A DNA stretch of 64,000 nucleotides from an uncultured bacterium (GTDB taxonomy: Bacteria; Poribacteria; WGA-4E; WGA-3G): assembly GCA_964523645.1 (NCBI GenBank), contig CAZGAW010000004.1:8284-72283 (forward strand), given 5' to 3'. Positions 1 through 64,000 of the stretch are shown here, piece by piece; position 1 is the stretch's first letter; each line of letters starts with the position of its first letter. A model generated the notes under the pieces. It worked only from the letters and a program-made list of their open reading frames with translations, was not told the origin of the DNA and ran no database searches. The position numbers were made by a program, and so were the translations under genes.

Positions 1-45
1 CGTTAAGCACTTCATACAGATCGCAAAAACATTGCAGGAAAATTA

Positions 46-1503
46 ATGAGAAACATCCTCGAAAATCCCTTCGCACCACGCCAATATGGGCAACTTGTTA
101 AAGTAACAGAACGGGTGTATCTCTTTCGCAATATTGTAAACTCCTCTATTATCATTGGAGATAAAGGGGTCGCGGTAATTGATACACAGGTAAACCAAAT
201 GATGGCAGGACGGTTACGCAATGCCATCCGTACTATCACAGACAAACCAATTCTGTACGCAATTAACACCCATTACCACTGGGATCATACCAACGGAAAC
301 ACTGTTTTTCATGAAGTCGGCGCAACGGTTGTCGCGCGCGAGATGACCAAAGACTTTATGGTGAACAGGTCACCACGCCAGGAAGCATTCCTGCGCTCCC
401 GCGGTTTTACATTGGGCGATCCTCCCTTTCTACCACAACAGACGTTCATACACGAAACTGAACTCGATTTAGGTAATCAACCGCTACACCTCGTTCACTT
501 AGGAAAGGCAGAAACGGATGATGCCACTGCCATCAGGATTCCAGCAGAAGATTGCATCGCTTCTGGGGATACTGTCATGACAGGTAGTTTCCCTATCTTT
601 GGACAACCGGTTATGAATGAAGGGCTCATGGCGAACCACGATTGGGTTAACACAATTAAGGAACTCCAGACATACGCACCTAAATCTGTACTGCCGGGGC
701 ACGGTCCCTTGGCGCATGACGCTGAAATTGATCTGTTGCTTAAGATTGAATCTTATTTCCTGACAGAGGTTCGAAAACGTGTTGAACAAGGTATGCCCTT
801 AGACAGACTCCTAACTGAAATGGAAGCTAACTTACCCGACTGGATTCGCGCTATCGCCGAAGTGTGGGGAACACCTCGTTATGCAATTTTAAGAGTATAT
901 CGCGGTTTAATCGACGATCCAGAGCCGGGCTGGCAACATCTGAAACCTTCAGTCATTCCTGTTGCGGACACCGAAAAACTTCACCAAAAAACACATGAAC
1001 TCGAAGACTTTGAGGCGTACCGAGAAACCGCCGAAGAGGTTGCAGAGGGCAATGACTTTGGCTTAGCAATTGCTATCTTAAAAACCGCAACCGAAAAGTA
1101 TCCTAACCTACCCGACGCGTGGACAGAATATGCAAACTTACTTACACAAGCATCGCGTACTGTGTCAAGTGTCCTTGAGAAAGGCGACTTCTTCGTCGAA
1201 GCCAAGAAGGCACTTAATATTGCTCTTGAATTAGACCCCAATCACGCACCGGCACATCTGTTGCGCGGATACAACCACATTCTTTCTGCCTATCGTAATG
1301 GCGATGAAACAAAAACAGGATTGGAGTCCATCTATAAAGCCCTTGTCCTCGGAATTCAAGGTGCACAACTCGCACAAGCATACTTCTGTATCGGACTCGC
1401 ACACCGCACAAATGGAGACGAGACCCTGGCACGTGAGGCTTTTGCAAAGGCAATTGCCGCTGACCCAAGATATATGCCAGCACAGTTAGCAAATATGGCA
1501 TAG
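46..1503 (+). CDS. MBL-fold metallo-hydrolase with C-terminal TPR-like repeats
   Basis: ATG at 46 follows an aggaaaa RBS-like stretch. The protein carries the metallo-beta-lactamase zinc motif in THYHWDHTNGN, and its C-terminal third is helical TPR-like repeats. Confidence 0.7.
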   Translation: MRNILENPFAPRQYGQLVKVTERVYLFRNIVNSSIIIGDKGVAVIDTQVNQMMAGRLRNAIRTITDKPILYAINTHYHWDHTNGNTVFHEVGATVVAREMTKDFMVNRSPRQEAFLRSRGFTLGDPPFLPQQTFIHETELDLGNQPLHLVHLGKAETDDATAIRIPAEDCIASGDTVMTGSFPIFGQPVMNEGLMANHDWVNTIKELQTYAPKSVLPGHGPLAHDAEIDLLLKIESYFLTEVRKRVEQGMPLDRLLTEMEANLPDWIRAIAEVWGTPRYAILRVYRGLIDDPEPGWQHLKPSVIPVADTEKLHQKTHELEDFEAYRETAEEVAEGNDFGLAIAILKTATEKYPNLPDAWTEYANLLTQASRTVSSVLEKGDFFVEAKKALNIALELDPNHAPAHLLRGYNHILSAYRNGDETKTGLESIYKALVLGIQGAQLAQAYFCIGLAHRTNGDETLAREAFAKAIAADPRYMPAQLANMA

Positions 1504-1513
1504 GAGAAATAAA

Positions 1514-2464
1514 ATGAAATACGATAGCGTTTTATTGGTTGCATTCGGTGGACCAACACCCGGTTGCTGCCAAAAATACAACGGCGATGCGTGTCCCGGT
1601 GAAGCCTACTGTTTTGTGGAGGGGATTGCTGGGAGTGCTGAATCTCAAAAAGAACGCGTAAAAGACATCTCAGCTCACTACGTGAAATTGGGCGGATTTT
1701 CGCCATTCAACGAACTCACTTTCAAACAAGCCGATGCATTAAAAACCGCACTGCAAGCGCGCGATCTACTACTACCCGTTTACGCTGGATTCAGGCATTG
1801 GAATCCGTATTTAAAAGAAGTTATCGCGGAAATGGCGCAAAAAGGACACCGAAAAATACTCGGCATTATCATGGCACCACACCAATCCAAAGTCAGTTGG
1901 GAGTGGTACCAACAAACCGTAAAAAAAGGAATCGATGCAGTTGATGGTGAGAAACCGACTATTGATTATCTCGACCCGTGGTACACACACAAAGGTTACG
2001 TTGGTGCCATCGCCGAAATCATCGAAAACGCATGTGGGGACAAGTTAGCACGCGCCGAACTTGTTTTCACGGCACACGCAATTCCGCAATCAGCGGCGGA
2101 TACTTCACCCTATACACAACAATTTGGAAAGACTGGCGAGGCAGTCGCTAAACAAATCGGAAAGCCTCGGTTCGGTTTAGCATACCAGAGCGAGGTAGAA
2201 AATAGCCCTATCCCATGGACACAACCCGATATTAACGATTGGCTTAAAGCTCGAAAGGAAGAAGGCATTGATACTGTTGTCACTTCACCAATCGGCTTTC
2301 TTTGTGACCACGTTGAAGTGCTCTACGATTTGGATATAGAAGCGGCAGAAACAGCCGAAACGTGCGGTATCGACTTTATTCGAGCAGGCACGGTCGGTGC
2401 CCATCCGAAATTTATCAATATGTTAGCAGATTTTGTGTCTGAGGCAGCTGCGAGAAAAGAATAA
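1514..2464 (+). CDS. hemH: ferrochelatase (Firmicute/CpfC-like type)
   Basis: Aligns along its length with B. subtilis HemH by recall: VLLVAFGGPT, FTAHAIPQ (SAHSLP motif), IGFLCDHVEVLYDLDIE and PKFINMLADFV. It has an unusual N-terminal Cys-rich insert, GCCQKYNGDACPGEAYC. Confidence 0.85.
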   Translation: MKYDSVLLVAFGGPTPGCCQKYNGDACPGEAYCFVEGIAGSAESQKERVKDISAHYVKLGGFSPFNELTFKQADALKTALQARDLLLPVYAGFRHWNPYLKEVIAEMAQKGHRKILGIIMAPHQSKVSWEWYQQTVKKGIDAVDGEKPTIDYLDPWYTHKGYVGAIAEIIENACGDKLARAELVFTAHAIPQSAADTSPYTQQFGKTGEAVAKQIGKPRFGLAYQSEVENSPIPWTQPDINDWLKARKEEGIDTVVTSPIGFLCDHVEVLYDLDIEAAETAETCGIDFIRAGTVGAHPKFINMLADFVSEAAARKE

Positions 2465-2694
2465 ATTAGAATTTACGTACTTCGTTGGTAGGTGCGGTTT
2501 CATGAAGATTAACTTTACTAATTCGGTAATTTCTTATCCGCACAAAGCAAAACTACCCCTGCTGCTGGCGAGGTGTTTTTGCTGGAGTGTTTCCCTCCTA
2601 ATCTCGTCACATTACCGAGTTATTTTTTTACTTCATCTAACCGCACTGAGCCGATGTCTGTAGGGTATGTCTTGTGCCTGCCCTCCCAAAAATT

Positions 2695-4113
2695 ATGTCG
2701 GAGAACTCGGTGAAAAAACATGCCATCGTTATCGGAGGAGGTATCACGGGTTTAGCGGCGTGCTACCGCTTACAGCGTGAGGCAGCCGCGCGTGGTATTC
2801 CCCTTGATATTACACTCCTTGAGGCAAGTGACCGTGTCGGTGGTGTTATTCAAACCGAACATCGCGATGGGTTTCTCATTGAACACGGTCCCGATGCATT
2901 TATTTCCACTAAACCAGCGGCAAAGGCGTTGTGCGAAGAACTGGATATCGCAGATCAATTCATTGGAACCAACCCAAAGGTCCGTCGGAGTTTTGTAATC
3001 CGAAACGGGGCGTTGTATCCTGTCCCTGAAGGGTTTTATATGATGGCGCCAGGATCGCTCGTGCCGTTTTTAAAGACACCGCTCTTCAGCTGGCGCGGCA
3101 AACTGCGAATGGCAATGGACCTTTTTATTCCGCGCAGGGAAAGAGATACAGATGAGGCTGTAGCACACTTCGTCAGGCGCCGTCTTGGTACTGAAGCGTT
3201 CACACGGATGGCACAACCTATGATTGGAGGTATCTATACCTCGGATGCCGAAAATTTGAGCCTAAAGTCGACATTCCCCAGATTCTTGGAAATGGAAAAA
3301 GCGCATGGAAGTATTATCAAGGCACTCCGAGCACAGAAAAAGCAAGCCGCTCAAACCAGTCGAGACACAAGCGGAGCACGTTATAGCCTTTTTCTTTCAT
3401 TTAAATCCGGAATGCAGACCCTAATCAATACGCTTATCGAAGCATTCTCTGGCAATATCAGATTAGGTGCCAGAGTAGAACGTATTCAGCAAGCGAGCGA
3501 TAGCAGCCTGTGGCGCGTTTCACTTGCTAATGGAGAAACCCTAAGTTCAGAACTTCTCTGCCTGGCACTTCCAGCCCTACAAACAAGCACACTCATTGAA
3601 GGTGTATCAAGTCCTCTTGCTACAAAACTCGACACGATTCCCTACACCTCCTCGGCAACAGTCAATTTAGCATTCCACCGAACAAATGTCACACACCCCT
3701 TAGACGGCATGGGATTTGTTGTACCTGCTACAGAAAATCTGTCTCTTATTGGGTGTTCCTTCAGTAGTGTTAAATTTGAAGACCGCGCCCCAACTGATTA
3801 TGTCTTATTGCGTGCCTTCGTTGGTGAACCCACGTCGAAAAAAAACGAAGCGGAACTCATTGAATTGTGTCAAGCAGATTTAAAGCCACTTCTCGGACTC
3901 AGAAATGTTCCACGATTTGCCATCGTTAGCAAGCATTCCCAAGCAATGGCACAATATCAGGTAGGACACCAAGAAGTTGTTGAGGGTATAGAACAGTTTA
4001 CAAACGAATTGCGGGGACTTGCACTTGCAGGAAATGGTTACCACGGGATTGGTATTCCAGACTGTATTCGGAGCGGCGAAGCGGCGGCACTTTCCCTTTT
4101 AAATCAACTATGA
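2695..4113 (+). CDS. hemY: protoporphyrinogen/coproporphyrinogen III oxidase, HemY/CgoX family (FAD-dependent)
   Basis: N-terminal FAD Rossmann motif HAIVIGGGITGLAA and overall HemY-like length. The alternative GTG start at 2674 is in frame. The stop overlaps the start of the next gene. Confidence 0.75.
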   Translation: MSENSVKKHAIVIGGGITGLAACYRLQREAAARGIPLDITLLEASDRVGGVIQTEHRDGFLIEHGPDAFISTKPAAKALCEELDIADQFIGTNPKVRRSFVIRNGALYPVPEGFYMMAPGSLVPFLKTPLFSWRGKLRMAMDLFIPRRERDTDEAVAHFVRRRLGTEAFTRMAQPMIGGIYTSDAENLSLKSTFPRFLEMEKAHGSIIKALRAQKKQAAQTSRDTSGARYSLFLSFKSGMQTLINTLIEAFSGNIRLGARVERIQQASDSSLWRVSLANGETLSSELLCLALPALQTSTLIEGVSSPLATKLDTIPYTSSATVNLAFHRTNVTHPLDGMGFVVPATENLSLIGCSFSSVKFEDRAPTDYVLLRAFVGEPTSKKNEAELIELCQADLKPLLGLRNVPRFAIVSKHSQAMAQYQVGHQEVVEGIEQFTNELRGLALAGNGYHGIGIPDCIRSGEAAALSLLNQL

Positions 4114-4121
4114 GGAACGTG

Positions 4122-5141
4122 ATGAATCTTACGATAACGCGTCGAAGTATCGCTGTCGCAAGTTTGGGACTATTTGGATGCCTGTTAGTGATATTACTCG
4201 GAAACCTCGTGTCTCGTGCTGAAAACGCCACAGCTCCCGTGGCAGAAGCATATCAGGGTTTTCAGGAAGGGAAGTGTAAAAGCTGTCACCCCGCAATCTG
4301 GAGGGAATGGGAAAATTCAATGCATGCGAAGGCATGGGTTGACGAAATCTATCAAGAAGTTGCAAATCAAATTGAAGATAGAGAAACAAAATGTGACGGA
4401 TGTCATGCTCCTCAACCGATCCTCATCACAGGTATTGGAGAAATTCCAGAACTGAGAAACGAACAGCGGGAAGCAGGTGTTTCGTGTCTTGTCTGTCACC
4501 TTGATGCTGAGGGGGCGATGCACGGACCGCCAGCAAGTGCAGAAACCTATTTTCACGCTAACGTAACCAATGCCATTTATACTTCACCAACAACGCTCTG
4601 TGGCACCTGCCATGGTCAACCGACCGTACCTGAACATGACCAAGTTTCCAGTTTTCTGAATAGCAAATTCGCTGAGGAAAATAAGAGTTGTACAACGTGT
4701 CACATGCCAGTTGTGAACCGACTACAAAGCACAGCCAGTTACGAAAGCACTAAAGGTAGGAAACATACGTGGCGCGGTAGCCGGAGTGTTGCACAACTTA
4801 GGCGCGCTGCCACGCTTCAATTTGAAATCGCCTCCGAAAAACTGAATCTAGGAATCCAAAGTAAGACAGGGCACATCTTGCCGGGTGGGACCTTGCGTAC
4901 TATCGTTCTTGAAGTGAAATTTCTCTCTCCAGATGGTACCGAGCGGCAGAAAGATCGAACTTCAATTTCATCTGGAAATCAAAATAGGCTTCTCCCTAAC
5001 GAGCACAGAACTTACGTTTTTGACGCTTCGTCCAGAGCGACTGGCGACACAATCAAAGTTCGGTTGATGTACCAACTAACACCGAAAACACCAGAATCCG
5101 AGTGGGTATTGATGGCAGAAAAAACCCACCTCGTCCCTTAA
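4122..5141 (+). CDS. secreted pentaheme c-type cytochrome
   Basis: AGGAA RBS before ATG at 4122. A signal-peptide-like N-terminus is followed by five CxxCH heme-binding motifs: CKSCH, CDGCH, CLVCH, CGTCH and CTTCH. Confidence 0.75.
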   Translation: MNLTITRRSIAVASLGLFGCLLVILLGNLVSRAENATAPVAEAYQGFQEGKCKSCHPAIWREWENSMHAKAWVDEIYQEVANQIEDRETKCDGCHAPQPILITGIGEIPELRNEQREAGVSCLVCHLDAEGAMHGPPASAETYFHANVTNAIYTSPTTLCGTCHGQPTVPEHDQVSSFLNSKFAEENKSCTTCHMPVVNRLQSTASYESTKGRKHTWRGSRSVAQLRRAATLQFEIASEKLNLGIQSKTGHILPGGTLRTIVLEVKFLSPDGTERQKDRTSISSGNQNRLLPNEHRTYVFDASSRATGDTIKVRLMYQLTPKTPESEWVLMAEKTHLVP

Positions 5142-5145
5142 AGTG

Positions 5146-5892
5146 CTAATCATTCATATTCGGCAACGAATCAAAGCCCAGTAACCGTTTTAAGGTCGGT
5201 GTTGCACGTGAGATTACTTCGTCCGAGACCAATTCAAGATGTGCCTGCTGCGGTTTCAGCATAGAACGACAGAAAAAACCGAGTAACCCAACACGCGGTA
5301 CATTCGTTCTATTTTCTGAAGAACCGTGCCATATCGCACCGTTGACAATTAAAACAGAACCTCGCGGCCCACAGATCTGTAGTTCGTCGGCATATGCTAC
5401 ACCTGATTCAGGCAGGGCTTCAAGCCGTCGATGGCTCCCCGGTACACAACTGGTTGCTCCATTTTCAAGCGTCCAGTCGTCTAAAAACCACACGCTGTTG
5501 GCAACCATCGGAAAACTGGGTCGCGGTGTTGGTAGCCCAGATAATGGATAATCAATATGGAGGCCGGCATCAGGTGCACCTGGGTAAAGAACATTTACGG
5601 TGAAAGAACTCAGTGTGCAATCAGCACCGAGCAAATATTCCATCGTAGCGAGCATCTTTGGCTCCTGAATAGCTTCTTCAAACGGCTTGCCTTTGTCAAC
5701 AAGATTCCAGACGCGTTGGGCAGTGTCATTCGTAAGATATGTATGGCTTTTGCCGGTTTTCTGTTCCGCTGCAGCGAGTGCCAAAGCGCACTCTCGGAGC
5801 CGCGTCGTTGTATCTGGAGGTATAAGACCTTCCAGCAGCAAAAAACCGTGCTGATCTAATTGTTGCTTTTCAAGTTCAGTCAAGATAGCCAT
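5146..5892 (-). CDS. phytanoyl-CoA dioxygenase (PhyH) family Fe(II)/2OG oxygenase
   Basis: GGAGAAA RBS. Length is PhyH-like, with a double-stranded beta-helix His/Asp signature and similarity to the other PhyH paralogs in this window. Confidence 0.6.
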   Translation of the reverse strand: MAILTELEKQQLDQHGFLLLEGLIPPDTTTRLRECALALAAAEQKTGKSHTYLTNDTAQRVWNLVDKGKPFEEAIQEPKMLATMEYLLGADCTLSSFTVNVLYPGAPDAGLHIDYPLSGLPTPRPSFPMVANSVWFLDDWTLENGATSCVPGSHRRLEALPESGVAYADELQICGPRGSVLIVNGAIWHGSSENRTNVPRVGLLGFFCRSMLKPQQAHLELVSDEVISRATPTLKRLLGFDSLPNMND

Positions 5893-5957
5893 TTTTTTTC
5901 TCCGATGTTATTTTTCTTGACAGTTTAAGCGTTTTTTGTTAATATGTCAAACAGATT

Positions 5958-5989
5958 GAAGATTTCTACGAAAATAGCCAGAAATCTTC
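5958..5989. promoter_or_regulatory. perfect 10-bp inverted repeat GAAGATTTCT-N12-AGAAATCTTC (candidate operator)
   Basis: Read directly from the sequence in the divergent intergenic region between the PhyH gene and the giant surface-protein gene. Confidence 0.3.
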
Positions 5990-6009
5990 AGACAAATTTG
6001 AAATTTTGA

Positions 6010-6038
6010 TTTGACATATTTTGAGAATTGTGGTATTA
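6010..6038 (+). promoter_or_regulatory. sigma70-like promoter TTGACA-N17-TATTAT
   Basis: Consensus -35 (6010-6015) and near-consensus -10 (6033-6038) with a 17-nt spacer. It lies about 440 nt upstream of the 6486 start codon. Confidence 0.35.
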
Positions 6039-6485
6039 TTATATAGGCGGACTGCAATTTATATCGATGATATACCGATGCGGCGGGAACGTATTTTTTA
6101 CCGATTGCACAAAACATCACGTAACTGCAGGACGATTTCGTTTACCGGTCTTGTCCGTGTAACGCAATACCTCTGACATTTAACGATTAAATGTTTGCTT
6201 AATTTTGCCACTTTATGTTAAAATAAATAATAGAAAAATTCCCGCAGGGTCAAACCGTTAAAGTTAAATGCCCGCTTTTCATTTGTTTTTGACCTTTGCC
6301 ATAGGCTATACTAAACCTATCCTACGGCTACATCGGTATCGGGAAATTTTAACGCTCGTTGGTAGGATGTTGATTGGATGGGCGGACATCTACCCCAGTC
6401 GTCTTTGTTGTATTCTCGCTTGCCCATCTAAGAAACTCAGTACTTAGTCTTGCGAGCGCGCAGACTTAACGAGGAGGATGAGTTA

Positions 6486-9400
6486 ATGAAAAAACGAACA
6501 CTCGTTTGTTTTTTGATTTTTACATTGTGTGTTCTTTACACTTCAACCCCGAATACTGTTTTCGGGCAAGAAGCTTCTCTTGCACAACAGGTAGCCGCAA
6601 AATACAGCGAGACGCTTCAACGTGAGGATATTCAAGCAGTCCTACCAGCGGTTCTGGAAGGACTCAAAGACCCAGAAATTCAACCCCTTCTGAACCCCGC
6701 GACTATTGGTCTCGTCGTTGACAATCCGGATCTCCTAACGCAATTCGTTCCAGATATAGATCCCCAATTCGTAACCCTTCTGAAAGAGGACGCTGAACTT
6801 CAAGCACTGCTCAGCGATCCATTGGTGCATGCATTGCTCCAAGATCCGGCGGCGATTGATGAGCTTGCAGCGTTATTGAATGTTGGCGCAGAACCTCCAG
6901 TCGTTGAACCACCCGTCGTTGTTGGACCTCCGGTTGTTGTTGAGCCACCTGTGGTTGTTGAACCTCCGGTTGTTGTTGAGCCACCCGTTGTTGAACCGCC
7001 ACGAATGGAAGCTCCATCGCCAGAACCATTTGAGTTGCTTGAAATGCCTCGTGGCGAAGCACTTCTCGGTGGTATTTCCCTAAATACAGCTTCTGGAAGG
7101 CGATTTGTGGAGCAGATAGTCGCTGCATTAGGGCTGCCAGCTTCTCAAGCAGATGCTTTCGTGGATGCAATCCTTGAACAAGTGCCAAGAGGCTTTCTCC
7201 CTAAAAAGCAGATTCGGCAGATTTTAACCTCAAGCCACCAATCTGTTGCTTTTGCACATGAAGCAAGCCAATTAGATGCTGATAACTTCGGAAATGCTAT
7301 AACGCCGAATTTCGCGGATTTCACCTACTTAGAGCAGAGCAGCAAACACCTCACCAGCGATAGCATGCACGTTTATACCCGTGTTCCATCAGCAAATGTT
7401 GGCGGTGTTGTATTTAACCTTACAGACGGTAGAACTTTTGAGGGTATGGAGATTACGTCAGAAAGCATGATCCCATATACCTTTCGATTGGAAGAAACAC
7501 TCGCTGCTACAAACCTACCCGCATGGCCCAGTTTAGATACCCAATTGTTCGATAGTGTTGTTCTCCATTATTCAAACACCGGTCCCAACGGAAATTACAG
7601 TCCTGCTGACATGCAGAGAAATGGGGACACTTGGGAAGTAGAAGTCCCTATCCAGACAGGTAGCAGTACCTATTACTACTTTGAAGTTACACTCACTGAA
7701 CCCGTGGAATTCATGACGTTGAGTCGCGAGAAACTCGCCGAGATATTTCAGGACCCGCACACTATGTCTCTGGCAGCGATCTTAGACGCAACCACGGTAC
7801 TTGATGTTACGAGTTGGGCAATGCCTGACCCGCGTAACCTTCAGTTAGCGGATCGCGGTATTATCGACGCGTTGTTCGATGCTGATGTACAAGCTGCATT
7901 TCTAAGTGTGTTTGGTTCACCTCAGGCAGCTGCCCTAAGAGCAAAAGTGCTAAGTGGCCAGCAGGTTACCTTAAATGAAGTTCTGGGGATCATTTCACCA
8001 AAACAACAGCGTACACTTCAGAACCTGTTGCTCCGGAACACGAATCGACTGACGCAGAAATTTGAAGAATCATTTGATCCGATGCTGGCTTCTGTCTTTA
8101 CGCTGCCAAAAATTAGCCCCGGAACATCGTTCTGGTTTAAACGCATTGACCATATTGCTGATGGGCCCAATCAACAATTAGAGGCTTTAGTACTCGATGC
8201 TGACGGAGTACCAGTAGATCAGATTATTGAAACCTTCACCGTTGACACCAAGGCACCGGAAGCAAGCATTCACATTACACCCGGTGATGCAAATACTGCT
8301 GGCTACTCGAATAACGAAGGTATCTACGTTGCCACCGCCCATCACCCGGGTAACGTAATACTCAATGTTACAGGCGAGCCGAAACATGCTTATGCAGGTC
8401 AAGGTGTAGGTCCAGGCGAAGGATATTTGCTCTATCAGGAAATCGGACTTGATGCCCATGGCGTGCCACACACTAATTGGATGCCACTGACAATTGAGTC
8501 TACCATGTTGTCCTCCAGGATTTGGATTTCCGTCCTTGAACGAAATGAAGACCAGATTATCTCTCTCCTGAAGCAAAACTTTCCACAACTTGTTGGTGGA
8601 CTTGATGATGCGTCAATACTGAGTCTCGCAAAGACTACCAGTCCCGAGGCAGTTTTGGCACTAATTTCGCCAGGAACTATTCAAACTTCCGCTAATTCAT
8701 TTTTCAAAAGTTTAGGGTTAAGGAACTTCAACTTAACCGATGCCCAAGCGGCAACGATACATCAAGCCTTAGGCGGCTCGATAAAAATTCTTGATGAACT
8801 CGTACCGGTTACCTTTGACGCACCACACACTGTGAAGATGGTTGTCCCGCAAGGGGTTTATGGCGACTATGGTGTTCGGGCAATGGGAATCGATATGCTC
8901 TTTAACGTCGGTGCCTACGCTGAACCGACTCGCGTCAGAATCGTCATGCCAGAGAAAGATAAAGCGAGCATTACAGCTGCCAGTATCGGCGACCGAAACG
9001 GCGATGGTGATGCTGATGAACCCTATGAAAGTGGAACTATCTTCTCCAATACTACAGATGGCGTGATGCTAACGGTCAATCTTGATCACCGCTCACCACA
9101 TCCTGCATCCATCCATGTAGAATATATGGACGCAAATGGAGCATGGCAACCCGTCGGTGAAGCACAGATGTTCGCTGAAGGCGAAGGTGAAACAGGATCA
9201 ACCTTTGAAGTGAGTTGGGATGTCACTGATTTTGATGCGTTAGCGAGCGCAGGTGATTCCGTCATGGTACGCGCCGTGGCAATGAACTACCTCCAACTGA
9301 CACACGTGTCCGAACCGTTCTCAATAAAATTGGATGATGATGTTCACCCGGTTGACCTTGAGGTGTTAGCACTCGTTCTTGACCCTGAATCGATTACGGA

Positions 9401-12119
9401 AACGAATCCAGATAGTGGTGGACCACAAGGCACGGTCGTTGTTAATGCATATACGCCACAACGGACCCACCCCGGGATTGGCTCCATCCAATTGGTAATC
9501 GGTGAGGAAGTTGTTGGCACAGGTGATACAGGCGTTCTCGCTACCGCTGAAGAAATCGCAGCGTTACAAGAGAATACCGACTTCATTACCGACCTTGTTG
9601 CAGTTGCAGCGCAATCAACAGCCGCAGGTGGACTCACAGGAAAACCGATCGCTTACCCAACCTACCTGAAATGGGCGGTTGAGATAGATACTACGGCTCT
9701 CGAAGACACCATCACGGCAGAGAGTGATGCAGCACGCGATGCTTCCAAAGATGACAGTCAGCACATGGTAACTGCAATCGCAATCACCAGCAGTGCTGAG
9801 GAAGTACCGGGACAGCCGGGTGCCAAGACATATCTATCGGTTGACAACGTTGACGATGTCGCACCGTTAGGTCCCACAAACATTGTCGCTGTGGCAGATG
9901 TCGCTGGAATGATTGAAGCAGACGCAGATGGCAACTACACAGTCGGTGGAATCGTTGATGAAACAGTTGAATCACCGATAGCAATTTATACCGTTGAACC
10001 GACTGCTGATCCAAGCACGTATGCCTCGGTTAAGATAGTTCGAGTAGATGCCGACGGCAACGAGATCGACCCGATTGACGGTGAAGTCGGTGCTTTGGAC
10101 CTTACGGATGATGTCGGAATGCTTGAAAATGGAGTTTACATGCTTCACGCTCTAGCAGTTGACGAAGCCGGTAATGTCCAAACCGATGAATCGCCACAAA
10201 CCGCGGTGCATGTGCTGAACTTCCGAGTCACTGATGTTACAAGGCTCGTCGTTACAGCCGTTGACGGTGTGGATGTGCCGAGAACACCACCTGAACCGAT
10301 TCCACTTCGGAGTTCACTTACTGTAGGCTTTGATGTTGACAACGGTTCGTTAGATGCAGAAGAACTCAGCGGTTCTGTTCCTGGAAATGAAGTATCAAGC
10401 GAAAGTGAAGAAAATCCAGAAAATTCCTTCTCATTGAAGGTAGATGTTTCAGGGTTAGCCGATGGTGTTTACACACCAGAAGCCGTTGTTACCAAACGTA
10501 ACGGTTCGGTTAGCTTCCCATTGAAAACCATCAATCTGGATAACACCGGTCCGATGGTTGAAATTCAAACACCTTCGGAAGATGACTCTGTAGATAGTTT
10601 ACCAACCTTCCACGCAACCTATCACGATGGTGAAGGTAGTGGTGTTAACGGTGCAAGCGGAAGCCTCGCTCTCGCACGCCTCCATCCACCCGACGAAGTT
10701 TCAGTAGATGTTGACCAGAATTCTCTTGAAAAAGATGAAGAAGTATTGGTCTACACCCGCACTGAGGAACTTCCAGGTGGGGCATATCGAGTCACTGTGC
10801 AAGTTGCCGATATTCTCGGAAACGTCGGTGAAGGTTCTGCTGAGTTCGCTATCAATGGAACGCCCGCAGACACAACACCGCCAGTCATCACTGAGGCGGC
10901 TCCATCAGGGGTCATTAAGGGTGAAAGTTGGGTAACGCTCTCAGCAGTTGTCAACGACGCGGAATCTAAGGTTATAAGTGTAAAGTTCGGTATAAACGAC
11001 AAACCGTTCCGCTCGATCGCACCGGCACAAATCGCTGAAGGGCGAGTTCAGACAGCTGAAAGTTTCACGGCAGGTACGCACACCATCAAACTCATTGCCG
11101 TCAGTGAAGGTGGTACACGGGAACACACGTGGACCTTCACGTTGGAAGTCGATAACGTCGCACCGACGATCACCTCGATCACGCCAACAGGTACTATCCG
11201 TGCTGGACTCCCGGTAATTTCGGCGAGTGCCAACGATGAATCAGGCGTTGACGAAATGGACATCGCCCTGATGGATAGCGATGGCGAAGAGGTGGAAGGT
11301 GCCACAGAAGATGATGGCGAAGATGATGTGGCAGGTATCACCCGCTTGGATTTCATTCCTGAAGCACCTCTTGGTGAGGGAACTTACACGATTGAAGTCC
11401 GTGCAACGGATACGATCGGCAACTCTGCGACAGCGAAAGGTAGTTTCACAATCGACTTCGATACTGCCGCTCCGGTTATCACGATGTCGTCGCCCCAGAA
11501 TGAGGCTCGTTTGACTGAACGCCGACCGCAGATTTCGATAACCTATGCCGATGCTGAATCCGGTATAGATACTGATTCTATCCGCTTCGTTCTTGATGAC
11601 CAGCTGATTAACCTCGCACCGAATCAGAAGTCGGCATCGCAAGTGGTATATACCCCACCTGCCGAACTCGCTTTCGGGCAACATACGGTTAAACTCGAAG
11701 TATCTGACATGGCGCATAAAGAGGGGAACGTCTCTGAGAAGAGTGCTGGTGCCCGTAAGGCGAACATGGCAGTCCATGAGTTTACATTCTTTGTTGAGAG
11801 TGAGGAAGGCCCAGTATTGGCATCGCGTCCGATTAACGCTCCCAATCCGTTCAAGGATAATACGCGTATCTCCTTCACATTGACTCGACAGTCTACAGTC
11901 AGTATCATTATTTATGATATGACACTCCGACCGGTTCGAGTTCTTGTGGATAACGAGGTTTGGGATGCAGGCGAGTACGTTGGCAAAGGTGCTATCGGTT
12001 GGGATGGAACGTCCACCGCTGGCGAAGACTTAGCTCGAGGCGTTTACTTCTGTCAGATTATGGTCGCAGACGGTTTCGAGCCAGAATATGCCATTCTTAA
12101 ACTCGCACTGACGCGCTAA
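6486..12119 (+). CDS. giant secreted surface protein with Pro-Val repeats, Ig/cadherin-like beta domains and a T9SS-type C-terminal sorting domain
   Basis: Strong GGAGG RBS before ATG at 6486 and a signal peptide MKKRTLVCFLIFTLCVLYTSTPNTVFGQ. A PPVVVE repeat tract follows. The C-terminal ~95 aa match the Por_Secre_tail pattern (NAPNPF, ISFTL, IIIYD, WDGT, GVYFCQI, KLALTR). Confidence 0.75.
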   Translation: MKKRTLVCFLIFTLCVLYTSTPNTVFGQEASLAQQVAAKYSETLQREDIQAVLPAVLEGLKDPEIQPLLNPATIGLVVDNPDLLTQFVPDIDPQFVTLLKEDAELQALLSDPLVHALLQDPAAIDELAALLNVGAEPPVVEPPVVVGPPVVVEPPVVVEPPVVVEPPVVEPPRMEAPSPEPFELLEMPRGEALLGGISLNTASGRRFVEQIVAALGLPASQADAFVDAILEQVPRGFLPKKQIRQILTSSHQSVAFAHEASQLDADNFGNAITPNFADFTYLEQSSKHLTSDSMHVYTRVPSANVGGVVFNLTDGRTFEGMEITSESMIPYTFRLEETLAATNLPAWPSLDTQLFDSVVLHYSNTGPNGNYSPADMQRNGDTWEVEVPIQTGSSTYYYFEVTLTEPVEFMTLSREKLAEIFQDPHTMSLAAILDATTVLDVTSWAMPDPRNLQLADRGIIDALFDADVQAAFLSVFGSPQAAALRAKVLSGQQVTLNEVLGIISPKQQRTLQNLLLRNTNRLTQKFEESFDPMLASVFTLPKISPGTSFWFKRIDHIADGPNQQLEALVLDADGVPVDQIIETFTVDTKAPEASIHITPGDANTAGYSNNEGIYVATAHHPGNVILNVTGEPKHAYAGQGVGPGEGYLLYQEIGLDAHGVPHTNWMPLTIESTMLSSRIWISVLERNEDQIISLLKQNFPQLVGGLDDASILSLAKTTSPEAVLALISPGTIQTSANSFFKSLGLRNFNLTDAQAATIHQALGGSIKILDELVPVTFDAPHTVKMVVPQGVYGDYGVRAMGIDMLFNVGAYAEPTRVRIVMPEKDKASITAASIGDRNGDGDADEPYESGTIFSNTTDGVMLTVNLDHRSPHPASIHVEYMDANGAWQPVGEAQMFAEGEGETGSTFEVSWDVTDFDALASAGDSVMVRAVAMNYLQLTHVSEPFSIKLDDDVHPVDLEVLALVLDPESITETNPDSGGPQGTVVVNAYTPQRTHPGIGSIQLVIGEEVVGTGDTGVLATAEEIAALQENTDFITDLVAVAAQSTAAGGLTGKPIAYPTYLKWAVEIDTTALEDTITAESDAARDASKDDSQHMVTAIAITSSAEEVPGQPGAKTYLSVDNVDDVAPLGPTNIVAVADVAGMIEADADGNYTVGGIVDETVESPIAIYTVEPTADPSTYASVKIVRVDADGNEIDPIDGEVGALDLTDDVGMLENGVYMLHALAVDEAGNVQTDESPQTAVHVLNFRVTDVTRLVVTAVDGVDVPRTPPEPIPLRSSLTVGFDVDNGSLDAEELSGSVPGNEVSSESEENPENSFSLKVDVSGLADGVYTPEAVVTKRNGSVSFPLKTINLDNTGPMVEIQTPSEDDSVDSLPTFHATYHDGEGSGVNGASGSLALARLHPPDEVSVDVDQNSLEKDEEVLVYTRTEELPGGAYRVTVQVADILGNVGEGSAEFAINGTPADTTPPVITEAAPSGVIKGESWVTLSAVVNDAESKVISVKFGINDKPFRSIAPAQIAEGRVQTAESFTAGTHTIKLIAVSEGGTREHTWTFTLEVDNVAPTITSITPTGTIRAGLPVISASANDESGVDEMDIALMDSDGEEVEGATEDDGEDDVAGITRLDFIPEAPLGEGTYTIEVRATDTIGNSATAKGSFTIDFDTAAPVITMSSPQNEARLTERRPQISITYADAESGIDTDSIRFVLDDQLINLAPNQKSASQVVYTPPAELAFGQHTVKLEVSDMAHKEGNVSEKSAGARKANMAVHEFTFFVESEEGPVLASRPINAPNPFKDNTRISFTLTRQSTVSIIIYDMTLRPVRVLVDNEVWDAGEYVGKGAIGWDGTSTAGEDLARGVYFCQIMVADGFEPEYAILKLALTR
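6901..7005 (+). repeat. 15-bp coding tandem repeat encoding (E/G)PPVVV x6
   Basis: Direct tandem repeats gaaccacccgtcgtt/gttggacctccggtt, in frame inside the giant gene. Confidence 0.6.
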
Positions 12120-12193
12120 GTATACCGCAGTCTGCATATCGGGAATTGGGCATCCGTCCAATTCCCGATGTGGACAGTCTTTTGGAGGATATA

Positions 12194-13192
12194 ATGTTAA
12201 TAACAAAGCAAATTGCTAAATGGGCTTCCAGACAGGGCCCGAAATTGCTATGTGGTTTAATACCCCTTTTCTTTCTTATCCTAGCGGTGTCACCGGTCAG
12301 TTTTGCTGGCGTGGATGCCATGCCACACCTACGGCTTGGTGCAGGTGCCCGCTCAATCGGTATGGGTGGTGCCTTCACAGCAATTGCTGATGATGCCACT
12401 GCCACCGTTTGGAATCCGGCAGGACTCGGTTCCGCAGCGGATTTAAGTCTCAATTTTTCAACCCAGCAGCTTGATCTGGATAGAAGCCATAACTTTATCG
12501 CAGTGACGAAATCTCTCGGTTCAGCCGGATCCATCGGACTGGCCGTCACAAACGCAGGGGTCAGTGGTATCCAACAATATGATACCAATGAACGCTATGG
12601 TGGCACATTCAACTATAGCGCAAATGCTTATTCCCTCTCTTACGGCATTGGTTTCGGAAGCTTCGGCATCGGTTTAACGGGTCGCATGTTGGCGGATAAC
12701 TTTGGCGCAGAGGGCGTTGAAAGCCAGAGTGGTTTTGGTGGTGTAGATGTCGGACTGATGGGGCATGCTTTACACATAGATGTAGGCGAAGAAAAAGTCC
12801 CAACTTTCCATTATGGTGTTGCTGCTAAATACTTGGGCGCAGCCCTCGGGGAAGACACCGTACCGATGGTAATTAGTGTCGGAGCCGCCTATAACCTATA
12901 TGTCGGTAACGTCGTCACTTTCGCAGCCGATCTTGAGCAAGAGATGGTCAATCTCGACGAGAGCGCGACAGGCTTAAGGCTCGGTACTGAATACACCATT
13001 GTTACTTACAAGTCCACTGCCCTTGCTATTCGAGGCGGAATCAAAGCATCACGCGACACCCAAAACCTCTTCGGAGGGTTTGGCGTGAACATCGGCGGGC
13101 TTCAGATTGATTATGCTATTCAAGATGGTATGGCAACTGAAATTAACGGGGTCGGATCAACTCACTTTGCGTCCCTCTCTTATAGATTTTAA
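12194..13192 (+). CDS. PorV/PorQ-like outer-membrane beta-barrel protein
   Basis: GGAGG RBS before ATG at 12194 and a signal peptide. The N-terminal motif GARSIGMGGAFTAIADDATATVWNPAGLG is characteristic of PorV/UPF0164-type barrels. It sits immediately downstream of the CTD cargo gene. Confidence 0.5.
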   Translation: MLITKQIAKWASRQGPKLLCGLIPLFFLILAVSPVSFAGVDAMPHLRLGAGARSIGMGGAFTAIADDATATVWNPAGLGSAADLSLNFSTQQLDLDRSHNFIAVTKSLGSAGSIGLAVTNAGVSGIQQYDTNERYGGTFNYSANAYSLSYGIGFGSFGIGLTGRMLADNFGAEGVESQSGFGGVDVGLMGHALHIDVGEEKVPTFHYGVAAKYLGAALGEDTVPMVISVGAAYNLYVGNVVTFAADLEQEMVNLDESATGLRLGTEYTIVTYKSTALAIRGGIKASRDTQNLFGGFGVNIGGLQIDYAIQDGMATEINGVGSTHFASLSYRF

Positions 13193-13204
13193 AGGAGATA
13201 ACTA

Positions 13205-14068
13205 ATGAAAATGATAAGAGGCACACTGAAGTTGGCACTAGTACTGTATATTTGCGCAGCACTCAGTGGTGTTTATGTGTTATCCGCATCCGCAAAAATC
13301 ACACCGCACGAGGGGGATGATGATACAAGACTCATCACCATTGTAAAGGGTGATACCCTCTGGGATCTCTGTCAAGAGCATCTCGAGGACCCGCTGCGGT
13401 GGCGCGAACTGAGCAAGTATAACGACTTCACTAACCCACACCTCATCTACCCAGGCGAAAAGTTACGTATTCCGCTCGCTATGTTAAAAGAGGCTAAGGT
13501 CGTTGCTGAAGAAGAACTTGCGGCGCAGCAGGCAGAACTTGAAAAACTCAGAGTAGAATTAGCTGAATCTGAAGCAACGCGAGATAAACTTGAAGCAGAA
13601 ATTAACGGACTTAATAAGAGTATGGACAAACTCAAGGCACAAATCGAGGCTCTTGAAGCAAGTCTAAAATCACAAGAAAAGTTAATGGCTGCTGTGAGTC
13701 AATCTGGTGATGCAATCTCCTCGAGTATTAAAGAAGGTCTTGCAGCGAACAAGGCGGCTATTATTGACCAGATTGCCCATCTCGACATGTATCTTAAAGA
13801 GTTGGATAAAATGGTCAAAGCGCACAAAATGGCAGCGGAAGCAACACACGAACTCGTTAAATCAATCCAAGAGAACGTGAAAATGTCTTTGGCACAAATT
13901 GAAGCCAATCAAAAGGCAATCAACGAAGTCAAGATGATACTTGAGGATGCCAAAGGTGTCCACGAGGAACTGTCCTCATCCAAACGTGCTTTGGTGTTTC
14001 TAACAACCGTCGCAGCAGGGATTGGCTTGTTTGCCATCAACACCATTGGTGGACGCAGCGGCGAATAA
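13205..14068 (+). CDS. LysM-domain protein with long coiled coil and C-terminal transmembrane helix
   Basis: AAGGAG RBS. LysM motif TIVKGDTLWDLC...YPGEKLRIP, followed by heptad-rich ~150 aa and a C-terminal hydrophobic segment. Confidence 0.65.
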   Translation: MKMIRGTLKLALVLYICAALSGVYVLSASAKITPHEGDDDTRLITIVKGDTLWDLCQEHLEDPLRWRELSKYNDFTNPHLIYPGEKLRIPLAMLKEAKVVAEEELAAQQAELEKLRVELAESEATRDKLEAEINGLNKSMDKLKAQIEALEASLKSQEKLMAAVSQSGDAISSSIKEGLAANKAAIIDQIAHLDMYLKELDKMVKAHKMAAEATHELVKSIQENVKMSLAQIEANQKAINEVKMILEDAKGVHEELSSSKRALVFLTTVAAGIGLFAINTIGGRSGE

Positions 14069-14160
14069 GCGAAACCCGTCACCTCTTAGGCAGGGAAGGT
14101 GTTTCAAGCACCTCCCTGCTTTTTTTATAGAATTCGCCACTGATCAAAGGTACTGGGTGT

Positions 14161-14784
14161 ATGTCATCAGATAGCACTAAATATCCTCAGCCACCCTTCA
14201 CTCAGGCAATCAAACTTTATGGCGATAGGGCGGGCAGTAAAGGCACTTTTAAATTCGCTGGCTTCGCGTGGATACAGGACACTAAAGTCATCTTGGTACA
14301 AGGTGATGCCCAAAGCCTGGACTGTGCTGCGGAGTGGCGATGTTTTCTACGTCTAACTGCCCTGGCACATCGCCTCAAAAAGCCTATTGTTTTGTGGAAT
14401 TTGCCCGTTGTACACATTGCTACAATACAGCGCCGGACTTCGTTAGACTGCGCACAGGCAATTCAGAATGCTGAATTGGAACTCTTAAGGCTGCCACACC
14501 CTATCATTACGGTTTTTGATGGAACCTACGACAGTACTTACGCGTACCCAGAACTGATATGGAACGACGGGGTTGTACTCGTTACACCACCAGATACACA
14601 GGTTTCTGAACACGAAAAGGTGAAAATTGTGCGGCGTTCAACGGACATTGCATCCGCAATTTTGGAACTCCTCTGTCAAGCAGAAAAGATTCCTGCCACA
14701 GAATTAGTCAAAAATCGGCAGGAATCGTTACGATTGGCGGCAAAAAGTAGAACGGAGTTCTCTTTAAACCCGTTACCCCCCTGA
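14161..14784 (+). CDS. hypothetical protein with a ClpP/crotonase-like (acetyl-CoA carboxylase carboxyltransferase-like) fold
   Basis: Weak similarity to the AccA region: RLKKPIVLW...PIITVFDGTYDSTYAY. This is divergent and not reliable for function. Confidence 0.35.
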   Translation: MSSDSTKYPQPPFTQAIKLYGDRAGSKGTFKFAGFAWIQDTKVILVQGDAQSLDCAAEWRCFLRLTALAHRLKKPIVLWNLPVVHIATIQRRTSLDCAQAIQNAELELLRLPHPIITVFDGTYDSTYAYPELIWNDGVVLVTPPDTQVSEHEKVKIVRRSTDIASAILELLCQAEKIPATELVKNRQESLRLAAKSRTEFSLNPLPP

Positions 14785-14793
14785 GGAAACCGC

Positions 14794-15417
14794 ATGTTTG
14801 AAGCAAAATTAAAACCCCAGCTCGAAATAATTTTGTCTGTTGTCGCAAACAAGATGGTTGCAATCGGTATTACAGCGAATATGGTCACATTCTTTGGGTT
14901 CGTCGTAAACCTTATCGCGACCTTTTACTTTGCAACTGGACGTCTTGTCACTGCTGGGATCTTAATTCTATTTGGGGGAAGCTTTGATATGATAGATGGG
15001 GCGGTTGCCCGAGCACAGAGAAACCTTCGGGCGTCAGGTGCACTCTTGGACTCCGTCATTGATCGCTACTCAGAAGGCTTTCTCTTCCTCGGTGCTCTTA
15101 TCTATTTTTACAGTTTGGAAAGTCTAATAGGGATAGTTCTCGCGTTTAGTGCTTGGTTCGGTTCAATACTCGTCAGTTACGTAAGGGCAAGAGCTGAGGG
15201 ACTTCAAGTGACTTGTAAGGTGGGACTCATGCAACGACCAGAACGTATTATCTTACTCGGGGCAGGAACTTTGCTGCAAGGAGCACTCTTATACAAATTT
15301 CCGACGCTTCAAAATACTGGGATGATTTTGCTCTGTACACTTGGTATCCTCACACTCACCTCACATATCACCGCTATCCATCGTCTCGTTTTTTCATATC
15401 AGGAATTGAGTCGCTAA
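14794..15417 (+). CDS. CDP-alcohol phosphatidyltransferase family protein
   Basis: GAGGAAA RBS. Signature DMIDGAVAR...G...DSVIDRYSE (D-G-x2-A-R...D-x3-D) in a multi-TM protein. Confidence 0.75.
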   Translation: MFEAKLKPQLEIILSVVANKMVAIGITANMVTFFGFVVNLIATFYFATGRLVTAGILILFGGSFDMIDGAVARAQRNLRASGALLDSVIDRYSEGFLFLGALIYFYSLESLIGIVLAFSAWFGSILVSYVRARAEGLQVTCKVGLMQRPERIILLGAGTLLQGALLYKFPTLQNTGMILLCTLGILTLTSHITAIHRLVFSYQELSR

Positions 15418-16187
15418 CTTCCACTAAGACTCAACCAAATAAGACGAACGGCAAAAGCCAGAACAGCAACAACCAGTACCACTTTAATCCACTTTTCCCC
15501 TTTTTCAACTGCCCAATGGCTTCCAAGCCATGCACCACAAGCGTTACCAACTGCCAGCGTCGGTCCTAAATACCAATTAACTTTGCCCTCCAGAATAAAA
15601 ACACCCAGTGCAACAACAGTATAAAAGAAGATAACAAAAACTTTAATAGCATTTGTCCGAACCAGGTCCATACCGGTAAGAAGGCGCAAACCCGTTATGA
15701 TGAGCAATCCCACCCCAGCTTGGATGAACCCACCGTAAATTCCGATAAAAAAGAAAACAATCATTGTGATGATTTTGGAACCTGTCTGTCCACTCTTAAT
15801 CTTATCTTTCAACCGCTCTGTTGGATTGAGGAGTGTTAGAACCAACATAGTAATCATCACAACAGCAAGTATTAGATTGAACGTTGCATCCTTGATGTCA
15901 ACTGCGATCATAGCACCTATCACGGCACCGACAACCGCTGGTATAGCGAGTAAGATGCTGTAACTAAAATCAAAAACCCCTTTACGGCGGAAGCCCATGA
16001 TGGCACTGAAATTTTGGCAGAAAATGGCGATCCTATTGGTTCCGTTTGCCACTGCAGCCTCGAGCCCAAGAAAGATAAGTACAGGCAGTGCCAGCAGCGA
16101 ACCACCAAAGGCAACCGTGTTTAAGAAACCCGCGCAAATACCTGTACCAAAGAGCAAGACGATGTGTAAAAGATTAAGTTCTTCCAC
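15414..16187 (-). CDS. sulfite exporter TauE/SafE family membrane protein
   Basis: GTG start with AGGGGAA RBS. About eight TM helices with a TauE-like duplicated 4-TM pattern (GAGFLNT...GGS). Confidence 0.65.
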   Translation of the reverse strand: MEELNLLHIVLLFGTGICAGFLNTVAFGGSLLALPVLIFLGLEAAVANGTNRIAIFCQNFSAIMGFRRKGVFDFSYSILLAIPAVVGAVIGAMIAVDIKDATFNLILAVVMITMLVLTLLNPTERLKDKIKSGQTGSKIITMIVFFFIGIYGGFIQAGVGLLIITGLRLLTGMDLVRTNAIKVFVIFFYTVVALGVFILEGKVNWYLGPTLAVGNACGAWLGSHWAVEKGEKWIKVVLVVAVLAFAVRLIWLSLSGS

Positions 16188-16196
16188 TTTATTCCC

Positions 16197-16478
16197 CTAT
16201 TGTTTCCTCTTTTTTTTAAAATTGGATAGCATCTGGCGATATTTCGCAAAACCGATGAGAACAAGAGCAACGATGTTACCGAAAACAATGGCACTTCCGA
16301 ACCCGGCAATTACCAAAAAACCGCCGATCCGAAGAATCCCATCTCCAAATGGACAGTGCCAGTCTAAAATAAAAATAGCCACGGCGGAAATCAAAGTGCC
16401 AAGTATGAATCCTATTCCCGCAGCGGCACCAGCAACATTCTGAAGTTTTCTCAACATCGGCAGTTGAACTTCAAACAT
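16197..16478 (-). CDS. small 3-TM membrane protein (DUF1634-like, TauE-associated)
   Basis: 93-aa hydrophobic ORF directly upstream of TauE on the same strand, a commonly seen TauE companion. Confidence 0.4.
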   Translation of the reverse strand: MFEVQLPMLRKLQNVAGAAAGIGFILGTLISAVAIFILDWHCPFGDGILRIGGFLVIAGFGSAIVFGNIVALVLIGFAKYRQMLSNFKKKRKQ

Positions 16479-16508
16479 CTGTATCCCTTCGTTTCTATGT
16501 CATTCTCG

Positions 16509-17528
16509 TTAGGTATGCCCCAAGTACTTATCTCTGCCTTGTACAAGTGCCTCTATCTTTCGATCTACTACAGAGCGTTGGAGCATCCAAAAGCCACAAT
16601 CCGGGTGCACCCAGCCAATCCGTCCAGCCCCGAGTGTCTTTTCTGCGGTTTCGATGCTGGCTGCCACATCATCTGGCGTCTCAATCGGATTAACCTTCAC
16701 GTCAATTACGCCAATACCGAGGACAATATCCGATGTGATTTCCCTGAGGGCTTCAAGGTCTGTTTGAGGACGATGTTGCAACTCTAAAACGAGATGGTCG
16801 CATCGAAGCATATTCAAAAAGTCAATCAAAGCCCGCCAGTTACCTTTTTGGATAACCTGACCGCCGTAGTTACCAAAGCAGAAATGAACAGCTTTCTCAC
16901 CACTAAAAGCATCAAGGACAATATTGATTGCTTCAGCAGCGCGAGGGCCATCCTCTGGATTGCCGGGTATGTTTGCCTCATCAATTTGAAGACATGCACA
17001 ATCCAACTCTCGGACCTGGGTCGCTAATACTTCTGACAAAGCAATGAGCAACTTGTCAAAGTCGCCGTAGTGTTTATCCAACAAGGTCCGTGCGAGCATG
17101 TAAGGGCTCGTCACCGTAAATTTAATATCCTTCCCAGCTACGCTCACTACGCGTTCACAATCGGAAATGAGGTTTAACGTGCCTTCTCCGAGTGCACTCT
17201 CGACGACACCTGCAGGTTTTGCACGAAATGACATCGTCTGCATCTGTCGAAATTCATGCCATTCCTGTCTTCCTACTTCCGATCTCACACCAGAAAGTGG
17301 ACGGATAAAATAATCAATCATCCCGTTGGTATCAGGGTGGTTGGCATCGAACCGATAGAGTTCACCATCTGTCGGTAGGTCAATACCCCGTTGACGCTGG
17401 ATATCTACGACGACCCGCGTCGCATCAAGCAGAGTTTGCTCTGTTGGCATTGATAAAAGCCATGCTGGCACAGGATAAGAACCAACAGTCGTGGTTAAAA
17501 TTTCTGGTTTTTTTGTTATATTTTTCAT
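16509..17528 (-). CDS. cobalamin-independent methionine synthase (MetE C-terminal-domain-like) family protein
   Basis: TTVGSYPVP N-terminus, LQIDEANIPG, and HPDCGFW resembling the MetE zinc-ligand region. Confidence 0.6.
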   Translation of the reverse strand: MKNITKKPEILTTTVGSYPVPAWLLSMPTEQTLLDATRVVVDIQRQRGIDLPTDGELYRFDANHPDTNGMIDYFIRPLSGVRSEVGRQEWHEFRQMQTMSFRAKPAGVVESALGEGTLNLISDCERVVSVAGKDIKFTVTSPYMLARTLLDKHYGDFDKLLIALSEVLATQVRELDCACLQIDEANIPGNPEDGPRAAEAINIVLDAFSGEKAVHFCFGNYGGQVIQKGNWRALIDFLNMLRCDHLVLELQHRPQTDLEALREITSDIVLGIGVIDVKVNPIETPDDVAASIETAEKTLGAGRIGWVHPDCGFWMLQRSVVDRKIEALVQGRDKYLGHT

Positions 17529-17532
17529 AGGT

Positions 17533-18543
17533 TTAATTTCTGACTAATTCAAAGGACTCAAGTTCAAATACCGTTTCAACTGTCACATCACCCCGAGTCT
17601 GGGACTGTGTAAATTTGATAATCCCAACATTCGGCGCGACCCACTTTTTTACAACAGTGATATCGAGTGGCACATTCTGATTTTCAATATCAAATCCCCA
17701 CCGAAAGGATTCCTGAACCTGAAAGACATGTTCAAAGGTTCCAGCAGGCACGGTCACAGTCTCCTCCGATACCACCTCAAATTCGTCGAGACCACCGCCA
17801 ATCGGAAAAAGTTCAGGCACCAATTGTGCCTGAAAGTTAACTTCCCAACTCTCACCCGGAATAAGCGGAAATTGGTACAGTGGGAGATACGGCACAAACA
17901 GAATCGTATCACCTGTGCCAGATGTTGTATTCTGTGCGTGCTGTACAATCGCTGAAACTTCACCCTTTTCATCAAGACTTGTGCCCAGGTACGAGTAGTT
18001 TACAATGTTCTCCAAACCCTCAGCTTCGCTCGATTTCTGGAGGACAAAACTCTCAATGGTTTCGCCACCTGCGCGTTGAATCTGGATGGTATCCACAATT
18101 TCAAAAGTAATCTCAGCACCGCTTGCATCACGGTAATGCCAAACATTCCCGACAGCCAATGGATAGTAGTCTCCTGGTCGGGTTCGCCACACTTGAATAT
18201 CAAGTGTACTCCTCGTAGTCTTTTCTCCATCGCTTACTGTAACTTCAATTTGGTACTTCCGTTCAGTTTCGGGAGCGCGCCAGAGCGCGCCAGAAGCGTT
18301 CTCCGTTAGTTCACCACCCGTAACCGACCAACTATATGATAGAGAGTGTCCCTCAAGGTCGGAAGCTTCCAGACGGATCGACACCTCTGTCCCTGGCGGA
18401 ACTATATTTGATTCTGCTTCAAATACCAAAATATGCGGTGCAACGTTTGTACTACCAGTTTCATCACCACCACAACCTACTGCAACGCCAATAAGCAAAA
18501 GCCAGAAGATCTTCCAAGCCTTAACTATGTTTTTAGTTTCCAT
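17533..18543 (-). CDS. lipoprotein with Ig/FN3-like beta-sandwich domain
   Basis: Signal peptide plus lipobox LIGVAVGCGG. The beta-rich sequence is otherwise uncharacterised. Confidence 0.5.
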   Translation of the reverse strand: METKNIVKAWKIFWLLLIGVAVGCGGDETGSTNVAPHILVFEAESNIVPPGTEVSIRLEASDLEGHSLSYSWSVTGGELTENASGALWRAPETERKYQIEVTVSDGEKTTRSTLDIQVWRTRPGDYYPLAVGNVWHYRDASGAEITFEIVDTIQIQRAGGETIESFVLQKSSEAEGLENIVNYSYLGTSLDEKGEVSAIVQHAQNTTSGTGDTILFVPYLPLYQFPLIPGESWEVNFQAQLVPELFPIGGGLDEFEVVSEETVTVPAGTFEHVFQVQESFRWGFDIENQNVPLDITVVKKWVAPNVGIIKFTQSQTRGDVTVETVFELESFELVRN

Positions 18544-18643
18544 GATATCTTTCCCCAGATACGACCTTTTTCACACAATCCCCGTAAATTTCGGTGGCAG
18601 GTTCGCTGGGAAGTGCCATTAACCAAACAACACCCACACTTTT

Positions 18644-19384
18644 TCACGCCTCAAGAGGTTTGCCGCGTAAGACTTCACGAGATTGAGTCTCACCGTTTCC
18701 CGTCACATTGTAAGCGAAGGTGTTCATAAGCCGATCGTTCGATGAATTATTCGGTGCGGAGCCGTGGATAATCAGAGCGTTAAAGAAAACACCGTCTCCG
18801 GGCTCCATCTCAACAGCCACAGCGTCCTCCCGTTCTTGATAGTGTCCGGGTAAAAACACGCCGAATGTTTGGTGTTTCCGTTCATGCTCTTGCAAGCCCC
18901 AATTATGGCTGCCAGGTACAAACTGAATGCATCCGTTCTCAAGATTCGCCTCACTGATAGCTAATTGACAATTAATCATAACCGGTTTATTGTTATCATT
19001 TTTCCAATAGGCGTAATCCTGATGCCACGGGATGGCTGTCCCATCACCACCTGCTTTTGGAAGTAATTTGCTGTGATAGAGCGATATGTTTTTACCCATC
19101 ATTACTTCCAATATATCCAGTACTTCGTCAGAACGGAGCAGACGGTTCAACGTCGGGCTCACTAACTCACTGTGCATCAACTGTTTGATACGCGGCGGAT
19201 GGTCATCCGAATCGTAGACTTCCCAAGAAATTCCGATGCCATCAGTAGGTTGTTCTGCCATACGATTGTGTATATCTTTAATCTCTCCCTGAATTTGCGC
19301 GATGTCCTCTGCAGAGACAAGCCCTTTTTTCAGAAAGTAGCCGTTTTCTTTATAAAACTGTTGTTCTTCATTTGTAAGTCCCAT
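18644..19384 (-). CDS. phytanoyl-CoA dioxygenase (PhyH) family protein
   Basis: True start MGLTNEEQQFY at 19384 has a GGAG RBS. The longer annotated ORF is an upstream extension. The protein is PhyH-like with WHQDYAYW and HGSAPN motifs. Confidence 0.65.
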   Translation of the reverse strand: MGLTNEEQQFYKENGYFLKKGLVSAEDIAQIQGEIKDIHNRMAEQPTDGIGISWEVYDSDDHPPRIKQLMHSELVSPTLNRLLRSDEVLDILEVMMGKNISLYHSKLLPKAGGDGTAIPWHQDYAYWKNDNNKPVMINCQLAISEANLENGCIQFVPGSHNWGLQEHERKHQTFGVFLPGHYQEREDAVAVEMEPGDGVFFNALIIHGSAPNNSSNDRLMNTFAYNVTGNGETQSREVLRGKPLEA

Positions 19385-19690
19385 ACGATTTCTCCTTTGC
19401 CCACCCAGCATAATCACTAAATGGTAAAAATCTTTTTTTCTTAATAGGATATGCATTTCTAAATATAAAGTATACAATACGCTTCCAGAAAAATCAAGGG
19501 ATTTACATTTAAAATTGTGCACTTGAACGGAGCCTGAGAGAAAAAAGTTTACTTTCATTGCAAACCTTGATAAGATATTGATAAAATTAATTGATACATC
19601 ATCGCTTTGCAAGTGTTGCGGTTCTTATAAAGCGCGTTACTGCGCGCTTTGTAGGTCCGAATGTGCACTGTAAAATGGAGTTAAACTGAT

Positions 19691-20029
19691 ATGGACTACA
19701 CACTTGAAAATTGCCAGAAAATTGTAGATGATTGGGTCCACACCATTGGGGTCCGTTACTTTTCAGAATTAACCAATACCACTATTCTCATGGAAGAGGT
19801 GGGCGAGTTAGCTCGGATTATGGCACGCCAGTATGGAGAACAGAGTTTCAAGGAAAATGAGAAAGACTTGGACCTTGGTGAGGAAATGGCTGATATTCTC
19901 TTTGTACTTATCTGTCTCGCAAATCAAACAGGTATCAAACTTGAAGAGGCATTCGAGAAGTCAATGGAAAAAAAGACACGACGAGATAAGAAGCGACACA
20001 GCGAAAACCCTAAACTTCTGAAACACTGA
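19691..20029 (+). CDS. MazG-like nucleotide pyrophosphohydrolase
   Basis: EEVGELARI...EEMADILFVLICLANQTGIKLEEAF, the MazG/NTP-PPase EExxE motif arrangement. Confidence 0.7.
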   Translation: MDYTLENCQKIVDDWVHTIGVRYFSELTNTTILMEEVGELARIMARQYGEQSFKENEKDLDLGEEMADILFVLICLANQTGIKLEEAFEKSMEKKTRRDKKRHSENPKLLKH

Positions 20030-20063
20030 GTATCAAATACCTAACCCGGGAAGGAGATGGACA

Positions 20064-22787
20064 ATGATGCTCTATAAAGGCTACGTATTTTTAATTTTAA
20101 TTTTTATCATCAGCGGATGCGCAATTTTGTCCAAAAGCCCACCTGCTTCGTTGACGGTCGATCCGCTCGTTGAACGGAATCGTGAGTGGCGCGAACAGAT
20201 TGAGATCGGCAACAGTGAATTACAACGTAAAAACTTGAGAGCTGCGTTAACTGCTTACGGAGCCGCTGTTGCAATTCGTCCCGATTCAAGTGAAGCACAA
20301 CGCAAAATCGCGGAGATATATTTTCAACTTGAAGAATATGAAAACGCGCGAGATGCGTTTATAGCATTTTTAGTGCTGGAACCTAATAATATCACAGCAC
20401 TAAACTACACCGGATATATCTCTGAAAAATTGCATGACTATGCAGCCGCTGCCGAATACTATGAGCGAACCCTCAATATTTCAGTTGATAACCTCTATGC
20501 GCTGAATCACCTCGGTTTGGCTTATAAGCAACTGCAGCGTTTCGATGAAGCAATTGAGGTGCTTCACAGGGCATTGTCGTTTGATCCCGAATGTGAACGT
20601 CCTGAAAGCGAAAATTTGCACAACTATTTGGGATTAATCTACTTGGAACGTGGTGAAATAGGTGAGGCTATCGCAGAACTAAGAGAATCGATTCGGTTAT
20701 TCCCAAACGATACTTGGGCAATGGAACAACTTGCCGCACTTTATGAGAATCAGCAGCGTTACTTTGAAGCGCAGCTTCAATATGAAAAAATTTTAGAAAT
20801 CGCTCCTGATAATCTTCTTGCTTTAACACGGCTCCAGCTCCTCGCTCGACAGGACTTCGGTCCCACAGAGATTATTGATGTACCTCCGGTCACGCTTCTC
20901 AATCCCGATGTTGAACACATCATCGCGAATGCCCCAGATGCGAGCGATTATCCTAATGCCGATACCTTAGTCCTCTTTAACCATTTCAGTCACGATGTAT
21001 TGCCGACAGGGCGGTCTCGCTACACGACACATCAGGTCGTAAAAATCTTCACCGAAAGAGGCATCCAAAAATACGGGGATATTGCCATTCCTTACCAACC
21101 GAATGCGCAAAACATCGGTGTCAATATAGCGAGAACAATTACAGCGAACGGTACAGTGCTATATCCGCCCAATGAGGCGTTCAACGATGCAACACCACCT
21201 GGGTTATTGTCCCAAAACCTCTATTCCGACGCGATGTGGAAGGTGATTTCCATGGTCGGTCTCACACCGGGCGTCTGCATTGAGTATCAGGTAACCCTTG
21301 AAGATAAAGTCCCTGGCGGTGAGACGTGGATTACAGGCGGATACAACTTTCAAGCAACAGAGGCTACGCTTGAAACCAGTTACGCCCTTCAAATGCCGAA
21401 AACATGGCATCTTCAATGGACAATTGCGAACGACACATCCCATACAAGGGCACAAGAACCTGAAGTGTCCTATACAGAAAACGATACCGTTGTGTATATT
21501 TGGAGGTACGGTGAAACACCAGCACTGACAATCGAGGAAGGTATGCCACATATTAATGACATCGTCCCGCGCCTACGTTATTCTTCAATTACTGGCTGGG
21601 ACGATGTCTATGCGTGGTATAAAGAACTCGCGAAAGGGAGATACACACCGAATACTGAGATTGAGGAAAAAGTCGAGCAGTTAACCCAAAACCTGACGAC
21701 AGAAGAAACGAAGATACGTGCTATCTACCATTTTGTTGCTACAAATATCCGCTACGTTGGCATTGAACTTGGGCAGAGTGCTTATCAGCCCTCACCTGCC
21801 GTTGAAGTCTTTCAAATGCAATACGGCGATTGTAAGGATAAAACGACACTCCTAATTTCAATGTTGGATCTGGCAGGGATCAAGGCTTATCCTGTTATGA
21901 TTAGTATGGCACCCTATGAACGGATTGACACAACGCTTCCCTCGCTCAGCCAGTTTAATCACATGATTGCCGCCATCCGTATCGAGGGAAATACTTACAT
22001 TTGGTTGGATCCCACCTCCGCAACTTGCAGTTATGGTGATATACCTTACAACGCACAGGGGCGTACAGGATTTCTCATTTCCGACACACACGGTGAATTT
22101 GTGGAAATACCTGTTTTCCCACCCGAATCTAATAGGCTTGTAAGCACAACAGATTTGATACTAAACAATCAAGGTGTCGTGGAAGGAACACTGCACGTTC
22201 AGACAAGCGGGCAATATAATCTAAATACACGGTGGGCATACCAACAGATACAGCCCTGGGCAATGCAATCCACTTTGGCGACTGAACTCAGTCATCAATT
22301 TCCGGGAATCCAGATAGTATGGCACGAGATGTCCGACCTCAGCGAACTCAATGTGCCAGTGGAGGTTAGACTCGGTTTTCGTGTTGAGAATTACGCAACA
22401 CCTTTAAGCAACGGCATGTTGCTACCGTTACCAATTGATGAATTCGGGGACTACGCTGAAGTGTTTGCTAACGATCAACGCATCTATTCATTGGACTTCG
22501 GCTATCCAACACAGGTCGAAAAAACGATCCGCATCCAGATTCCAGACGGATGGAGTGCTGTCCTGCCAGAAGACAGTCATCATAGCATGGAGAGTGCAGA
22601 ATTCACGCGGCAATATAGGCAAATTGAGAATACCATTACTTACCGACTTATGTTTACCCTTAAAAATAAGATACTTCCAGCAGCCTCATACCAAGCAGCG
22701 AAGTTGCTTTTCACTTCGCTTGCGAGTGAAGATGGAAGTCGCTTGCTACTAAATATGGGTAGTTACAGTCGCATGTCAAAACGATGA
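20064..22787 (+). CDS. lipoprotein with N-terminal TPR repeats and a C-terminal transglutaminase-like (DUF3857-type) domain
   Basis: GGAAGGAG RBS and lipobox IISGCA. Multiple TPRs are followed by a transglutaminase core QYGDCKDKTTLLISMLDLAGIKAYPV. Confidence 0.7.
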   Translation: MMLYKGYVFLILIFIISGCAILSKSPPASLTVDPLVERNREWREQIEIGNSELQRKNLRAALTAYGAAVAIRPDSSEAQRKIAEIYFQLEEYENARDAFIAFLVLEPNNITALNYTGYISEKLHDYAAAAEYYERTLNISVDNLYALNHLGLAYKQLQRFDEAIEVLHRALSFDPECERPESENLHNYLGLIYLERGEIGEAIAELRESIRLFPNDTWAMEQLAALYENQQRYFEAQLQYEKILEIAPDNLLALTRLQLLARQDFGPTEIIDVPPVTLLNPDVEHIIANAPDASDYPNADTLVLFNHFSHDVLPTGRSRYTTHQVVKIFTERGIQKYGDIAIPYQPNAQNIGVNIARTITANGTVLYPPNEAFNDATPPGLLSQNLYSDAMWKVISMVGLTPGVCIEYQVTLEDKVPGGETWITGGYNFQATEATLETSYALQMPKTWHLQWTIANDTSHTRAQEPEVSYTENDTVVYIWRYGETPALTIEEGMPHINDIVPRLRYSSITGWDDVYAWYKELAKGRYTPNTEIEEKVEQLTQNLTTEETKIRAIYHFVATNIRYVGIELGQSAYQPSPAVEVFQMQYGDCKDKTTLLISMLDLAGIKAYPVMISMAPYERIDTTLPSLSQFNHMIAAIRIEGNTYIWLDPTSATCSYGDIPYNAQGRTGFLISDTHGEFVEIPVFPPESNRLVSTTDLILNNQGVVEGTLHVQTSGQYNLNTRWAYQQIQPWAMQSTLATELSHQFPGIQIVWHEMSDLSELNVPVEVRLGFRVENYATPLSNGMLLPLPIDEFGDYAEVFANDQRIYSLDFGYPTQVEKTIRIQIPDGWSAVLPEDSHHSMESAEFTRQYRQIENTITYRLMFTLKNKILPAASYQAAKLLFTSLASEDGSRLLLNMGSYSRMSKR

Positions 22788-22813
22788 TAATTCAATGCTA
22801 CAATACAGTGGGA

Positions 22814-23416
22814 TCAACTCTTGACGTACTTCCAGCCATCAACTATGACAGGAAGCCCGCGAATTAGACACATAGCGACAGTTATAGAAGATAGAATTAC
22901 GCCTGCCAATTCTAAGCTGATAACTAATTCGGGATAGACACCGGAATTTTTGAAGGCAATAACGCCACTGAGATAGAGAAAAGCAAGGGTTTTTGTGATA
23001 CCATAGACACTCCGACTCACTCTCGAACTGGTGAGTGCACGAGTCCATCTGGAAGCCATCATCGTGTTTTCACCGAACGCTGTCTTGCCTTGCGCAAAGG
23101 CAGCACTCCGTAAGCCATCTGTGAAAAAGCCGCGCGCAATCACAATGACTGGAATCCAGAACGGAATCAACCCAACAACGGCGAAGTAAACCCAAAAAAT
23201 GCATTCGACAATCCGATCGCCTACTATGTCGAATAACGCACCGAAATCAGAAGTCTGATTCAGTTTACGGGCAACATAACCGTCAACTGCATCAAGAAAC
23301 AGAATTAAGCCAATCAGCGCGACAAGCAAAATATCTAAATAAAGGTGATACCCGAAAAGGGAAATCACAACGAAGACCAGAATCAGGCGGAAGAGTGTAA
23401 TCAAATTCGCAATCAT
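22814..23416 (-). CDS. CDP-alcohol phosphatidyltransferase family protein
   Basis: DAVDGYVARK...G...DIVGDRIVE motif in a multi-TM protein. Confidence 0.65.
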   Translation of the reverse strand: MIANLITLFRLILVFVVISLFGYHLYLDILLVALIGLILFLDAVDGYVARKLNQTSDFGALFDIVGDRIVECIFWVYFAVVGLIPFWIPVIVIARGFFTDGLRSAAFAQGKTAFGENTMMASRWTRALTSSRVSRSVYGITKTLAFLYLSGVIAFKNSGVYPELVISLELAGVILSSITVAMCLIRGLPVIVDGWKYVKS

Positions 23417-23561
23417 GGTTTTACCTCCAGGGATGTGTGAGGCATTTTATCTGCTTTCATAAAGACTGCATATTTTCAGGCGAAGCGTTACTCTTTTAAT
23501 GGTAACATACTGAACCCTCAAAAACAATATCAATTTTTCAAATGAAAGAGGTATTTATTAG

Positions 23562-25160
23562 ATGACCAAGAATAAAAAACCTAACATCGTCCTTATCCTA
23601 AACGATGATATGGGCTTTTCTGACTTAGGCTGCTACGGCGGCGAAGTCCACACGCCAAATCTGGATCGGCTTGCCGAAAGCGGGCTGAGGTTTACACAAT
23701 TTTACAACACCGCACGCTGTTGTCCATCCCGTGCCTCCATGCTTACTGGGCTGCATCCGCACCAAACTGGGGTGGGACACATGATGGGCGATGATGGGTT
23801 AGAAGGCTACCGTGGAGACCTAAATGACAGCTGTGTCACTATTGCCGATGTTGTTCGCTCAGAAGGTTACGGCACCTATATGAGCGGCAAATGGCATATT
23901 TCTCGACATACCAGTGCTGAGGCTCCCAAGCATAGTTGGCCCCGTCAGCGCGGATTCGACCATTACTACGGTATTATCACCGGTGCCGCAAATTTTTGGA
24001 AACCGAACACACTAACGCGGGATAATACCCGTATCCAACACGATGAGCTTCCTGAAGGCTACTTTCTTACAGATGCTATCAGCGACGAAGCAACGGCGTT
24101 TATCCGCAATCACACTCAAAAGACCCCTGAGCGTCCATTCTTCACCTATGTCGCTTACACCGCGCCGCATTGGCCCCTACACGCGCACGAAGAAGACATC
24201 GCCTATTACAACGGGCGTTTTGCCGCTGGATGGGACGAACTCCGAGAGGAAAGGCTCGCAAGGATGCGGGAGATGAAAATTTTAGACGAGACATGGCCGC
24301 TCACCGCACGCGATCCCTCGCAGCCACCTTGGAGCGATGCACAATACAAAGAATGGAATCAACGCCGCATGGAAGTCTATGCAGCGCAAATTACCCGCAT
24401 GGATGCAGGGATTGGACAGATTATTAACACGTTGGAAGAGACCGGACAACTCGATGACACCCTCATCCTGTTTTTAGCCGATAACGGTGGTTGTGCTGAG
24501 GAACTCGGAGGACCGCCCGCTATACGCGACAGCGATTCACTCATCAGTACCGAGACGACCTCCGATGGACAACCCGTCTATCGTGGTAACGATCCGAGCA
24601 TCATGCCCGGTCCGGAGACTACCTATCAGAGTTACGGGGTGCCGTGGGCAAATTTATCGAATACGCCATTCCGTGAATACAAACATTGGGTGCATGAAGG
24701 CGGTATAGCGACTCCACTAATCGCACATTGGCCAGATGCCATAAAATCGGCGGGAGAGTTGCGTCATCAGCCTGGGCAATTGCCAGACATCATGGCGACA
24801 TGTCTCGAAGTTTCAGGCACGACCTATCCTGAAGAACATAATGGAAAACCGATTTTGCCGTTAGAGGGAACAAGTTTAGTGCCGATTTTTGATGGAAAAG
24901 ATAACAGTAAAGAGGTGCTTTATTGGGAACACGAAGGCAATTGTGCAGTCCGCCAAGGTAAATGGAAATTGGTTTGCAAGTTCCCCGGCGATTGGGAGCT
25001 CTACGACGTGGAAGCCGAACGGACAGAAATCAACAATCTTGCTACCAAGCATCCGCAAAAACTAAAAGAGCTTGTTGGGCTTTATCAAGACTGGGCGGAC
25101 CGCTGTTTCATCTACCCGTGGGACCGACTTCAAGAGAAACGCAGACAACAACGTCAATAG
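23562..25160 (+). CDS. arylsulfatase (Cys-type sulfatase family)
   Basis: AAAGAGG RBS. Sulfatase signature CCPSRASMLTGL (C-x-P-x-R) with conserved metal-binding N-terminal DD. Confidence 0.85.
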   Translation: MTKNKKPNIVLILNDDMGFSDLGCYGGEVHTPNLDRLAESGLRFTQFYNTARCCPSRASMLTGLHPHQTGVGHMMGDDGLEGYRGDLNDSCVTIADVVRSEGYGTYMSGKWHISRHTSAEAPKHSWPRQRGFDHYYGIITGAANFWKPNTLTRDNTRIQHDELPEGYFLTDAISDEATAFIRNHTQKTPERPFFTYVAYTAPHWPLHAHEEDIAYYNGRFAAGWDELREERLARMREMKILDETWPLTARDPSQPPWSDAQYKEWNQRRMEVYAAQITRMDAGIGQIINTLEETGQLDDTLILFLADNGGCAEELGGPPAIRDSDSLISTETTSDGQPVYRGNDPSIMPGPETTYQSYGVPWANLSNTPFREYKHWVHEGGIATPLIAHWPDAIKSAGELRHQPGQLPDIMATCLEVSGTTYPEEHNGKPILPLEGTSLVPIFDGKDNSKEVLYWEHEGNCAVRQGKWKLVCKFPGDWELYDVEAERTEINNLATKHPQKLKELVGLYQDWADRCFIYPWDRLQEKRRQQRQ

Positions 25161-25217
25161 CGTAAAAACTATGTATATGGTTGGGCGGGTGCGGCACCCG
25201 CCCAGCTTTATAAAAAA

Positions 25218-26312
25218 CTAAACACACGGTAACATCTTCAGACAAACCGGCATTGGCACCTCTGCCACATCCCCTGTCGCATTTAATTCACCCGTTTCAG
25301 CGTCAATAGCGAACGTAACAACGGTATCGGTCTGCTGATTAGCGGCAAAAAGGAACGTTCCTTCTGGATTCAACCCGAAGTTTCGCGGAGTTTGCCCTTG
25401 CGTTGACTCATGACCGATCGGGCTGAGCATCCCGGTTTCCGCGTTGATCGCACAGATAGCGATGCTGTCATGTCCACGGTTTGAACCATACAAGAATTTC
25501 CCAGAAGGGTGAACGTGAATATCGGCACAATGGCTGGTGCCATCAAAATCATCAGGAAGCGTAGAGATTGTCTGAAATTCAGCCAGTGTTCCCGCACTCG
25601 CGTCGTACCGAAAAGCCGTAAACGTAGAATCTATTTCGTTAATCACGTATGCGTACTGTCCGTTCGGATGGAAATCGAAATGCCGCGGTCCTGCACCGGG
25701 CTGCACGCGCGCCCACGGTTGTGTATTCGGCGTGAGCGTCCCATTTTCCGCATCCAATTGGTAGATGAGGACTTTATCAAGCCCCAGATCAGGCGCGAAG
25801 GCATAGCGATTGCCCGGATCAATCATAATCGCATGTGCGTGCGGTTCCATCTGCCGCTGTGGGTTGACACTCGATCCTTGATGCTGCACGAAATCAGAAG
25901 CCTCACCGAGCCTCCCGTCTGACCCTATTGGGAAAGCAGTGACGCTGCCACCCCCATAATTTGCCACGAGCAAACATTTACCGGTAGCATCCGCACTCAG
26001 ATGACACGGGGCACCACCGCCAGTCGCTCGCTGGTTTAGGTAACTAATCTCCCCCGTTTCCTGATGGATATAAAATGCCGTAACCGCGCCACTATCTTTC
26101 CCTTCAAACTCCCCTAACTCGTTGACAGCAAAGAGATACCGCCCACTCGGATGTATCTCCAAAAACGAAGGATTCTCAACACCTGTCATCTTGCTGCTAT
26201 ATTCCAAGGCACCGGTCGCACCATCTAAGCGGTAAACGTAAATCCCTTCACTATCCCCTTGCGTATAGGTGCCGACATAAACGAAATAGTCTTGGCTGTT
26301 TTGTTGCGCCAT
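25218..26312 (-). CDS. lactonase, 7-bladed beta-propeller (6-phosphogluconolactonase-like) family
   Basis: AAGGAG RBS. N-terminus YVGTYT...GIYVYRLDGATGAL is typical of the Pgl/lactonase family. Its start lies 14 bp after the upstream sulfatase stop, so it is in an operon. Confidence 0.65.
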   Translation of the reverse strand: MAQQNSQDYFVYVGTYTQGDSEGIYVYRLDGATGALEYSSKMTGVENPSFLEIHPSGRYLFAVNELGEFEGKDSGAVTAFYIHQETGEISYLNQRATGGGAPCHLSADATGKCLLVANYGGGSVTAFPIGSDGRLGEASDFVQHQGSSVNPQRQMEPHAHAIMIDPGNRYAFAPDLGLDKVLIYQLDAENGTLTPNTQPWARVQPGAGPRHFDFHPNGQYAYVINEIDSTFTAFRYDASAGTLAEFQTISTLPDDFDGTSHCADIHVHPSGKFLYGSNRGHDSIAICAINAETGMLSPIGHESTQGQTPRNFGLNPEGTFLFAANQQTDTVVTFAIDAETGELNATGDVAEVPMPVCLKMLPCV

Positions 26313-26326
26313 TATGAATAATCTCC

Positions 26327-27937
26327 TTATGAAACTTTTAGATGAATTGTTCGCTCTTCACTTTCACGATAACCGATGCGAATTGCTTTTGCACGCACAG
26401 AGGTCTCACCTTTCGATATACGTAGTGGGTTGGTATACAATTGCCAACGCGCATCATCGCCCTGCTCCGTTGTGTAAGCAAGTGATGCCCCTTGCGTGGA
26501 GCAGTGAAGCTGTAAAACAAGGGGAGCCGCCCATTCGCCAACCCTATGTGCCACCTCTGTGCCGGGATGTTCGGCGTTAATCGGAATAAAAATCGGAGCC
26601 GCCGTTTGTGGTTGTGTACCATCCGGATACCACGTTGCCACCATCTGTTCTTCGGGTATATTCCCCATGTCCCCGAAATCGGATTGCCACTGCGCCAACG
26701 CACCGCGCATCCGTGCCAGTACCTCTTGGTGTTCAGTATCCGCTGCCAAATTATTGAGCTCGTATCGGTCATTTTCCACATCGTAGAGTTCCTCAGCGGG
26801 ACGTGGCGAACGGAACATCACTGCTTGGTCGCCTTCCAATTCGCCTGCGGCATACAACCGCCACATTTCTTGCATGACCGGATGCCGATTTCGATAAGGA
26901 ATCCAGAGCAGATACGGCTTCTCAGGATAATAATTTCTGATGTATTTATACCGTTTATCGCGGACAGCACGGACCATATCGTAAGACTCATCATAACGGT
27001 CACGCGTCGCGAAGATATATTCGCGTTCTATAGTCTCCGGTCCAAGGAACGGTTGTCCCTGTAGATGCTCCGGGGCATCCACGCCACAGAGTGAAAGCAC
27101 TGTTGGACCGAGGTCAATCAAACTCACGAGTTGTTCACTGGCACTGCTGGGACTTAGCGTTCCGGGCCATCGCACAATCAATGGGATGCGGATACCGGCA
27201 TCATAGGGCCACCGTTTTCCACGCGGGAGTCCTTCACCGTGATCACTCCAGAGAAAAACAATAGTATTCTCTGCAAGTCCATCTTCTTCCAACTGATCAA
27301 GTAGTTTACCAACGCGCGCATCAGCAGTTGCAAGATTATCGTATTGACGCGCCAACGCCTGACGTGCTTTTGGTGTATCCGGTAGATAGGGCGGTAACTG
27401 TACATCATCTGGATTCGTAGTTGTCGTTAAGGGACGATCCTCCCGTTCCCACATACCGCTCTCGTGCGTAACGGTCGGATTGAAGACCGAAAAGAAGGGT
27501 TGACCGGCTTCACGATTTCGCCAATGCGCAGTGTTGTCACACTCATCCCACGCTGTAATTGGCGGCGTAAACTGATAATCGGTCTTACTGTTGTTTGTAC
27601 AGTAATAGCCCGCACCTCTGAGATATTCAGTAAAGGTTTTGACATAAGGCGGTGGTACTGCGGAATACGGCGTAGGCATATCCGGGGTGTTTTCATTCGT
27701 ATGCGCTGTCCGCATGTGGTGCGTACCGATAGAGGTCTGGTACATGCCGGTAATGATAGCGGAACGGCTCGGTGCACAAACGCCAGCAGTCGAAAACGCA
27801 TTCGGAAACCGACACCCGCCAGCAGCAAGTCGGTCAATATTCGGTGTCCGAGCAAGTGTATCCCCATAACAACCGAAACGCGGGGTCGTATCTTCTACAG
27901 AAATCCAAAGAATGTTCGGACGGTCTGGTGTGTTCAT
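26327..27937 (-). CDS. sulfatase (Cys-type), paralog A
   Basis: True start MNTPDRPNILWISVED at 27937 has a GGGAG RBS. Sulfatase signature CAPSRSAIITG. It is about 80% identical to paralog B. Confidence 0.85.
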   Translation of the reverse strand: MNTPDRPNILWISVEDTTPRFGCYGDTLARTPNIDRLAAGGCRFPNAFSTAGVCAPSRSAIITGMYQTSIGTHHMRTAHTNENTPDMPTPYSAVPPPYVKTFTEYLRGAGYYCTNNSKTDYQFTPPITAWDECDNTAHWRNREAGQPFFSVFNPTVTHESGMWEREDRPLTTTTNPDDVQLPPYLPDTPKARQALARQYDNLATADARVGKLLDQLEEDGLAENTIVFLWSDHGEGLPRGKRWPYDAGIRIPLIVRWPGTLSPSSASEQLVSLIDLGPTVLSLCGVDAPEHLQGQPFLGPETIEREYIFATRDRYDESYDMVRAVRDKRYKYIRNYYPEKPYLLWIPYRNRHPVMQEMWRLYAAGELEGDQAVMFRSPRPAEELYDVENDRYELNNLAADTEHQEVLARMRGALAQWQSDFGDMGNIPEEQMVATWYPDGTQPQTAAPIFIPINAEHPGTEVAHRVGEWAAPLVLQLHCSTQGASLAYTTEQGDDARWQLYTNPLRISKGETSVRAKAIRIGYRESEERTIHLKVS

Positions 27938-28030
27938 TGTGACTCCCTGTTTTTGGCAACGATTGTACCCCAAACAGCGGTTTAAGTCAATAGGGGGCAT
28001 CTAAGCATTCAGGGGCATTTATAGTAAACC

Positions 28031-28140
28031 TTAGAATTAATTAGATACACTAAAGAGGCGAGGTTGAAAACCTCGCCAGCGGGAGTGGAGGTTTTGCTTC
28101 TACCGAAATGTCTATTTATTTATAGGTTTTGCCATAGTTG
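28031..28140 (-). repeat. conserved ~110-nt intergenic element (copy 1) with mutually exclusive GC-rich hairpins, upstream of sulfatase A
   Basis: The string ttagaattaattaga...gaggcgaggtt-gaa-aacctcgccagcgggagtggaggttttgctt...taggttttgccata recurs at 32931-33079. The hairpins GGCGAGGTT/AACCTCGCC and AAAACCTC/GAGGTTTT overlap. Confidence 0.5.
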
Positions 28141-29744
28141 TCTGAAACTGTGAATTTTAGAGATTTTTCATCGCTCTCTTTGTAACCGATCCGAATTGCT
28201 TTTGCTCTTATAACGGTTTCACCTTTCGGTAAACGCAAAGGTTCTGTATACAACTGCCATCGGACATCCTCACCTTGTTCGGTTGTATACGCAATTGAGG
28301 CACCTTGTGTTGAACAGTAGAGTTGCAGCAGCAACGGTGCATCCCATTCTCCATCTTCATGAGCAGTCTCCATGCCGGGGTTAGACGCGTTAATCGGAAT
28401 GAAAAGTGGTGATGCCGTTTGCGGCTGTGTGCCATTAGGATACCACTTCGCCACCATTTCTTCTTCAGATATATGCCCCATATCCCCGAATTCCGATTGC
28501 CATGCTGTCAACGTTTCTTGCATCCGTTTAAGCACATTTGCATGTGCGGCATTCTCTGCTAAGTTGTTGAGTTCATACCTGTCATTTTCCACATCGTAGA
28601 GTTCTTCAGTGGGGCACGGTGATTGGAACATGGCCAATTGATCTCCCTCTAATTTGCCTTCGGTATAGAGTCGCCACATCTCCTGCATCACAGGATGGCT
28701 ATTGCGGTAAGGATCCCAGCGGAGATACGGCTTTTCGGGATAATAATTTCGGATGTATTTATACCTTTTATCACGTACAGCGCGCAGCATGTGATACGAT
28801 AAATCAAGGCGGTCGCGCGTCGCGAAAATATATTCACGTTCTACTTTTTGTGGTCCAAGGAAGGGTTGTCCTTGTAGGTGCTGCGGGGCTTGAACACCGC
28901 ATAACGAAAGCACAGTGGGCCCGAGGTCAATCAAACTCACCAATTGATCACTTGCACTCCCTGGATTAAGTGCTTCGTGCCAACGCACAATTAACGGAAT
29001 TCGAATCCCCGCATCATATATCCAACGTTTACCGCGGGGAAGTCCTTCGCCATGATCGCTCCAGAGAAAGACGATGGTATTCTCTGCAAGCCCGTCCTCT
29101 TCCAATTGATCTAACAACTCTCCGACACGTGCATCGGCAGTGGCGAGGTTATCATACTGTCGAGCCAATGCAGCACGGGCTTTAGGCGTATCTGGTAAAT
29201 AAGGCGGTAACTCCACGTCATCTGGATTCGTTGTCAGTGGACGATCTTCCTTTTCCCACATACCGCTTTCGTGTGTAACGATTGGGTTAAAAACGGAAAA
29301 GAAGGGTTGCCCTTCCGAACGATTTCGCCAGTGCCCTTGATTGCTATTGTCATCCCATGCTGTGATGGGTGGTGTAAACTGATAGTCTGTTTTACTATTG
29401 TTGGTGCAATAATAGCCGGCCCCTCTCAGGTATTCGGTGAAGGTTTTCACATAAGGTGGCGGAACAACAGAATACGGCGTAGGTAGGTTAGGTGTACTTG
29501 GGTGTGTATGCGTTGTCCGATGGTGATGTGTTCCGATGGAAGTCTGATACATACCGGTGATAATAGCGGAACGACTCGGGGCACAGACACCGGCAGTCGA
29601 AAACGCATTCGGAAACCGACACCCGCCAGCAGCAAGTCGGTCAATATTCGGTGTCCGCGCAACGGTATCCCCGTAACAACCGAAACGCGGGGTCGTATCT
29701 TCTACAGAAATCCAAAGAATGTTTGGGCTGTCTGATGTATTCAT
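28116..29744 (-). CDS. sulfatase (Cys-type), paralog B
   Basis: AGGGA RBS. MNTSDSPNILWISVED and CAPSRSAIITG. It is a tandem duplicate of paralog A. Confidence 0.85.
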   Translation of the reverse strand: MNTSDSPNILWISVEDTTPRFGCYGDTVARTPNIDRLAAGGCRFPNAFSTAGVCAPSRSAIITGMYQTSIGTHHHRTTHTHPSTPNLPTPYSVVPPPYVKTFTEYLRGAGYYCTNNSKTDYQFTPPITAWDDNSNQGHWRNRSEGQPFFSVFNPIVTHESGMWEKEDRPLTTNPDDVELPPYLPDTPKARAALARQYDNLATADARVGELLDQLEEDGLAENTIVFLWSDHGEGLPRGKRWIYDAGIRIPLIVRWHEALNPGSASDQLVSLIDLGPTVLSLCGVQAPQHLQGQPFLGPQKVEREYIFATRDRLDLSYHMLRAVRDKRYKYIRNYYPEKPYLRWDPYRNSHPVMQEMWRLYTEGKLEGDQLAMFQSPCPTEELYDVENDRYELNNLAENAAHANVLKRMQETLTAWQSEFGDMGHISEEEMVAKWYPNGTQPQTASPLFIPINASNPGMETAHEDGEWDAPLLLQLYCSTQGASIAYTTEQGEDVRWQLYTEPLRLPKGETVIRAKAIRIGYKESDEKSLKFTVSDNYGKTYK

Positions 29745-29835
29745 TATAGATCCCTATTTTTGGTGATGATTGTACCCTAAACAACGGAAAATCCAGCTTG
29801 ACAGGCAGGATATAAGAACCTCGTTAAACAAAGCT

Positions 29836-30675
29836 TTAACACCAGCACCCTTCCGTATACGCCTCACGATCAAATAACTTTTGACGGAACGGTGTCGCGT
29901 TTACCATCCACTCATCAGGGATTTCTTGCGTATAACGGTGCGGTGGTCCCGCCTCTTTGAAGATGTCAATAGCAAAGATACGATAAAGCTGCGGAGAATC
30001 CACAGGTTTCGCTTCCACTGCGTGGAAGATGCGCGCGTCAATGTAGACCATGCTACCCGGCGGTAATTCAAGCCGTTTTTCTTCCAGTTTGCGTCCAGCT
30101 TCTTCGTCGAAATCACCTGCGAGCATCCGTTCTGGAGTTGCTTCTTTCGTGGGTGCTACTTTATGGCTGCCCGAAATAACTTTGAGGTTCCGATCTCCAC
30201 GTGTGAAACCGTTCGGATAGTACAGAATCTGGATATAATAATTATCTCGCTCTGCGATGTTAACGGGGTTTTCATGCTTCCAATGGTGATGGTCCTGGTG
30301 GTATCCAAGTGGACCGATCCCGCGGGGTGCGATGTTAAGGGCAGAGTGGCAGAAATGGTATGCGTCGCCAATAGTCGTCTGTATGAGTGCCGTAATGAAG
30401 GGATCATCAATGAGCCGATCGCTGTATTCGCCACGATCGTTCCATGGGCGAATAAAGTAGGAGTGCTCCTGGGTGTGCCCGTTATTCAAAGACTCAATGT
30501 ACTGACGCGTTGGCTCAAAGTGCTGTGTAATCTCTTCAATCAATCCTTCTCTCCCGTCGTCTGTGAATACATCTGGATATGCGATGTAACCATTGTCATG
30601 AAAAGCGTCGATATCCGCCTGCGACGGACCCGATAATCGGAAAAGTGAATCAAGTGTCGTCGTTTCCATAGCCAT
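29836..30675 (-). CDS. PhyH-like Fe(II)/2OG dioxygenase family protein
   Basis: AAGGAG RBS. The likely start is the second Met (30669). His-rich HQDHHHWKHENP and a C-terminal IFHAVE motif. Confidence 0.5.
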   Translation of the reverse strand: MAMETTTLDSLFRLSGPSQADIDAFHDNGYIAYPDVFTDDGREGLIEEITQHFEPTRQYIESLNNGHTQEHSYFIRPWNDRGEYSDRLIDDPFITALIQTTIGDAYHFCHSALNIAPRGIGPLGYHQDHHHWKHENPVNIAERDNYYIQILYYPNGFTRGDRNLKVISGSHKVAPTKEATPERMLAGDFDEEAGRKLEEKRLELPPGSMVYIDARIFHAVEAKPVDSPQLYRIFAIDIFKEAGPPHRYTQEIPDEWMVNATPFRQKLFDREAYTEGCWC

Positions 30676-30815
30676 AACTCCTTACACAATTCGTAATTGC
30701 ATTCCCTAAGTTTGGTTTGACTTTTGGTTGATTTGAAAGTATAATTCTACCATTCTTTCGGTTTCTGAGGCTGCAAACCCTTAGTGTCTTATGTGAGATC
30801 AATAGGAGGAAAAAA

Positions 30816-31058
30816 ATGCAAAAACTCGACCGTATAACATTTAATCCAAATGTAATGGGCGGCAAGCCTTGTATCCGCGGCATGAGGGTCACTGTCGGAA
30901 CACTCGTCGGCCTGGTTGCTAGCGGCAATTCCGTCGAAGACATCCTGAAAGCCTACCCTTATGTAGAAGAAGAGGACATCCGTCAAGCTCTTACTTACGC
31001 TGCCTGGCGCGTTGAAGAAATTGAATTGCCCCTAGATATCTATGAAAATACTGATTGA
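30816..31058 (+). CDS. DUF433-family antitoxin-like protein
   Basis: AGGAGG RBS. The 80-aa protein has NPNVMGGKPCIRGMRVTV, typical of DUF433. Its stop overlaps the start of the next gene. Confidence 0.6.
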   Translation: MQKLDRITFNPNVMGGKPCIRGMRVTVGTLVGLVASGNSVEDILKAYPYVEEEDIRQALTYAAWRVEEIELPLDIYENTD

Positions 31059-31416
31059 TATGAACCTTTCTCTTGACTGGGTCAACATTTTTGAACAGCA
31101 CGGGTGGCATGCTGTTCACTGGCAAGAGATTGGTGATCCGCGCGCGCCAGATAGCACCATTATGGATTGGGCACGGGTAAATAACTATGTTGTGTTTACA
31201 CGTGATCTTGACTTTGGAAAGTTTCTGGCAACCACCCGTGCTCAAGGTCCAAGTGTAATTCAGGTTCGGAGACCGAACACGCTTCCTCACAATTTTGAAG
31301 ATTGGTTCGTCAATATTCTTCATCAGCACGAAGCAGCCTTAGAACGTGGTGCTTTACTTACCGTGGACGAAGGGCGAGGAAGAATGCGTCTTTTACCCTT
31401 TCCAACAGGTTTATAG
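31042..31416 (+). CDS. DUF5615-family PIN-like putative toxin
   Basis: MKILIDMNLS...VVFTRDLDF resembles DUF5615, a commonly recurring partner of DUF433. Confidence 0.55.
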   Translation: MKILIDMNLSLDWVNIFEQHGWHAVHWQEIGDPRAPDSTIMDWARVNNYVVFTRDLDFGKFLATTRAQGPSVIQVRRPNTLPHNFEDWFVNILHQHEAALERGALLTVDEGRGRMRLLPFPTGL

Positions 31417-31421
31417 TCTCC

Positions 31422-32894
31422 TCACATTTGACTGTGTCCATCTCGATTAAACTTCTCCAGCAATCCCGTCAGACGTTCCACAATTTCTGGGTGTTTGTCC
31501 CATAGGTTATTTGTTTCGGCTGGATCCTCGTAAATCTGATACAGTTGCCCGGGGACATCCGATTTCGGACCCCCATCGCGAGGAGGGGGCCATCCACCTG
31601 AACCTTGCGTACCCAGAATCAGCTTCCATCCGCCGTGTCGGATAGAGAAAACACCGGTACTGGAGTGATGCACGATAGTTTCGCGTAAAGGAACTTCTGT
31701 CTCTTCACCCAATAACACAGGCAAGACATTACAACTGTCCTGTCCAGCATCATCCGGGACTTCCTCCCCAACAATAGCAGCGCACGTCGCCATTAGATCC
31801 GTAAGGCAGGTTAACGCATCGGTTTGCGTATTGGGTGCAGTGACTCCGGGCCAGCGCGCAATCAGCGGTTCACGATGTCCACCTTCCCAGATATGCGCCT
31901 TATAGCCGCGCCAGTCACCGCACGACTTGTGGTCGTAGAGATGATACGGCATTGGACTATTATCGTCTTGAATTCGGTCGCCGGGCAATGCCCCGTTATC
32001 ACTCGTAACGAAGATGAGCGTCTCGTCGGTTTTGCCAGTACGTTCTAACGCATCCATGACCTCACCCACCATCCAATCAACAAGCCACACCAGATCACCA
32101 CGAGGCCCCGCACTGCTTTTGCCGCGAGCAAAGTCTGGAACGACTGCTTCTGTGCAAGGTTCATGCGGCGCGGAGGGAGTCAGATAGAGGAAGAAAGGCG
32201 CATCTGCCTCGGCTTGTTGCTCAATATATTCAACCGCTTTCTGCGCTATAATAGGATCGGCATCCTTATGTTCCCACCCCGGCACCATCATTCCCGGACG
32301 GCTCGTAAACTCTGGCACTTCATGATAGACACACGGGACCTCAACAAACGTATCGTTTTCAATAAAACCGTAAGGCGGTTGACAGGTTGGGCAACCGGAA
32401 TTACCGTAAAAATAGTCAAAGCCGAGGTCTACTGGACCGCCAGTCAATGGTGCATTGAAATCAATATGTTCCTCCAACTCGCGTCCTGCGTTCTGCCACG
32501 GCAGCGGTGCGTTGAAATCAAAATCGTATCCCGGCACCGTCGAAAATCCGAGCCCCAAATGCCATTTACCGACACATGCGGTATTGTAACCAGCATCTTT
32601 CAGCAATCGAGGAACTGTTAAGCGTTCGGGTTCGATAAGGGGTGGCTCATACCCGTAAAGCACGCCGTGTTTGAGACGACTTCGCCAGCAGTATCGTCCC
32701 GTTAAGACCCCGTATCGTGTCGGTGTACAGACCGCAGAGGGAGAGTGCGCATCGGTGAAGCGTATTCCCTCCTGTGCGAGCTTATCCATATTCGGAGTGG
32801 GAATTTTTGAGTCAGAATTATAGCAGCCGACATCACCGTATCCCATATCGTCTGCCATGATAAAAACAATGTTCGGAGAGGCGTGTGTATTCAT
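31422..32894 (-). CDS. sulfatase (Cys-type), paralog C
   Basis: AGGAA RBS. N-terminus IVFIMADDMGYGD and signature CTPTRYGVLTG. Confidence 0.85.
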   Translation of the reverse strand: MNTHASPNIVFIMADDMGYGDVGCYNSDSKIPTPNMDKLAQEGIRFTDAHSPSAVCTPTRYGVLTGRYCWRSRLKHGVLYGYEPPLIEPERLTVPRLLKDAGYNTACVGKWHLGLGFSTVPGYDFDFNAPLPWQNAGRELEEHIDFNAPLTGGPVDLGFDYFYGNSGCPTCQPPYGFIENDTFVEVPCVYHEVPEFTSRPGMMVPGWEHKDADPIIAQKAVEYIEQQAEADAPFFLYLTPSAPHEPCTEAVVPDFARGKSSAGPRGDLVWLVDWMVGEVMDALERTGKTDETLIFVTSDNGALPGDRIQDDNSPMPYHLYDHKSCGDWRGYKAHIWEGGHREPLIARWPGVTAPNTQTDALTCLTDLMATCAAIVGEEVPDDAGQDSCNVLPVLLGEETEVPLRETIVHHSSTGVFSIRHGGWKLILGTQGSGGWPPPRDGGPKSDVPGQLYQIYEDPAETNNLWDKHPEIVERLTGLLEKFNRDGHSQM

Positions 32895-32930
32895 TATAAT
32901 TCCTGAATAGGGATGTGATAATTATGATAG

Positions 32931-33079
32931 ATTTTAGAATTAATTAGACCTTCTAAAGAGGCGAGGTTAGTAAAGGAAACACCCAAGCAAAACACCTCGC
33001 CAGCGGTAGTGGAGGTTTTGCTTTTACTGAGATCGCCTTGCAGTGAGAGTTATTTGTAGGTTTTGCCATATATATCACA
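32931..33079 (-). repeat. conserved intergenic element (copy 2) upstream of sulfatase C, retaining a fossil sulfatase 3' end
   Basis: Homologous to 28031-28140. On the minus strand it contains tat ggc aaa acc tac aaa taa (YGKTYK-stop), identical to the last codons of sulfatase B but here non-coding. Confidence 0.5.
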
Positions 33080-34171
33080 TTATTGTAGTTTCGACTTTAA
33101 TTCAGCAAGATCCTTGTCAAGCGAGGCTTCTTCGGCATAACTCGAAAATTCGCGCTCTAATTTCGTGTCCTGATATGCGACATCCACCTCAGCCGCCGTT
33201 TTCGCTAAAGTAGCTGCCTCCGTTGCGTCCTGATCCATCTTCGCAAGCGTTTCAAAGGCTCTACTGTCGTGTATCTCTTTGAGCATCTCGCGGAGATGCG
33301 CTTCAGCATCAACGTTTCTGTTTTTCGCCACAACAGCTGCTTTTTTCCCTTCCGCTTCCATCATTTTCTGCTGAAGATGCTCAAGAAGATCACTGAGATC
33401 CCGGACGCTCTGTTTCTGTTCTTCCCACTGCTTCTTGTATTGATCTGCTAATCGTCGGTATTCGTTTCGTTTTTCGAGGTCCTCACGCGCCAAATCCTCA
33501 CGTTCGGCTTTAAGGGAAATGAGTGCCCGTTCTTGCCACTGTTCTGCTTGGACGACAGCCGCTTCATAAGCCTCCTGAAACTGTTTTTCAACCCCAATAG
33601 AGGCACCAACCTTCTCCCGCGCCTCCGAAAGCCGGTTTCTCATCTCAACGATGACGTTCTCTAAAACCCGTTCTGGGTCTTCAGTTTCAGTCTCAGTCTG
33701 CTCCGGTTCCGGTTCATATTTCACAACAACCGTTTCTGCTAATTTATCTCCGAGCCGTTGTTGTTTTTCTCCAAGGAACCAGAGTAAATCAAATGGTTGG
33801 AAGATACCTGAGAGTCGGCGAAGGAAAGCATCTTTGAAAGTACACGGCTTGCCATCCTTCAAACGAAGCACTTGCAGTGACAGCAGCTTCTTCCCTATGC
33901 CCTGACCTTTTCTGAAACCATCGAGAAAAAACAAACCAAATATCCACAAGGCACCACTGAATAGAGCACCAAATATGCTAACAAAACCGATGGTTAAGAT
34001 TGATCTGGAGGCACTGAAGGGTTCGAGAAACAGGACTGCTACAAGCGATAAAAGGAGTCCGAAGACTGATTGCACGGTACCTAAGAGCGCAATATCTATA
34101 AAAAGCGCGTATAAGCGTGTCATTCGGGATGCCAATTTGAATTTTTTCCCTGCAATCTTAATAGACTTCAT
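33080..34171 (-). CDS. RDD-family membrane domain fused to PspA/IM30 (ESCRT-III-like) coiled-coil domain
   Basis: N-terminal RDD pattern (RLYALFIDIALLG...GQGIGKKLLSLQVLRLKDGKP...RLGDKLAETVVV). The C-terminal ~200 aa align with PspA (LSEAREKV...QAEQWQERALISLKAEREDLAREDLEKRNEY...DAEAHLREMLKEI). Confidence 0.6.
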   Translation of the reverse strand: MKSIKIAGKKFKLASRMTRLYALFIDIALLGTVQSVFGLLLSLVAVLFLEPFSASRSILTIGFVSIFGALFSGALWIFGLFFLDGFRKGQGIGKKLLSLQVLRLKDGKPCTFKDAFLRRLSGIFQPFDLLWFLGEKQQRLGDKLAETVVVKYEPEPEQTETETEDPERVLENVIVEMRNRLSEAREKVGASIGVEKQFQEAYEAAVVQAEQWQERALISLKAEREDLAREDLEKRNEYRRLADQYKKQWEEQKQSVRDLSDLLEHLQQKMMEAEGKKAAVVAKNRNVDAEAHLREMLKEIHDSRAFETLAKMDQDATEAATLAKTAAEVDVAYQDTKLEREFSSYAEEASLDKDLAELKSKLQ

Positions 34172-34225
34172 CTTTGAATCCTAAAAATCTTTTTGTTTTT
34201 GTACAATACACATCTCGATGAACTG

Positions 34226-35404
34226 TCATTTTTGTACTTTCGCTTTCAATTCAGCAAGGTCTTTGTCAAGCGAGGTTTTTTCAGCATAACTTGCAAACTC
34301 ACGCTCCAATTTCATATCCTGATATGCGACATCGACTTCAGCCGCTGCTTTCGCTAAGGTGGCCGCCTCAGTCGCATCCTGCTCCGTCTTTACAAGCGTA
34401 TCAAATCTTCCGCTGTCCTGTATCTCTTTTAACATCTCACGCAGATGCGCTTCAGCATTGATGTTTCTGTGTTGTGCCATGACAACCGCTTTCTTCCCTT
34501 CCGCTGCCATTACTTTCTGTTGGAAATGTTCAAGAAGGTTGCTAAGTTCCCGAACGATCTGTTTCTGATTTTCCCACTGATTTTTGTATTGATCTGCCAA
34601 TCGTTGATACTCGTTCCGTTTTTCGAGGTCTTCGCGTGCCAGATCTTCACGTCCTGCTTTGAGAGAGATAATAGCGCGTTCTTGCCACCGTTCTGCTTGG
34701 ATAACGGCTCCTTCATAAGCATCCTGAAATTGTTTCTCAACGCCGATGGAGGCATCAACTTTTTCGCGCGCCTCTGAAAGCCTATTCGTCATCTCAGCGA
34801 TAACACTCTCTAAGACCCGTTCTGGGTCTTCAGTTTCAATTTCAACCTGCTCCGGTTCCGGTTCATATTTCACAACGACTGTCTCTGCGAATTTATCCCC
34901 TATTCGCTGCCGTTTTTTTCCAAAGGTCCAGAGGGAATCCAAGGGTTGAAAGACGCTTGTGAGTCGGCGAATAAAAGAATCTTTGAAAGTACACGGTTTA
35001 CCATCTTTCAATCTCAGCACCTGCAGTGATAGCAGTTTTTTGCCAAGTCCTTGCCCATTTTTGAAGCCATCCATGAGAAATAAACCGGCTGTCCACAGTG
35101 CTATACCGCCCGAGGCTAAGGTATCCGGATTATTATTTCCCCACGTCCACGGTCCGAAAACAAAAACTAAAAGTAATTGCGCGGCAACCAACACACTTTT
35201 TGGTAGTTTGGTTTTAGGTCCGAATATCCACAATAATGCGCTGAGCAATCCAATCTGAATGGGGCCAAAACTCATTGCTGCAAGAAAGAGGAACAAAACC
35301 ATTAGGATACTCGCTAAGAGCATGCCATCGATGAAAAACGCAAATAAGCGCGCGAATCGAGACCCTAATCTGAATTTTTTACCCGTAATTTCAATAAATT
35401 TCAT
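34226..35404 (-). CDS. RDD-PspA/IM30 fusion protein, tandem paralog with extra TM segments
   Basis: AGAGGA RBS. About 80% nucleotide identity to 33080-34171 over the PspA-like half. Confidence 0.6.
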   Translation of the reverse strand: MKFIEITGKKFRLGSRFARLFAFFIDGMLLASILMVLFLFLAAMSFGPIQIGLLSALLWIFGPKTKLPKSVLVAAQLLLVFVFGPWTWGNNNPDTLASGGIALWTAGLFLMDGFKNGQGLGKKLLSLQVLRLKDGKPCTFKDSFIRRLTSVFQPLDSLWTFGKKRQRIGDKFAETVVVKYEPEPEQVEIETEDPERVLESVIAEMTNRLSEAREKVDASIGVEKQFQDAYEGAVIQAERWQERAIISLKAGREDLAREDLEKRNEYQRLADQYKNQWENQKQIVRELSNLLEHFQQKVMAAEGKKAVVMAQHRNINAEAHLREMLKEIQDSGRFDTLVKTEQDATEAATLAKAAAEVDVAYQDMKLEREFASYAEKTSLDKDLAELKAKVQK

Positions 35405-35596
35405 CTTGAAAGTCCTCTACGCTTTCTACGGGAACATCTCGCGTGTTAGATTGAAACAGACAAACTTGCAGTGTTTCGCACCGCAGCATGGATCTCGGTT
35501 GAACATCAGTTCTGTGAATCCTACCGCGTTTTGTACATAATTATATAGAGTCTATGAAGGTGAGAAAAGATAGTAAAATGAACACCGGAAACGAAG

Positions 35597-35618
35597 GGCG
35601 AGGTATGGAGACCTCGCC
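35597..35618 (-). terminator. GC-rich hairpin GGCGAGGT-N6-ACCTCGCC 9 nt after the stop of the Gfo/Idh/MocA gene
   Basis: Member of the GGCGAGGT(T) hairpin family. The downstream U-tract is weak (cuucguuucc on the minus strand). Confidence 0.35.
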
Positions 35619-35626
35619 TCACAATT

Positions 35627-36685
35627 TTATAAAGTCGGTACCGTCACTGCAACTTCGCGGCCGCCTGCGTTTGAAGAGTCGATGACCCCCTGAATAATAA
35701 CGTTTGTGAGCAGCACGCCATACGGATCAATTGGCGAGGGCTTTCCTTCACGGACAGCGTCGATAAATGCTGAGTCCTCCTCATGGAAGACACTCACCGA
35801 TTCAAATTCGGTGAATTCTTGATCAAAAATCTCACCGTCTTTATCGCCGTAGACGCGTACACCCTCCTCTGGTCCGCGAACTTCTCCGATGCCGAGACGT
35901 AATCCCGCTTTTTTGCCGAGGAAAATCGTCCCACCAAGTGAGTCCATGTTCATGCACCAGCACGTCTTGAATACCATGCGTGCGCCGTTTTCAAAGACTA
36001 CCCAGCCGACACCGAAATCTTCTACTTCAGTTTCTTTAAGAGCAGGATTCCACGTGTTGTGGAGGCTTAGGTAGTTAGAAGTGATACCAGAGACCGCAAC
36101 CGGCTTGGGATGTCCCATTAGGTAGAGAGCCGTATCCAGTGCATAAACACCAATATCTGCAGATGCTCCTAAACCGGCTGTTGCCTTTCGGATGAAACTA
36201 CCGCCCGGATTTCCGCGTCGTCTATCTGCTACGGTTTCGACGTAGTAAATATCACCGAGTGTGCCAGCGTCAACAATCTCTTTCGCTTTAACGACCTGCG
36301 GTGAATACCGAAGTTTCAAACCGACCATGAGGATTTTATCGTTTTCTTTTGCGGCGCGCCACATTGAAGCTGCAGCGTCCAACGTCGCCTCCATCGGTTT
36401 CTCACAGAAAACATGTTTGCCTGCATTCAGCGCAGCGACAGTAGGTGCAGCATGCACACCTGTGGGGGTACAGACGTAAACTGCCTCGATTTCGTCCATT
36501 TTAAGCATTTCATTGTAATCAGTGAACGTACGCTCTATACCCCACTGTTCTTTCGCACGTTCCAGGTTTGCAGGGACGAGGTCGGCAGCAGCGATAATCT
36601 CGGCACCTTCAATCTCAGCAAGCGTTCGGCAGTGTGCGCCTGAGATACCACCCGCCCCAATCAAGCCTAATTTAACTGTTCTCAT
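35627..36685 (-). CDS. Gfo/Idh/MocA family NAD(P)-dependent oxidoreductase
   Basis: GAGGAG RBS 6 nt before ATG at 36685. N-terminal Rossmann LGLIGAGGISGAH. Confidence 0.8.
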   Translation of the reverse strand: MRTVKLGLIGAGGISGAHCRTLAEIEGAEIIAAADLVPANLERAKEQWGIERTFTDYNEMLKMDEIEAVYVCTPTGVHAAPTVAALNAGKHVFCEKPMEATLDAAASMWRAAKENDKILMVGLKLRYSPQVVKAKEIVDAGTLGDIYYVETVADRRRGNPGGSFIRKATAGLGASADIGVYALDTALYLMGHPKPVAVSGITSNYLSLHNTWNPALKETEVEDFGVGWVVFENGARMVFKTCWCMNMDSLGGTIFLGKKAGLRLGIGEVRGPEEGVRVYGDKDGEIFDQEFTEFESVSVFHEEDSAFIDAVREGKPSPIDPYGVLLTNVIIQGVIDSSNAGGREVAVTVPTL

Positions 36686-36959
36686 TTTCAACTCCTCATT
36701 AGGTATTGTATCTCCTTGATTTTAAGCTTTTCGCCTTTGAAAGTCAAGTGAAATTTTGAATCTCTCAACCAATACAGTTGCAAACCAGATTACCTTTTTT
36801 CTCCTCGACACATCTTTTGATGCAGCTTCCAAGGAAGATTGATGAAGTTTTCTAACCTCATCAGCAAAGGGGCTTCAGAAGGCTCCGTAGAGTTGATATT
36901 GACACAATTCCGAATCCATGCTATATTTCAAACAGATTATTACATTTGAGGAGCCTATT

Positions 36960-37991
36960 TTGAAAGCGGCACAATTTTACGGTGGAAAAGATATACGGGT
37001 TGAAACGGTACCGGATCCAACGCCTGAAGAAGGACAGGTGTTGGTACAAGTAGAGGCAACAGGCATCTGTGGTAGCGATCTGCACGGGTACCATCATCAG
37101 CCAGAGAAGCCTTTATCCCCACGCATTGGCGGACATGAATTGACAGGAAAAATTATTGACATAGGCAAAGGCGTTACGGGACATGAAAAAGGGATGCGTG
37201 TGGCGGTTGAACCGATCAGTCCGTGTAATAATTGTCCAGAATGCTTCAACGGCTATTACAACATCTGTGGGAACCTACGGCACGGTGGCGGTGGTTTTGC
37301 AGAGTATATGACCACCCGTACGCCAAATGTGTACACATTACCAGACAGTGTTTCTACTGAAGGCGGCGCATTAGCAGAGGTTTATGCTGTAGCCGTTCAT
37401 GCCGTCAACAGAGCCATGGTGTCACCTGGAGATCGTGTCGCTATTATCGGAAGCGGTCCCGTCGGGTTGACGATCGCTCAGGTAGCGGATATCGCCGGAG
37501 CAACCTCCATCGCTATGATCGGGAAGCCCGATGGTCCGGTACAGATCGCCCACGAAGTCGTTGGCGCTGTGCCTATCAATGTAGATAAAATGGATGCTGT
37601 CGAGGCTATCATGGATTGGAGTGACGGCAGAGGTGCCGATGTTGTCTTTGAAGCCGTCGGGGGTACTGCGAATACACTGGAACAGGCGACAGAAATTGCA
37701 GCGAAACGCGGAAGGGTCTGTATGGTTGGTGGACATCGCACCCCGCTCACCTTTTCAGAGCGGTTCGCTCGGAGTCGGGAGCTTACGGTCATCTGGTCGT
37801 TCTGTTACGGCAGACGGGGTGGAAAAACAGAGTTCCAAATTGCCATCGATCTACTCGCTGCGGGTAAACTCGATCCAAATCCATTAATCACGCATCGGTT
37901 CAACTTGGACGATATTACGGAAGCATTCGCCGTCGCAGCCGGACGCGATGAACACGGCTCCGTCAAAGTTCTCGTAATCCCCAATAATTAG
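36960..37991 (+). CDS. zinc-dependent alcohol/polyol dehydrogenase (MDR family)
   Basis: GAGGAG RBS before the TTG at 36960. The longer ORF from 36918 lacks an RBS. GICGSDLHGY and GHELTG zinc motifs, and a GxGxxG NAD site. Confidence 0.75.
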   Translation: MKAAQFYGGKDIRVETVPDPTPEEGQVLVQVEATGICGSDLHGYHHQPEKPLSPRIGGHELTGKIIDIGKGVTGHEKGMRVAVEPISPCNNCPECFNGYYNICGNLRHGGGGFAEYMTTRTPNVYTLPDSVSTEGGALAEVYAVAVHAVNRAMVSPGDRVAIIGSGPVGLTIAQVADIAGATSIAMIGKPDGPVQIAHEVVGAVPINVDKMDAVEAIMDWSDGRGADVVFEAVGGTANTLEQATEIAAKRGRVCMVGGHRTPLTFSERFARSRELTVIWSFCYGRRGGKTEFQIAIDLLAAGKLDPNPLITHRFNLDDITEAFAVAAGRDEHGSVKVLVIPNN

Positions 37992-38000
37992 GGAGGGAAA

Positions 38001-38636
38001 ATGGAAACTCTTAAACTGCTTATATTTGTCGGAACAGAAGGGATTTACCACGACCATGCAGGGAACGGACAGTTCCTGACGGCGATGCTCAACGACACCG
38101 ATAATATTGAAGCCGATTTCTCGCAAGACTACAACGTACTTGCCAATGGACTTGACGGATACGACACCGTGCTTTTCTACACTGATGTTGGGGCCCTCAC
38201 GTCCGCACAAGAAACAGGTCTACTCGACTATATCCGAACAGGCGGTGGGTTTTTCGGATTGCACACCGCAGCCGCTTCGTTCAGAGAAGCTGAAGGCTAC
38301 CATGGTATGCTCAACGGGTTCTTCGACGGACACAGCCCGTATATGGACTTCACCGTTAATGTGAGTGATACCGAGCATCCGATCACCCAAGGATTAGCCG
38401 ATTTTGGGGTGACCGATGAACTCTACTATCTAAAGCACAATCCCGACACATCGCATCACCTGATGTACGCATACGATGAGACGAAAGATGAAACGCACGT
38501 CATGGCGTTTCACCATACGTATGGCGAGGGTAGGGTTTTTTACTTTGCGCTCGGACACGATATGGCAGTGTTGGAGAACCCCAGTTTTCAGGCGGTTATT
38601 CAACGGGGCGCATTGTGGGCAGGCAATCAACTTTGA
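38001..38636 (+). CDS. ThuA-like type-1 glutamine amidotransferase-fold protein
   Basis: 10 bp downstream of the ADH gene. The 211-aa protein has a ThuA-like N-terminus LLIFVGTEGIYHDH. No catalytic claim is made. Confidence 0.5.
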   Translation: METLKLLIFVGTEGIYHDHAGNGQFLTAMLNDTDNIEADFSQDYNVLANGLDGYDTVLFYTDVGALTSAQETGLLDYIRTGGGFFGLHTAAASFREAEGYHGMLNGFFDGHSPYMDFTVNVSDTEHPITQGLADFGVTDELYYLKHNPDTSHHLMYAYDETKDETHVMAFHHTYGEGRVFYFALGHDMAVLENPSFQAVIQRGALWAGNQL

Positions 38637-38683
38637 AAAAACTGTAATGGGCGGATACGAGGATCCGCCCTTATTTATTTCTG

Positions 38684-40012
38684 TTATACCATTTCATGGG
38701 CAGGATAGTGCTTATCACCCGGTGACACATCCGTTGGATCATTCGACACAGCCGTTTCTGGTGGCACCATAATCTGATTTTCACTCACTGGATCATCTGT
38801 TTCCGTACGCCACTGCCCTAAACGCTCTTGCATCTCTGCCAAAACGTCTGCATAGTCCGGGTTCTCTGCGAGGTTATGCGCCTCCGATGGATCAAACACG
38901 ACATCGTACAACCGTTCCGATTCAACCGGTGCATCTCCCCAACCGTGTTCCATCATAAAGGTTTTACTGATGCTGTCGTCGCAGTTCGGAAGTGCCCATT
39001 TTTGGGCATTGTCATAACGCCTGATATATTTCCACCGTTTAGTCCGAATAGCGCGTTGTGGTTCATAACAGCAGTGATAGTTGACTTCGGCGAAGATGGC
39101 ATCGCGAGTATCCTCCGCCTCGCCGCGAACCAACGGGAGAACGGAATTTCCTTGTAGCCGCGCCGGTGCTTCAATTCCTACCAATTCACAAATCGTCGGA
39201 AAGAGGTCAATCTGACTGACTAACCCGTCCACAACTTGTCCTCCGCTAAAACCGCCTGGACCGCGGACGATAAGCATCACGCCGATGCCGTGGTCACTAA
39301 GATGGCATTTCATGCGTGGGAAGGCAAGTCCGTGGTCGGTTGTGCATATCACAAGCGTATTTTCAGCAAGTCCGTTTTCTTCTAATGCATCAAAGACCAC
39401 ACTCATTTTCTTATCGAGCGTCCGAGCAGCATCTATATATTCAGCCATATCCTGTCGGGTGACAGGTGTATCGGGAAATGGCGCGGGCGGGTTTACATAG
39501 CGCGGATCCGTTTTGGGTTCTCCATCCGGTGGCGGATCAAATCCTTTCGCTCGGCGATGCGTCTCGCCGAATCCAACATCTAAGAAAAACGGAGCGTCAT
39601 GCTGCTCCGCAATGAAGTCGCGTGCACGTTCTTCTGCCCCTGCACGCACGGTGCCTTCGGATAAAAGCCGTTGGTATCCTGTTTCTTTCAAATCTCGTAC
39701 GACATGCTGGAAGCCTGCCAAGGCAGTAGTATATCCAGCCTTATTCAAAGTGTAGGTGATGAGATGCTCTGGGACCGGAAGGCTCCAGCCTCGGTTTGCC
39801 AAACCTCCCATACCGCAGCTGTGTGCCCATTGTCCAGTGAGCAGCGCGGCGCGGGAGGGTGAACAGGTTGGGTTGGCACAAAAAGCGTTTCGGAACACAA
39901 CACCTTCTTCTGCGAGTTTTTGTATGTTCGGCGTGGGAATTGCATGCCCGTAGGGTTGAACATAGCGACCTGTATCGTGTGAATGGATATAAACTATATT
40001 TGGTTTGTTCAT
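38684..40012 (-). CDS. sulfatase (Cys-type), paralog D
   Basis: N-terminus IVYIHSHDTG and signature CSPSRAALLTG. Confidence 0.85.
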   Translation of the reverse strand: MNKPNIVYIHSHDTGRYVQPYGHAIPTPNIQKLAEEGVVFRNAFCANPTCSPSRAALLTGQWAHSCGMGGLANRGWSLPVPEHLITYTLNKAGYTTALAGFQHVVRDLKETGYQRLLSEGTVRAGAEERARDFIAEQHDAPFFLDVGFGETHRRAKGFDPPPDGEPKTDPRYVNPPAPFPDTPVTRQDMAEYIDAARTLDKKMSVVFDALEENGLAENTLVICTTDHGLAFPRMKCHLSDHGIGVMLIVRGPGGFSGGQVVDGLVSQIDLFPTICELVGIEAPARLQGNSVLPLVRGEAEDTRDAIFAEVNYHCCYEPQRAIRTKRWKYIRRYDNAQKWALPNCDDSISKTFMMEHGWGDAPVESERLYDVVFDPSEAHNLAENPDYADVLAEMQERLGQWRTETDDPVSENQIMVPPETAVSNDPTDVSPGDKHYPAHEMV

Positions 40013-40037
40013 ATAATGTGACCTTCAATATAAAGTA

Positions 40038-40057
40038 GGCGCGCTCGTAAGCGCGCC
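40038..40057 (-). terminator. hairpin GGCGCGCT-cgta-AGCGCGCC followed on the minus strand by uacuuuauauu
   Basis: Perfect 8-bp GC stem 50 nt downstream of the stop of the 40109-40345 ORF. Confidence 0.4.
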
Positions 40058-40108
40058 AATTCTGAAAATACTTCTTTATTTACCAAGAACGCTGTGTAAA
40101 GCCTGGAA

Positions 40109-40345
40109 CTACTCCGATTGGAGGTGTGTCCATGCAGCATCTTCCTCCGGAAGATGCCAGTCTTCTGCAAGCGCGGCTTCACTTAGCAAGGCGATTTCAG
40201 GGACTCGAAGCTCTTCGCTGAAAATTGTTGCAAACGCCCGTCTGCGTTTCGGCAAGCGAATTGGTCTAATCGGTTTCACATCGTTTTGTCTATCAATCAC
40301 CGCTTTAACAACTTTAGACATGGTACACCTCCCATAACATACCAC
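40109..40345 (-). CDS. small hypothetical protein with antitoxin-like C-terminus (orphan)
   Basis: C-terminus LSEAALAEDWHLPEEDAAWTHL resembles addiction-module antitoxin tails. No partner toxin is adjacent. Confidence 0.3.
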   Translation of the reverse strand: MVCYGRCTMSKVVKAVIDRQNDVKPIRPIRLPKRRRAFATIFSEELRVPEIALLSEAALAEDWHLPEEDAAWTHLQSE

Positions 40346-40540
40346 CCTATAGAACAGCGCGAAAGTGGAAAAATGTGTGAATCTGGTTAATTTCGTATGA
40401 CGGTAGTATCTGTTAAACCCGTAAAAATGTCAAGCAAATTTTTGCAACTGACGGTTTGAACATGCCTGTTTCCATTGTGCTTTATAGGTCTCAGGTGGAA
40501 GAAAAAGCCGTCAATTTCATGGATTACGGACAGAAGTCCA

Positions 40541-41593
40541 CTAACGCCGTGGTATAGGGGGGTTTGCTTTGTAAATCTCCGTCAGTAGGTTCATAGCGTG
40601 CAGCGACTCTTCTTTATTATATTGGGGACACTGACGCAGACCTGCGGCGAGGCAACGGTGGATTGCTTCGGCTTGGTATAGAAAGCCGTGCTGATTCGGA
40701 GAGGACCTCGCCATCGCTACAGAACCGGGTAAAGGATACTCAAAGTAATGTAAGGGCGCAGGGGCGTTTCCTGTTCTATACTGAGAAGGCACACCATTCG
40801 GTGGTGGTATTCGGATAGAAAGACGTGTCGGACAGTGTGCCGGACGTTCAAGCGTGATACGTCCTTTTGTGCCGACGAGTTCCGTCACCTCTGACAGCTC
40901 GGAGTTACGTGGCGGAAATGTCAGTACCGCACACTTATCTTCGCCAAATTCCACAATCGCACCACGCGCATATCTACCTGTCGCTACAATTGATGTCGGG
41001 ATAGCATCCGCGCCGAAGCCGAGTGGCACAGCTTGGATCGTATAAATCGGATCGAAAAAATCCGATTGTACAAGGACGACTTCACCGATAGTGCCATTCT
41101 CAATCTCAGTTCGCGCGTGTTCCACCGCAGGAAAGAAGCGGGTCCAAACCCCGTCCTGCAACATTACGTCCTTCTCTTCGGCAGCGGCATACATCTCTTG
41201 CGCATCAGAGATATTCTCCGTGAACGGTTTTTCACACAGAACATGCTTGCCCGCTTCAATTGCGAGAAGGGTGTGTTCCTTGTGCAGGCGATTGATCGTG
41301 CCGATGTATACAATATCCACATCGTCGGCTGTGACCATTTCTCTGTAATCACCGTAGGCGGTAGCAATTCCATACTGCCTCGCCAATTCTTTTGCTCGGT
41401 CGATTTCGCGTGCCGCCACAGCAGTTACGGTTGCCCCTTCGCAGGCATGCAATGCCTCTACCCACATCGGTGAGATTCTACCAGCACCGAGGATGCCCCA
41501 ACGTAAAGGAAAAGCGACATCTGCCGCATTTGTAAGGCCACGGCGAATATCCAGTGGTGTCGAGAGAGGCATGTTGTTTGTCGTAGGATTCAT
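40541..41593 (-). CDS. Gfo/Idh/MocA family oxidoreductase
   Basis: AAAGGAA RBS and WGILGAGRIS Rossmann motif. Confidence 0.8.
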   Translation of the reverse strand: MNPTTNNMPLSTPLDIRRGLTNAADVAFPLRWGILGAGRISPMWVEALHACEGATVTAVAAREIDRAKELARQYGIATAYGDYREMVTADDVDIVYIGTINRLHKEHTLLAIEAGKHVLCEKPFTENISDAQEMYAAAEEKDVMLQDGVWTRFFPAVEHARTEIENGTIGEVVLVQSDFFDPIYTIQAVPLGFGADAIPTSIVATGRYARGAIVEFGEDKCAVLTFPPRNSELSEVTELVGTKGRITLERPAHCPTRLSIRIPPPNGVPSQYRTGNAPAPLHYFEYPLPGSVAMARSSPNQHGFLYQAEAIHRCLAAGLRQCPQYNKEESLHAMNLLTEIYKANPPIPRR

Positions 41594-41643
41594 AGCGATT
41601 CCTTTTGATCAAAGCAGGTATGGTGGTTAATTTGGTGTCCACT

Positions 41644-42657
41644 TTATGCCCATGCGTCAAGGACAACTTTCCCACAGTTATGTGTACACTGTAGCGCCCA
41701 CGCTTCCTGAATCTGGCTCATTGGGAAGGTGTGCGTGATGAATGTGTCCAGTTGGGTCTTCACTTGTGCAATCATCCGTATCATGGCAGGTGTGTCTACG
41801 AGGTTGTAATGCCGCGTGCCGTGTAATGTCAAACCTTTATTGATAATATGACCGCCCTGAATTTCTACTTCACCAATTCCGCCAATCAATGAGATATGTC
41901 CTTTCGGACGTGTTACGTCAATTAATAATCGGACGGCTGGGGCAGCTGCTGAGCATTCGATCCCTTTGTCTGGACCTCTGCCACCCGTCAGATCCTGAAT
42001 CTGATCGGCAGCATCCTTATCTTGTGGATTAACGACTTCCGCTGCACCGAGTTTTTTCGCGAGGGTAGCGCGATACGGGTGACTTTCAACAGCGATGACG
42101 CGCGCGCCTCTATATACAGCATTAATCACACCACCAAGCCCAATAGGTCCCATTCCTGTAATTAGAACGGTATCAAAGGCGTTGACGTTCATCAACCGCA
42201 TGGCATTAAACGTAGATCCAAGCCCACAGCATGCCATTGCAGCGTGATGATAGGAGACTCCGTCTGGAATTGGCACTAACTGCCAATCCCGTTTAAGGAT
42301 GTACTGCGCGAAAGTTGTCGTCACACCTGTCTGTTCGGGAACGTTTGGAGCCTTATGGTCGTTTTGACAATGGGCATATTCACCTGCTAAACAGAGGTAA
42401 CACTTTCCGCAAGGGTAATGTGGCATCACGACAACGCGGGCGCCTACCTTAACAGTGCCTTCCTGTGCGATTTCTATCACTTCACCGGCGGCTTCGTGTC
42501 CGAAACTGTCACTCTTACCTTCATTTTTGAAACTTTTGTATTCTGTGCACATAGGCACCGAATGAATTCTGACGACAACGAACTCACCCGTAGCAACTGG
42601 GTCGGGTTTATCAATTAAGCCAGCACTTTCAGGTCCGAATTTTGCAACGACTTTCAT
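41644..42657 (-). CDS. zinc-dependent alcohol dehydrogenase (MDR family)
   Basis: GGAG RBS before ATG at 42657 (MKVVAKF). GHEAAGEV zinc motif. Confidence 0.75.
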   Translation of the reverse strand: MKVVAKFGPESAGLIDKPDPVATGEFVVVRIHSVPMCTEYKSFKNEGKSDSFGHEAAGEVIEIAQEGTVKVGARVVVMPHYPCGKCYLCLAGEYAHCQNDHKAPNVPEQTGVTTTFAQYILKRDWQLVPIPDGVSYHHAAMACCGLGSTFNAMRLMNVNAFDTVLITGMGPIGLGGVINAVYRGARVIAVESHPYRATLAKKLGAAEVVNPQDKDAADQIQDLTGGRGPDKGIECSAAAPAVRLLIDVTRPKGHISLIGGIGEVEIQGGHIINKGLTLHGTRHYNLVDTPAMIRMIAQVKTQLDTFITHTFPMSQIQEAWALQCTHNCGKVVLDAWA

Positions 42658-42755
42658 GTGAATCTCCACGCTCTAAATGATATAAACGATTATACCCTTT
42701 TTGCCAGTTTGAATCAAGTTTTTGAATGCTATGCGGAGGTGTTCAGTTAGAGCAA

Positions 42756-43160
42756 TTATTTTTCAGGATTCTGTCTGTGAGATAGGTTTTCTATCCTGAT
42801 TTTCTTTCCGTTCGTGCCACCAACGACAATACTCCCGTCGGTTGGGTGAACAGCGAGCGAGTAAGCCCAATCGTTTAGAGCTTGAATCTCACCCGTAACC
42901 TCCACTGAATCCGGATCAACGAGACGAACAGCACCATCGGCACAAGCAGCGACAATTCTTGAACCATTATTTAGCCATGCCACATTCAGTGGTACTTCCT
43001 TGAGTCGTGCGAACTTAACCATTCGTCCGATAGTTGGTTGCCAGAGTCAATCTCAGATTGGATGTCTGCCGAGATAGCAACGCTAACAAATACTACGATA
43101 AATATGAAAGCAAAGATAAGTCCTATTAAATTTGGGTGCTGTTCATGCTTCATCCATTAC
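42756..43160 (-). pseudogene. small secreted PQQ/WD-like beta-propeller-repeat gene apparently split by a frameshift
   Basis: The signal-peptide ORF (MKHEQHPNLIGLIFAFIFIVVFVSVAISADIQ...) runs from 43160 and stops after ~60 codons. The repeat-containing ORF 42756-43022 continues in another frame. Confidence 0.3.
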
Positions 43161-43173
43161 CACCTTTAACTGA

Positions 43174-45255
43174 TTATTCCCGTCGGATCGTTCGTCGTAA
43201 GGTTCTCATCTGTTCAAGTGTTGCAGGTGAGACCTTTCCATCCTGAGTAATCCCCATATTCATCGTAATTACCAACTTCTGGGCAATACAGGTCTGCACA
43301 TAATCAATAAGCCGCTGAGTGGCAAATAGGGGGGCGGCAATATCGGTGTCTGGGTATCCATGATGCCAAGGGTCGTCAAGAAAGATCATACCGTGCGGTT
43401 GTAGTCCACTGGCACTGCCATTTTCGGAAAAGAAACTTGCAGGTGGCGTTACGAGAGCACCGCCAAACTCGCCACCGTAGTACTCTTGAAATTCAGTCGT
43501 TTTCGGAAGAATCCAACTGTTCCAAGCGACGATACGATCAGAATTCCCAACTTTGGTCGCCTCATACAATTCTTCAAATGGTTGGAGAGGATACCGATCA
43601 TCGAACCAGTATCCGGCAATCTTTTTACCGTATCGGTGTCCGATCTCAGTGAGAATATCGCGTTCAATTCTAAAAAATCTTGACTTATCTGGACTTAAAA
43701 ACCCTGCCGCTTTCATCCACTCTATATCCCCAACGCCATGATGGAAATAGAGAATAAGGGGTATATCATATTCTTGCAGTTTGTCAGCCATCTCTCCGAT
43801 TAGGTCGCGTCTACACGTGCGTTCCGACATAACCGCTTCGATCGATTTTAGCGGAGCTGGGAAGTGCATAATTCCGTGGACAGAAGTGAAAATGACGTAA
43901 CCCGCACCAGTTTCACGCACCATATCGGCGAAAGCATCGATGTCAAAAGCTTCCACTGCCTCTGGATAAGGTTTCTGCGGTCCACGCAAAGGTTGTGTCG
44001 TTGTCGACCAATGGAACATCACACCGTACTTCGCCTCAACGAACCAATCGGTACTCGCACGCATCTTTTGCGCGCGCTCCCTTGAGGCAATCATGACCTT
44101 TGCCGCGGCAGGTGAAATCAGTTCAAGCGAATGGATTTTCACGTTTGCCTTGGATTGCGCCTCTCCGATGAGACGGAACGTAATTGTGCTTTCACCTGCC
44201 GAGAGGTGCAATGTTCCGGAAAGCGGTCTTCTTTCAAAGTTCTGTGAATCTCTTGCCCATCCGCTCGTTTGACGGACTGTGCCAGTAATCCTGTTTTGTC
44301 CAGCAATAATCTCGAATGCTGTGCCTATCGCATCGGTATCCGCCGTATAGGTCACTGCGAGTTCGCAATCAGAAGACACCGGGAGTCTCACCTTCCATGA
44401 AAGTGAAGCGGATGGTTTGTTCCAACCTTCAATCCAGTCTTGTGCCTGCAAGTGCGCGAGACCGCCATCTGTCTTGGCGCTATCCCCGAAAAGATAGATA
44501 ATCGACGAAGGATCTGCCTCAACCAATCGCGGCTTCTTAAGGGTAGCGGGATCACCCTCAATATCAAGAACAACGATATCATCAACACCGTTTTGGTACT
44601 CCTCTGGGACTACAATCAAAAGTCCCCACGGATGTTGTCGCACGATTCCCCACGAGGTACCATCTGCAGCGGAATTTCCCAGAATCGATGCGTCCTTCAC
44701 CACCCGATCGGTGATAGCTGGAAGCATGATATTGTTCTCTCCATCCCAAGAAAGCACATGAACGTAGATTTTGCCATCCTTATAAGTGGTCACATACTGG
44801 TCTGTGGGATCAAAAGGACCGCCGCGAGTACCAACGAGCGATTCCCCATTTTCATCAATCCACTTTTTAATCCCTTCATCTGCTGCGATAGATTCCGATT
44901 TTTCCTGACGACCCAACAGCGGATTAACAATAATCTCGGAATTGCTGCCTGCTGCCCGCACAATGTCCACAATCAACTCCTTGGCGATCTCTTGGTTATG
45001 CATAACTTCCTTTACTGGTTTCGCTTGTGCTAATTCTGGCACCGAGTCTCCGCTGATAGAGAGTGCTGGCACAAACTGGTTTAAACCCAACAGGATCGGT
45101 AAACTGAGCAAAGACAACAGCCATAATAGGTGAACGGTGGTGTTGGAGCGACGACTTTTGTGAAATAGGGGAGTCACGACGAACCATATCAAGCCGCTCA
45201 GAAGCATCCACTGCCATGAACAGTTAAGCAAGGAAAGGAGGATTTGCTTAGTCAT
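43174..45255 (-). CDS. membrane-anchored protein with C-terminal GH29 alpha-L-fucosidase-like domain, coupled to a BlaI-family repressor
   Basis: GAAGGAG RBS. The start overlaps the stop of the BlaI-family gene by 8 nt. There are two N-terminal TM helices. The C-terminal ~300 aa align with GH29 (WFVEAKYGVMFHW, AGYVIFTSVHG, RRDLIGEMADKL...LILYF, GYWFDD, LVITMNMGITQDGKVSP). No HEXXH motif is present. Confidence 0.55.
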   Translation of the reverse strand: MTKQILLSLLNCSWQWMLLSGLIWFVVTPLFHKSRRSNTTVHLLWLLSLLSLPILLGLNQFVPALSISGDSVPELAQAKPVKEVMHNQEIAKELIVDIVRAAGSNSEIIVNPLLGRQEKSESIAADEGIKKWIDENGESLVGTRGGPFDPTDQYVTTYKDGKIYVHVLSWDGENNIMLPAITDRVVKDASILGNSAADGTSWGIVRQHPWGLLIVVPEEYQNGVDDIVVLDIEGDPATLKKPRLVEADPSSIIYLFGDSAKTDGGLAHLQAQDWIEGWNKPSASLSWKVRLPVSSDCELAVTYTADTDAIGTAFEIIAGQNRITGTVRQTSGWARDSQNFERRPLSGTLHLSAGESTITFRLIGEAQSKANVKIHSLELISPAAAKVMIASRERAQKMRASTDWFVEAKYGVMFHWSTTTQPLRGPQKPYPEAVEAFDIDAFADMVRETGAGYVIFTSVHGIMHFPAPLKSIEAVMSERTCRRDLIGEMADKLQEYDIPLILYFHHGVGDIEWMKAAGFLSPDKSRFFRIERDILTEIGHRYGKKIAGYWFDDRYPLQPFEELYEATKVGNSDRIVAWNSWILPKTTEFQEYYGGEFGGALVTPPASFFSENGSASGLQPHGMIFLDDPWHHGYPDTDIAAPLFATQRLIDYVQTCIAQKLVITMNMGITQDGKVSPATLEQMRTLRRTIRRE

Positions 45256-45634
45256 CGGTTTCTGCTCCTTCAGGTTGGTAATTGTTAATCAACGCTTGTA
45301 AGCGGTTGTGTTCATCTACGCCGGTTTGTCGCACTTCAAGGAGTGTGTTTACCAATTTCTCGGCTGAGTTGTCAAAAAGACGTTCCAGCAAATCGCTGAG
45401 CATCCTATGCGTAATCTCCGTCTCTTTGACCAAAGGCTGGTAAACGAACGTTCTGCCATCCACTTGATGCGACAAAACGCCTTTCTTTTCAAGACTCTTC
45501 ATTGTCGTGGCAACGGTGGTGTAAGCCAGTTTTCGATCAATATTGTCAAGAACATCATTGACCGTGGCACGTCCCAATTTCCACACCACTTTCATCACTT
45601 CAAGTTCTAATGGGTGTAATCTCTTGGTTTTCAT
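45248..45634 (-). CDS. BlaI/MecI/CopY family transcriptional repressor
   Basis: AAGGA RBS. The 128-aa winged-helix protein starts LELEVMKVVW...ATVNDVL...YTTVATTMKSLEKKG. Confidence 0.8.
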   Translation of the reverse strand: MKTKRLHPLELEVMKVVWKLGRATVNDVLDNIDRKLAYTTVATTMKSLEKKGVLSHQVDGRTFVYQPLVKETEITHRMLSDLLERLFDNSAEKLVNTLLEVRQTGVDEHNRLQALINNYQPEGAETDD

Positions 45635-45925
45635 CTAGTTGATCCTTAGAATATAATACCATTTCTAATTGAATACCTTTCAATGGGAGATCTGTAGCAC
45701 AAACTGTTAGTTTGTGCCACCTTGTATCCCTTCAGAAAGTCATTAATGCGATATTTATTTTTTGAAATGGTATAAGTTAAAGGTGAATCTGACCTATGCG
45801 CTAAAATGTTGATGCTTATGTTGCAAATTACGAAAGGTAAATACTAAATCTAAATACGTATCAATAGTATTATACACCCTAAAAAAGGGTTGTCAAGTTA
45901 ATTTTTTACAATTTTCGTATTTTTT

Positions 45926-47905
45926 TCAGAATCTTCCAAAGACGCGCACAAAAATTTCCATGTAGTTCTGATCATTAACATCCCCGATTGCGCGCTGATC
46001 TATGTAGCGTGCACCGATATGCAGAAACATCCGCTTCTCATAAGCGACAAAACTCTTTTCCATTTCAGCCAGCAATGCCTGACGCACAAAATCGTTATCG
46101 TTCTTCAGCATATCGTTGAACAGAAGAATCTGTCCACCCCCAGTGAGTTTAATAGTTTTCGTAAACTGATAGACGACCTTGAGGATAAGCGCGGAAGCCA
46201 TATCTCGGACATTCGCACGTTCAATCTCGCGCAATCGAAATCGACGGAAGACATCCCTACCGTCAATCTCAGCGTTTAGGGAAAGGTATTCAAGCCGATC
46301 CTCCGCCATTCGGAACCCGTTACGGACGGTGGTCTTGAACATCGGGCTGATCTCCAGAGATTTGGTCGGGCGCAGCCGGTACAGGGTTTTGAAAATGCCG
46401 ACTTCGTAATGTTGGTTGTCTTTTTCAAAATCGTAGTCGTATTGAATCTTAGCGCGCGCCGTCGTGACCATCCGTTCAATTCCCAAGTATTCATACGTGA
46501 TTTTGGCGGTGTTAATCAGATCGTTCTGCATCAGGAGAGGGTCCCTGCGCCGTTTTTCGACTTCGACTCCACCATCAACACCGAAAAATTCAACGTTACC
46601 AGCCCTCTCCATTTTCCTGACCTCCGGTTGCGTCCGATAAACCTGTTCCTCAGTTCTGCTCAGAAACCCAGCATAATACCATGTTTCGTCAGGAATTCGA
46701 TCCTTTACCAGTTTCAGTTCGTTTTCAAAAACGAGTGAAGAAGCCTGCGCGAGCTCTTTCCGATAAACCAGATTGCCAAACGCTTTCGTTGAGGATGGCG
46801 TATTTCTGAGTCTGAGGTTTTCTTCCATTTGTAATCCAAGGTCGAGATCGACGACACTCGTCTGCTGACTTATCTTACGGTTCATGAAAAGCCGGATTCC
46901 CTGTAGTCCGACATCGAATTCGTAATTCGGATCCTTATCATTCTCCTCTTCGTCCCGAATGCCGTTGTTGTTCCGATCGCTTTCGTCAAGGAAATCCTCA
47001 TCAACATCAAAAAGCAGAATGTCATCCTCATAGTCAAAGATACCGTTATTATTTTTATCAAGGTCTCCAGGAATAATCAAGGAAGGCGGGTCGAGTACTG
47101 TGTTATCGGAGTAGCGGTCTTGATCGTCGTTATCGCCAACGGAACGGGAGGCATCAAACCTCGGACCGACACGATACACTTCTGCCTGAAAGATCGTGTC
47201 ACCAACGGTTTGGAATGCCTTGAACACTGTTGTCGTCGCATCGAAACGGGAGCGCAAGTTTTTCTGCAGCGCACTTTTTGGTGTAACAGCCACTTCGGCT
47301 TTCACACCGTAATTGGTGATATTGGTTTCCAAATCCACTGCCCATACGGGGGTCTCGCGGAAGTACCAAGAGAGTCCTAATTGAGATCTACCGAACTTTG
47401 TGACCTCGCGCAAGCCGATACCCGATTTTTCTCCTCTTTCCTCACGCCCATTCAGTTGATTGAGCAAACCGGGCACCATTAAAATTGTCCAATCGGTGCG
47501 GTTTGAACGGACCTCCCAACGGACACCACTTAGGTCAATCTGATCGAAGGTGAATTTTGTGAAGGTTGTCGGAACCTCTCCGAGACTCAGGATATTTTTT
47601 ACACTCCCTGCTGTCTCTTCAATCACCATGACACTATGAAAGCCACGCCGAAAGAGGCGATCGAAATCAAAGCTATCTTGCCGCACTCGTTCATCTTCTG
47701 TATCTGCGAGGAAATTTCGTCTGTTCGTGAAATCGTATTCGACACGTCCAGATAGGAACAACTTACCAAATAGACTGTACACATCCTCCGCTTCAGCACG
47801 GAATACGAAAGCGCAGCAGAGTAAAATTTTTAATAGAAAGAGAACACTTTTAACAGGAAAACGATTACGGATCCGGGATTTTCGGTCGTCTGTCTTTATT
47901 TCCAT
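45926..47905 (-). CDS. putative outer-membrane protein with thrombospondin-type-3-like Ca-binding motifs
   Basis: N-terminal signal-like hydrophobic segment, an acidic DxNxNGxxD cluster (DKNNNGIFDYED, DRNNNGIRDEEE), beta-rich remainder and an aromatic C-terminal residue. Confidence 0.35.
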   Translation of the reverse strand: MEIKTDDRKSRIRNRFPVKSVLFLLKILLCCAFVFRAEAEDVYSLFGKLFLSGRVEYDFTNRRNFLADTEDERVRQDSFDFDRLFRRGFHSVMVIEETAGSVKNILSLGEVPTTFTKFTFDQIDLSGVRWEVRSNRTDWTILMVPGLLNQLNGREERGEKSGIGLREVTKFGRSQLGLSWYFRETPVWAVDLETNITNYGVKAEVAVTPKSALQKNLRSRFDATTTVFKAFQTVGDTIFQAEVYRVGPRFDASRSVGDNDDQDRYSDNTVLDPPSLIIPGDLDKNNNGIFDYEDDILLFDVDEDFLDESDRNNNGIRDEEENDKDPNYEFDVGLQGIRLFMNRKISQQTSVVDLDLGLQMEENLRLRNTPSSTKAFGNLVYRKELAQASSLVFENELKLVKDRIPDETWYYAGFLSRTEEQVYRTQPEVRKMERAGNVEFFGVDGGVEVEKRRRDPLLMQNDLINTAKITYEYLGIERMVTTARAKIQYDYDFEKDNQHYEVGIFKTLYRLRPTKSLEISPMFKTTVRNGFRMAEDRLEYLSLNAEIDGRDVFRRFRLREIERANVRDMASALILKVVYQFTKTIKLTGGGQILLFNDMLKNDNDFVRQALLAEMEKSFVAYEKRMFLHIGARYIDQRAIGDVNDQNYMEIFVRVFGRF

Positions 47906-47940
47906 ATTTTATTGGTTATCGGTTAACTGACAACCATTCC

Positions 47941-50900
47941 TCACCTCAAAATGTCCTCGGGTCCATAGGACTCTGTGAAGGTTGTCCAGATGCCTGTGCG
48001 CTTATCGTAACGACTCAATCCACGGTATGTCCCAAACCAGACGTAGTCACTATCAACAGCCATTGAGAGAATACCGTTATGCGCTAAACCGCTCTCTCGG
48101 GTGTAAGTCGTCCAATTATTCGTTAACCGATTAAATCGGCTGACCCCCGCGTTGTAAGTACCGATCCATAACTCTGTCCCATCAACACCGATAGTGGTAA
48201 CCTTATTGCTGGCGAGGCCATCTTCCGTCGTATAGGCAGCCCAAACTTCCGTCTTTTCATTATAGAGCGTCACACCGAGATCACTGCCGAACCAGACATT
48301 GTCGCCATCAATAGCGATGCAACTTACTTCATCGCTGGCGAGCCCATCTTCCACTGTGATTGTTTTCCAGATGTCTCGACTGATGTCGTATCGGCTGACC
48401 CCCCTGCGCGTCCCGACCCAGACGTGCCTTTTGCTCGCCGTGATACACCAAATTTGATCGGTAACCAATGATTCCGCAAACTCCTTAGATACAGCAGAAG
48501 GCTGAATCTCAGTTCCCGAAGTATAGGTAATCCAAGCGTTGAGGTCATCCGCTGTGCGGGGGTACTTTCCAATCCCAGAATTAGTGCCAACCCAGATGTT
48601 ATTGCCATCGCTACTGACAGAAGTCACGTTGTTGGCAGGCAGCCCATGGTGAGTCTTGTATTGATCCCACTCCAGTGCGATCTTATCAAAACGGTTCGCA
48701 CCGTCGCGTGTACCGACCCAGACGTATTGTTCATCGACCACTATAGAACTCACAACGTCATCGGAGAGACAGTCTCTCTTTTTGCGGCGATGCTCGTGCC
48801 AATGCCCGCCATGGGTTTCTATGTTTTCGGATCCACCCTCCTGCTGATAATTCTTCCAGGTCCCGAAGACCTTGTCATAGCGGGACATACCTTTATCGGT
48901 ACCGACCCAGACGAACCGCTCATCTGTAGCTACAGTCCGAATCGTGCGTCCAACAAGCGTCGGCAGTGCCTTCAACGGGGTCCAAGATTCTTTCCGTTTG
49001 TCATAACGGGAAAGTCCCCGTAAGGTGCCTACCCATACATAGTCTTCATCCACTGCAAGCCCATATTCACCTACATGGTTATGGAGTAACCCTTTGATAT
49101 CCCGAAACGATGCCCAGGTACCAGAGGCGAAATGAAATCGTCGAAGCCCATTGTTCGGTGCAGCTAACCAGAGATAGTCGTCATCGGCTGCCAGCTCAAG
49201 CGTTCCACGTCCGGATCTAATCGTTGTCCACTCTTTTGTACGCCTGTCGTATCGAGTAACACCCGCATCTTCCCAAGGTCTGTAGAGTATCCATACATCT
49301 TTTTCTGTGGCAATAATACGTCTAATCGTCCTTGAAGCGAGCACGTCATTCGTTGAAAACGTCGTCCATTCTTTTGTTTTTTTATCGTATCGCGATAACG
49401 GACGGTTGCTATCTCTATCCCATTCCGAGCGTGCAACCCAGATGAAATCGGCATCTACAGTAATCCACTCCGCGCCTCTACCTGCCAGTCCATCCCTGGG
49501 TCCGAAATCCTTCCACTCACGGGTGATTTCATTGTAACGCGTGAGACCCCGACCGGATGCATACCAGATTTCGGGACCATCAACCCCAAGGGCGTTTACA
49601 CGCTCAATCTGATGAATGTTTTCTTGTTCAACCACTTCCCATGTTCCCGCTGCTTTCCTATAATGGTTTAATTCCAAACCTATCATTGGAATAACCCAGA
49701 CGCTCTGCTCACTCACAGCGATTTTACTTATATCGTCTGTAGAGAGTCCGTCCTCTGTCGTAAAATGCTGCCATGTATCCGAGATTTTATCGTAACGGAG
49801 AACGCCATAGTCGGTTGTAAACCAGACAGCGTCGGTGTCAACATACGTCCAACGCACGAGTGTCATGGACCTTTTCTGCGTAGACTGCAAAATATCTAAG
49901 CGTGTGAAACGCCGCCAGGTCTCTGTTGGACGATGAAATCGCACAAGCGCACCGTTCGGCGAAGCACCCCAACTATTGAACCAGATGTAATCTCCATCAA
50001 ATTTAATGTTTGAAACCCTTGTTTCAAGAAACGGCTCCCGTACTGGACGAGATTGATGTAACACCTGTCTTGCACTTTGCGAGTTGTATTCAAGGAGGCC
50101 GCTATCCGTTGCCAACCAAAGTGTTTCATCCACACCACACAGGATGTCGCGAACGTTATAAGGCACATTTGAGAGAGAATTCCAAGTATCCGAAGCGATC
50201 GTGTAGCTTCCCAACCCCAGTGGAGTGCCGATCCAGAGGATACCATCTCGAAAAGCGAGTGCCGTGACATTAGGCGATGGCAATCGGTCATTAAAGGAGA
50301 GTGGGATCCAACGCTGGCGGGTGTTATCATATTTTGCGAGCCCTCGGCGTGTTCCCGCCCAAAGTGTCTGCTTTTCGTTTTCGCTCGTAGAAAGGAGTAC
50401 ATTAACATACGGATTCGGGAGACCATCGACAACGCTGTGCATCTGCTTATCAGCAATCGAATATCGCCAAACGCCTTCTGCACCGCCAAACCAAACACTT
50501 TCATCATGAACGAGTGCGGAGGCTATAAGGGGGTTTTTGGGTGTGCCTGGTAATGATAGTTGTGTCCAAGCCGAAGAAAGTGTATCATACATCGCGGGAC
50601 CCGAACTTGTACCAATCCAGATTCGGTGATTCTGTGGTGCAGTACCAGTATCAATAGATGTTACAAAAGTTTCGCCTTGGGTCTGCATTTCCGGCGAGAC
50701 ATGGAATGTCCACTCTTCACCTAAATATGCTCGCGCCCCAAGCCCTCGATCTGACCCAATCCAGACCTGTGCAGAACGGCTTTTGGCTTTCGGCTTTTGG
50801 CTTTCGGTTTCCATCTGCAAAGAGGTTTCTGATGAACCAGAATCTTCTTGCTGATGGCTGACTGCTGATGGCTGACTACTGTTTGGCTGATGGCTAATAT

Positions 50901-52239
50901 GTATTGACGTGACGTATGGTGTCGGCAGCCCGTCTTCTCTGGAGATGATTTCCCAGCTGCGCGTTTGAGGCGAGTAAATCGAAATTCCTGCAACCGTTGC
51001 CAGCCAAAGGTTTCCGTCCGGATCACGTGTTAGATAGCGGACATCGTTATCCGCAAGAAAATCGGCTTGTTTGTAAATTGTCCATTCACCGGTTACCTTA
51101 TCAAAACGACTCACACCATCCTCTTTGCTCGCAAACCAGACATCGTCGCCTTGCGTCGTAATCCAACTCACATGATTACTCGCCAATCCATCTGATTTGG
51201 TGTAATGCACCCACGTATTGACAGGCTTAATAAACCGATGTACCCCCGCATTGGCAGTTCCAAACCAAACTTGGAATCCATCCGCACGGATACAGGAAAT
51301 CATATTGCTTTTCAGTAGATCGGTCTTTGTATACGTTTTGATGAAGGTTTGGTCAACTTGATTGTACTGACTGACACCCTCCTTCTGGGTACCAAACCAA
51401 ACGCTGTCATCGTCCACCGCAATCGTGGCGATCTCACTGTCTATCAAACCATCTGATTTCGTATAGTTGTTCCAAGAATCCGTATCTCGATGATAGCGAC
51501 TTACCCCACCTCTACTGAACCTCGGATCCTCGTCCCATCCATGCGGATCCGGATTTATTTCCCTATCAGTACCGACCCAAACGTATTCTGGTTCAACTGC
51601 GATTGTCGTAATGACTTTACTGACCAAGCCGTCCTTTCGCGTCCGCACCGCCCAACTGTCAATCGTTTTGTCATAACGGTTCAACCCCTCAGATGTTCCA
51701 AACCAGACGTAGTTCCCGTCCACGGCAATGGAGGAAACCTGATCGCTCGCCAAGCCATCAATAGTGCGGAAGGTTGCAAAGGTGCTTGTCTGCATATCGT
51801 AGCGGCTCACACCTTCATCTGTGGCGAACCAAACCCATTGTCCATCCACCGCAACGGCATTCACCATGTCGTTCGCTAACCCATCTTCCATCGTATAGTG
51901 AATCCACCTATCTTGCTGACGGTCCCACCGCGTAACGCCTCTTGCTGTTGCAATCCACACATTGCCTGAATCTGCAGCAATACAATTGACCTCATTGCTG
52001 ACAAGTGTCCGTTTCACGGGCCACGTCTTCTCGGAACGTGAACCTGCATCGGAATTCTCAAACGGAAGGTTGGATTGCTGATCCGTTGTTAAGGGTCCAC
52101 ACCCTATAATCACAAAATAGGAAAGCAATAACAAAGCACACGCAATAAAAGCAGTGCCTGAACATTTAAGGCTGAATTTGATACGCCGAAGGTTATTTTT
52201 ATCTGCTGGGTTCATCATTTTTATCGCCATCCTTTTCAC
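47941..52239 (-). CDS. giant lipoprotein built from ~25 two-component-regulator-propeller (Reg_prop) beta-propeller repeats, with no kinase domain
   Basis: Lipobox VIIGCG. Repeats of the type DGLASN.V..I..DG..VWFGT..G..RYD recur throughout. A Ser/Gln-rich linker and a His-rich patch sit in the middle. The start codon is ambiguous (GTG at 52239 or ATG at 52230/52215). Confidence 0.6.
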   Translation of the reverse strand: MKRMAIKMMNPADKNNLRRIKFSLKCSGTAFIACALLLLSYFVIIGCGPLTTDQQSNLPFENSDAGSRSEKTWPVKRTLVSNEVNCIAADSGNVWIATARGVTRWDRQQDRWIHYTMEDGLANDMVNAVAVDGQWVWFATDEGVSRYDMQTSTFATFRTIDGLASDQVSSIAVDGNYVWFGTSEGLNRYDKTIDSWAVRTRKDGLVSKVITTIAVEPEYVWVGTDREINPDPHGWDEDPRFSRGGVSRYHRDTDSWNNYTKSDGLIDSEIATIAVDDDSVWFGTQKEGVSQYNQVDQTFIKTYTKTDLLKSNMISCIRADGFQVWFGTANAGVHRFIKPVNTWVHYTKSDGLASNHVSWITTQGDDVWFASKEDGVSRFDKVTGEWTIYKQADFLADNDVRYLTRDPDGNLWLATVAGISIYSPQTRSWEIISREDGLPTPYVTSIHISHQPNSSQPSAVSHQQEDSGSSETSLQMETESQKPKAKSRSAQVWIGSDRGLGARAYLGEEWTFHVSPEMQTQGETFVTSIDTGTAPQNHRIWIGTSSGPAMYDTLSSAWTQLSLPGTPKNPLIASALVHDESVWFGGAEGVWRYSIADKQMHSVVDGLPNPYVNVLLSTSENEKQTLWAGTRRGLAKYDNTRQRWIPLSFNDRLPSPNVTALAFRDGILWIGTPLGLGSYTIASDTWNSLSNVPYNVRDILCGVDETLWLATDSGLLEYNSQSARQVLHQSRPVREPFLETRVSNIKFDGDYIWFNSWGASPNGALVRFHRPTETWRRFTRLDILQSTQKRSMTLVRWTYVDTDAVWFTTDYGVLRYDKISDTWQHFTTEDGLSTDDISKIAVSEQSVWVIPMIGLELNHYRKAAGTWEVVEQENIHQIERVNALGVDGPEIWYASGRGLTRYNEITREWKDFGPRDGLAGRGAEWITVDADFIWVARSEWDRDSNRPLSRYDKKTKEWTTFSTNDVLASRTIRRIIATEKDVWILYRPWEDAGVTRYDRRTKEWTTIRSGRGTLELAADDDYLWLAAPNNGLRRFHFASGTWASFRDIKGLLHNHVGEYGLAVDEDYVWVGTLRGLSRYDKRKESWTPLKALPTLVGRTIRTVATDERFVWVGTDKGMSRYDKVFGTWKNYQQEGGSENIETHGGHWHEHRRKKRDCLSDDVVSSIVVDEQYVWVGTRDGANRFDKIALEWDQYKTHHGLPANNVTSVSSDGNNIWVGTNSGIGKYPRTADDLNAWITYTSGTEIQPSAVSKEFAESLVTDQIWCITASKRHVWVGTRRGVSRYDISRDIWKTITVEDGLASDEVSCIAIDGDNVWFGSDLGVTLYNEKTEVWAAYTTEDGLASNKVTTIGVDGTELWIGTYNAGVSRFNRLTNNWTTYTRESGLAHNGILSMAVDSDYVWFGTYRGLSRYDKRTGIWTTFTESYGPEDILR

Positions 52240-52675
52240 CTAAGTGTCCGTCTTGCAACACAAGAACTATATTCACCGTTTGACAATCAATTACGACGCT
52301 TTAGATAGATTTAGACGTAAGTGTTTGAAACGCGTTTACGCACGCTGCAGATTTTTTAACAAAAAGTTACCGCGTATATTACCATAAGACGTTTATTAAT
52401 GATACACCCTTAAATAAAGTTACAATTACACTATCCATGGATAGGAGGGCGACATAGACCAAGAACCCGCTATCTTATATCGGATATTCCAATTTTCGAG
52501 AACTTTATTTGAATCACAAATACAGTGAAACCCAACGAACTAACTATTATCAACATACCCAAGCCGCTAATGGAACCAAAAAGTGTTTGACAAAAATCCG
52601 TTCATACCCTACAGTAGATGCCATAGAAACACAGCACAAACAATCTGAATCGACGACAGAGATGGAGGTATTTCT

Positions 52676-53701
52676 ATGCCTTATGGAGACAATGACTGGC
52701 TCGCTTTAACCGACGAACCGACACTGGAACCGGAACTGCCAATCTGCGACCCACACCACCATTTTTGGGATTTCCGAACCGAGCGGATCCCCTACCAACG
52801 GTATTTACTCCACGAGTTGATCGCAGACATCAACAGTGGACACAATGTACGCTCTACCGTGTTCGTCGAGGCGAGAGCGATGTACCGTGCTGATGGACCG
52901 GAAGAGATGCGTCCTGTGGGTGAAGTCGAGTTCGTGCAAGGGTTAGCCGCTGCGAGTGCGAGTGGTTTATACGGCGAGAGCCGCGCTGCCGCTGCGATTG
53001 TTGGGCATGCGAACTTGAACCTCGGTGAACGCGTTGCGCCGGTCTTGGAAACCTTACAGGCAGCGAGTCCAAATCGGTTTCGCGGTATCCGTCATTCTGT
53101 TACCTGGGATCCGCATCCTGAAATAGAAAGAGCTTCCACTTACAGAAAAGAAGGACAACTGGCGCGTGAGGATTTCCGAGCAGGGGCAAGGGTACTGGCG
53201 GGTATGGAAATGTCTTTTGAGGCTTGGATGTACGCCCCGCAACTCCCTGAACTCGCTGATTTCGCGAGAGCCGTCCCCGATCTCACGATCATTTCAAATC
53301 ATATCGGCGGTTTGCTGCGCGTGGGGCCTTACGGTGGCAGGGACGACGAAGTGCTGGCGAACTGGCGGAGCGGTATCGCTGCAATAGCCGCCTGTCCGAA
53401 TGTCCACATGAAACTCGGAGGCATCGGAATGCCACGCACGGGTTTCGATTGGCATGAACGGGAAAAACCGATCGGTTCTGAAGCGTTAGCAAAATCCATG
53501 GCACCTTTCATGAATTACTGTATCGAGCAGTTCGGTCCGGAGCGGTGCATGTTTGAAAGCAATTTCCCCGTGGATAAAGTCTCGTTCTCCTACAATGTAA
53601 TGTATAACGCCTTCAAACGGTTGTCATCGGGGTATTCGGACAATGAACGTGCTGCGTTATTTCACGACACCGCCGCTCATGTATACCGGATAGATGTTTA
53701 A
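52676..53701 (+). CDS. amidohydrolase-2 family metal-dependent hydrolase (ACMSD/LigI-like TIM barrel)
   Basis: GGAGG RBS. N-terminal ICDPHHHFWD metal-binding motif typical of Amidohydro_2. Confidence 0.7.
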   Translation: MPYGDNDWLALTDEPTLEPELPICDPHHHFWDFRTERIPYQRYLLHELIADINSGHNVRSTVFVEARAMYRADGPEEMRPVGEVEFVQGLAAASASGLYGESRAAAAIVGHANLNLGERVAPVLETLQAASPNRFRGIRHSVTWDPHPEIERASTYRKEGQLAREDFRAGARVLAGMEMSFEAWMYAPQLPELADFARAVPDLTIISNHIGGLLRVGPYGGRDDEVLANWRSGIAAIAACPNVHMKLGGIGMPRTGFDWHEREKPIGSEALAKSMAPFMNYCIEQFGPERCMFESNFPVDKVSFSYNVMYNAFKRLSSGYSDNERAALFHDTAAHVYRIDV

Positions 53702-53749
53702 TTTAGATAGCAAGTCCTGAATGTTATTATTTTACGGACCCAAGCGAAA

Positions 53750-54007
53750 TTAATAGACCTTACTACGGTGCCCGATTTGGTGAACGCTCACCACCCGAAT
53801 GCGCCTGTTAAAGGAATAAACGATTCGGTAATCTTTAGCAACTGTTAAGCTGAATTTACCCCTGAATTTGCCTTTTAGTGCCTTGTGTGGGTAATTATCA
53901 CAATTTTCGCATAACCGTTCCAGTTTTTCAAGGATCCGCGCCCTGACAGTGGGATGAAAACGCTGCATATCCCGTTGTGCCCGCGAGTCTAATGCTAACG
54001 TGTACAC
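53750..54007 (-). CDS. type II toxin-antitoxin system RelE/ParE family toxin
   Basis: 85 aa, with YRIVYSF...RVVSVHQIGHRSKVY typical of RelE/ParE. Its 5' end overlaps the upstream antitoxin gene by 13 nt. Confidence 0.7.
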   Translation of the reverse strand: MYTLALDSRAQRDMQRFHPTVRARILEKLERLCENCDNYPHKALKGKFRGKFSLTVAKDYRIVYSFNRRIRVVSVHQIGHRSKVY

Positions 54008-54720
54008 TTCAACTTCACCCCGAACTCTCTGGCCACCTCTTCAAGTGTAACCATTTCCGCTTCTCCAGCTTCGTGATCGGCTATACGTTTTTCCAACTCT
54101 TCGGCAAACTCTGGGCGGAACTCCAACCCTGCGTCCGGATCGTAGTGGTAGTCCTCAAAGGCGACTTCCAAAAGTTCATAGGCGACGTAAAGTTCTCGAA
54201 ATGCCAGATCCAGCACCTGATCTGTCGGATGCTGCTCAAGCAACGCGACGAGCCGCTCACGCACTGGGAAGAGTTCTTGGGCGACGAGGAAACGAAGCAG
54301 GTTTCGGTATTCATCCGGTGGTAACTCAGCAATTTTCTTCTCTGGCATCGGATCGCTGTTGAGGTAAAGCCCCATTCGTCTGAAGTTACGCTCTTTGAGC
54401 GTTGTTTTCCGGTTGGCGAGGACATATTCGCGTTGCCGTTTTAGTTTTTTCGCGAGCGGCGTGTCCGGTCTGAGTCCTTCAAGCGGGTCTTCCTCGTAGC
54501 TCTCCAACCAAAAAGCGAAATCCACGTAGTCACCGTGAAAATGAAAGAACTCCGCCTCTAATTCCTCTTGCGGACTATCCTTAGCAAGTAGTGCAGCAAG
54601 CCGTTCCCGCGATTTGAAAAGCTCCTCGTTAATAAGGGTATGGAGCAACTCCCGGAATTCAGTAGGATTCATCTCCTTAATATTCGGCATAATGTTCTCC
54701 GTGTGCGTTAGAATTTTCAA
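53995..54720 (-). CDS. elongated antitoxin-like protein (addiction-module-component family C-terminus) with duplicated N-terminal module
   Basis: C-terminus EFAEELEKRIADHEAGEAEMVTLEEVAREFGV resembles TIGR02574-type antitoxins. Two internal repeats are PTEFRELLHTLINEELFKSRERLAALLAKD and PDEYRNLLRFLVAQELFPVRERLVALLEQH. Confidence 0.5.
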   Translation of the reverse strand: MKILTHTENIMPNIKEMNPTEFRELLHTLINEELFKSRERLAALLAKDSPQEELEAEFFHFHGDYVDFAFWLESYEEDPLEGLRPDTPLAKKLKRQREYVLANRKTTLKERNFRRMGLYLNSDPMPEKKIAELPPDEYRNLLRFLVAQELFPVRERLVALLEQHPTDQVLDLAFRELYVAYELLEVAFEDYHYDPDAGLEFRPEFAEELEKRIADHEAGEAEMVTLEEVAREFGVKLKCTR

Positions 54721-55013
54721 TGTTTAGTATACCGCAAAATCCGTTTGATGTCTAATGCATCTTGACTCGGATGCGTAAAGTTTTTGGCTAAGCATTCTGT
54801 TTCTCGGGTAGGAGAGGTTTCTAACCACGATTGCTCTCGGAAACTCTACACGTATGAGACACGCCGTTGACAGGCGGTTGCCCATAATCAGCGATAATCC
54901 GCGTTCAGATAACAAAACATTTATACACCCCTTGACCTCTCAACATACGTTATGCTATAATAACCTTTACAATATAAACGCGAAAATCTGAATATATCCA
55001 GAGAAGAAAGCGT

Positions 55014-56288
55014 ATGAACATACCAAATCCATCCGATCTCGACAAGGTTTTAGAAAAGATCACCGAGATAGCGCAAGAATCCGCCACTGGCGACTACATC
55101 TACCGGGGTGAGCCTGAGTATTACGACAAAGTCTCCTCAAATCTCTATCGCGAGTTCCCTGAATTTGAAGAGATTCGCTTTGATATCGCACGTGTTCAAG
55201 AAAATATTCTGAAAGAGGCGAAAGCGTATATCAGCAAAACAGACGATATTGACGAAACAGATAGCATTGAAATCTTAACCGAGCTCCAACACTTTGGCGG
55301 TAAAACCAACCTGATTGATTTTACGGAAGACTATCTTATTGCGCTATTCTTCGCTTGCGACGGTTCACATAAAAACCCCGGGCGGGTTATCTTGCTGAAA
55401 AGAAAATCAGGGTCAGAGGTCTACAAAGTCAGAAAACCTCGTCGGATAATCAGTCGCGTTGAATCCCAAAAGAGTGTATTCGTTGAATCACCCGAGGGTT
55501 CTGTGAAACCTGACATTGAGGTTACCATTCCAGCAGACCTCAAATTTCCTATGTTAGAGTACCTGCGGAAACACCACAGAATATCTATTGGAACCATCTA
55601 CAACGATCTCCATGGATTTATCAGACGGAGTGCCTACACGGAGTTTTTTAAAGGCATGACTTGTCAACAGGCAGCAAGTGAATCGGAAACTCCTCAGAAA
55701 AAACGCAAGTATTGCGAAAAGGCGATTGAACATTATAGCGAAGCTTTGGAACTGAGACCTGATTTTGCCGAAGTTTATTTCCATCGGGGCAGTGCTTATG
55801 AAGACCAACGAGAAAGCGATTTGGCTGTTGAAGACTATAGCAAGGCGATAGAAATGAATCCCAATTTTGCCTTTGCCTATCGCAATAGAGGTCTGATTTA
55901 TGAGAAAAAAGGTGAGGTCGACCTAGCCATTAAGGATTACAGCAAGGCAATTGAACTCAATTTAGATTCTTCCCTTGACTATTCCCATCGCGGCCGTGCT
56001 TACAAGAAAAAAGGCGAGACTAATCTAGCCATAGAAGACTATAGAAAGGCAATAGACCTGAACCCATATAACGTCAGCAATTACCACGACCTCGTCATAA
56101 TTTGGCTACATCAGGGAGATTGGGAAAATATCGAATCATACCTAACTATTGCCCAAAATAACGGGTTAAACATCATCAATCTTTTTTCTCAATATTACCC
56201 AACCATTATAGACCTTAAAAAAGAAATCGCGGTTGAAGTTCCGGAAGACCTCGCTGCAAAACTATATCCAGTGAATCCACAATCCTAA
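55014..56288 (+). CDS. FRG-domain protein with C-terminal TPR repeats
   Basis: The N-terminal ~200 aa match the FRG-domain pattern (IYRGEPEYY...ELQHFGGKTNLIDFTEDYLIALFFAC). The C-terminal half carries 4-5 TPRs (AYRNRGLIYEKKGEVDLAIKDYSKAIELN). Confidence 0.5.
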   Translation: MNIPNPSDLDKVLEKITEIAQESATGDYIYRGEPEYYDKVSSNLYREFPEFEEIRFDIARVQENILKEAKAYISKTDDIDETDSIEILTELQHFGGKTNLIDFTEDYLIALFFACDGSHKNPGRVILLKRKSGSEVYKVRKPRRIISRVESQKSVFVESPEGSVKPDIEVTIPADLKFPMLEYLRKHHRISIGTIYNDLHGFIRRSAYTEFFKGMTCQQAASESETPQKKRKYCEKAIEHYSEALELRPDFAEVYFHRGSAYEDQRESDLAVEDYSKAIEMNPNFAFAYRNRGLIYEKKGEVDLAIKDYSKAIELNLDSSLDYSHRGRAYKKKGETNLAIEDYRKAIDLNPYNVSNYHDLVIIWLHQGDWENIESYLTIAQNNGLNIINLFSQYYPTIIDLKKEIAVEVPEDLAAKLYPVNPQS

Positions 56289-56303
56289 AAGGACAATCCA
56301 AGC

Positions 56304-59174
56304 ATGCCTAACCAAGATTACACCAAATGGCATTTGCCCAAAGGTGCCAAGGCGCGCCTTGGAAAAGGCTATATCAACGAGATAGCGTATTCTCCAGACA
56401 GCAGTCGTCTGGCGGTGGCGAGTTCCATCGGAATTTGGATCTACGATGCGGACACCTGTGAAGAATTTGCTTTGTTCACAGGACATACAGATAATGTTGA
56501 AAGTCTTACCTATTCTCCGGATGGCAAAATAATCGCTACCGGAGGCAGGAACGTTTGTTTGTGGGACGCTGCCACAGGTGAACATAAAGCCACGCTGCCG
56601 GGACATGTTGATAGGGTTGACAGTGTTGTGTATAGTCCGGATGGCAAAACAATCGCTGCCAAGATGGGACGTTCCACTTCCATCACAAGAAGTTTTGATT
56701 ACTCAGTGTATTTGTGGGACGTTACCACCGGAAAATACAAAACTACGCTCACAAGACCTCTCCACAGGATCTATAGTCTGGCGTATAGTCCAGATGGTAA
56801 AACAATCGCCACCGGTACTTACCAAGAGTTGCATTTATGGGACGCTGTTACTGGTGAACACGAAACTACACTCACAGGACATACCGGTAGCGTTGAAAGC
56901 ATTGCGTATAGTCCGGATGGCAAAATAATCGCCACCAGCAGCGGGATTTTTGGTGGAGATGTATATTTATGGGATGCTACCACCGGAAAACATAAAACTA
57001 CGCTTACGGAACGTGGCGATAGTGTTGAGTATAGTCCAGATGGTAAAACAATCGCTATTGCCAGTCTGTTCACAATAAGTTTATGGGATGCTATTACTGC
57101 GGAACACAGAGGCACATTCACAAGTCCTACTGATAGTATTAAAAGTGTTGCGTATAGCCCCGATGGAAAAACAATCGCTATGGGAACTTATGAGGAGGTG
57201 AACTTATGGGATGCTGATACCGGGAAACACAAAACCACACTTACAGATCATGCCAAAAGTGTCAAGAATGTTGTGTATAGTCCGGGTGGAAAAGTAATCG
57301 CCACCGATTGCTATGATCTGAATTTGTCCGAGAGAGTACATTTATGGGATGTTATTACAAGGAAACACAAGACCACGCAGAATAAAGTTGCGTATAGTCC
57401 GGATGGAAAAACAATTGCTACCTCGGGTTTTGAAAAAGGAAGAAATCGAAAGGTGTGCTTATGGGATACTATCACTTGGGAACACAAAACCATGCTTACA
57501 GAACACGCCGACAGAATCTCAAGTATTGTATATAGTCCAGATGGAAAAACAATCACTATCCGGAGTGAGGATCTAGAGGATGACCTTTTCTTGGGGGCTC
57601 ATCCTATAGAACATAAAGTGCGTTTGTGGGATACTACCACTGGTGAATACATAGCCACGCTTAGCGAGTATACCAATGACATCGAGGATTTTATGTATAG
57701 TCCGGATGGAAAAACAATCGCTATCTGGAGTTGGACAAAAGAAAAAAATCAAGAGGTGCGTTTGTGGAATGCCGTTACCGGGCAACAAATAGCTACGCTT
57801 ACAAGGTATACTGATCGCGTAGAAGAGGTTGCGTATAGTCCAGATAGCAAAACGATTGCTACCAGGAGCAATGAAGAGGTGTGTTTGTGGGATACCATCA
57901 CAGGGAAACACAAAGCTACACTCGGAGGACACACCGATAGTATTAATAACTTTGTACATAGTCCGGATGGAAAAACAATCGCCACTTGGAGTCATGAAAA
58001 GGTGTGCTTGTGGAATGCGGTCACCGGGGAACATATGTGGGATATCACTACAGAGGAATATGACTTCAGATTTACCGGAGAAGAGGGCCTTGCATATAGC
58101 CCAAATGGTTGTGTGATCGTCACTTGGGGCTATGGAAAGGTATGTTTATGGGATACCATCACAGGGAAACAAATAGTCACACTTACGGAACATATCAATA
58201 TTTGGGATACCATTGAGAATGTCGCTTATAGTCCAGATAGTCATACTATCGCCATCAGCTGCCATAGTGGGTCCCGTGGATCCTATGACAGTAAGGTCCA
58301 TTTGTGGGATACTACTATATGGAAACACAAAGCTACGCTTATAGGAAGTAGTTGTGCGTATAGTCCAAATGGAAAAACAATCACCACCAGTAGTGATAAG
58401 GGGGTGCATTTGTGGGATGCTACCACTGGAAATCACAAAATCACATTTATCGGGCATATCGGCGATGTCTACAGTTTTGCATATAGTCCGGATGGAAAAA
58501 CAATCGTCACTGGTGGGAACGAAGACAGCACAGTTCTCCTATGGGAAACTGAATCTTTTCTTCATCAGGGGCCGAATATCAATCCGTGCGAAATTCACGG
58601 AAATTGGCGAGCAGGTTGGGCTTTGGATGTTCATACATTATCAAGTCGCCCTTTGCCGGGTGGAGGATACGATACAGAACGAACCGAATTTGGCGAATTG
58701 GTTTTTCAGTTGAAATATCGTCATGATAGGAGTAAGATTCAACCTATCGCAGAGATTGCCGCCAAATTCGTTAAAGAAAAATTTGCCGTTGATGGATACC
58801 CCATTCTTCCATATCTGAAGGCGATTCTTCCGATTCCGCCCTCAGACACAAATAGGGCTTTCCAACCTGTTACCGAAGTCGTACGGGAAATAGGTAAACT
58901 CCTGAATGTACCAGTCCGAACGGACTATCTAATGAAGGTAAAACGGACGGAACTTCTCAAGAATCTGCCAGACGTAGAAAACAAACGTGAACAACTCCAT
59001 GGAGCATTTGCTGTCCAATCCCAAGATTTGAAGAACCGCTGTGTCTTGTTAGTTGACGACCTCTATGACTCAGGGACAACTTTGACAGAAGCCACCAAAG
59101 TTCTCTATGAACAAGGCGGTGTACAACACGTGCTTATTCTAACGTTAACCCGCACTCGGACAGGCAGAGATTGA
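56304..59174 (+). CDS. WD40-repeat array (~18 repeats) fused to C-terminal ComF/GntX-type phosphoribosyltransferase domain
   Basis: AAAGGA RBS. Repeats of the form GH...V.SVAYSPDGKTIAT...V.LWD..TG.HK.TL run across aa 30-750. The C-terminal ~170 aa align with ComFC (LKYRHDRSKIQPIAEIAA, ILPIPPS, KNLPDVENKREQLHGAF, VLLVDDLYDSGTTLTEATKVL). Confidence 0.7.
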   Translation: MPNQDYTKWHLPKGAKARLGKGYINEIAYSPDSSRLAVASSIGIWIYDADTCEEFALFTGHTDNVESLTYSPDGKIIATGGRNVCLWDAATGEHKATLPGHVDRVDSVVYSPDGKTIAAKMGRSTSITRSFDYSVYLWDVTTGKYKTTLTRPLHRIYSLAYSPDGKTIATGTYQELHLWDAVTGEHETTLTGHTGSVESIAYSPDGKIIATSSGIFGGDVYLWDATTGKHKTTLTERGDSVEYSPDGKTIAIASLFTISLWDAITAEHRGTFTSPTDSIKSVAYSPDGKTIAMGTYEEVNLWDADTGKHKTTLTDHAKSVKNVVYSPGGKVIATDCYDLNLSERVHLWDVITRKHKTTQNKVAYSPDGKTIATSGFEKGRNRKVCLWDTITWEHKTMLTEHADRISSIVYSPDGKTITIRSEDLEDDLFLGAHPIEHKVRLWDTTTGEYIATLSEYTNDIEDFMYSPDGKTIAIWSWTKEKNQEVRLWNAVTGQQIATLTRYTDRVEEVAYSPDSKTIATRSNEEVCLWDTITGKHKATLGGHTDSINNFVHSPDGKTIATWSHEKVCLWNAVTGEHMWDITTEEYDFRFTGEEGLAYSPNGCVIVTWGYGKVCLWDTITGKQIVTLTEHINIWDTIENVAYSPDSHTIAISCHSGSRGSYDSKVHLWDTTIWKHKATLIGSSCAYSPNGKTITTSSDKGVHLWDATTGNHKITFIGHIGDVYSFAYSPDGKTIVTGGNEDSTVLLWETESFLHQGPNINPCEIHGNWRAGWALDVHTLSSRPLPGGGYDTERTEFGELVFQLKYRHDRSKIQPIAEIAAKFVKEKFAVDGYPILPYLKAILPIPPSDTNRAFQPVTEVVREIGKLLNVPVRTDYLMKVKRTELLKNLPDVENKREQLHGAFAVQSQDLKNRCVLLVDDLYDSGTTLTEATKVLYEQGGVQHVLILTLTRTRTGRD
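56400..58550 (+). repeat. near-identical ~120-130-bp coding tandem repeats (WD40 units)
   Basis: The string gcgtatagtccggatgg(c/a)aaaacaatcgc recurs more than 15 times inside the gene. Confidence 0.6.
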
Positions 59175-59223
59175 AATTGGGAATTTTGGAGCTATCAATG
59201 CCCACTCAAACAAGGAAGAAAAG

Positions 59224-60207
59224 ATGAGAATTAACAGAGACTATTTCTGGTTCCGGCTCTTTAAAACGCGAGGTATAGGGCCCAAGCTGCTGATTTCCAT
59301 TGCCGAGATACTTGAAATGGAAAATCTTGATCCTGAAATGGTACCACGTAGCCAAAGTGATCTCTCAGCACAATTTCCAGAATTAGCCAAAATCCTCAAT
59401 GGCAAAATTCGTACAGAGGATAGGGAAAAGGTGTCTGAAGCATATAGCGAGCTCAAAAGACATGGAGTTGATATTATCTATCCAAGGCATCCCGATTTTC
59501 CGTCACAACTCCTTGAAATTTCGCCGATGCTATTTGTTAAAGGTCAACAGAAACGTCTTATATCAGATAGCGTTGCAATTGTTGGCGCGCGGAACGTTTC
59601 AGATAAAGGGATCCGCATTGCACGAAAACTTGCAGGTGATCTTGCAAGCGAAGGCATAAATGTCGTCTCTGGATACGCTAAAGGGGTTGACTCAGAAGCA
59701 CACTTAGGTGCATTAGCGGCAGAAGGCACAACAACACTTGTGCTTCCGTACGGCATCAAGCAGCTGCGTCAGAAAAAAGCGTTTAAGGAATTTAATTGGG
59801 ATCGGGATGTGCTTGCGGTTTCACAATTCGACCCAGATGCGAAATGGTTAGCACGCAACGCAATGGCACGGAATAAACTTGTATGCGGTCTTTCTAAAGC
59901 AGTTGTCGTTATTGAGTCAGGACCTGAGCGGGACGCACGAGGTAAAATGAGTGGAACCTTTAATGCCGCAAAAACGGCTCTTGACATGAACTTACCGCTT
60001 TTTGTTCTCAATCCAAACTGCCTTGACAATCCACAGGAAGGTAATACTGCCCTGATTGCCTTGGGCGGTCATAGTCTTGATCCAGCTGATGGTGCAAACG
60101 AGATTGTAGACCATATCTCTGTTAAAACCACGGCGTCTGTTCTAACTGCAAATCAGAATTCCCCTGAACAATTGTCCCTTCGTTTTGAGGATTCCATGGA
60201 CTCCTGA
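59224..60207 (+). CDS. dprA: DprA/Smf family (SLOG Rossmann) DNA-processing protein
   Basis: AAGGAAG RBS. N-terminal HhH-like WFRLFKTRGIGPKLL and DprA core GVDIIYPRHPDFPSQLL...VAIVGARNVSDKGIRIARKLAGDLASEGINVVSGYAKGVDSEAHLGAL. Confidence 0.7.
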   Translation: MRINRDYFWFRLFKTRGIGPKLLISIAEILEMENLDPEMVPRSQSDLSAQFPELAKILNGKIRTEDREKVSEAYSELKRHGVDIIYPRHPDFPSQLLEISPMLFVKGQQKRLISDSVAIVGARNVSDKGIRIARKLAGDLASEGINVVSGYAKGVDSEAHLGALAAEGTTTLVLPYGIKQLRQKKAFKEFNWDRDVLAVSQFDPDAKWLARNAMARNKLVCGLSKAVVVIESGPERDARGKMSGTFNAAKTALDMNLPLFVLNPNCLDNPQEGNTALIALGGHSLDPADGANEIVDHISVKTTASVLTANQNSPEQLSLRFEDSMDS

Positions 60208-60260
60208 TTGAGGTCTTCTATCGCTGTAGAGCACCCTGGAATTTACGGAGACGTATCGTT

Positions 60261-60282
60261 GGCGAGGTTCCAAACCTCGCCA
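60261..60282. terminator. hairpin GGCGAGGTT-ccaa-AACCTCGCC between the convergent dprA-like and glycoside-hydrolase genes
   Basis: Member of the GGCGAGGTT hairpin family. It has no clear U-tract on either side, so it may be REP-like rather than a terminator. Confidence 0.3.
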
Positions 60283-60307
60283 GCAATCGTATAGCGTGTA
60301 ATCCTCA

Positions 60308-62713
60308 CTATTGAATCAGTTTGAACTTATGCGCTGCCTCTTCTGCGCCGATGAATCGGCTGTAGATCGCCACACGGCTCAACTTACCTTCCCAATTCCG
60401 ACCACCACTCGCCTCATCGCCGAAAAGCAACGGATAAAGTTCCCAATTGCTGAAATCCCCTTGCGTGCCGTTGCTGACGTGGGCAAGTTCACCATCAATG
60501 TAGCAGTAGACGTTACCATCAAAATAACTGACGATAACATGCGCCGGCTTCCCGGGCTCAATCTTACCGAAAGATAACTCGCTGCCCGTGGCATTCGTTC
60601 CAGTTCGCGGCGTGCGGATCCTCACGATAAAACGGTTACCATCTTGTCCCAAAGTAAAGTTGCGATGGGTAGCGTCGTTTGAGAATGAGATAATTCGTAC
60701 GGGACCGCTCTGGTCAAGGTTATCCGTCGTAACGAGGCACGCAAGCGTTAATTGGTTGCTCGCCTGACACGCGGCGAGAAGGGTTTCATTCACATCCTTA
60801 GTAAGAAACGCCCCGCCGGTCAGATCCATCTGTCCATCTTCACCGATTGTCGCATCGCCGCGAGATTCAATCGCCCCCCTATTTTCAAGCGTGCTATGCC
60901 AGAGAAAAACGAGTCCGTCGCGTGAGCCGGGAAATTCTGTATGCGTCCCGATGTCAGCGGGTGTCTCCGGTGATACACGGATTGCAAGGGAGGTCGTTGC
61001 TGTGTCCCCCTCCGGATCCATCACTGTGAGCGTTGCAACGTATTGACCGAGACTTTCATAGATATGCGTCGGGTTCGATTCAGTGGATGTTGCGCCGTCT
61101 CCAAAACTCCAGTGGTACGACAAGTCACCTGCTGCTGAGAAATTCACTGTGAGTGGAGCACTCCCCTCAAGCACATCGGCAGAAGCTCTCGCCTCCGGAC
61201 GGAGTTTCTCATCTGGGGCATACGGCGTAAAGCGATAGGCAGAACCGCTATGTGATGAAGCAAATGTATATTCCCCAGGTTGTGCCGTGCCAACTGGGAT
61301 GATCTTCATGTTCCACGTATCCACGCGATCGACTTTATAAGGCTGCTCTCCGCGTAAGTCCAGTGTTATCGTTTGCGGTTCCGTTGTGTAAGCAAGATAG
61401 TATTCTCCGTGTTTCGCGAGGATATACCGTCCCCTGTCATCGCCAATCGGCTCAAGCGTATCAAAGGCTGGCGCGCTGGTTTCCATGAAGTCTTTGAGAA
61501 ATGCAATCCGAAGCGGACTCTCACCGCGTAACACACCACCTTTTGCCCACCAAAGAAGGTCTTCGCGGTGTTTGTAGGTCTCTCCGTGTCCGACATAGCA
61601 CCCAGAGACTGTCCCTGCCCAAAAGCGTTGGACCATCTCTTCCGCTGTGATATTTCCCCATCCTTGCGGAACATCGCCTTCGTAGCGACACTCATCATAG
61701 ATAACAGGCTTTCCGTATTGCGTGCGATAGCGGATGCCCTGCGCCATATTGGAGGTTTGGATACTGGTGTGTGTTACCCACGGTTTACTGTGGTCGTACC
61801 AACGCCTGCAGTTGTGAATCCCACGTAACCGCTGATATGGGTCATGATCGCGGATAATCTGGAAGAACCGATCCCAATCCGATTCCACTTTCGCAGGCAT
61901 GATGTCAAATTCATTTGCAAGGGACCACCAGACGTTTCGGAACGCCGCCAGTCGGGCAACGGCGTAACGGATGTATCGGTCATCGCTCTCGGCATCCATA
62001 TTCTCAAAATCCCATCGATCGTAGGTATGAAACAGGATAATGTCTGCCTCGATACCGAGATCCAATAGGTTTTGAACATGCTGCTCAAAGTGCTGCCAGA
62101 ATTCGGGATCGAATCTTGTGAAGTCCCAATCCTTTAGCGGTTTCCCTTCAAACGGGTAGTAGACGGGTTCATTTTTGTTGTAAGCGTAGTCCTTTGGAAA
62201 AATGCACATCCGCATCTTATTGAAAGGTGCCTCGGTGAGGGTTTCGAGCGTCTGTTTCTCCATCGCTTCCCCTTGATGTGCCCAGGCGTAACAGGTCGTT
62301 CCGAATTGATGGTAGGGTGTGCCATCAGCGTACTGCAAGTAAAAGTCTTTATAGACGCGCACAGGTCCGTGATTCTCTTTAGACGGTTCGACACATGTAA
62401 ATCGCCCGGTCTTACCGTCGAGTTCGGCGCGGTTGCTTTTCGTCGTGTACGTCCATCCGCCGACTGCGTCGGGCATGAACCGGATTTTGTAAACGCCGTT
62501 CCCGTCATAGAATCCATGTGGTTCAAAAGTCCGATCGTTCTGCGAAAATTCCGCTGTTAGTTCCACTTCAGTGAACGGATTTCCTGTATCTGGTCCATTT
62601 AAAGTTACTTCAAATATTCCCCAACGTTCAATCATATTCATCTCCGATTTTTGTGCGTTGGCAAGCGAAACTGCGATTGCACAAATCGCTATTGGCAAAA
62701 TGTACCTTATCAC
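60308..62713 (-). CDS. secreted glycoside-hydrolase-like protein (DUF5060 beta-sandwich plus DUF4038/GH140-like TIM barrel) with PKD and LamG/concanavalin-like C-terminal domains
   Basis: The likely GTG start at 62713 gives the signal peptide MIRYILPIAICAIAVSLANAQ. The N-terminus FEVTLNGPDTGNPF...GFYDGNGVYKIRFMP is followed by a TIM-barrel-like core, a PKD motif (WSFGDGATSTESNPTHIYESLGQYVATLTV) and a C-terminal lectin-like domain. Confidence 0.5.
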   Translation of the reverse strand: MIRYILPIAICAIAVSLANAQKSEMNMIERWGIFEVTLNGPDTGNPFTEVELTAEFSQNDRTFEPHGFYDGNGVYKIRFMPDAVGGWTYTTKSNRAELDGKTGRFTCVEPSKENHGPVRVYKDFYLQYADGTPYHQFGTTCYAWAHQGEAMEKQTLETLTEAPFNKMRMCIFPKDYAYNKNEPVYYPFEGKPLKDWDFTRFDPEFWQHFEQHVQNLLDLGIEADIILFHTYDRWDFENMDAESDDRYIRYAVARLAAFRNVWWSLANEFDIMPAKVESDWDRFFQIIRDHDPYQRLRGIHNCRRWYDHSKPWVTHTSIQTSNMAQGIRYRTQYGKPVIYDECRYEGDVPQGWGNITAEEMVQRFWAGTVSGCYVGHGETYKHREDLLWWAKGGVLRGESPLRIAFLKDFMETSAPAFDTLEPIGDDRGRYILAKHGEYYLAYTTEPQTITLDLRGEQPYKVDRVDTWNMKIIPVGTAQPGEYTFASSHSGSAYRFTPYAPDEKLRPEARASADVLEGSAPLTVNFSAAGDLSYHWSFGDGATSTESNPTHIYESLGQYVATLTVMDPEGDTATTSLAIRVSPETPADIGTHTEFPGSRDGLVFLWHSTLENRGAIESRGDATIGEDGQMDLTGGAFLTKDVNETLLAACQASNQLTLACLVTTDNLDQSGPVRIISFSNDATHRNFTLGQDGNRFIVRIRTPRTGTNATGSELSFGKIEPGKPAHVIVSYFDGNVYCYIDGELAHVSNGTQGDFSNWELYPLLFGDEASGGRNWEGKLSRVAIYSRFIGAEEAAHKFKLIQ

Positions 62714-62738
62714 TAAAACTCTCGCTAAATGCCCTGGG

Positions 62739-63785
62739 TCATTCCGTTGGGGGCTTATGTTTTTCTCTCCACTGCGGGTACTCATTTGTGAGGAGTTTGG
62801 CGGCCCAGCCACCGTAGTAGTCGTATCCGCCGCGGCGTTCCTGTCCGATCTCGGATAACGCGTAGCGGACCACCGAATCACGGTCAAGAAAGATGGGACG
62901 GTTGCTGCTGATCTCGTAGAAACGCCCCCAGAGCGGTCCCGCGTCCGGATCCGGTACGATCCGCTTATCATCTTGCCCCTCTGCATCGGTGAACTCGTCA
63001 AAACGCATCCCGTGGATAGCGACCTCCCTGAACCACCCAACAGCTCCTTCGACAGCGGCGATGATCTCTGGCGTAGGTTCTTTGACTGACATCAGGAAAC
63101 GGACGACACCGACACTTTCGGCACCTGAGATGGATGGCGGCTCATAGGAGCGCGCCCACGCAGGCGCAAGCGTTTTCTCGTCATGCTGTGCACACCAAGC
63201 AGTGAGTTTATCGCCCTGTTTGATCTGCGTGCGCAAGATACAGTCGATGCCCTTGGTTACAGCATCTTTCGCCTGAGTGCGGTACGCCGTTTCCAAGAAC
63301 TCATAGTCTGAGGATTCAGAAACATCTCGGAGAAGTTCGAGAATGCGGACCATAACATTGTCATTGAACGTGATGCGGCGATGGTAGCGTTTGCTTAGCG
63401 GATAATACTGCGGCCATCCGCCAGTCGGGTATTGCGCTTCAAAGATATGGGAAAGACCTTTGAGAAATGCTTGTTGGTAGCGCGACTCGTTTGTCGCACG
63501 AAACGCACGAGCCAGAAACCGTAGTTCGCCGATGGTGGCACTGTTGTCGAACGTCCCGCGCAGATCGTCCATTTTACCATCAAACGGCTCAGATGCCGTG
63601 TCTCGACCTTTGGGCCAATTGCCGTGCGGTGTCTGCCAGGTGAGAACATTGTCGGCAATCCGGCGACCTTCCTCGCTCTGAAACCATTCGGTGGATTGCT
63701 TCGCGTATCGGGAAGGTACGGTTGCATTGGAAGATGACAGAAACAAAAGGCATAAAATACAGGTGACAGTGAGTTGTAACTTCAT
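62739..63785 (-). CDS. secreted hypothetical protein, possible polysaccharide (pectate, PL10-like) lyase
   Basis: Signal peptide MKLQLTVTCILCLLFLSSSNA. The motif WQTPHGNWPKG is reminiscent of PelA/Pel-15E-family lyases. The assignment is weak. Confidence 0.3.
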   Translation of the reverse strand: MKLQLTVTCILCLLFLSSSNATVPSRYAKQSTEWFQSEEGRRIADNVLTWQTPHGNWPKGRDTASEPFDGKMDDLRGTFDNSATIGELRFLARAFRATNESRYQQAFLKGLSHIFEAQYPTGGWPQYYPLSKRYHRRITFNDNVMVRILELLRDVSESSDYEFLETAYRTQAKDAVTKGIDCILRTQIKQGDKLTAWCAQHDEKTLAPAWARSYEPPSISGAESVGVVRFLMSVKEPTPEIIAAVEGAVGWFREVAIHGMRFDEFTDAEGQDDKRIVPDPDAGPLWGRFYEISSNRPIFLDRDSVVRYALSEIGQERRGGYDYYGGWAAKLLTNEYPQWREKHKPPTE

Positions 63786-63918
63786 GAAGGTCTCCTTATC
63801 GTTAGCATACTGGGTGATTCATAAAACACCAACGCGCAATAATGCACGTCGCATTTGGGTGAGCACGCCGCAGAATTGCGCGACTACAAACTGGAATTAT
63901 ACAGACGTGCTTTTTAGG

Positions 63919-64000
63919 TTATCTCTTCGGCGGTTTAATCATCAGGTCTTCAATAATATGGACAAACTCACTATCCGACAAGTTCGGATCCAGATAAGAC
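63919..64000 (-). CDS. 3' end of an unidentified gene truncated by the window edge
   Basis: Open frame ...LDPNLSDSEFVHIIEDLMIKPPKR-stop on the minus strand. The 5' part lies outside the window. Confidence 0.25.
   Translation of the reverse strand, partial: SYLDPNLSDSEFVHIIEDLMIKPPKR

Follow-up and report, generated by a model that had tools for sequence, protein, structure and literature searches.

The closest described counterparts of the locus considered here are modules that pair a PRTase toxin with a DprA-like protein. PsyrTA (RqlHI), an anti-phage TA system, consists of a RecQ-like helicase–PRTase toxin and a DprA-like antidote. [quoted passage not shown] ShosTA, a type IV TA system active in phage defence, combines the PPase-like–PRTase toxin ShosT, whose residues 1–164 form a PPase-like Rossmann domain and whose toxicity requires PRPP binding (D331/D332, R285), with the DprA-like protein ShosA. 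ComFC, in turn, is defined by four conserved cysteines (a zinc finger), which are essential for its function, and has been reported to interact with DprA (PMC9005727).

We analyzed a 64,000-nucleotide stretch of DNA (the window) from Candidatus Poribacteria, in which a WD40–PRTase fusion gene stands beside a DprA-like gene. Because of this arrangement, the locus looks like a variant of the PsyrTA/ShosTA-type phage-defence TA systems. Judged by analogy, it is probably, though far from certainly, a Candidatus Poribacteria version of the PRTase-toxin/DprA-like-antidote modules PsyrTA (RqlHI) and ShosTA. What looks new is the WD40-array N-terminus on such a module; the module class itself is already known. 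The features of the locus, numbered by position in the window, were as follows:

54932–54961, + strand: sigma-70-like promoter match upstream of the FRG-TPR gene (TTGACC, 18-nt spacer, TGnTATAAT; 11/12; consensus match only)
55014–56288, + strand: FRG-domain and TPR protein, 424 aa, ending 15 nt ahead of the WD40–PRTase start
56304–59174, + strand: WD40–PRTase ORF, 956 aa plus stop codon, one uninterrupted frame
56304–56384, + strand: conserved N-terminal leader, aa 1–27, MPNQDYTKWHLPKGAKARLGKGYINEI, pLDDT below 50 at residues 1–21
56385–58547, + strand: array of 17 degenerate WD40 blades, aa 28–748, consensus AYSPDGKTIAT...V.LWDA.TG.HK.TLT
58578–59171, + strand: type-I PRTase domain, aa 759–956, with a hood-like N-terminal beta region, opening with the family motif INPxEIHGNWRAGWALDxH
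59043–59081, + strand: PRPP-binding loop VLLVDDLYDSGTT, aa 914–926, holding the acidic pair D918/D919
59224–60207, + strand: DprA-like (SLOG-fold) gene, 327 aa, putative antidote, 49 nt downstream of the WD40–PRTase gene on the same strand

An earlier note on this DNA had placed the ORF at 56304–59174 on the + strand, and the frame was indeed open throughout; an NCBI record with exactly the same sequence lies on a contig of 79,404 bp. From the N- to the C-terminus, the product consists of a 27-aa leader, the WD40 part with its 17 degenerate units, and a type-I PRTase. This architecture, also proposed in that note, was upheld by a Pfam PF00156 (Pribosyltran) match above the cut-off, by the intact PRPP loop and by the AF2 model, the full-length version of which was of moderate quality only (pLDDT 69.3, pTM 0.44). 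The same conserved leader was found in orthologues from 334 to 1103 aa. All three parts of the locus were under purifying selection, with dN/dS values of 0.21–0.29 for the WD40 array, 0.14–0.23 for the PRTase and 0.17–0.20 for the DprA-like gene; the flanking genes had values of 0.04–0.06 against about 0.2 for the locus.

Profile search identified the C-terminal domain as a PRTase, as the note had claimed (PF00156, 26.8 bits vs. the cut-off of 26.3, E 3.6e-6). The AF2 model of the domain had a pLDDT of 95.7 and matched PRTases in Foldseek at probability 1.0, and the family profile matched the PRTase domain of PurF (7.7e-6). Generic PRTases and PurF were returned by PDB sequence and profile searches with the domain, with neither ShosT nor ComFC among the matches listed. 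The best solved-fold match was ComFC from H. pylori (7p0h; Foldseek E 9.6e-7, TM 0.54), with which the domain shares hood-like beta strands plus a helix ahead of the PRT core, a canonical DD..TGTT-type PRPP loop and a functional tie to DprA; ShosT was not among the best 50 Foldseek matches. GntX and ComF were the best NCBIfam matches, all of them far below the cut-offs (TIGR00201, 34 bits vs. 233.55; NF008616 GntX, 34.9 vs. 304). Unlike ComFC, the protein carries a WD40 fusion and lacks the 4-Cys zinc finger: only two cysteines, C762 and C913, were found in aa 757–956. The label "ComF-type" given previously thus holds for the resemblance and fails for family membership.

The PADLOC profiles of PsyrT and ShosT matched the WD40–PRTase at 7.4e-17 (positions 538–686 of the 689-long profile) and 5.4e-7, respectively, both matches being confined to the PRTase portion of the profile; the isolated domain matched PsyrT at 2.7e-18. 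An exhaustive search found the PRTase invariably at the C-terminus, with RecQ helicase (P0368, P0383), MORN repeats or unknown domains as fusion partners. The two RecQ–PRTase proteins were recovered with the domain from the window at 1.8e-30 and 1.0e-29, respectively. At the sequence level, the PRTase was shown to belong to the same family as the C-terminal domain of RecQ-helicase–PRTase proteins of PsyrT/RqlH architecture. Stand-alone homologues of about 200 aa (65–91% identity) begin directly at INPxEIHGNW. D918, D919, S923, G924, and T926 were near-invariant in orthologues, and D163/G168 were invariant in 66 of 66 family members. By motif position only, the D918/D919 region appears to correspond to D331/D332 of ShosT and to D663 of RqlH, where acidic residues of the PRPP loop are required for genotoxicity. 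The predicted reaction, by analogy with RqlH and ShosT, would be phosphoribosyl transfer from PRPP to an acceptor.

The DprA-like partner, missed by the earlier note, is the gene whose position 49 nt downstream places the locus in the PsyrTA/RqlHI–ShosTA class. Its product matched Pfam DNA_processg_A (5.4e-41, 140.5 bits) as well as PsyrA and ShosA in PADLOC (1.5e-47 and 5.9e-38, respectively). The cut-offs for bona fide DprA were not reached (TIGR00732, 126.4 bits vs. 191.15; PRK10736, 103.8 vs. 495). In the PDB, the protein matched DprA (3uqz, 1.3e-16) and ShosA (9vzo, 1.4e-9). A search for contig records encoding this very protein gave none. A homologue search returned orthologues of at least 72% identity among the matches listed, and some orthologues are labelled "DNA-processing protein DprA" by NCBI. 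A DprA-like gene lies 3′ of the PRTase gene in all Poribacteria loci reaching far enough (L001, L002, L005, L007–L025). Tandem DprA-like paralogues are gained and lost between genomes: where both are present, the gap between the PRTase and its partner is 34–50 nt, and in L011 the second paralogue alone is left, overlapping the stop codon of the PRTase gene.

The array consists of 17 WD40-like units of 39–55 aa each, with the anchors [YH]SP[DNG][GSC] and LW[DNE] and B–C loops of variable length. Pfam WD40 (PF00400) matched it with 231.8 bits against a cut-off of 27 (E 9e-71), and several further propeller-domain models scored above their cut-offs, which identifies the units as WD40 repeats. The unit alignment showed that the canonical GH and the structural-tetrad Asp are missing from many units. 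Residues 24–748 were all-beta in the AF2 model; the 17 blades could be split 8+9 or otherwise. The array's best match in the PDB was 2ymu, a repetitive 14-repeat double propeller from Nostoc (33% identity), and the tandem propellers of Apaf-1 also matched. In contrast to repetitive prokaryotic propellers of the 2ymu type, the repeats here are diverged and not near-identical. Positive selection on the array was rejected: even at non-consensus positions dN/dS was 0.35–0.37, compared with 0.12–0.16 at core positions.

The divergence of the units bears directly on the earlier description of the array as near-identical DNA repeats, more than 15 of which were said to share long identical stretches. 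There are 17 units; the longest exact repeat within the gene was 27 nt, with copies at 56783 and 57029 only, and the commonest 20-mer occurred 4 times. When the codon-aligned units were compared in all 136 pairs, mean identity was 58.7% for nucleotides (minimum 36.8%, maximum 73.9%) and 43.8% for amino acids; Tandem Repeats Finder reported 0 arrays between 54 and 61 kb. We failed to find by search an exact copy of the 29-mer quoted in support of near-identity. With 1–3 mismatches it had 8 matches, with 0 expected from 100 shuffles, and the short conserved DNA core encoding YSPDGKTIA recurred far above chance. A 41-nt core was present in 15 copies (73–85% identity to a reference copy), and whole-unit families were 60–80% identical to theirs. 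The repeat is real at the level of the protein and its motifs; at the DNA level it is old and diverged.

Recent expansion and concerted evolution, which the note had deduced, were contradicted by a comparison with the orthologue P0121 of a sister genome, collinear with our protein over 955 of 956 residues. Units 1–13 and 17 were 54–87% identical to their positional orthologues and 40–66% to the best paralogue; the units are thus closer to orthologues than to paralogues, which rejects concerted evolution and speaks against recent expansion. The suspected assembly collapse found no support either, since no exact repeat exceeds 27 nt and versions of 965–1096 aa occur at seven syntenic loci, including chromosome-scale contigs and records. 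Versions of 1030–1096 aa on long-read chromosomes show that the long array is no artefact; these chromosome-scale contigs and records, together with the conserved synteny, also led us to reject an assembly chimera. A conspicuous recurring motif of 20–27 nt is, therefore, evidence neither for recent repeat expansion nor for assembly risk. Overall, the observation in the earlier note was partly confirmed and its interpretation partly supported.

One expectation of that note, length variation among relatives, proved to be real when copy numbers were compared: syntenic Candidatus Poribacteria loci with shared N- and C-termini contained from 0 to about 19 units. Full-length orthologues of 917–1103 aa aligned over 100% of the query, and fused orthologues were located on L012 (a chromosome-scale contig of 6.71 Mb), L014 (a chromosome-level record) and L025 (a 4.2-Mb contig). 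At least seven species keep 14–19 units together with the conserved leader and terminal blades. Solo PRTase forms of about 200 aa accounted for 94 of the 120 sampled domains and were scattered among the fused ones in the tree. Distinct deletion scars indicate that the array was lost repeatedly, in several independent events. Structural decay was also seen, L007 having an in-frame deletion in the PRTase and L023 an interrupted gene. The PRTase/DprA-like pair occupied one syntenic site in 13 of 13 Poribacteria species representatives, and the viral-contig scan found no relatives of the pair on viral contigs. Fixation at a single chromosomal position and absence from viral contigs are compatible both with a housekeeping function and with a defence locus that is fixed.

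More remote relatives are found in plasmid cassettes annotated as "ComF family protein". Their solo PRTase shows 34–39% identity across more than 90% of the domain, and the partner gene follows directly downstream, either overlapping it or separated by at most about 15 nt. The cassettes lie in addiction or defence regions, next to repA/ParDE/ParAG or CBASS/VapC genes, and the partner protein of an Agrobacterium relative carries a fused "addiction module antidote" domain (1.6e-21). They differ from our locus in having no WD40 repeats and a minimal partner of 173–216 aa, which can be linked to DprA only weakly (Pfam 1.4e-4 to 0.03; hhalign E 1e-3 at 20% probability).

The FRG-TPR protein encoded upstream of the fusion matched Pfam FRG (4.4e-15) and TPR_1 (4.5e-33) and the PADLOC candidate system PDC-S15 (2.8e-18), and its gene is possibly an accessory or neighbouring defence gene. 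It precedes the WD40–PRTase gene in L010, L011, L014 and L025, and is absent or decayed in others. No terminator-like site was found on the + strand between the FRG-TPR, WD40–PRTase and DprA-like genes, and the promoter match at 54932–54961 is a possible start of a three-gene transcript; promoter-type sites in the region numbered 13, with 10.8 expected. Further neighbours in the window were ParE with a putative antitoxin, the same locus in L001 contained a type ISP restriction enzyme, and TPR and LRR proteins were among the locus neighbours.

Compared with PsyrTA/RqlHI, the Poribacteria locus shares the PRTase family and an adjacent co-oriented DprA-like gene. It differs in the N-terminal part, which is a RecQ helicase there, a 17-blade WD40 array here, and nothing in most Poribacteria relatives; it is also a fixed chromosomal locus, with synteny inside a single phylum. 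With ShosTA it shares the two-gene logic of a PRTase and a DprA-like ssDNA/RecA-binding partner, and a matching PRPP motif, whereas ShosT has a PPase-like domain in place of the all-beta array; its PRTase is only distant kin (5.4e-7), and the ShosA match is strong. If the locus is such a module, the PRTase would use PRPP and derange nucleotide or DNA metabolism, with a genotoxic effect if unchecked, and the DprA-like protein would offset the damage via ssDNA- and RecA-linked repair and not by binding the toxin, by analogy with RqlH and ShosT. The WD40 array would stand in for the helicase of PsyrT or the PPase-like domain of ShosT and may serve as a protein-binding platform through which the PRTase is gated or targeted, for instance when the array senses a protein of the phage or of the cell. 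Such a module would bring about addiction or a defence of the abortive-infection type. The sensor-plus-effector idea of the earlier note was rated plausible. As in STAND/Apaf-1-type WD40 sensors, a repeat array is combined with an effector, here with the array at the N-terminus, which suggests a ligand sensor; unlike them, the protein has no NTPase switch domain between sensor and effector. A more specific proposal, which we regard as rather doubtful, is that the array is a direct NTPase-less sensor in cis, so that a phage protein, another invader or a stress signal would free or retarget the PRTase toxin while the DprA-like protein sets the damage threshold. The dispensability of the array in many lineages weakens the idea of an essential gate on the toxin.

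The toxin–antidote reading draws on the PADLOC matches of partner and toxin, the conserved pair, the conserved PRPP loop and the TA/defence context of the family. Against it, the DprA-like protein is nearer by sequence to genuine DprA than to ShosA, and the PRTase fold is nearest to ComFC, with ShosT outside the best 50 Foldseek matches. The same facts invite the view that the genes form a housekeeping DNA-uptake or recombination pair, with the PRTase as the ComFC-type ssDNA handler of the lineage, the neighbour as its real DprA and the array as an accessory scaffold. The solved fold and the NCBIfam ranking agree with it, as do the typical DprA length and layout of the partner, its best matches to DprA of S. 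pneumoniae and R. palustris, the NCBI label, the constant syntenic site in 13/13 species representatives, and the known physical partnership of ComFC and DprA in natural transformation (interaction reported, PMC9005727). We nevertheless consider this view unlikely. Both proteins fall short of the respective cut-offs (ComF, 34 bits vs. 233.55; dprA, 126 vs. 191), the zinc finger required by ComFC is missing, and the PRTase family includes RecQ–PRTase (PsyrT/RqlH) proteins and plasmid cassettes in addiction/defence contexts; moreover, dN/dS is well above that of the flanking genes (about 0.2 vs. 0.04–0.06), structural decay is frequent (L007, L023), and the set of tandem DprA-like paralogues changes from genome to genome.

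Another view takes the PRTase/DprA-like module as self-sufficient and the array as a lineage-specific, largely dispensable add-on of a repeat-rich genome, prone to shrinkage by recombination and without a gating or sensing role. The majority of solo forms, their interleaving with fused ones, the independent deletion scars and the 85–91% identity still retained between solo and fused PRTase domains would all fit, yet purifying selection on the array even at non-consensus positions, the retention of 14–19 units with conserved leader and terminal blades in at least seven species, and the modulation of PRTase toxicity by the N-terminal domain in RqlH make this improbable. Poribacteria are sponge symbionts with genomes rich in WD40, TPR, and LRR proteins. 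[quoted passage not shown] A false fusion produced by a collapsed or chimeric repeat block is the least credible explanation and can be practically dismissed. The window does come from a 79-kb contig of unknown sequencing type, and shorter forms, P0099 (334 aa) among them, stem from short-read metagenome scaffolds and could be collapsed themselves; however, no exact repeat is long enough to mislead an assembler (none above 27 nt), the frame is open, P0121 is collinear almost from end to end (955/956 residues), and versions of 1030–1096 aa lie on contigs or records of 4.2–6.7 Mb.

RqlHI/PsyrTA and ShosTA are validated anti-phage TA modules, and the Poribacteria locus bears on how PRTase toxins of this kind are triggered and controlled. 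The N-terminal control domain is modular across the family, being a helicase, a PPase-like domain, MORN repeats, a WD40 array, or nothing. In Poribacteria, versions of a single orthologous gene form a natural deletion series, in which leader and PRTase are constant and the number of blades ranges from 0 to 19, and which is suited to tests of the N-terminal domain. If the array does act as a direct sensor in cis, this series would document how recognition specificity was gained, retuned and lost in an uncultured symbiont of animals.

The repeats lie in one open reading frame of 956 aa (WD40-PRTase; PRTase, phosphoribosyltransferase), whose limits were placed exactly by the earlier note. WD40 and beta-propeller models of Pfam spanned roughly aa 20-750 (PF00400, 231.8 bits), and the phosphoribosyltransferase domain emerged on a separate scan of the C-terminal 214 aa (PF00156, 26.8 bits; cut-off 26.3). 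A DprA-like gene, overlooked by the earlier note, follows directly.

Features of the locus (window positions, or residues of WD40-PRTase)
53750-54007, minus strand: ParE-family toxin gene, 85 aa (PF05016, 2.7e-8), with a 13-nt overlap with the upstream 241-aa gene
53995-54720, minus strand: putative antitoxin gene, 241 aa, C-terminus weakly matching Unstab_antitox (2e-4)
55014-56288, plus strand: FRG-TPR gene, matching PADLOC candidate PDC-S15
56304..59174, plus strand: WD40-PRTase, single open frame
first 27 aa: leader
aa 28-748: WD40 array, 17 WD40-like units (39-55 aa), with YSPDG-type and LWD motifs anchoring each
between array and PRTase domain: short linker
aa 759-956: PRTase domain, PRPP loop intact
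aa 914-926: PRPP loop VLLVDDLYDSGTT
59224..60207, plus strand: DprA-like gene, 327 aa, 49 nt downstream of WD40-PRTase

The G+C content dips to 0.435-0.448 over the WD40-PRTase and DprA-like genes (56001-60000), where GC skew and AT skew are both positive; it is 0.505-0.518 in the adjacent downstream stretch and 0.45-0.52 in most of the window.

The repeats are real, but their reported near-identity at the DNA level does not hold. Over all 136 codon-aligned pairs of units, nucleotide identity averaged 58.7% (range 36.8-73.9%) and amino acid identity 43.8%. Tandem Repeats Finder detected no arrays over the repeat region, and the 29-mer quoted in the earlier note had no exact copy; it recurred in 8 copies with 1-3 mismatches (0 expected by chance). 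A 41-nt core occurred 15 times at 73-85% identity to the reference copy, and whole-unit families shared 60-80% identity. The signal taken up by the earlier note is a YSPDGKTIA strand conserved at the level of codons rather than a recent duplication. The longest exact repeat in the gene was 27 nt, common to two copies, which leaves little for an assembler to collapse. The long form is also carried by chromosome-scale contigs and chromosome-level records and is therefore genuine; the suspected assembly collapse was not supported.

Recent expansion or concerted evolution was likewise not supported when the window protein and its orthologues were cut into units and compared. P0121 (965 aa), the closest of the full-length orthologues, was 75% identical and collinear over 955 of 956 residues. 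For units 1-14 and 17 the best match was in each case the positional counterpart in P0121, with identities of 54-87% (units 1-13 and 17) and 43% (unit 14), against only 40-66% for the best-matching paralogous unit of the window protein itself. Since the units match their positional orthologues above their own paralogues, no homogenisation of units has taken place after the divergence of those genomes. Among more remote orthologues, one-to-one orthology was kept by the terminal units only, which indicates a slow turnover of the interior of the array.

In PADLOC searches, the PRTase aligned with the PsyrT profile's C-terminal portion (7.4e-17) and gave a weaker match to ShosT (5.4e-7). When 1.84 billion representatives were searched exhaustively with HMMER, 5888 relatives were retrieved, of which 129 had E <= 1e-30. 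In these proteins the PRTase was always C-terminal, and the domains N-terminal to it included RecQ helicase, as in PsyrT/RqlH, as well as MORN repeats and unknown domains. The best solved fold match of the AF2 model of the domain (pLDDT 95.7) was Helicobacter pylori ComFC (7p0h; E 9.6e-7, TM 0.54), followed by generic PRTases; ShosT was not among the top 50 fold matches. The defining feature of ComFC is a conserved 4-Cys zinc finger, without which it does not function (PMC9005727). This finger was absent from the window PRTase domain, in which C762 and C913 are the sole cysteines, and the NCBIfam ComF and GntX models, whose cut-offs are 233 and 304, scored ~34-35 bits. Thus, the designation "ComF-type" is fair for the fold but not for the family.

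About 250 relatives of the PRTase domain were found; the best 120 were 62-91% identical and mostly stand-alone (~200 aa). The whole-protein search yielded full-length WD40-PRTase orthologues of 917-1103 aa with 100% query coverage, and NCBI has an identical protein on a contig of 79,404 bp. When species-representative genomes were scanned, 13 close loci were obtained, each in a Candidatus Poribacteria MAG (several at chromosome level), and three distant loci from Desulfobacteraceae, Pseudomonadota and Burkholderiales. The gene order common to several Poribacteria loci and the window was Amidohydro_2, ParE/antitoxin pair (variable), FRG-TPR (variable), PRTase, DprA-like gene(s) and DUF5060/apiosidase-like. 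At this syntenic site the PRTase gene occurred in three forms: full length, solo (without the WD40 array) and deletion scar.

Forms of the PRTase gene at the syntenic site (L, related loci from other genomes)
Full length: window 956 aa, L010 965, L011 988, L012 1096 (6.71-Mb contig), L014 1043, L015 1061, L025 1030
Solo, ~200 aa: L001, L005, L013, L016, L018, L019
Scar, L007 (protein P0099), 3197-4201: same leader, about 4-5 WD40 units, in-frame deletion within the PRTase
Scar, L009: WD40 remnants abut a truncated FRG gene (7466-7804)
Scar, L017: ORF start falls inside the last blade
Scars, L020 and L021: PRTase ORF opens with MPKKESRRVKTL / MPEKESRRVKTL, the FRG gene start as in L009, fused directly to PRTase-domain INPREIRGTWRAG

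The predicted length variation was thus borne out among relatives: proteins with intact leader and C-terminus measured 334, 554, 662, 680, 780 and 930-1103 aa. When 120 PRTase domains were placed in a neighbour-joining tree, the 21 fused, 5 remnant and 94 solo forms were intermixed; this interleaving and the distinct junctions indicate that the array was lost independently many times. The junctions in L020 and L021, both chromosome-level Poribacteria MAGs, imply that a deletion took the rest of FRG-TPR and the entire array and created a new in-frame start. The deletion in L007 comprises ~46 aa between FQPV and VRSQDL and probably inactivated the putative PRTase toxin. In L023, the PRTase frame is broken after 68 aa.

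dN/dS between the window and L010, L011 or L012
WD40 array: 0.21-0.29
PRTase: 0.14-0.23
DprA-like gene: 0.17-0.20
Flanking Amidohydro_2: 0.04
Flanking antitoxin-like gene: 0.06

Within the array, dN/dS was 0.12-0.16 at repeat-consensus positions and 0.35-0.37 at the remaining positions. By these ratios the array, the PRTase and the DprA-like gene are functional and under moderately relaxed purifying selection, with no sign of pervasive diversifying selection in the same comparisons. Between the window (56304-59171) and L010 (7001-9895), dS was uneven along the gene (WD40 part 0.79, PRTase part 0.23; DprA-like gene 0.37), which hints that the PRTase-DprA segment recombined or was gene-converted between lineages.

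The DprA-like gene matched Pfam DNA_processg_A (5.4e-41) and, in PADLOC, PsyrA (1.5e-47) and ShosA (5.9e-38); its NCBIfam dprA score of 126 bits was under the cut-off of 191. The best PDB matches of its product included DprA (3uqz, 1.3e-16) and ShosA (9vzo, 1.4e-9). A DprA-like gene was located 3' of the PRTase in every Poribacteria locus extending far enough. Many loci, including L001, L002, L007, L010 and L012, carried a second, tandem paralogue of 298-336 aa that shares 70-75% identity with the first and is equally PsyrA/ShosA-like. L011 keeps the second paralogue alone (9964-10860), overlapping the stop codon of the putative toxin; the window keeps the first alone, with 100 nt (60208-60307) separating it from a convergent DUF5060-like gene.

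FRG-TPR was 41% identical between the window and L010 (5627-6985) with dS saturated at 2.1, the flanking genes being 92-94% and WD40-PRTase 75% identical; the pattern suggests that this neighbour was replaced by another allele or evolves very fast. One and the same inter-gene site holds a type ISP restriction-modification enzyme in L001 (1094-3268), a 732-aa VWA protein in L005 (5666-7864) and a 775-aa LRR protein in L012 (12342-14669), suggesting a variable hot spot around a conserved PRTase/DprA-like pair in Poribacteria. The ParE/antitoxin-like pair is kept in L007, and in L010 and L011 the antitoxin-like gene alone was called. By eye, the 241-aa antitoxin-like protein contains two internal repeats of ~90 aa (EFRELLHTL.../EYRNLLRFL...).

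Solo PRTase homologues annotated "ComF family protein" were found by tblastn in 67 plasmid records, with 34-39% identity over >90% of the domain among the matches listed. A small partner gene followed the homologue on all three plasmids examined. On Agrobacterium pAtl-11c the pair lies amid CBASS, ImmA/IrrE and VapC genes, and the partner has a C-terminal HTH "addiction module antidote" domain (1.6e-21); the pair adjoins repA, ParDE and ParA/ParG on a Citrobacter plasmid, and rep on Listeria pLI100. The small partners (L026, 6525-7175; L028, 6569-7126; L029, 4564-5424; L030, 3815-4369; L031, 4576-5097), among them those of L026 and L028, which are distant chromosomal loci, belong to a single family with 37-47% identity to L028. 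They matched the DprA/SLOG Rossmann region weakly (Pfam 1.4e-4 to 0.03; hhalign E 1e-3, 20% probability) and had no significant Pfam or PADLOC family match. These proteins of 173-286 aa share the motif GDAxGxD...RNNxGxW...KD..M...D.G.M.W and, on plasmids and in distant phyla alike, are always encoded 3' of a solo PRTase homologue. The neighbourhood of L028 (Burkholderiales; 1815-5745, minus strand) is defence-island-like, encoding a NACHT-FGE-sulfatase STAND protein of 959 aa and another protein, of 346 aa, that weakly matches TIR/TIR_2/DUF4062. The plasmid and neighbour contexts would constitute independent evidence for a toxin-antitoxin or defence role of the PRTase family.

RqlHI (PsyrTA) and ShosTA, both reported as defence systems, combine a PRTase toxin with a DprA-like antitoxin. 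The PRTase domain of the helicase-PRTase protein RqlH is genotoxic without the DprA-like RqlI, and mutation of the PRPP pocket removes toxicity; the PRTase domain by itself is non-toxic, and the helicase domain helps restrain it (PMC4670107). ShosT is a PPase-like and PRTase toxin that requires D331/D332 and R285 for toxicity; ShosA binds ssDNA and RecA, not ShosT, and the system defends against phages (PMC11961720, PMC12961424). In the window protein, the WD40 array holds the N-terminal position of the RecQ helicase of PsyrT and the PPase-like domain of ShosT.

The architecture, partner gene and family relations were observed, as were the conservation of the catalytic motif, the purifying selection and the orthologues' structural variation. 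We lean towards the locus being a Poribacteria variant of the PRTase-toxin/DprA-like-antidote class with a WD40 array in the N-terminal position. By analogy, the PRTase would be toxic, the DprA-like protein would counteract this toxicity, the array may sense or gate, and the outcome would be defence or addiction. Evidence against a plain mobile defence system is the fixation of the pair at one syntenic chromosomal site in the sampled Poribacteria, a DprA-like protein nearer by sequence to real DprA than to ShosA, and an array that many lineages can dispense with. The principal alternative is a housekeeping pair for recombination of the ComFC/DprA type; it agrees with the ComFC fold but not with the missing zinc finger, and we regard it as less likely. 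The literature searched contained no paper naming PRTase, WD40 and antitoxin together, and no paper on SLOG, PRTase and DprA containing "WD40". For the putative toxin class to which we tentatively assign the locus, the greatest use lies in its natural deletion series, with which the role of the N-terminal domain in PRTase toxins may be tested.
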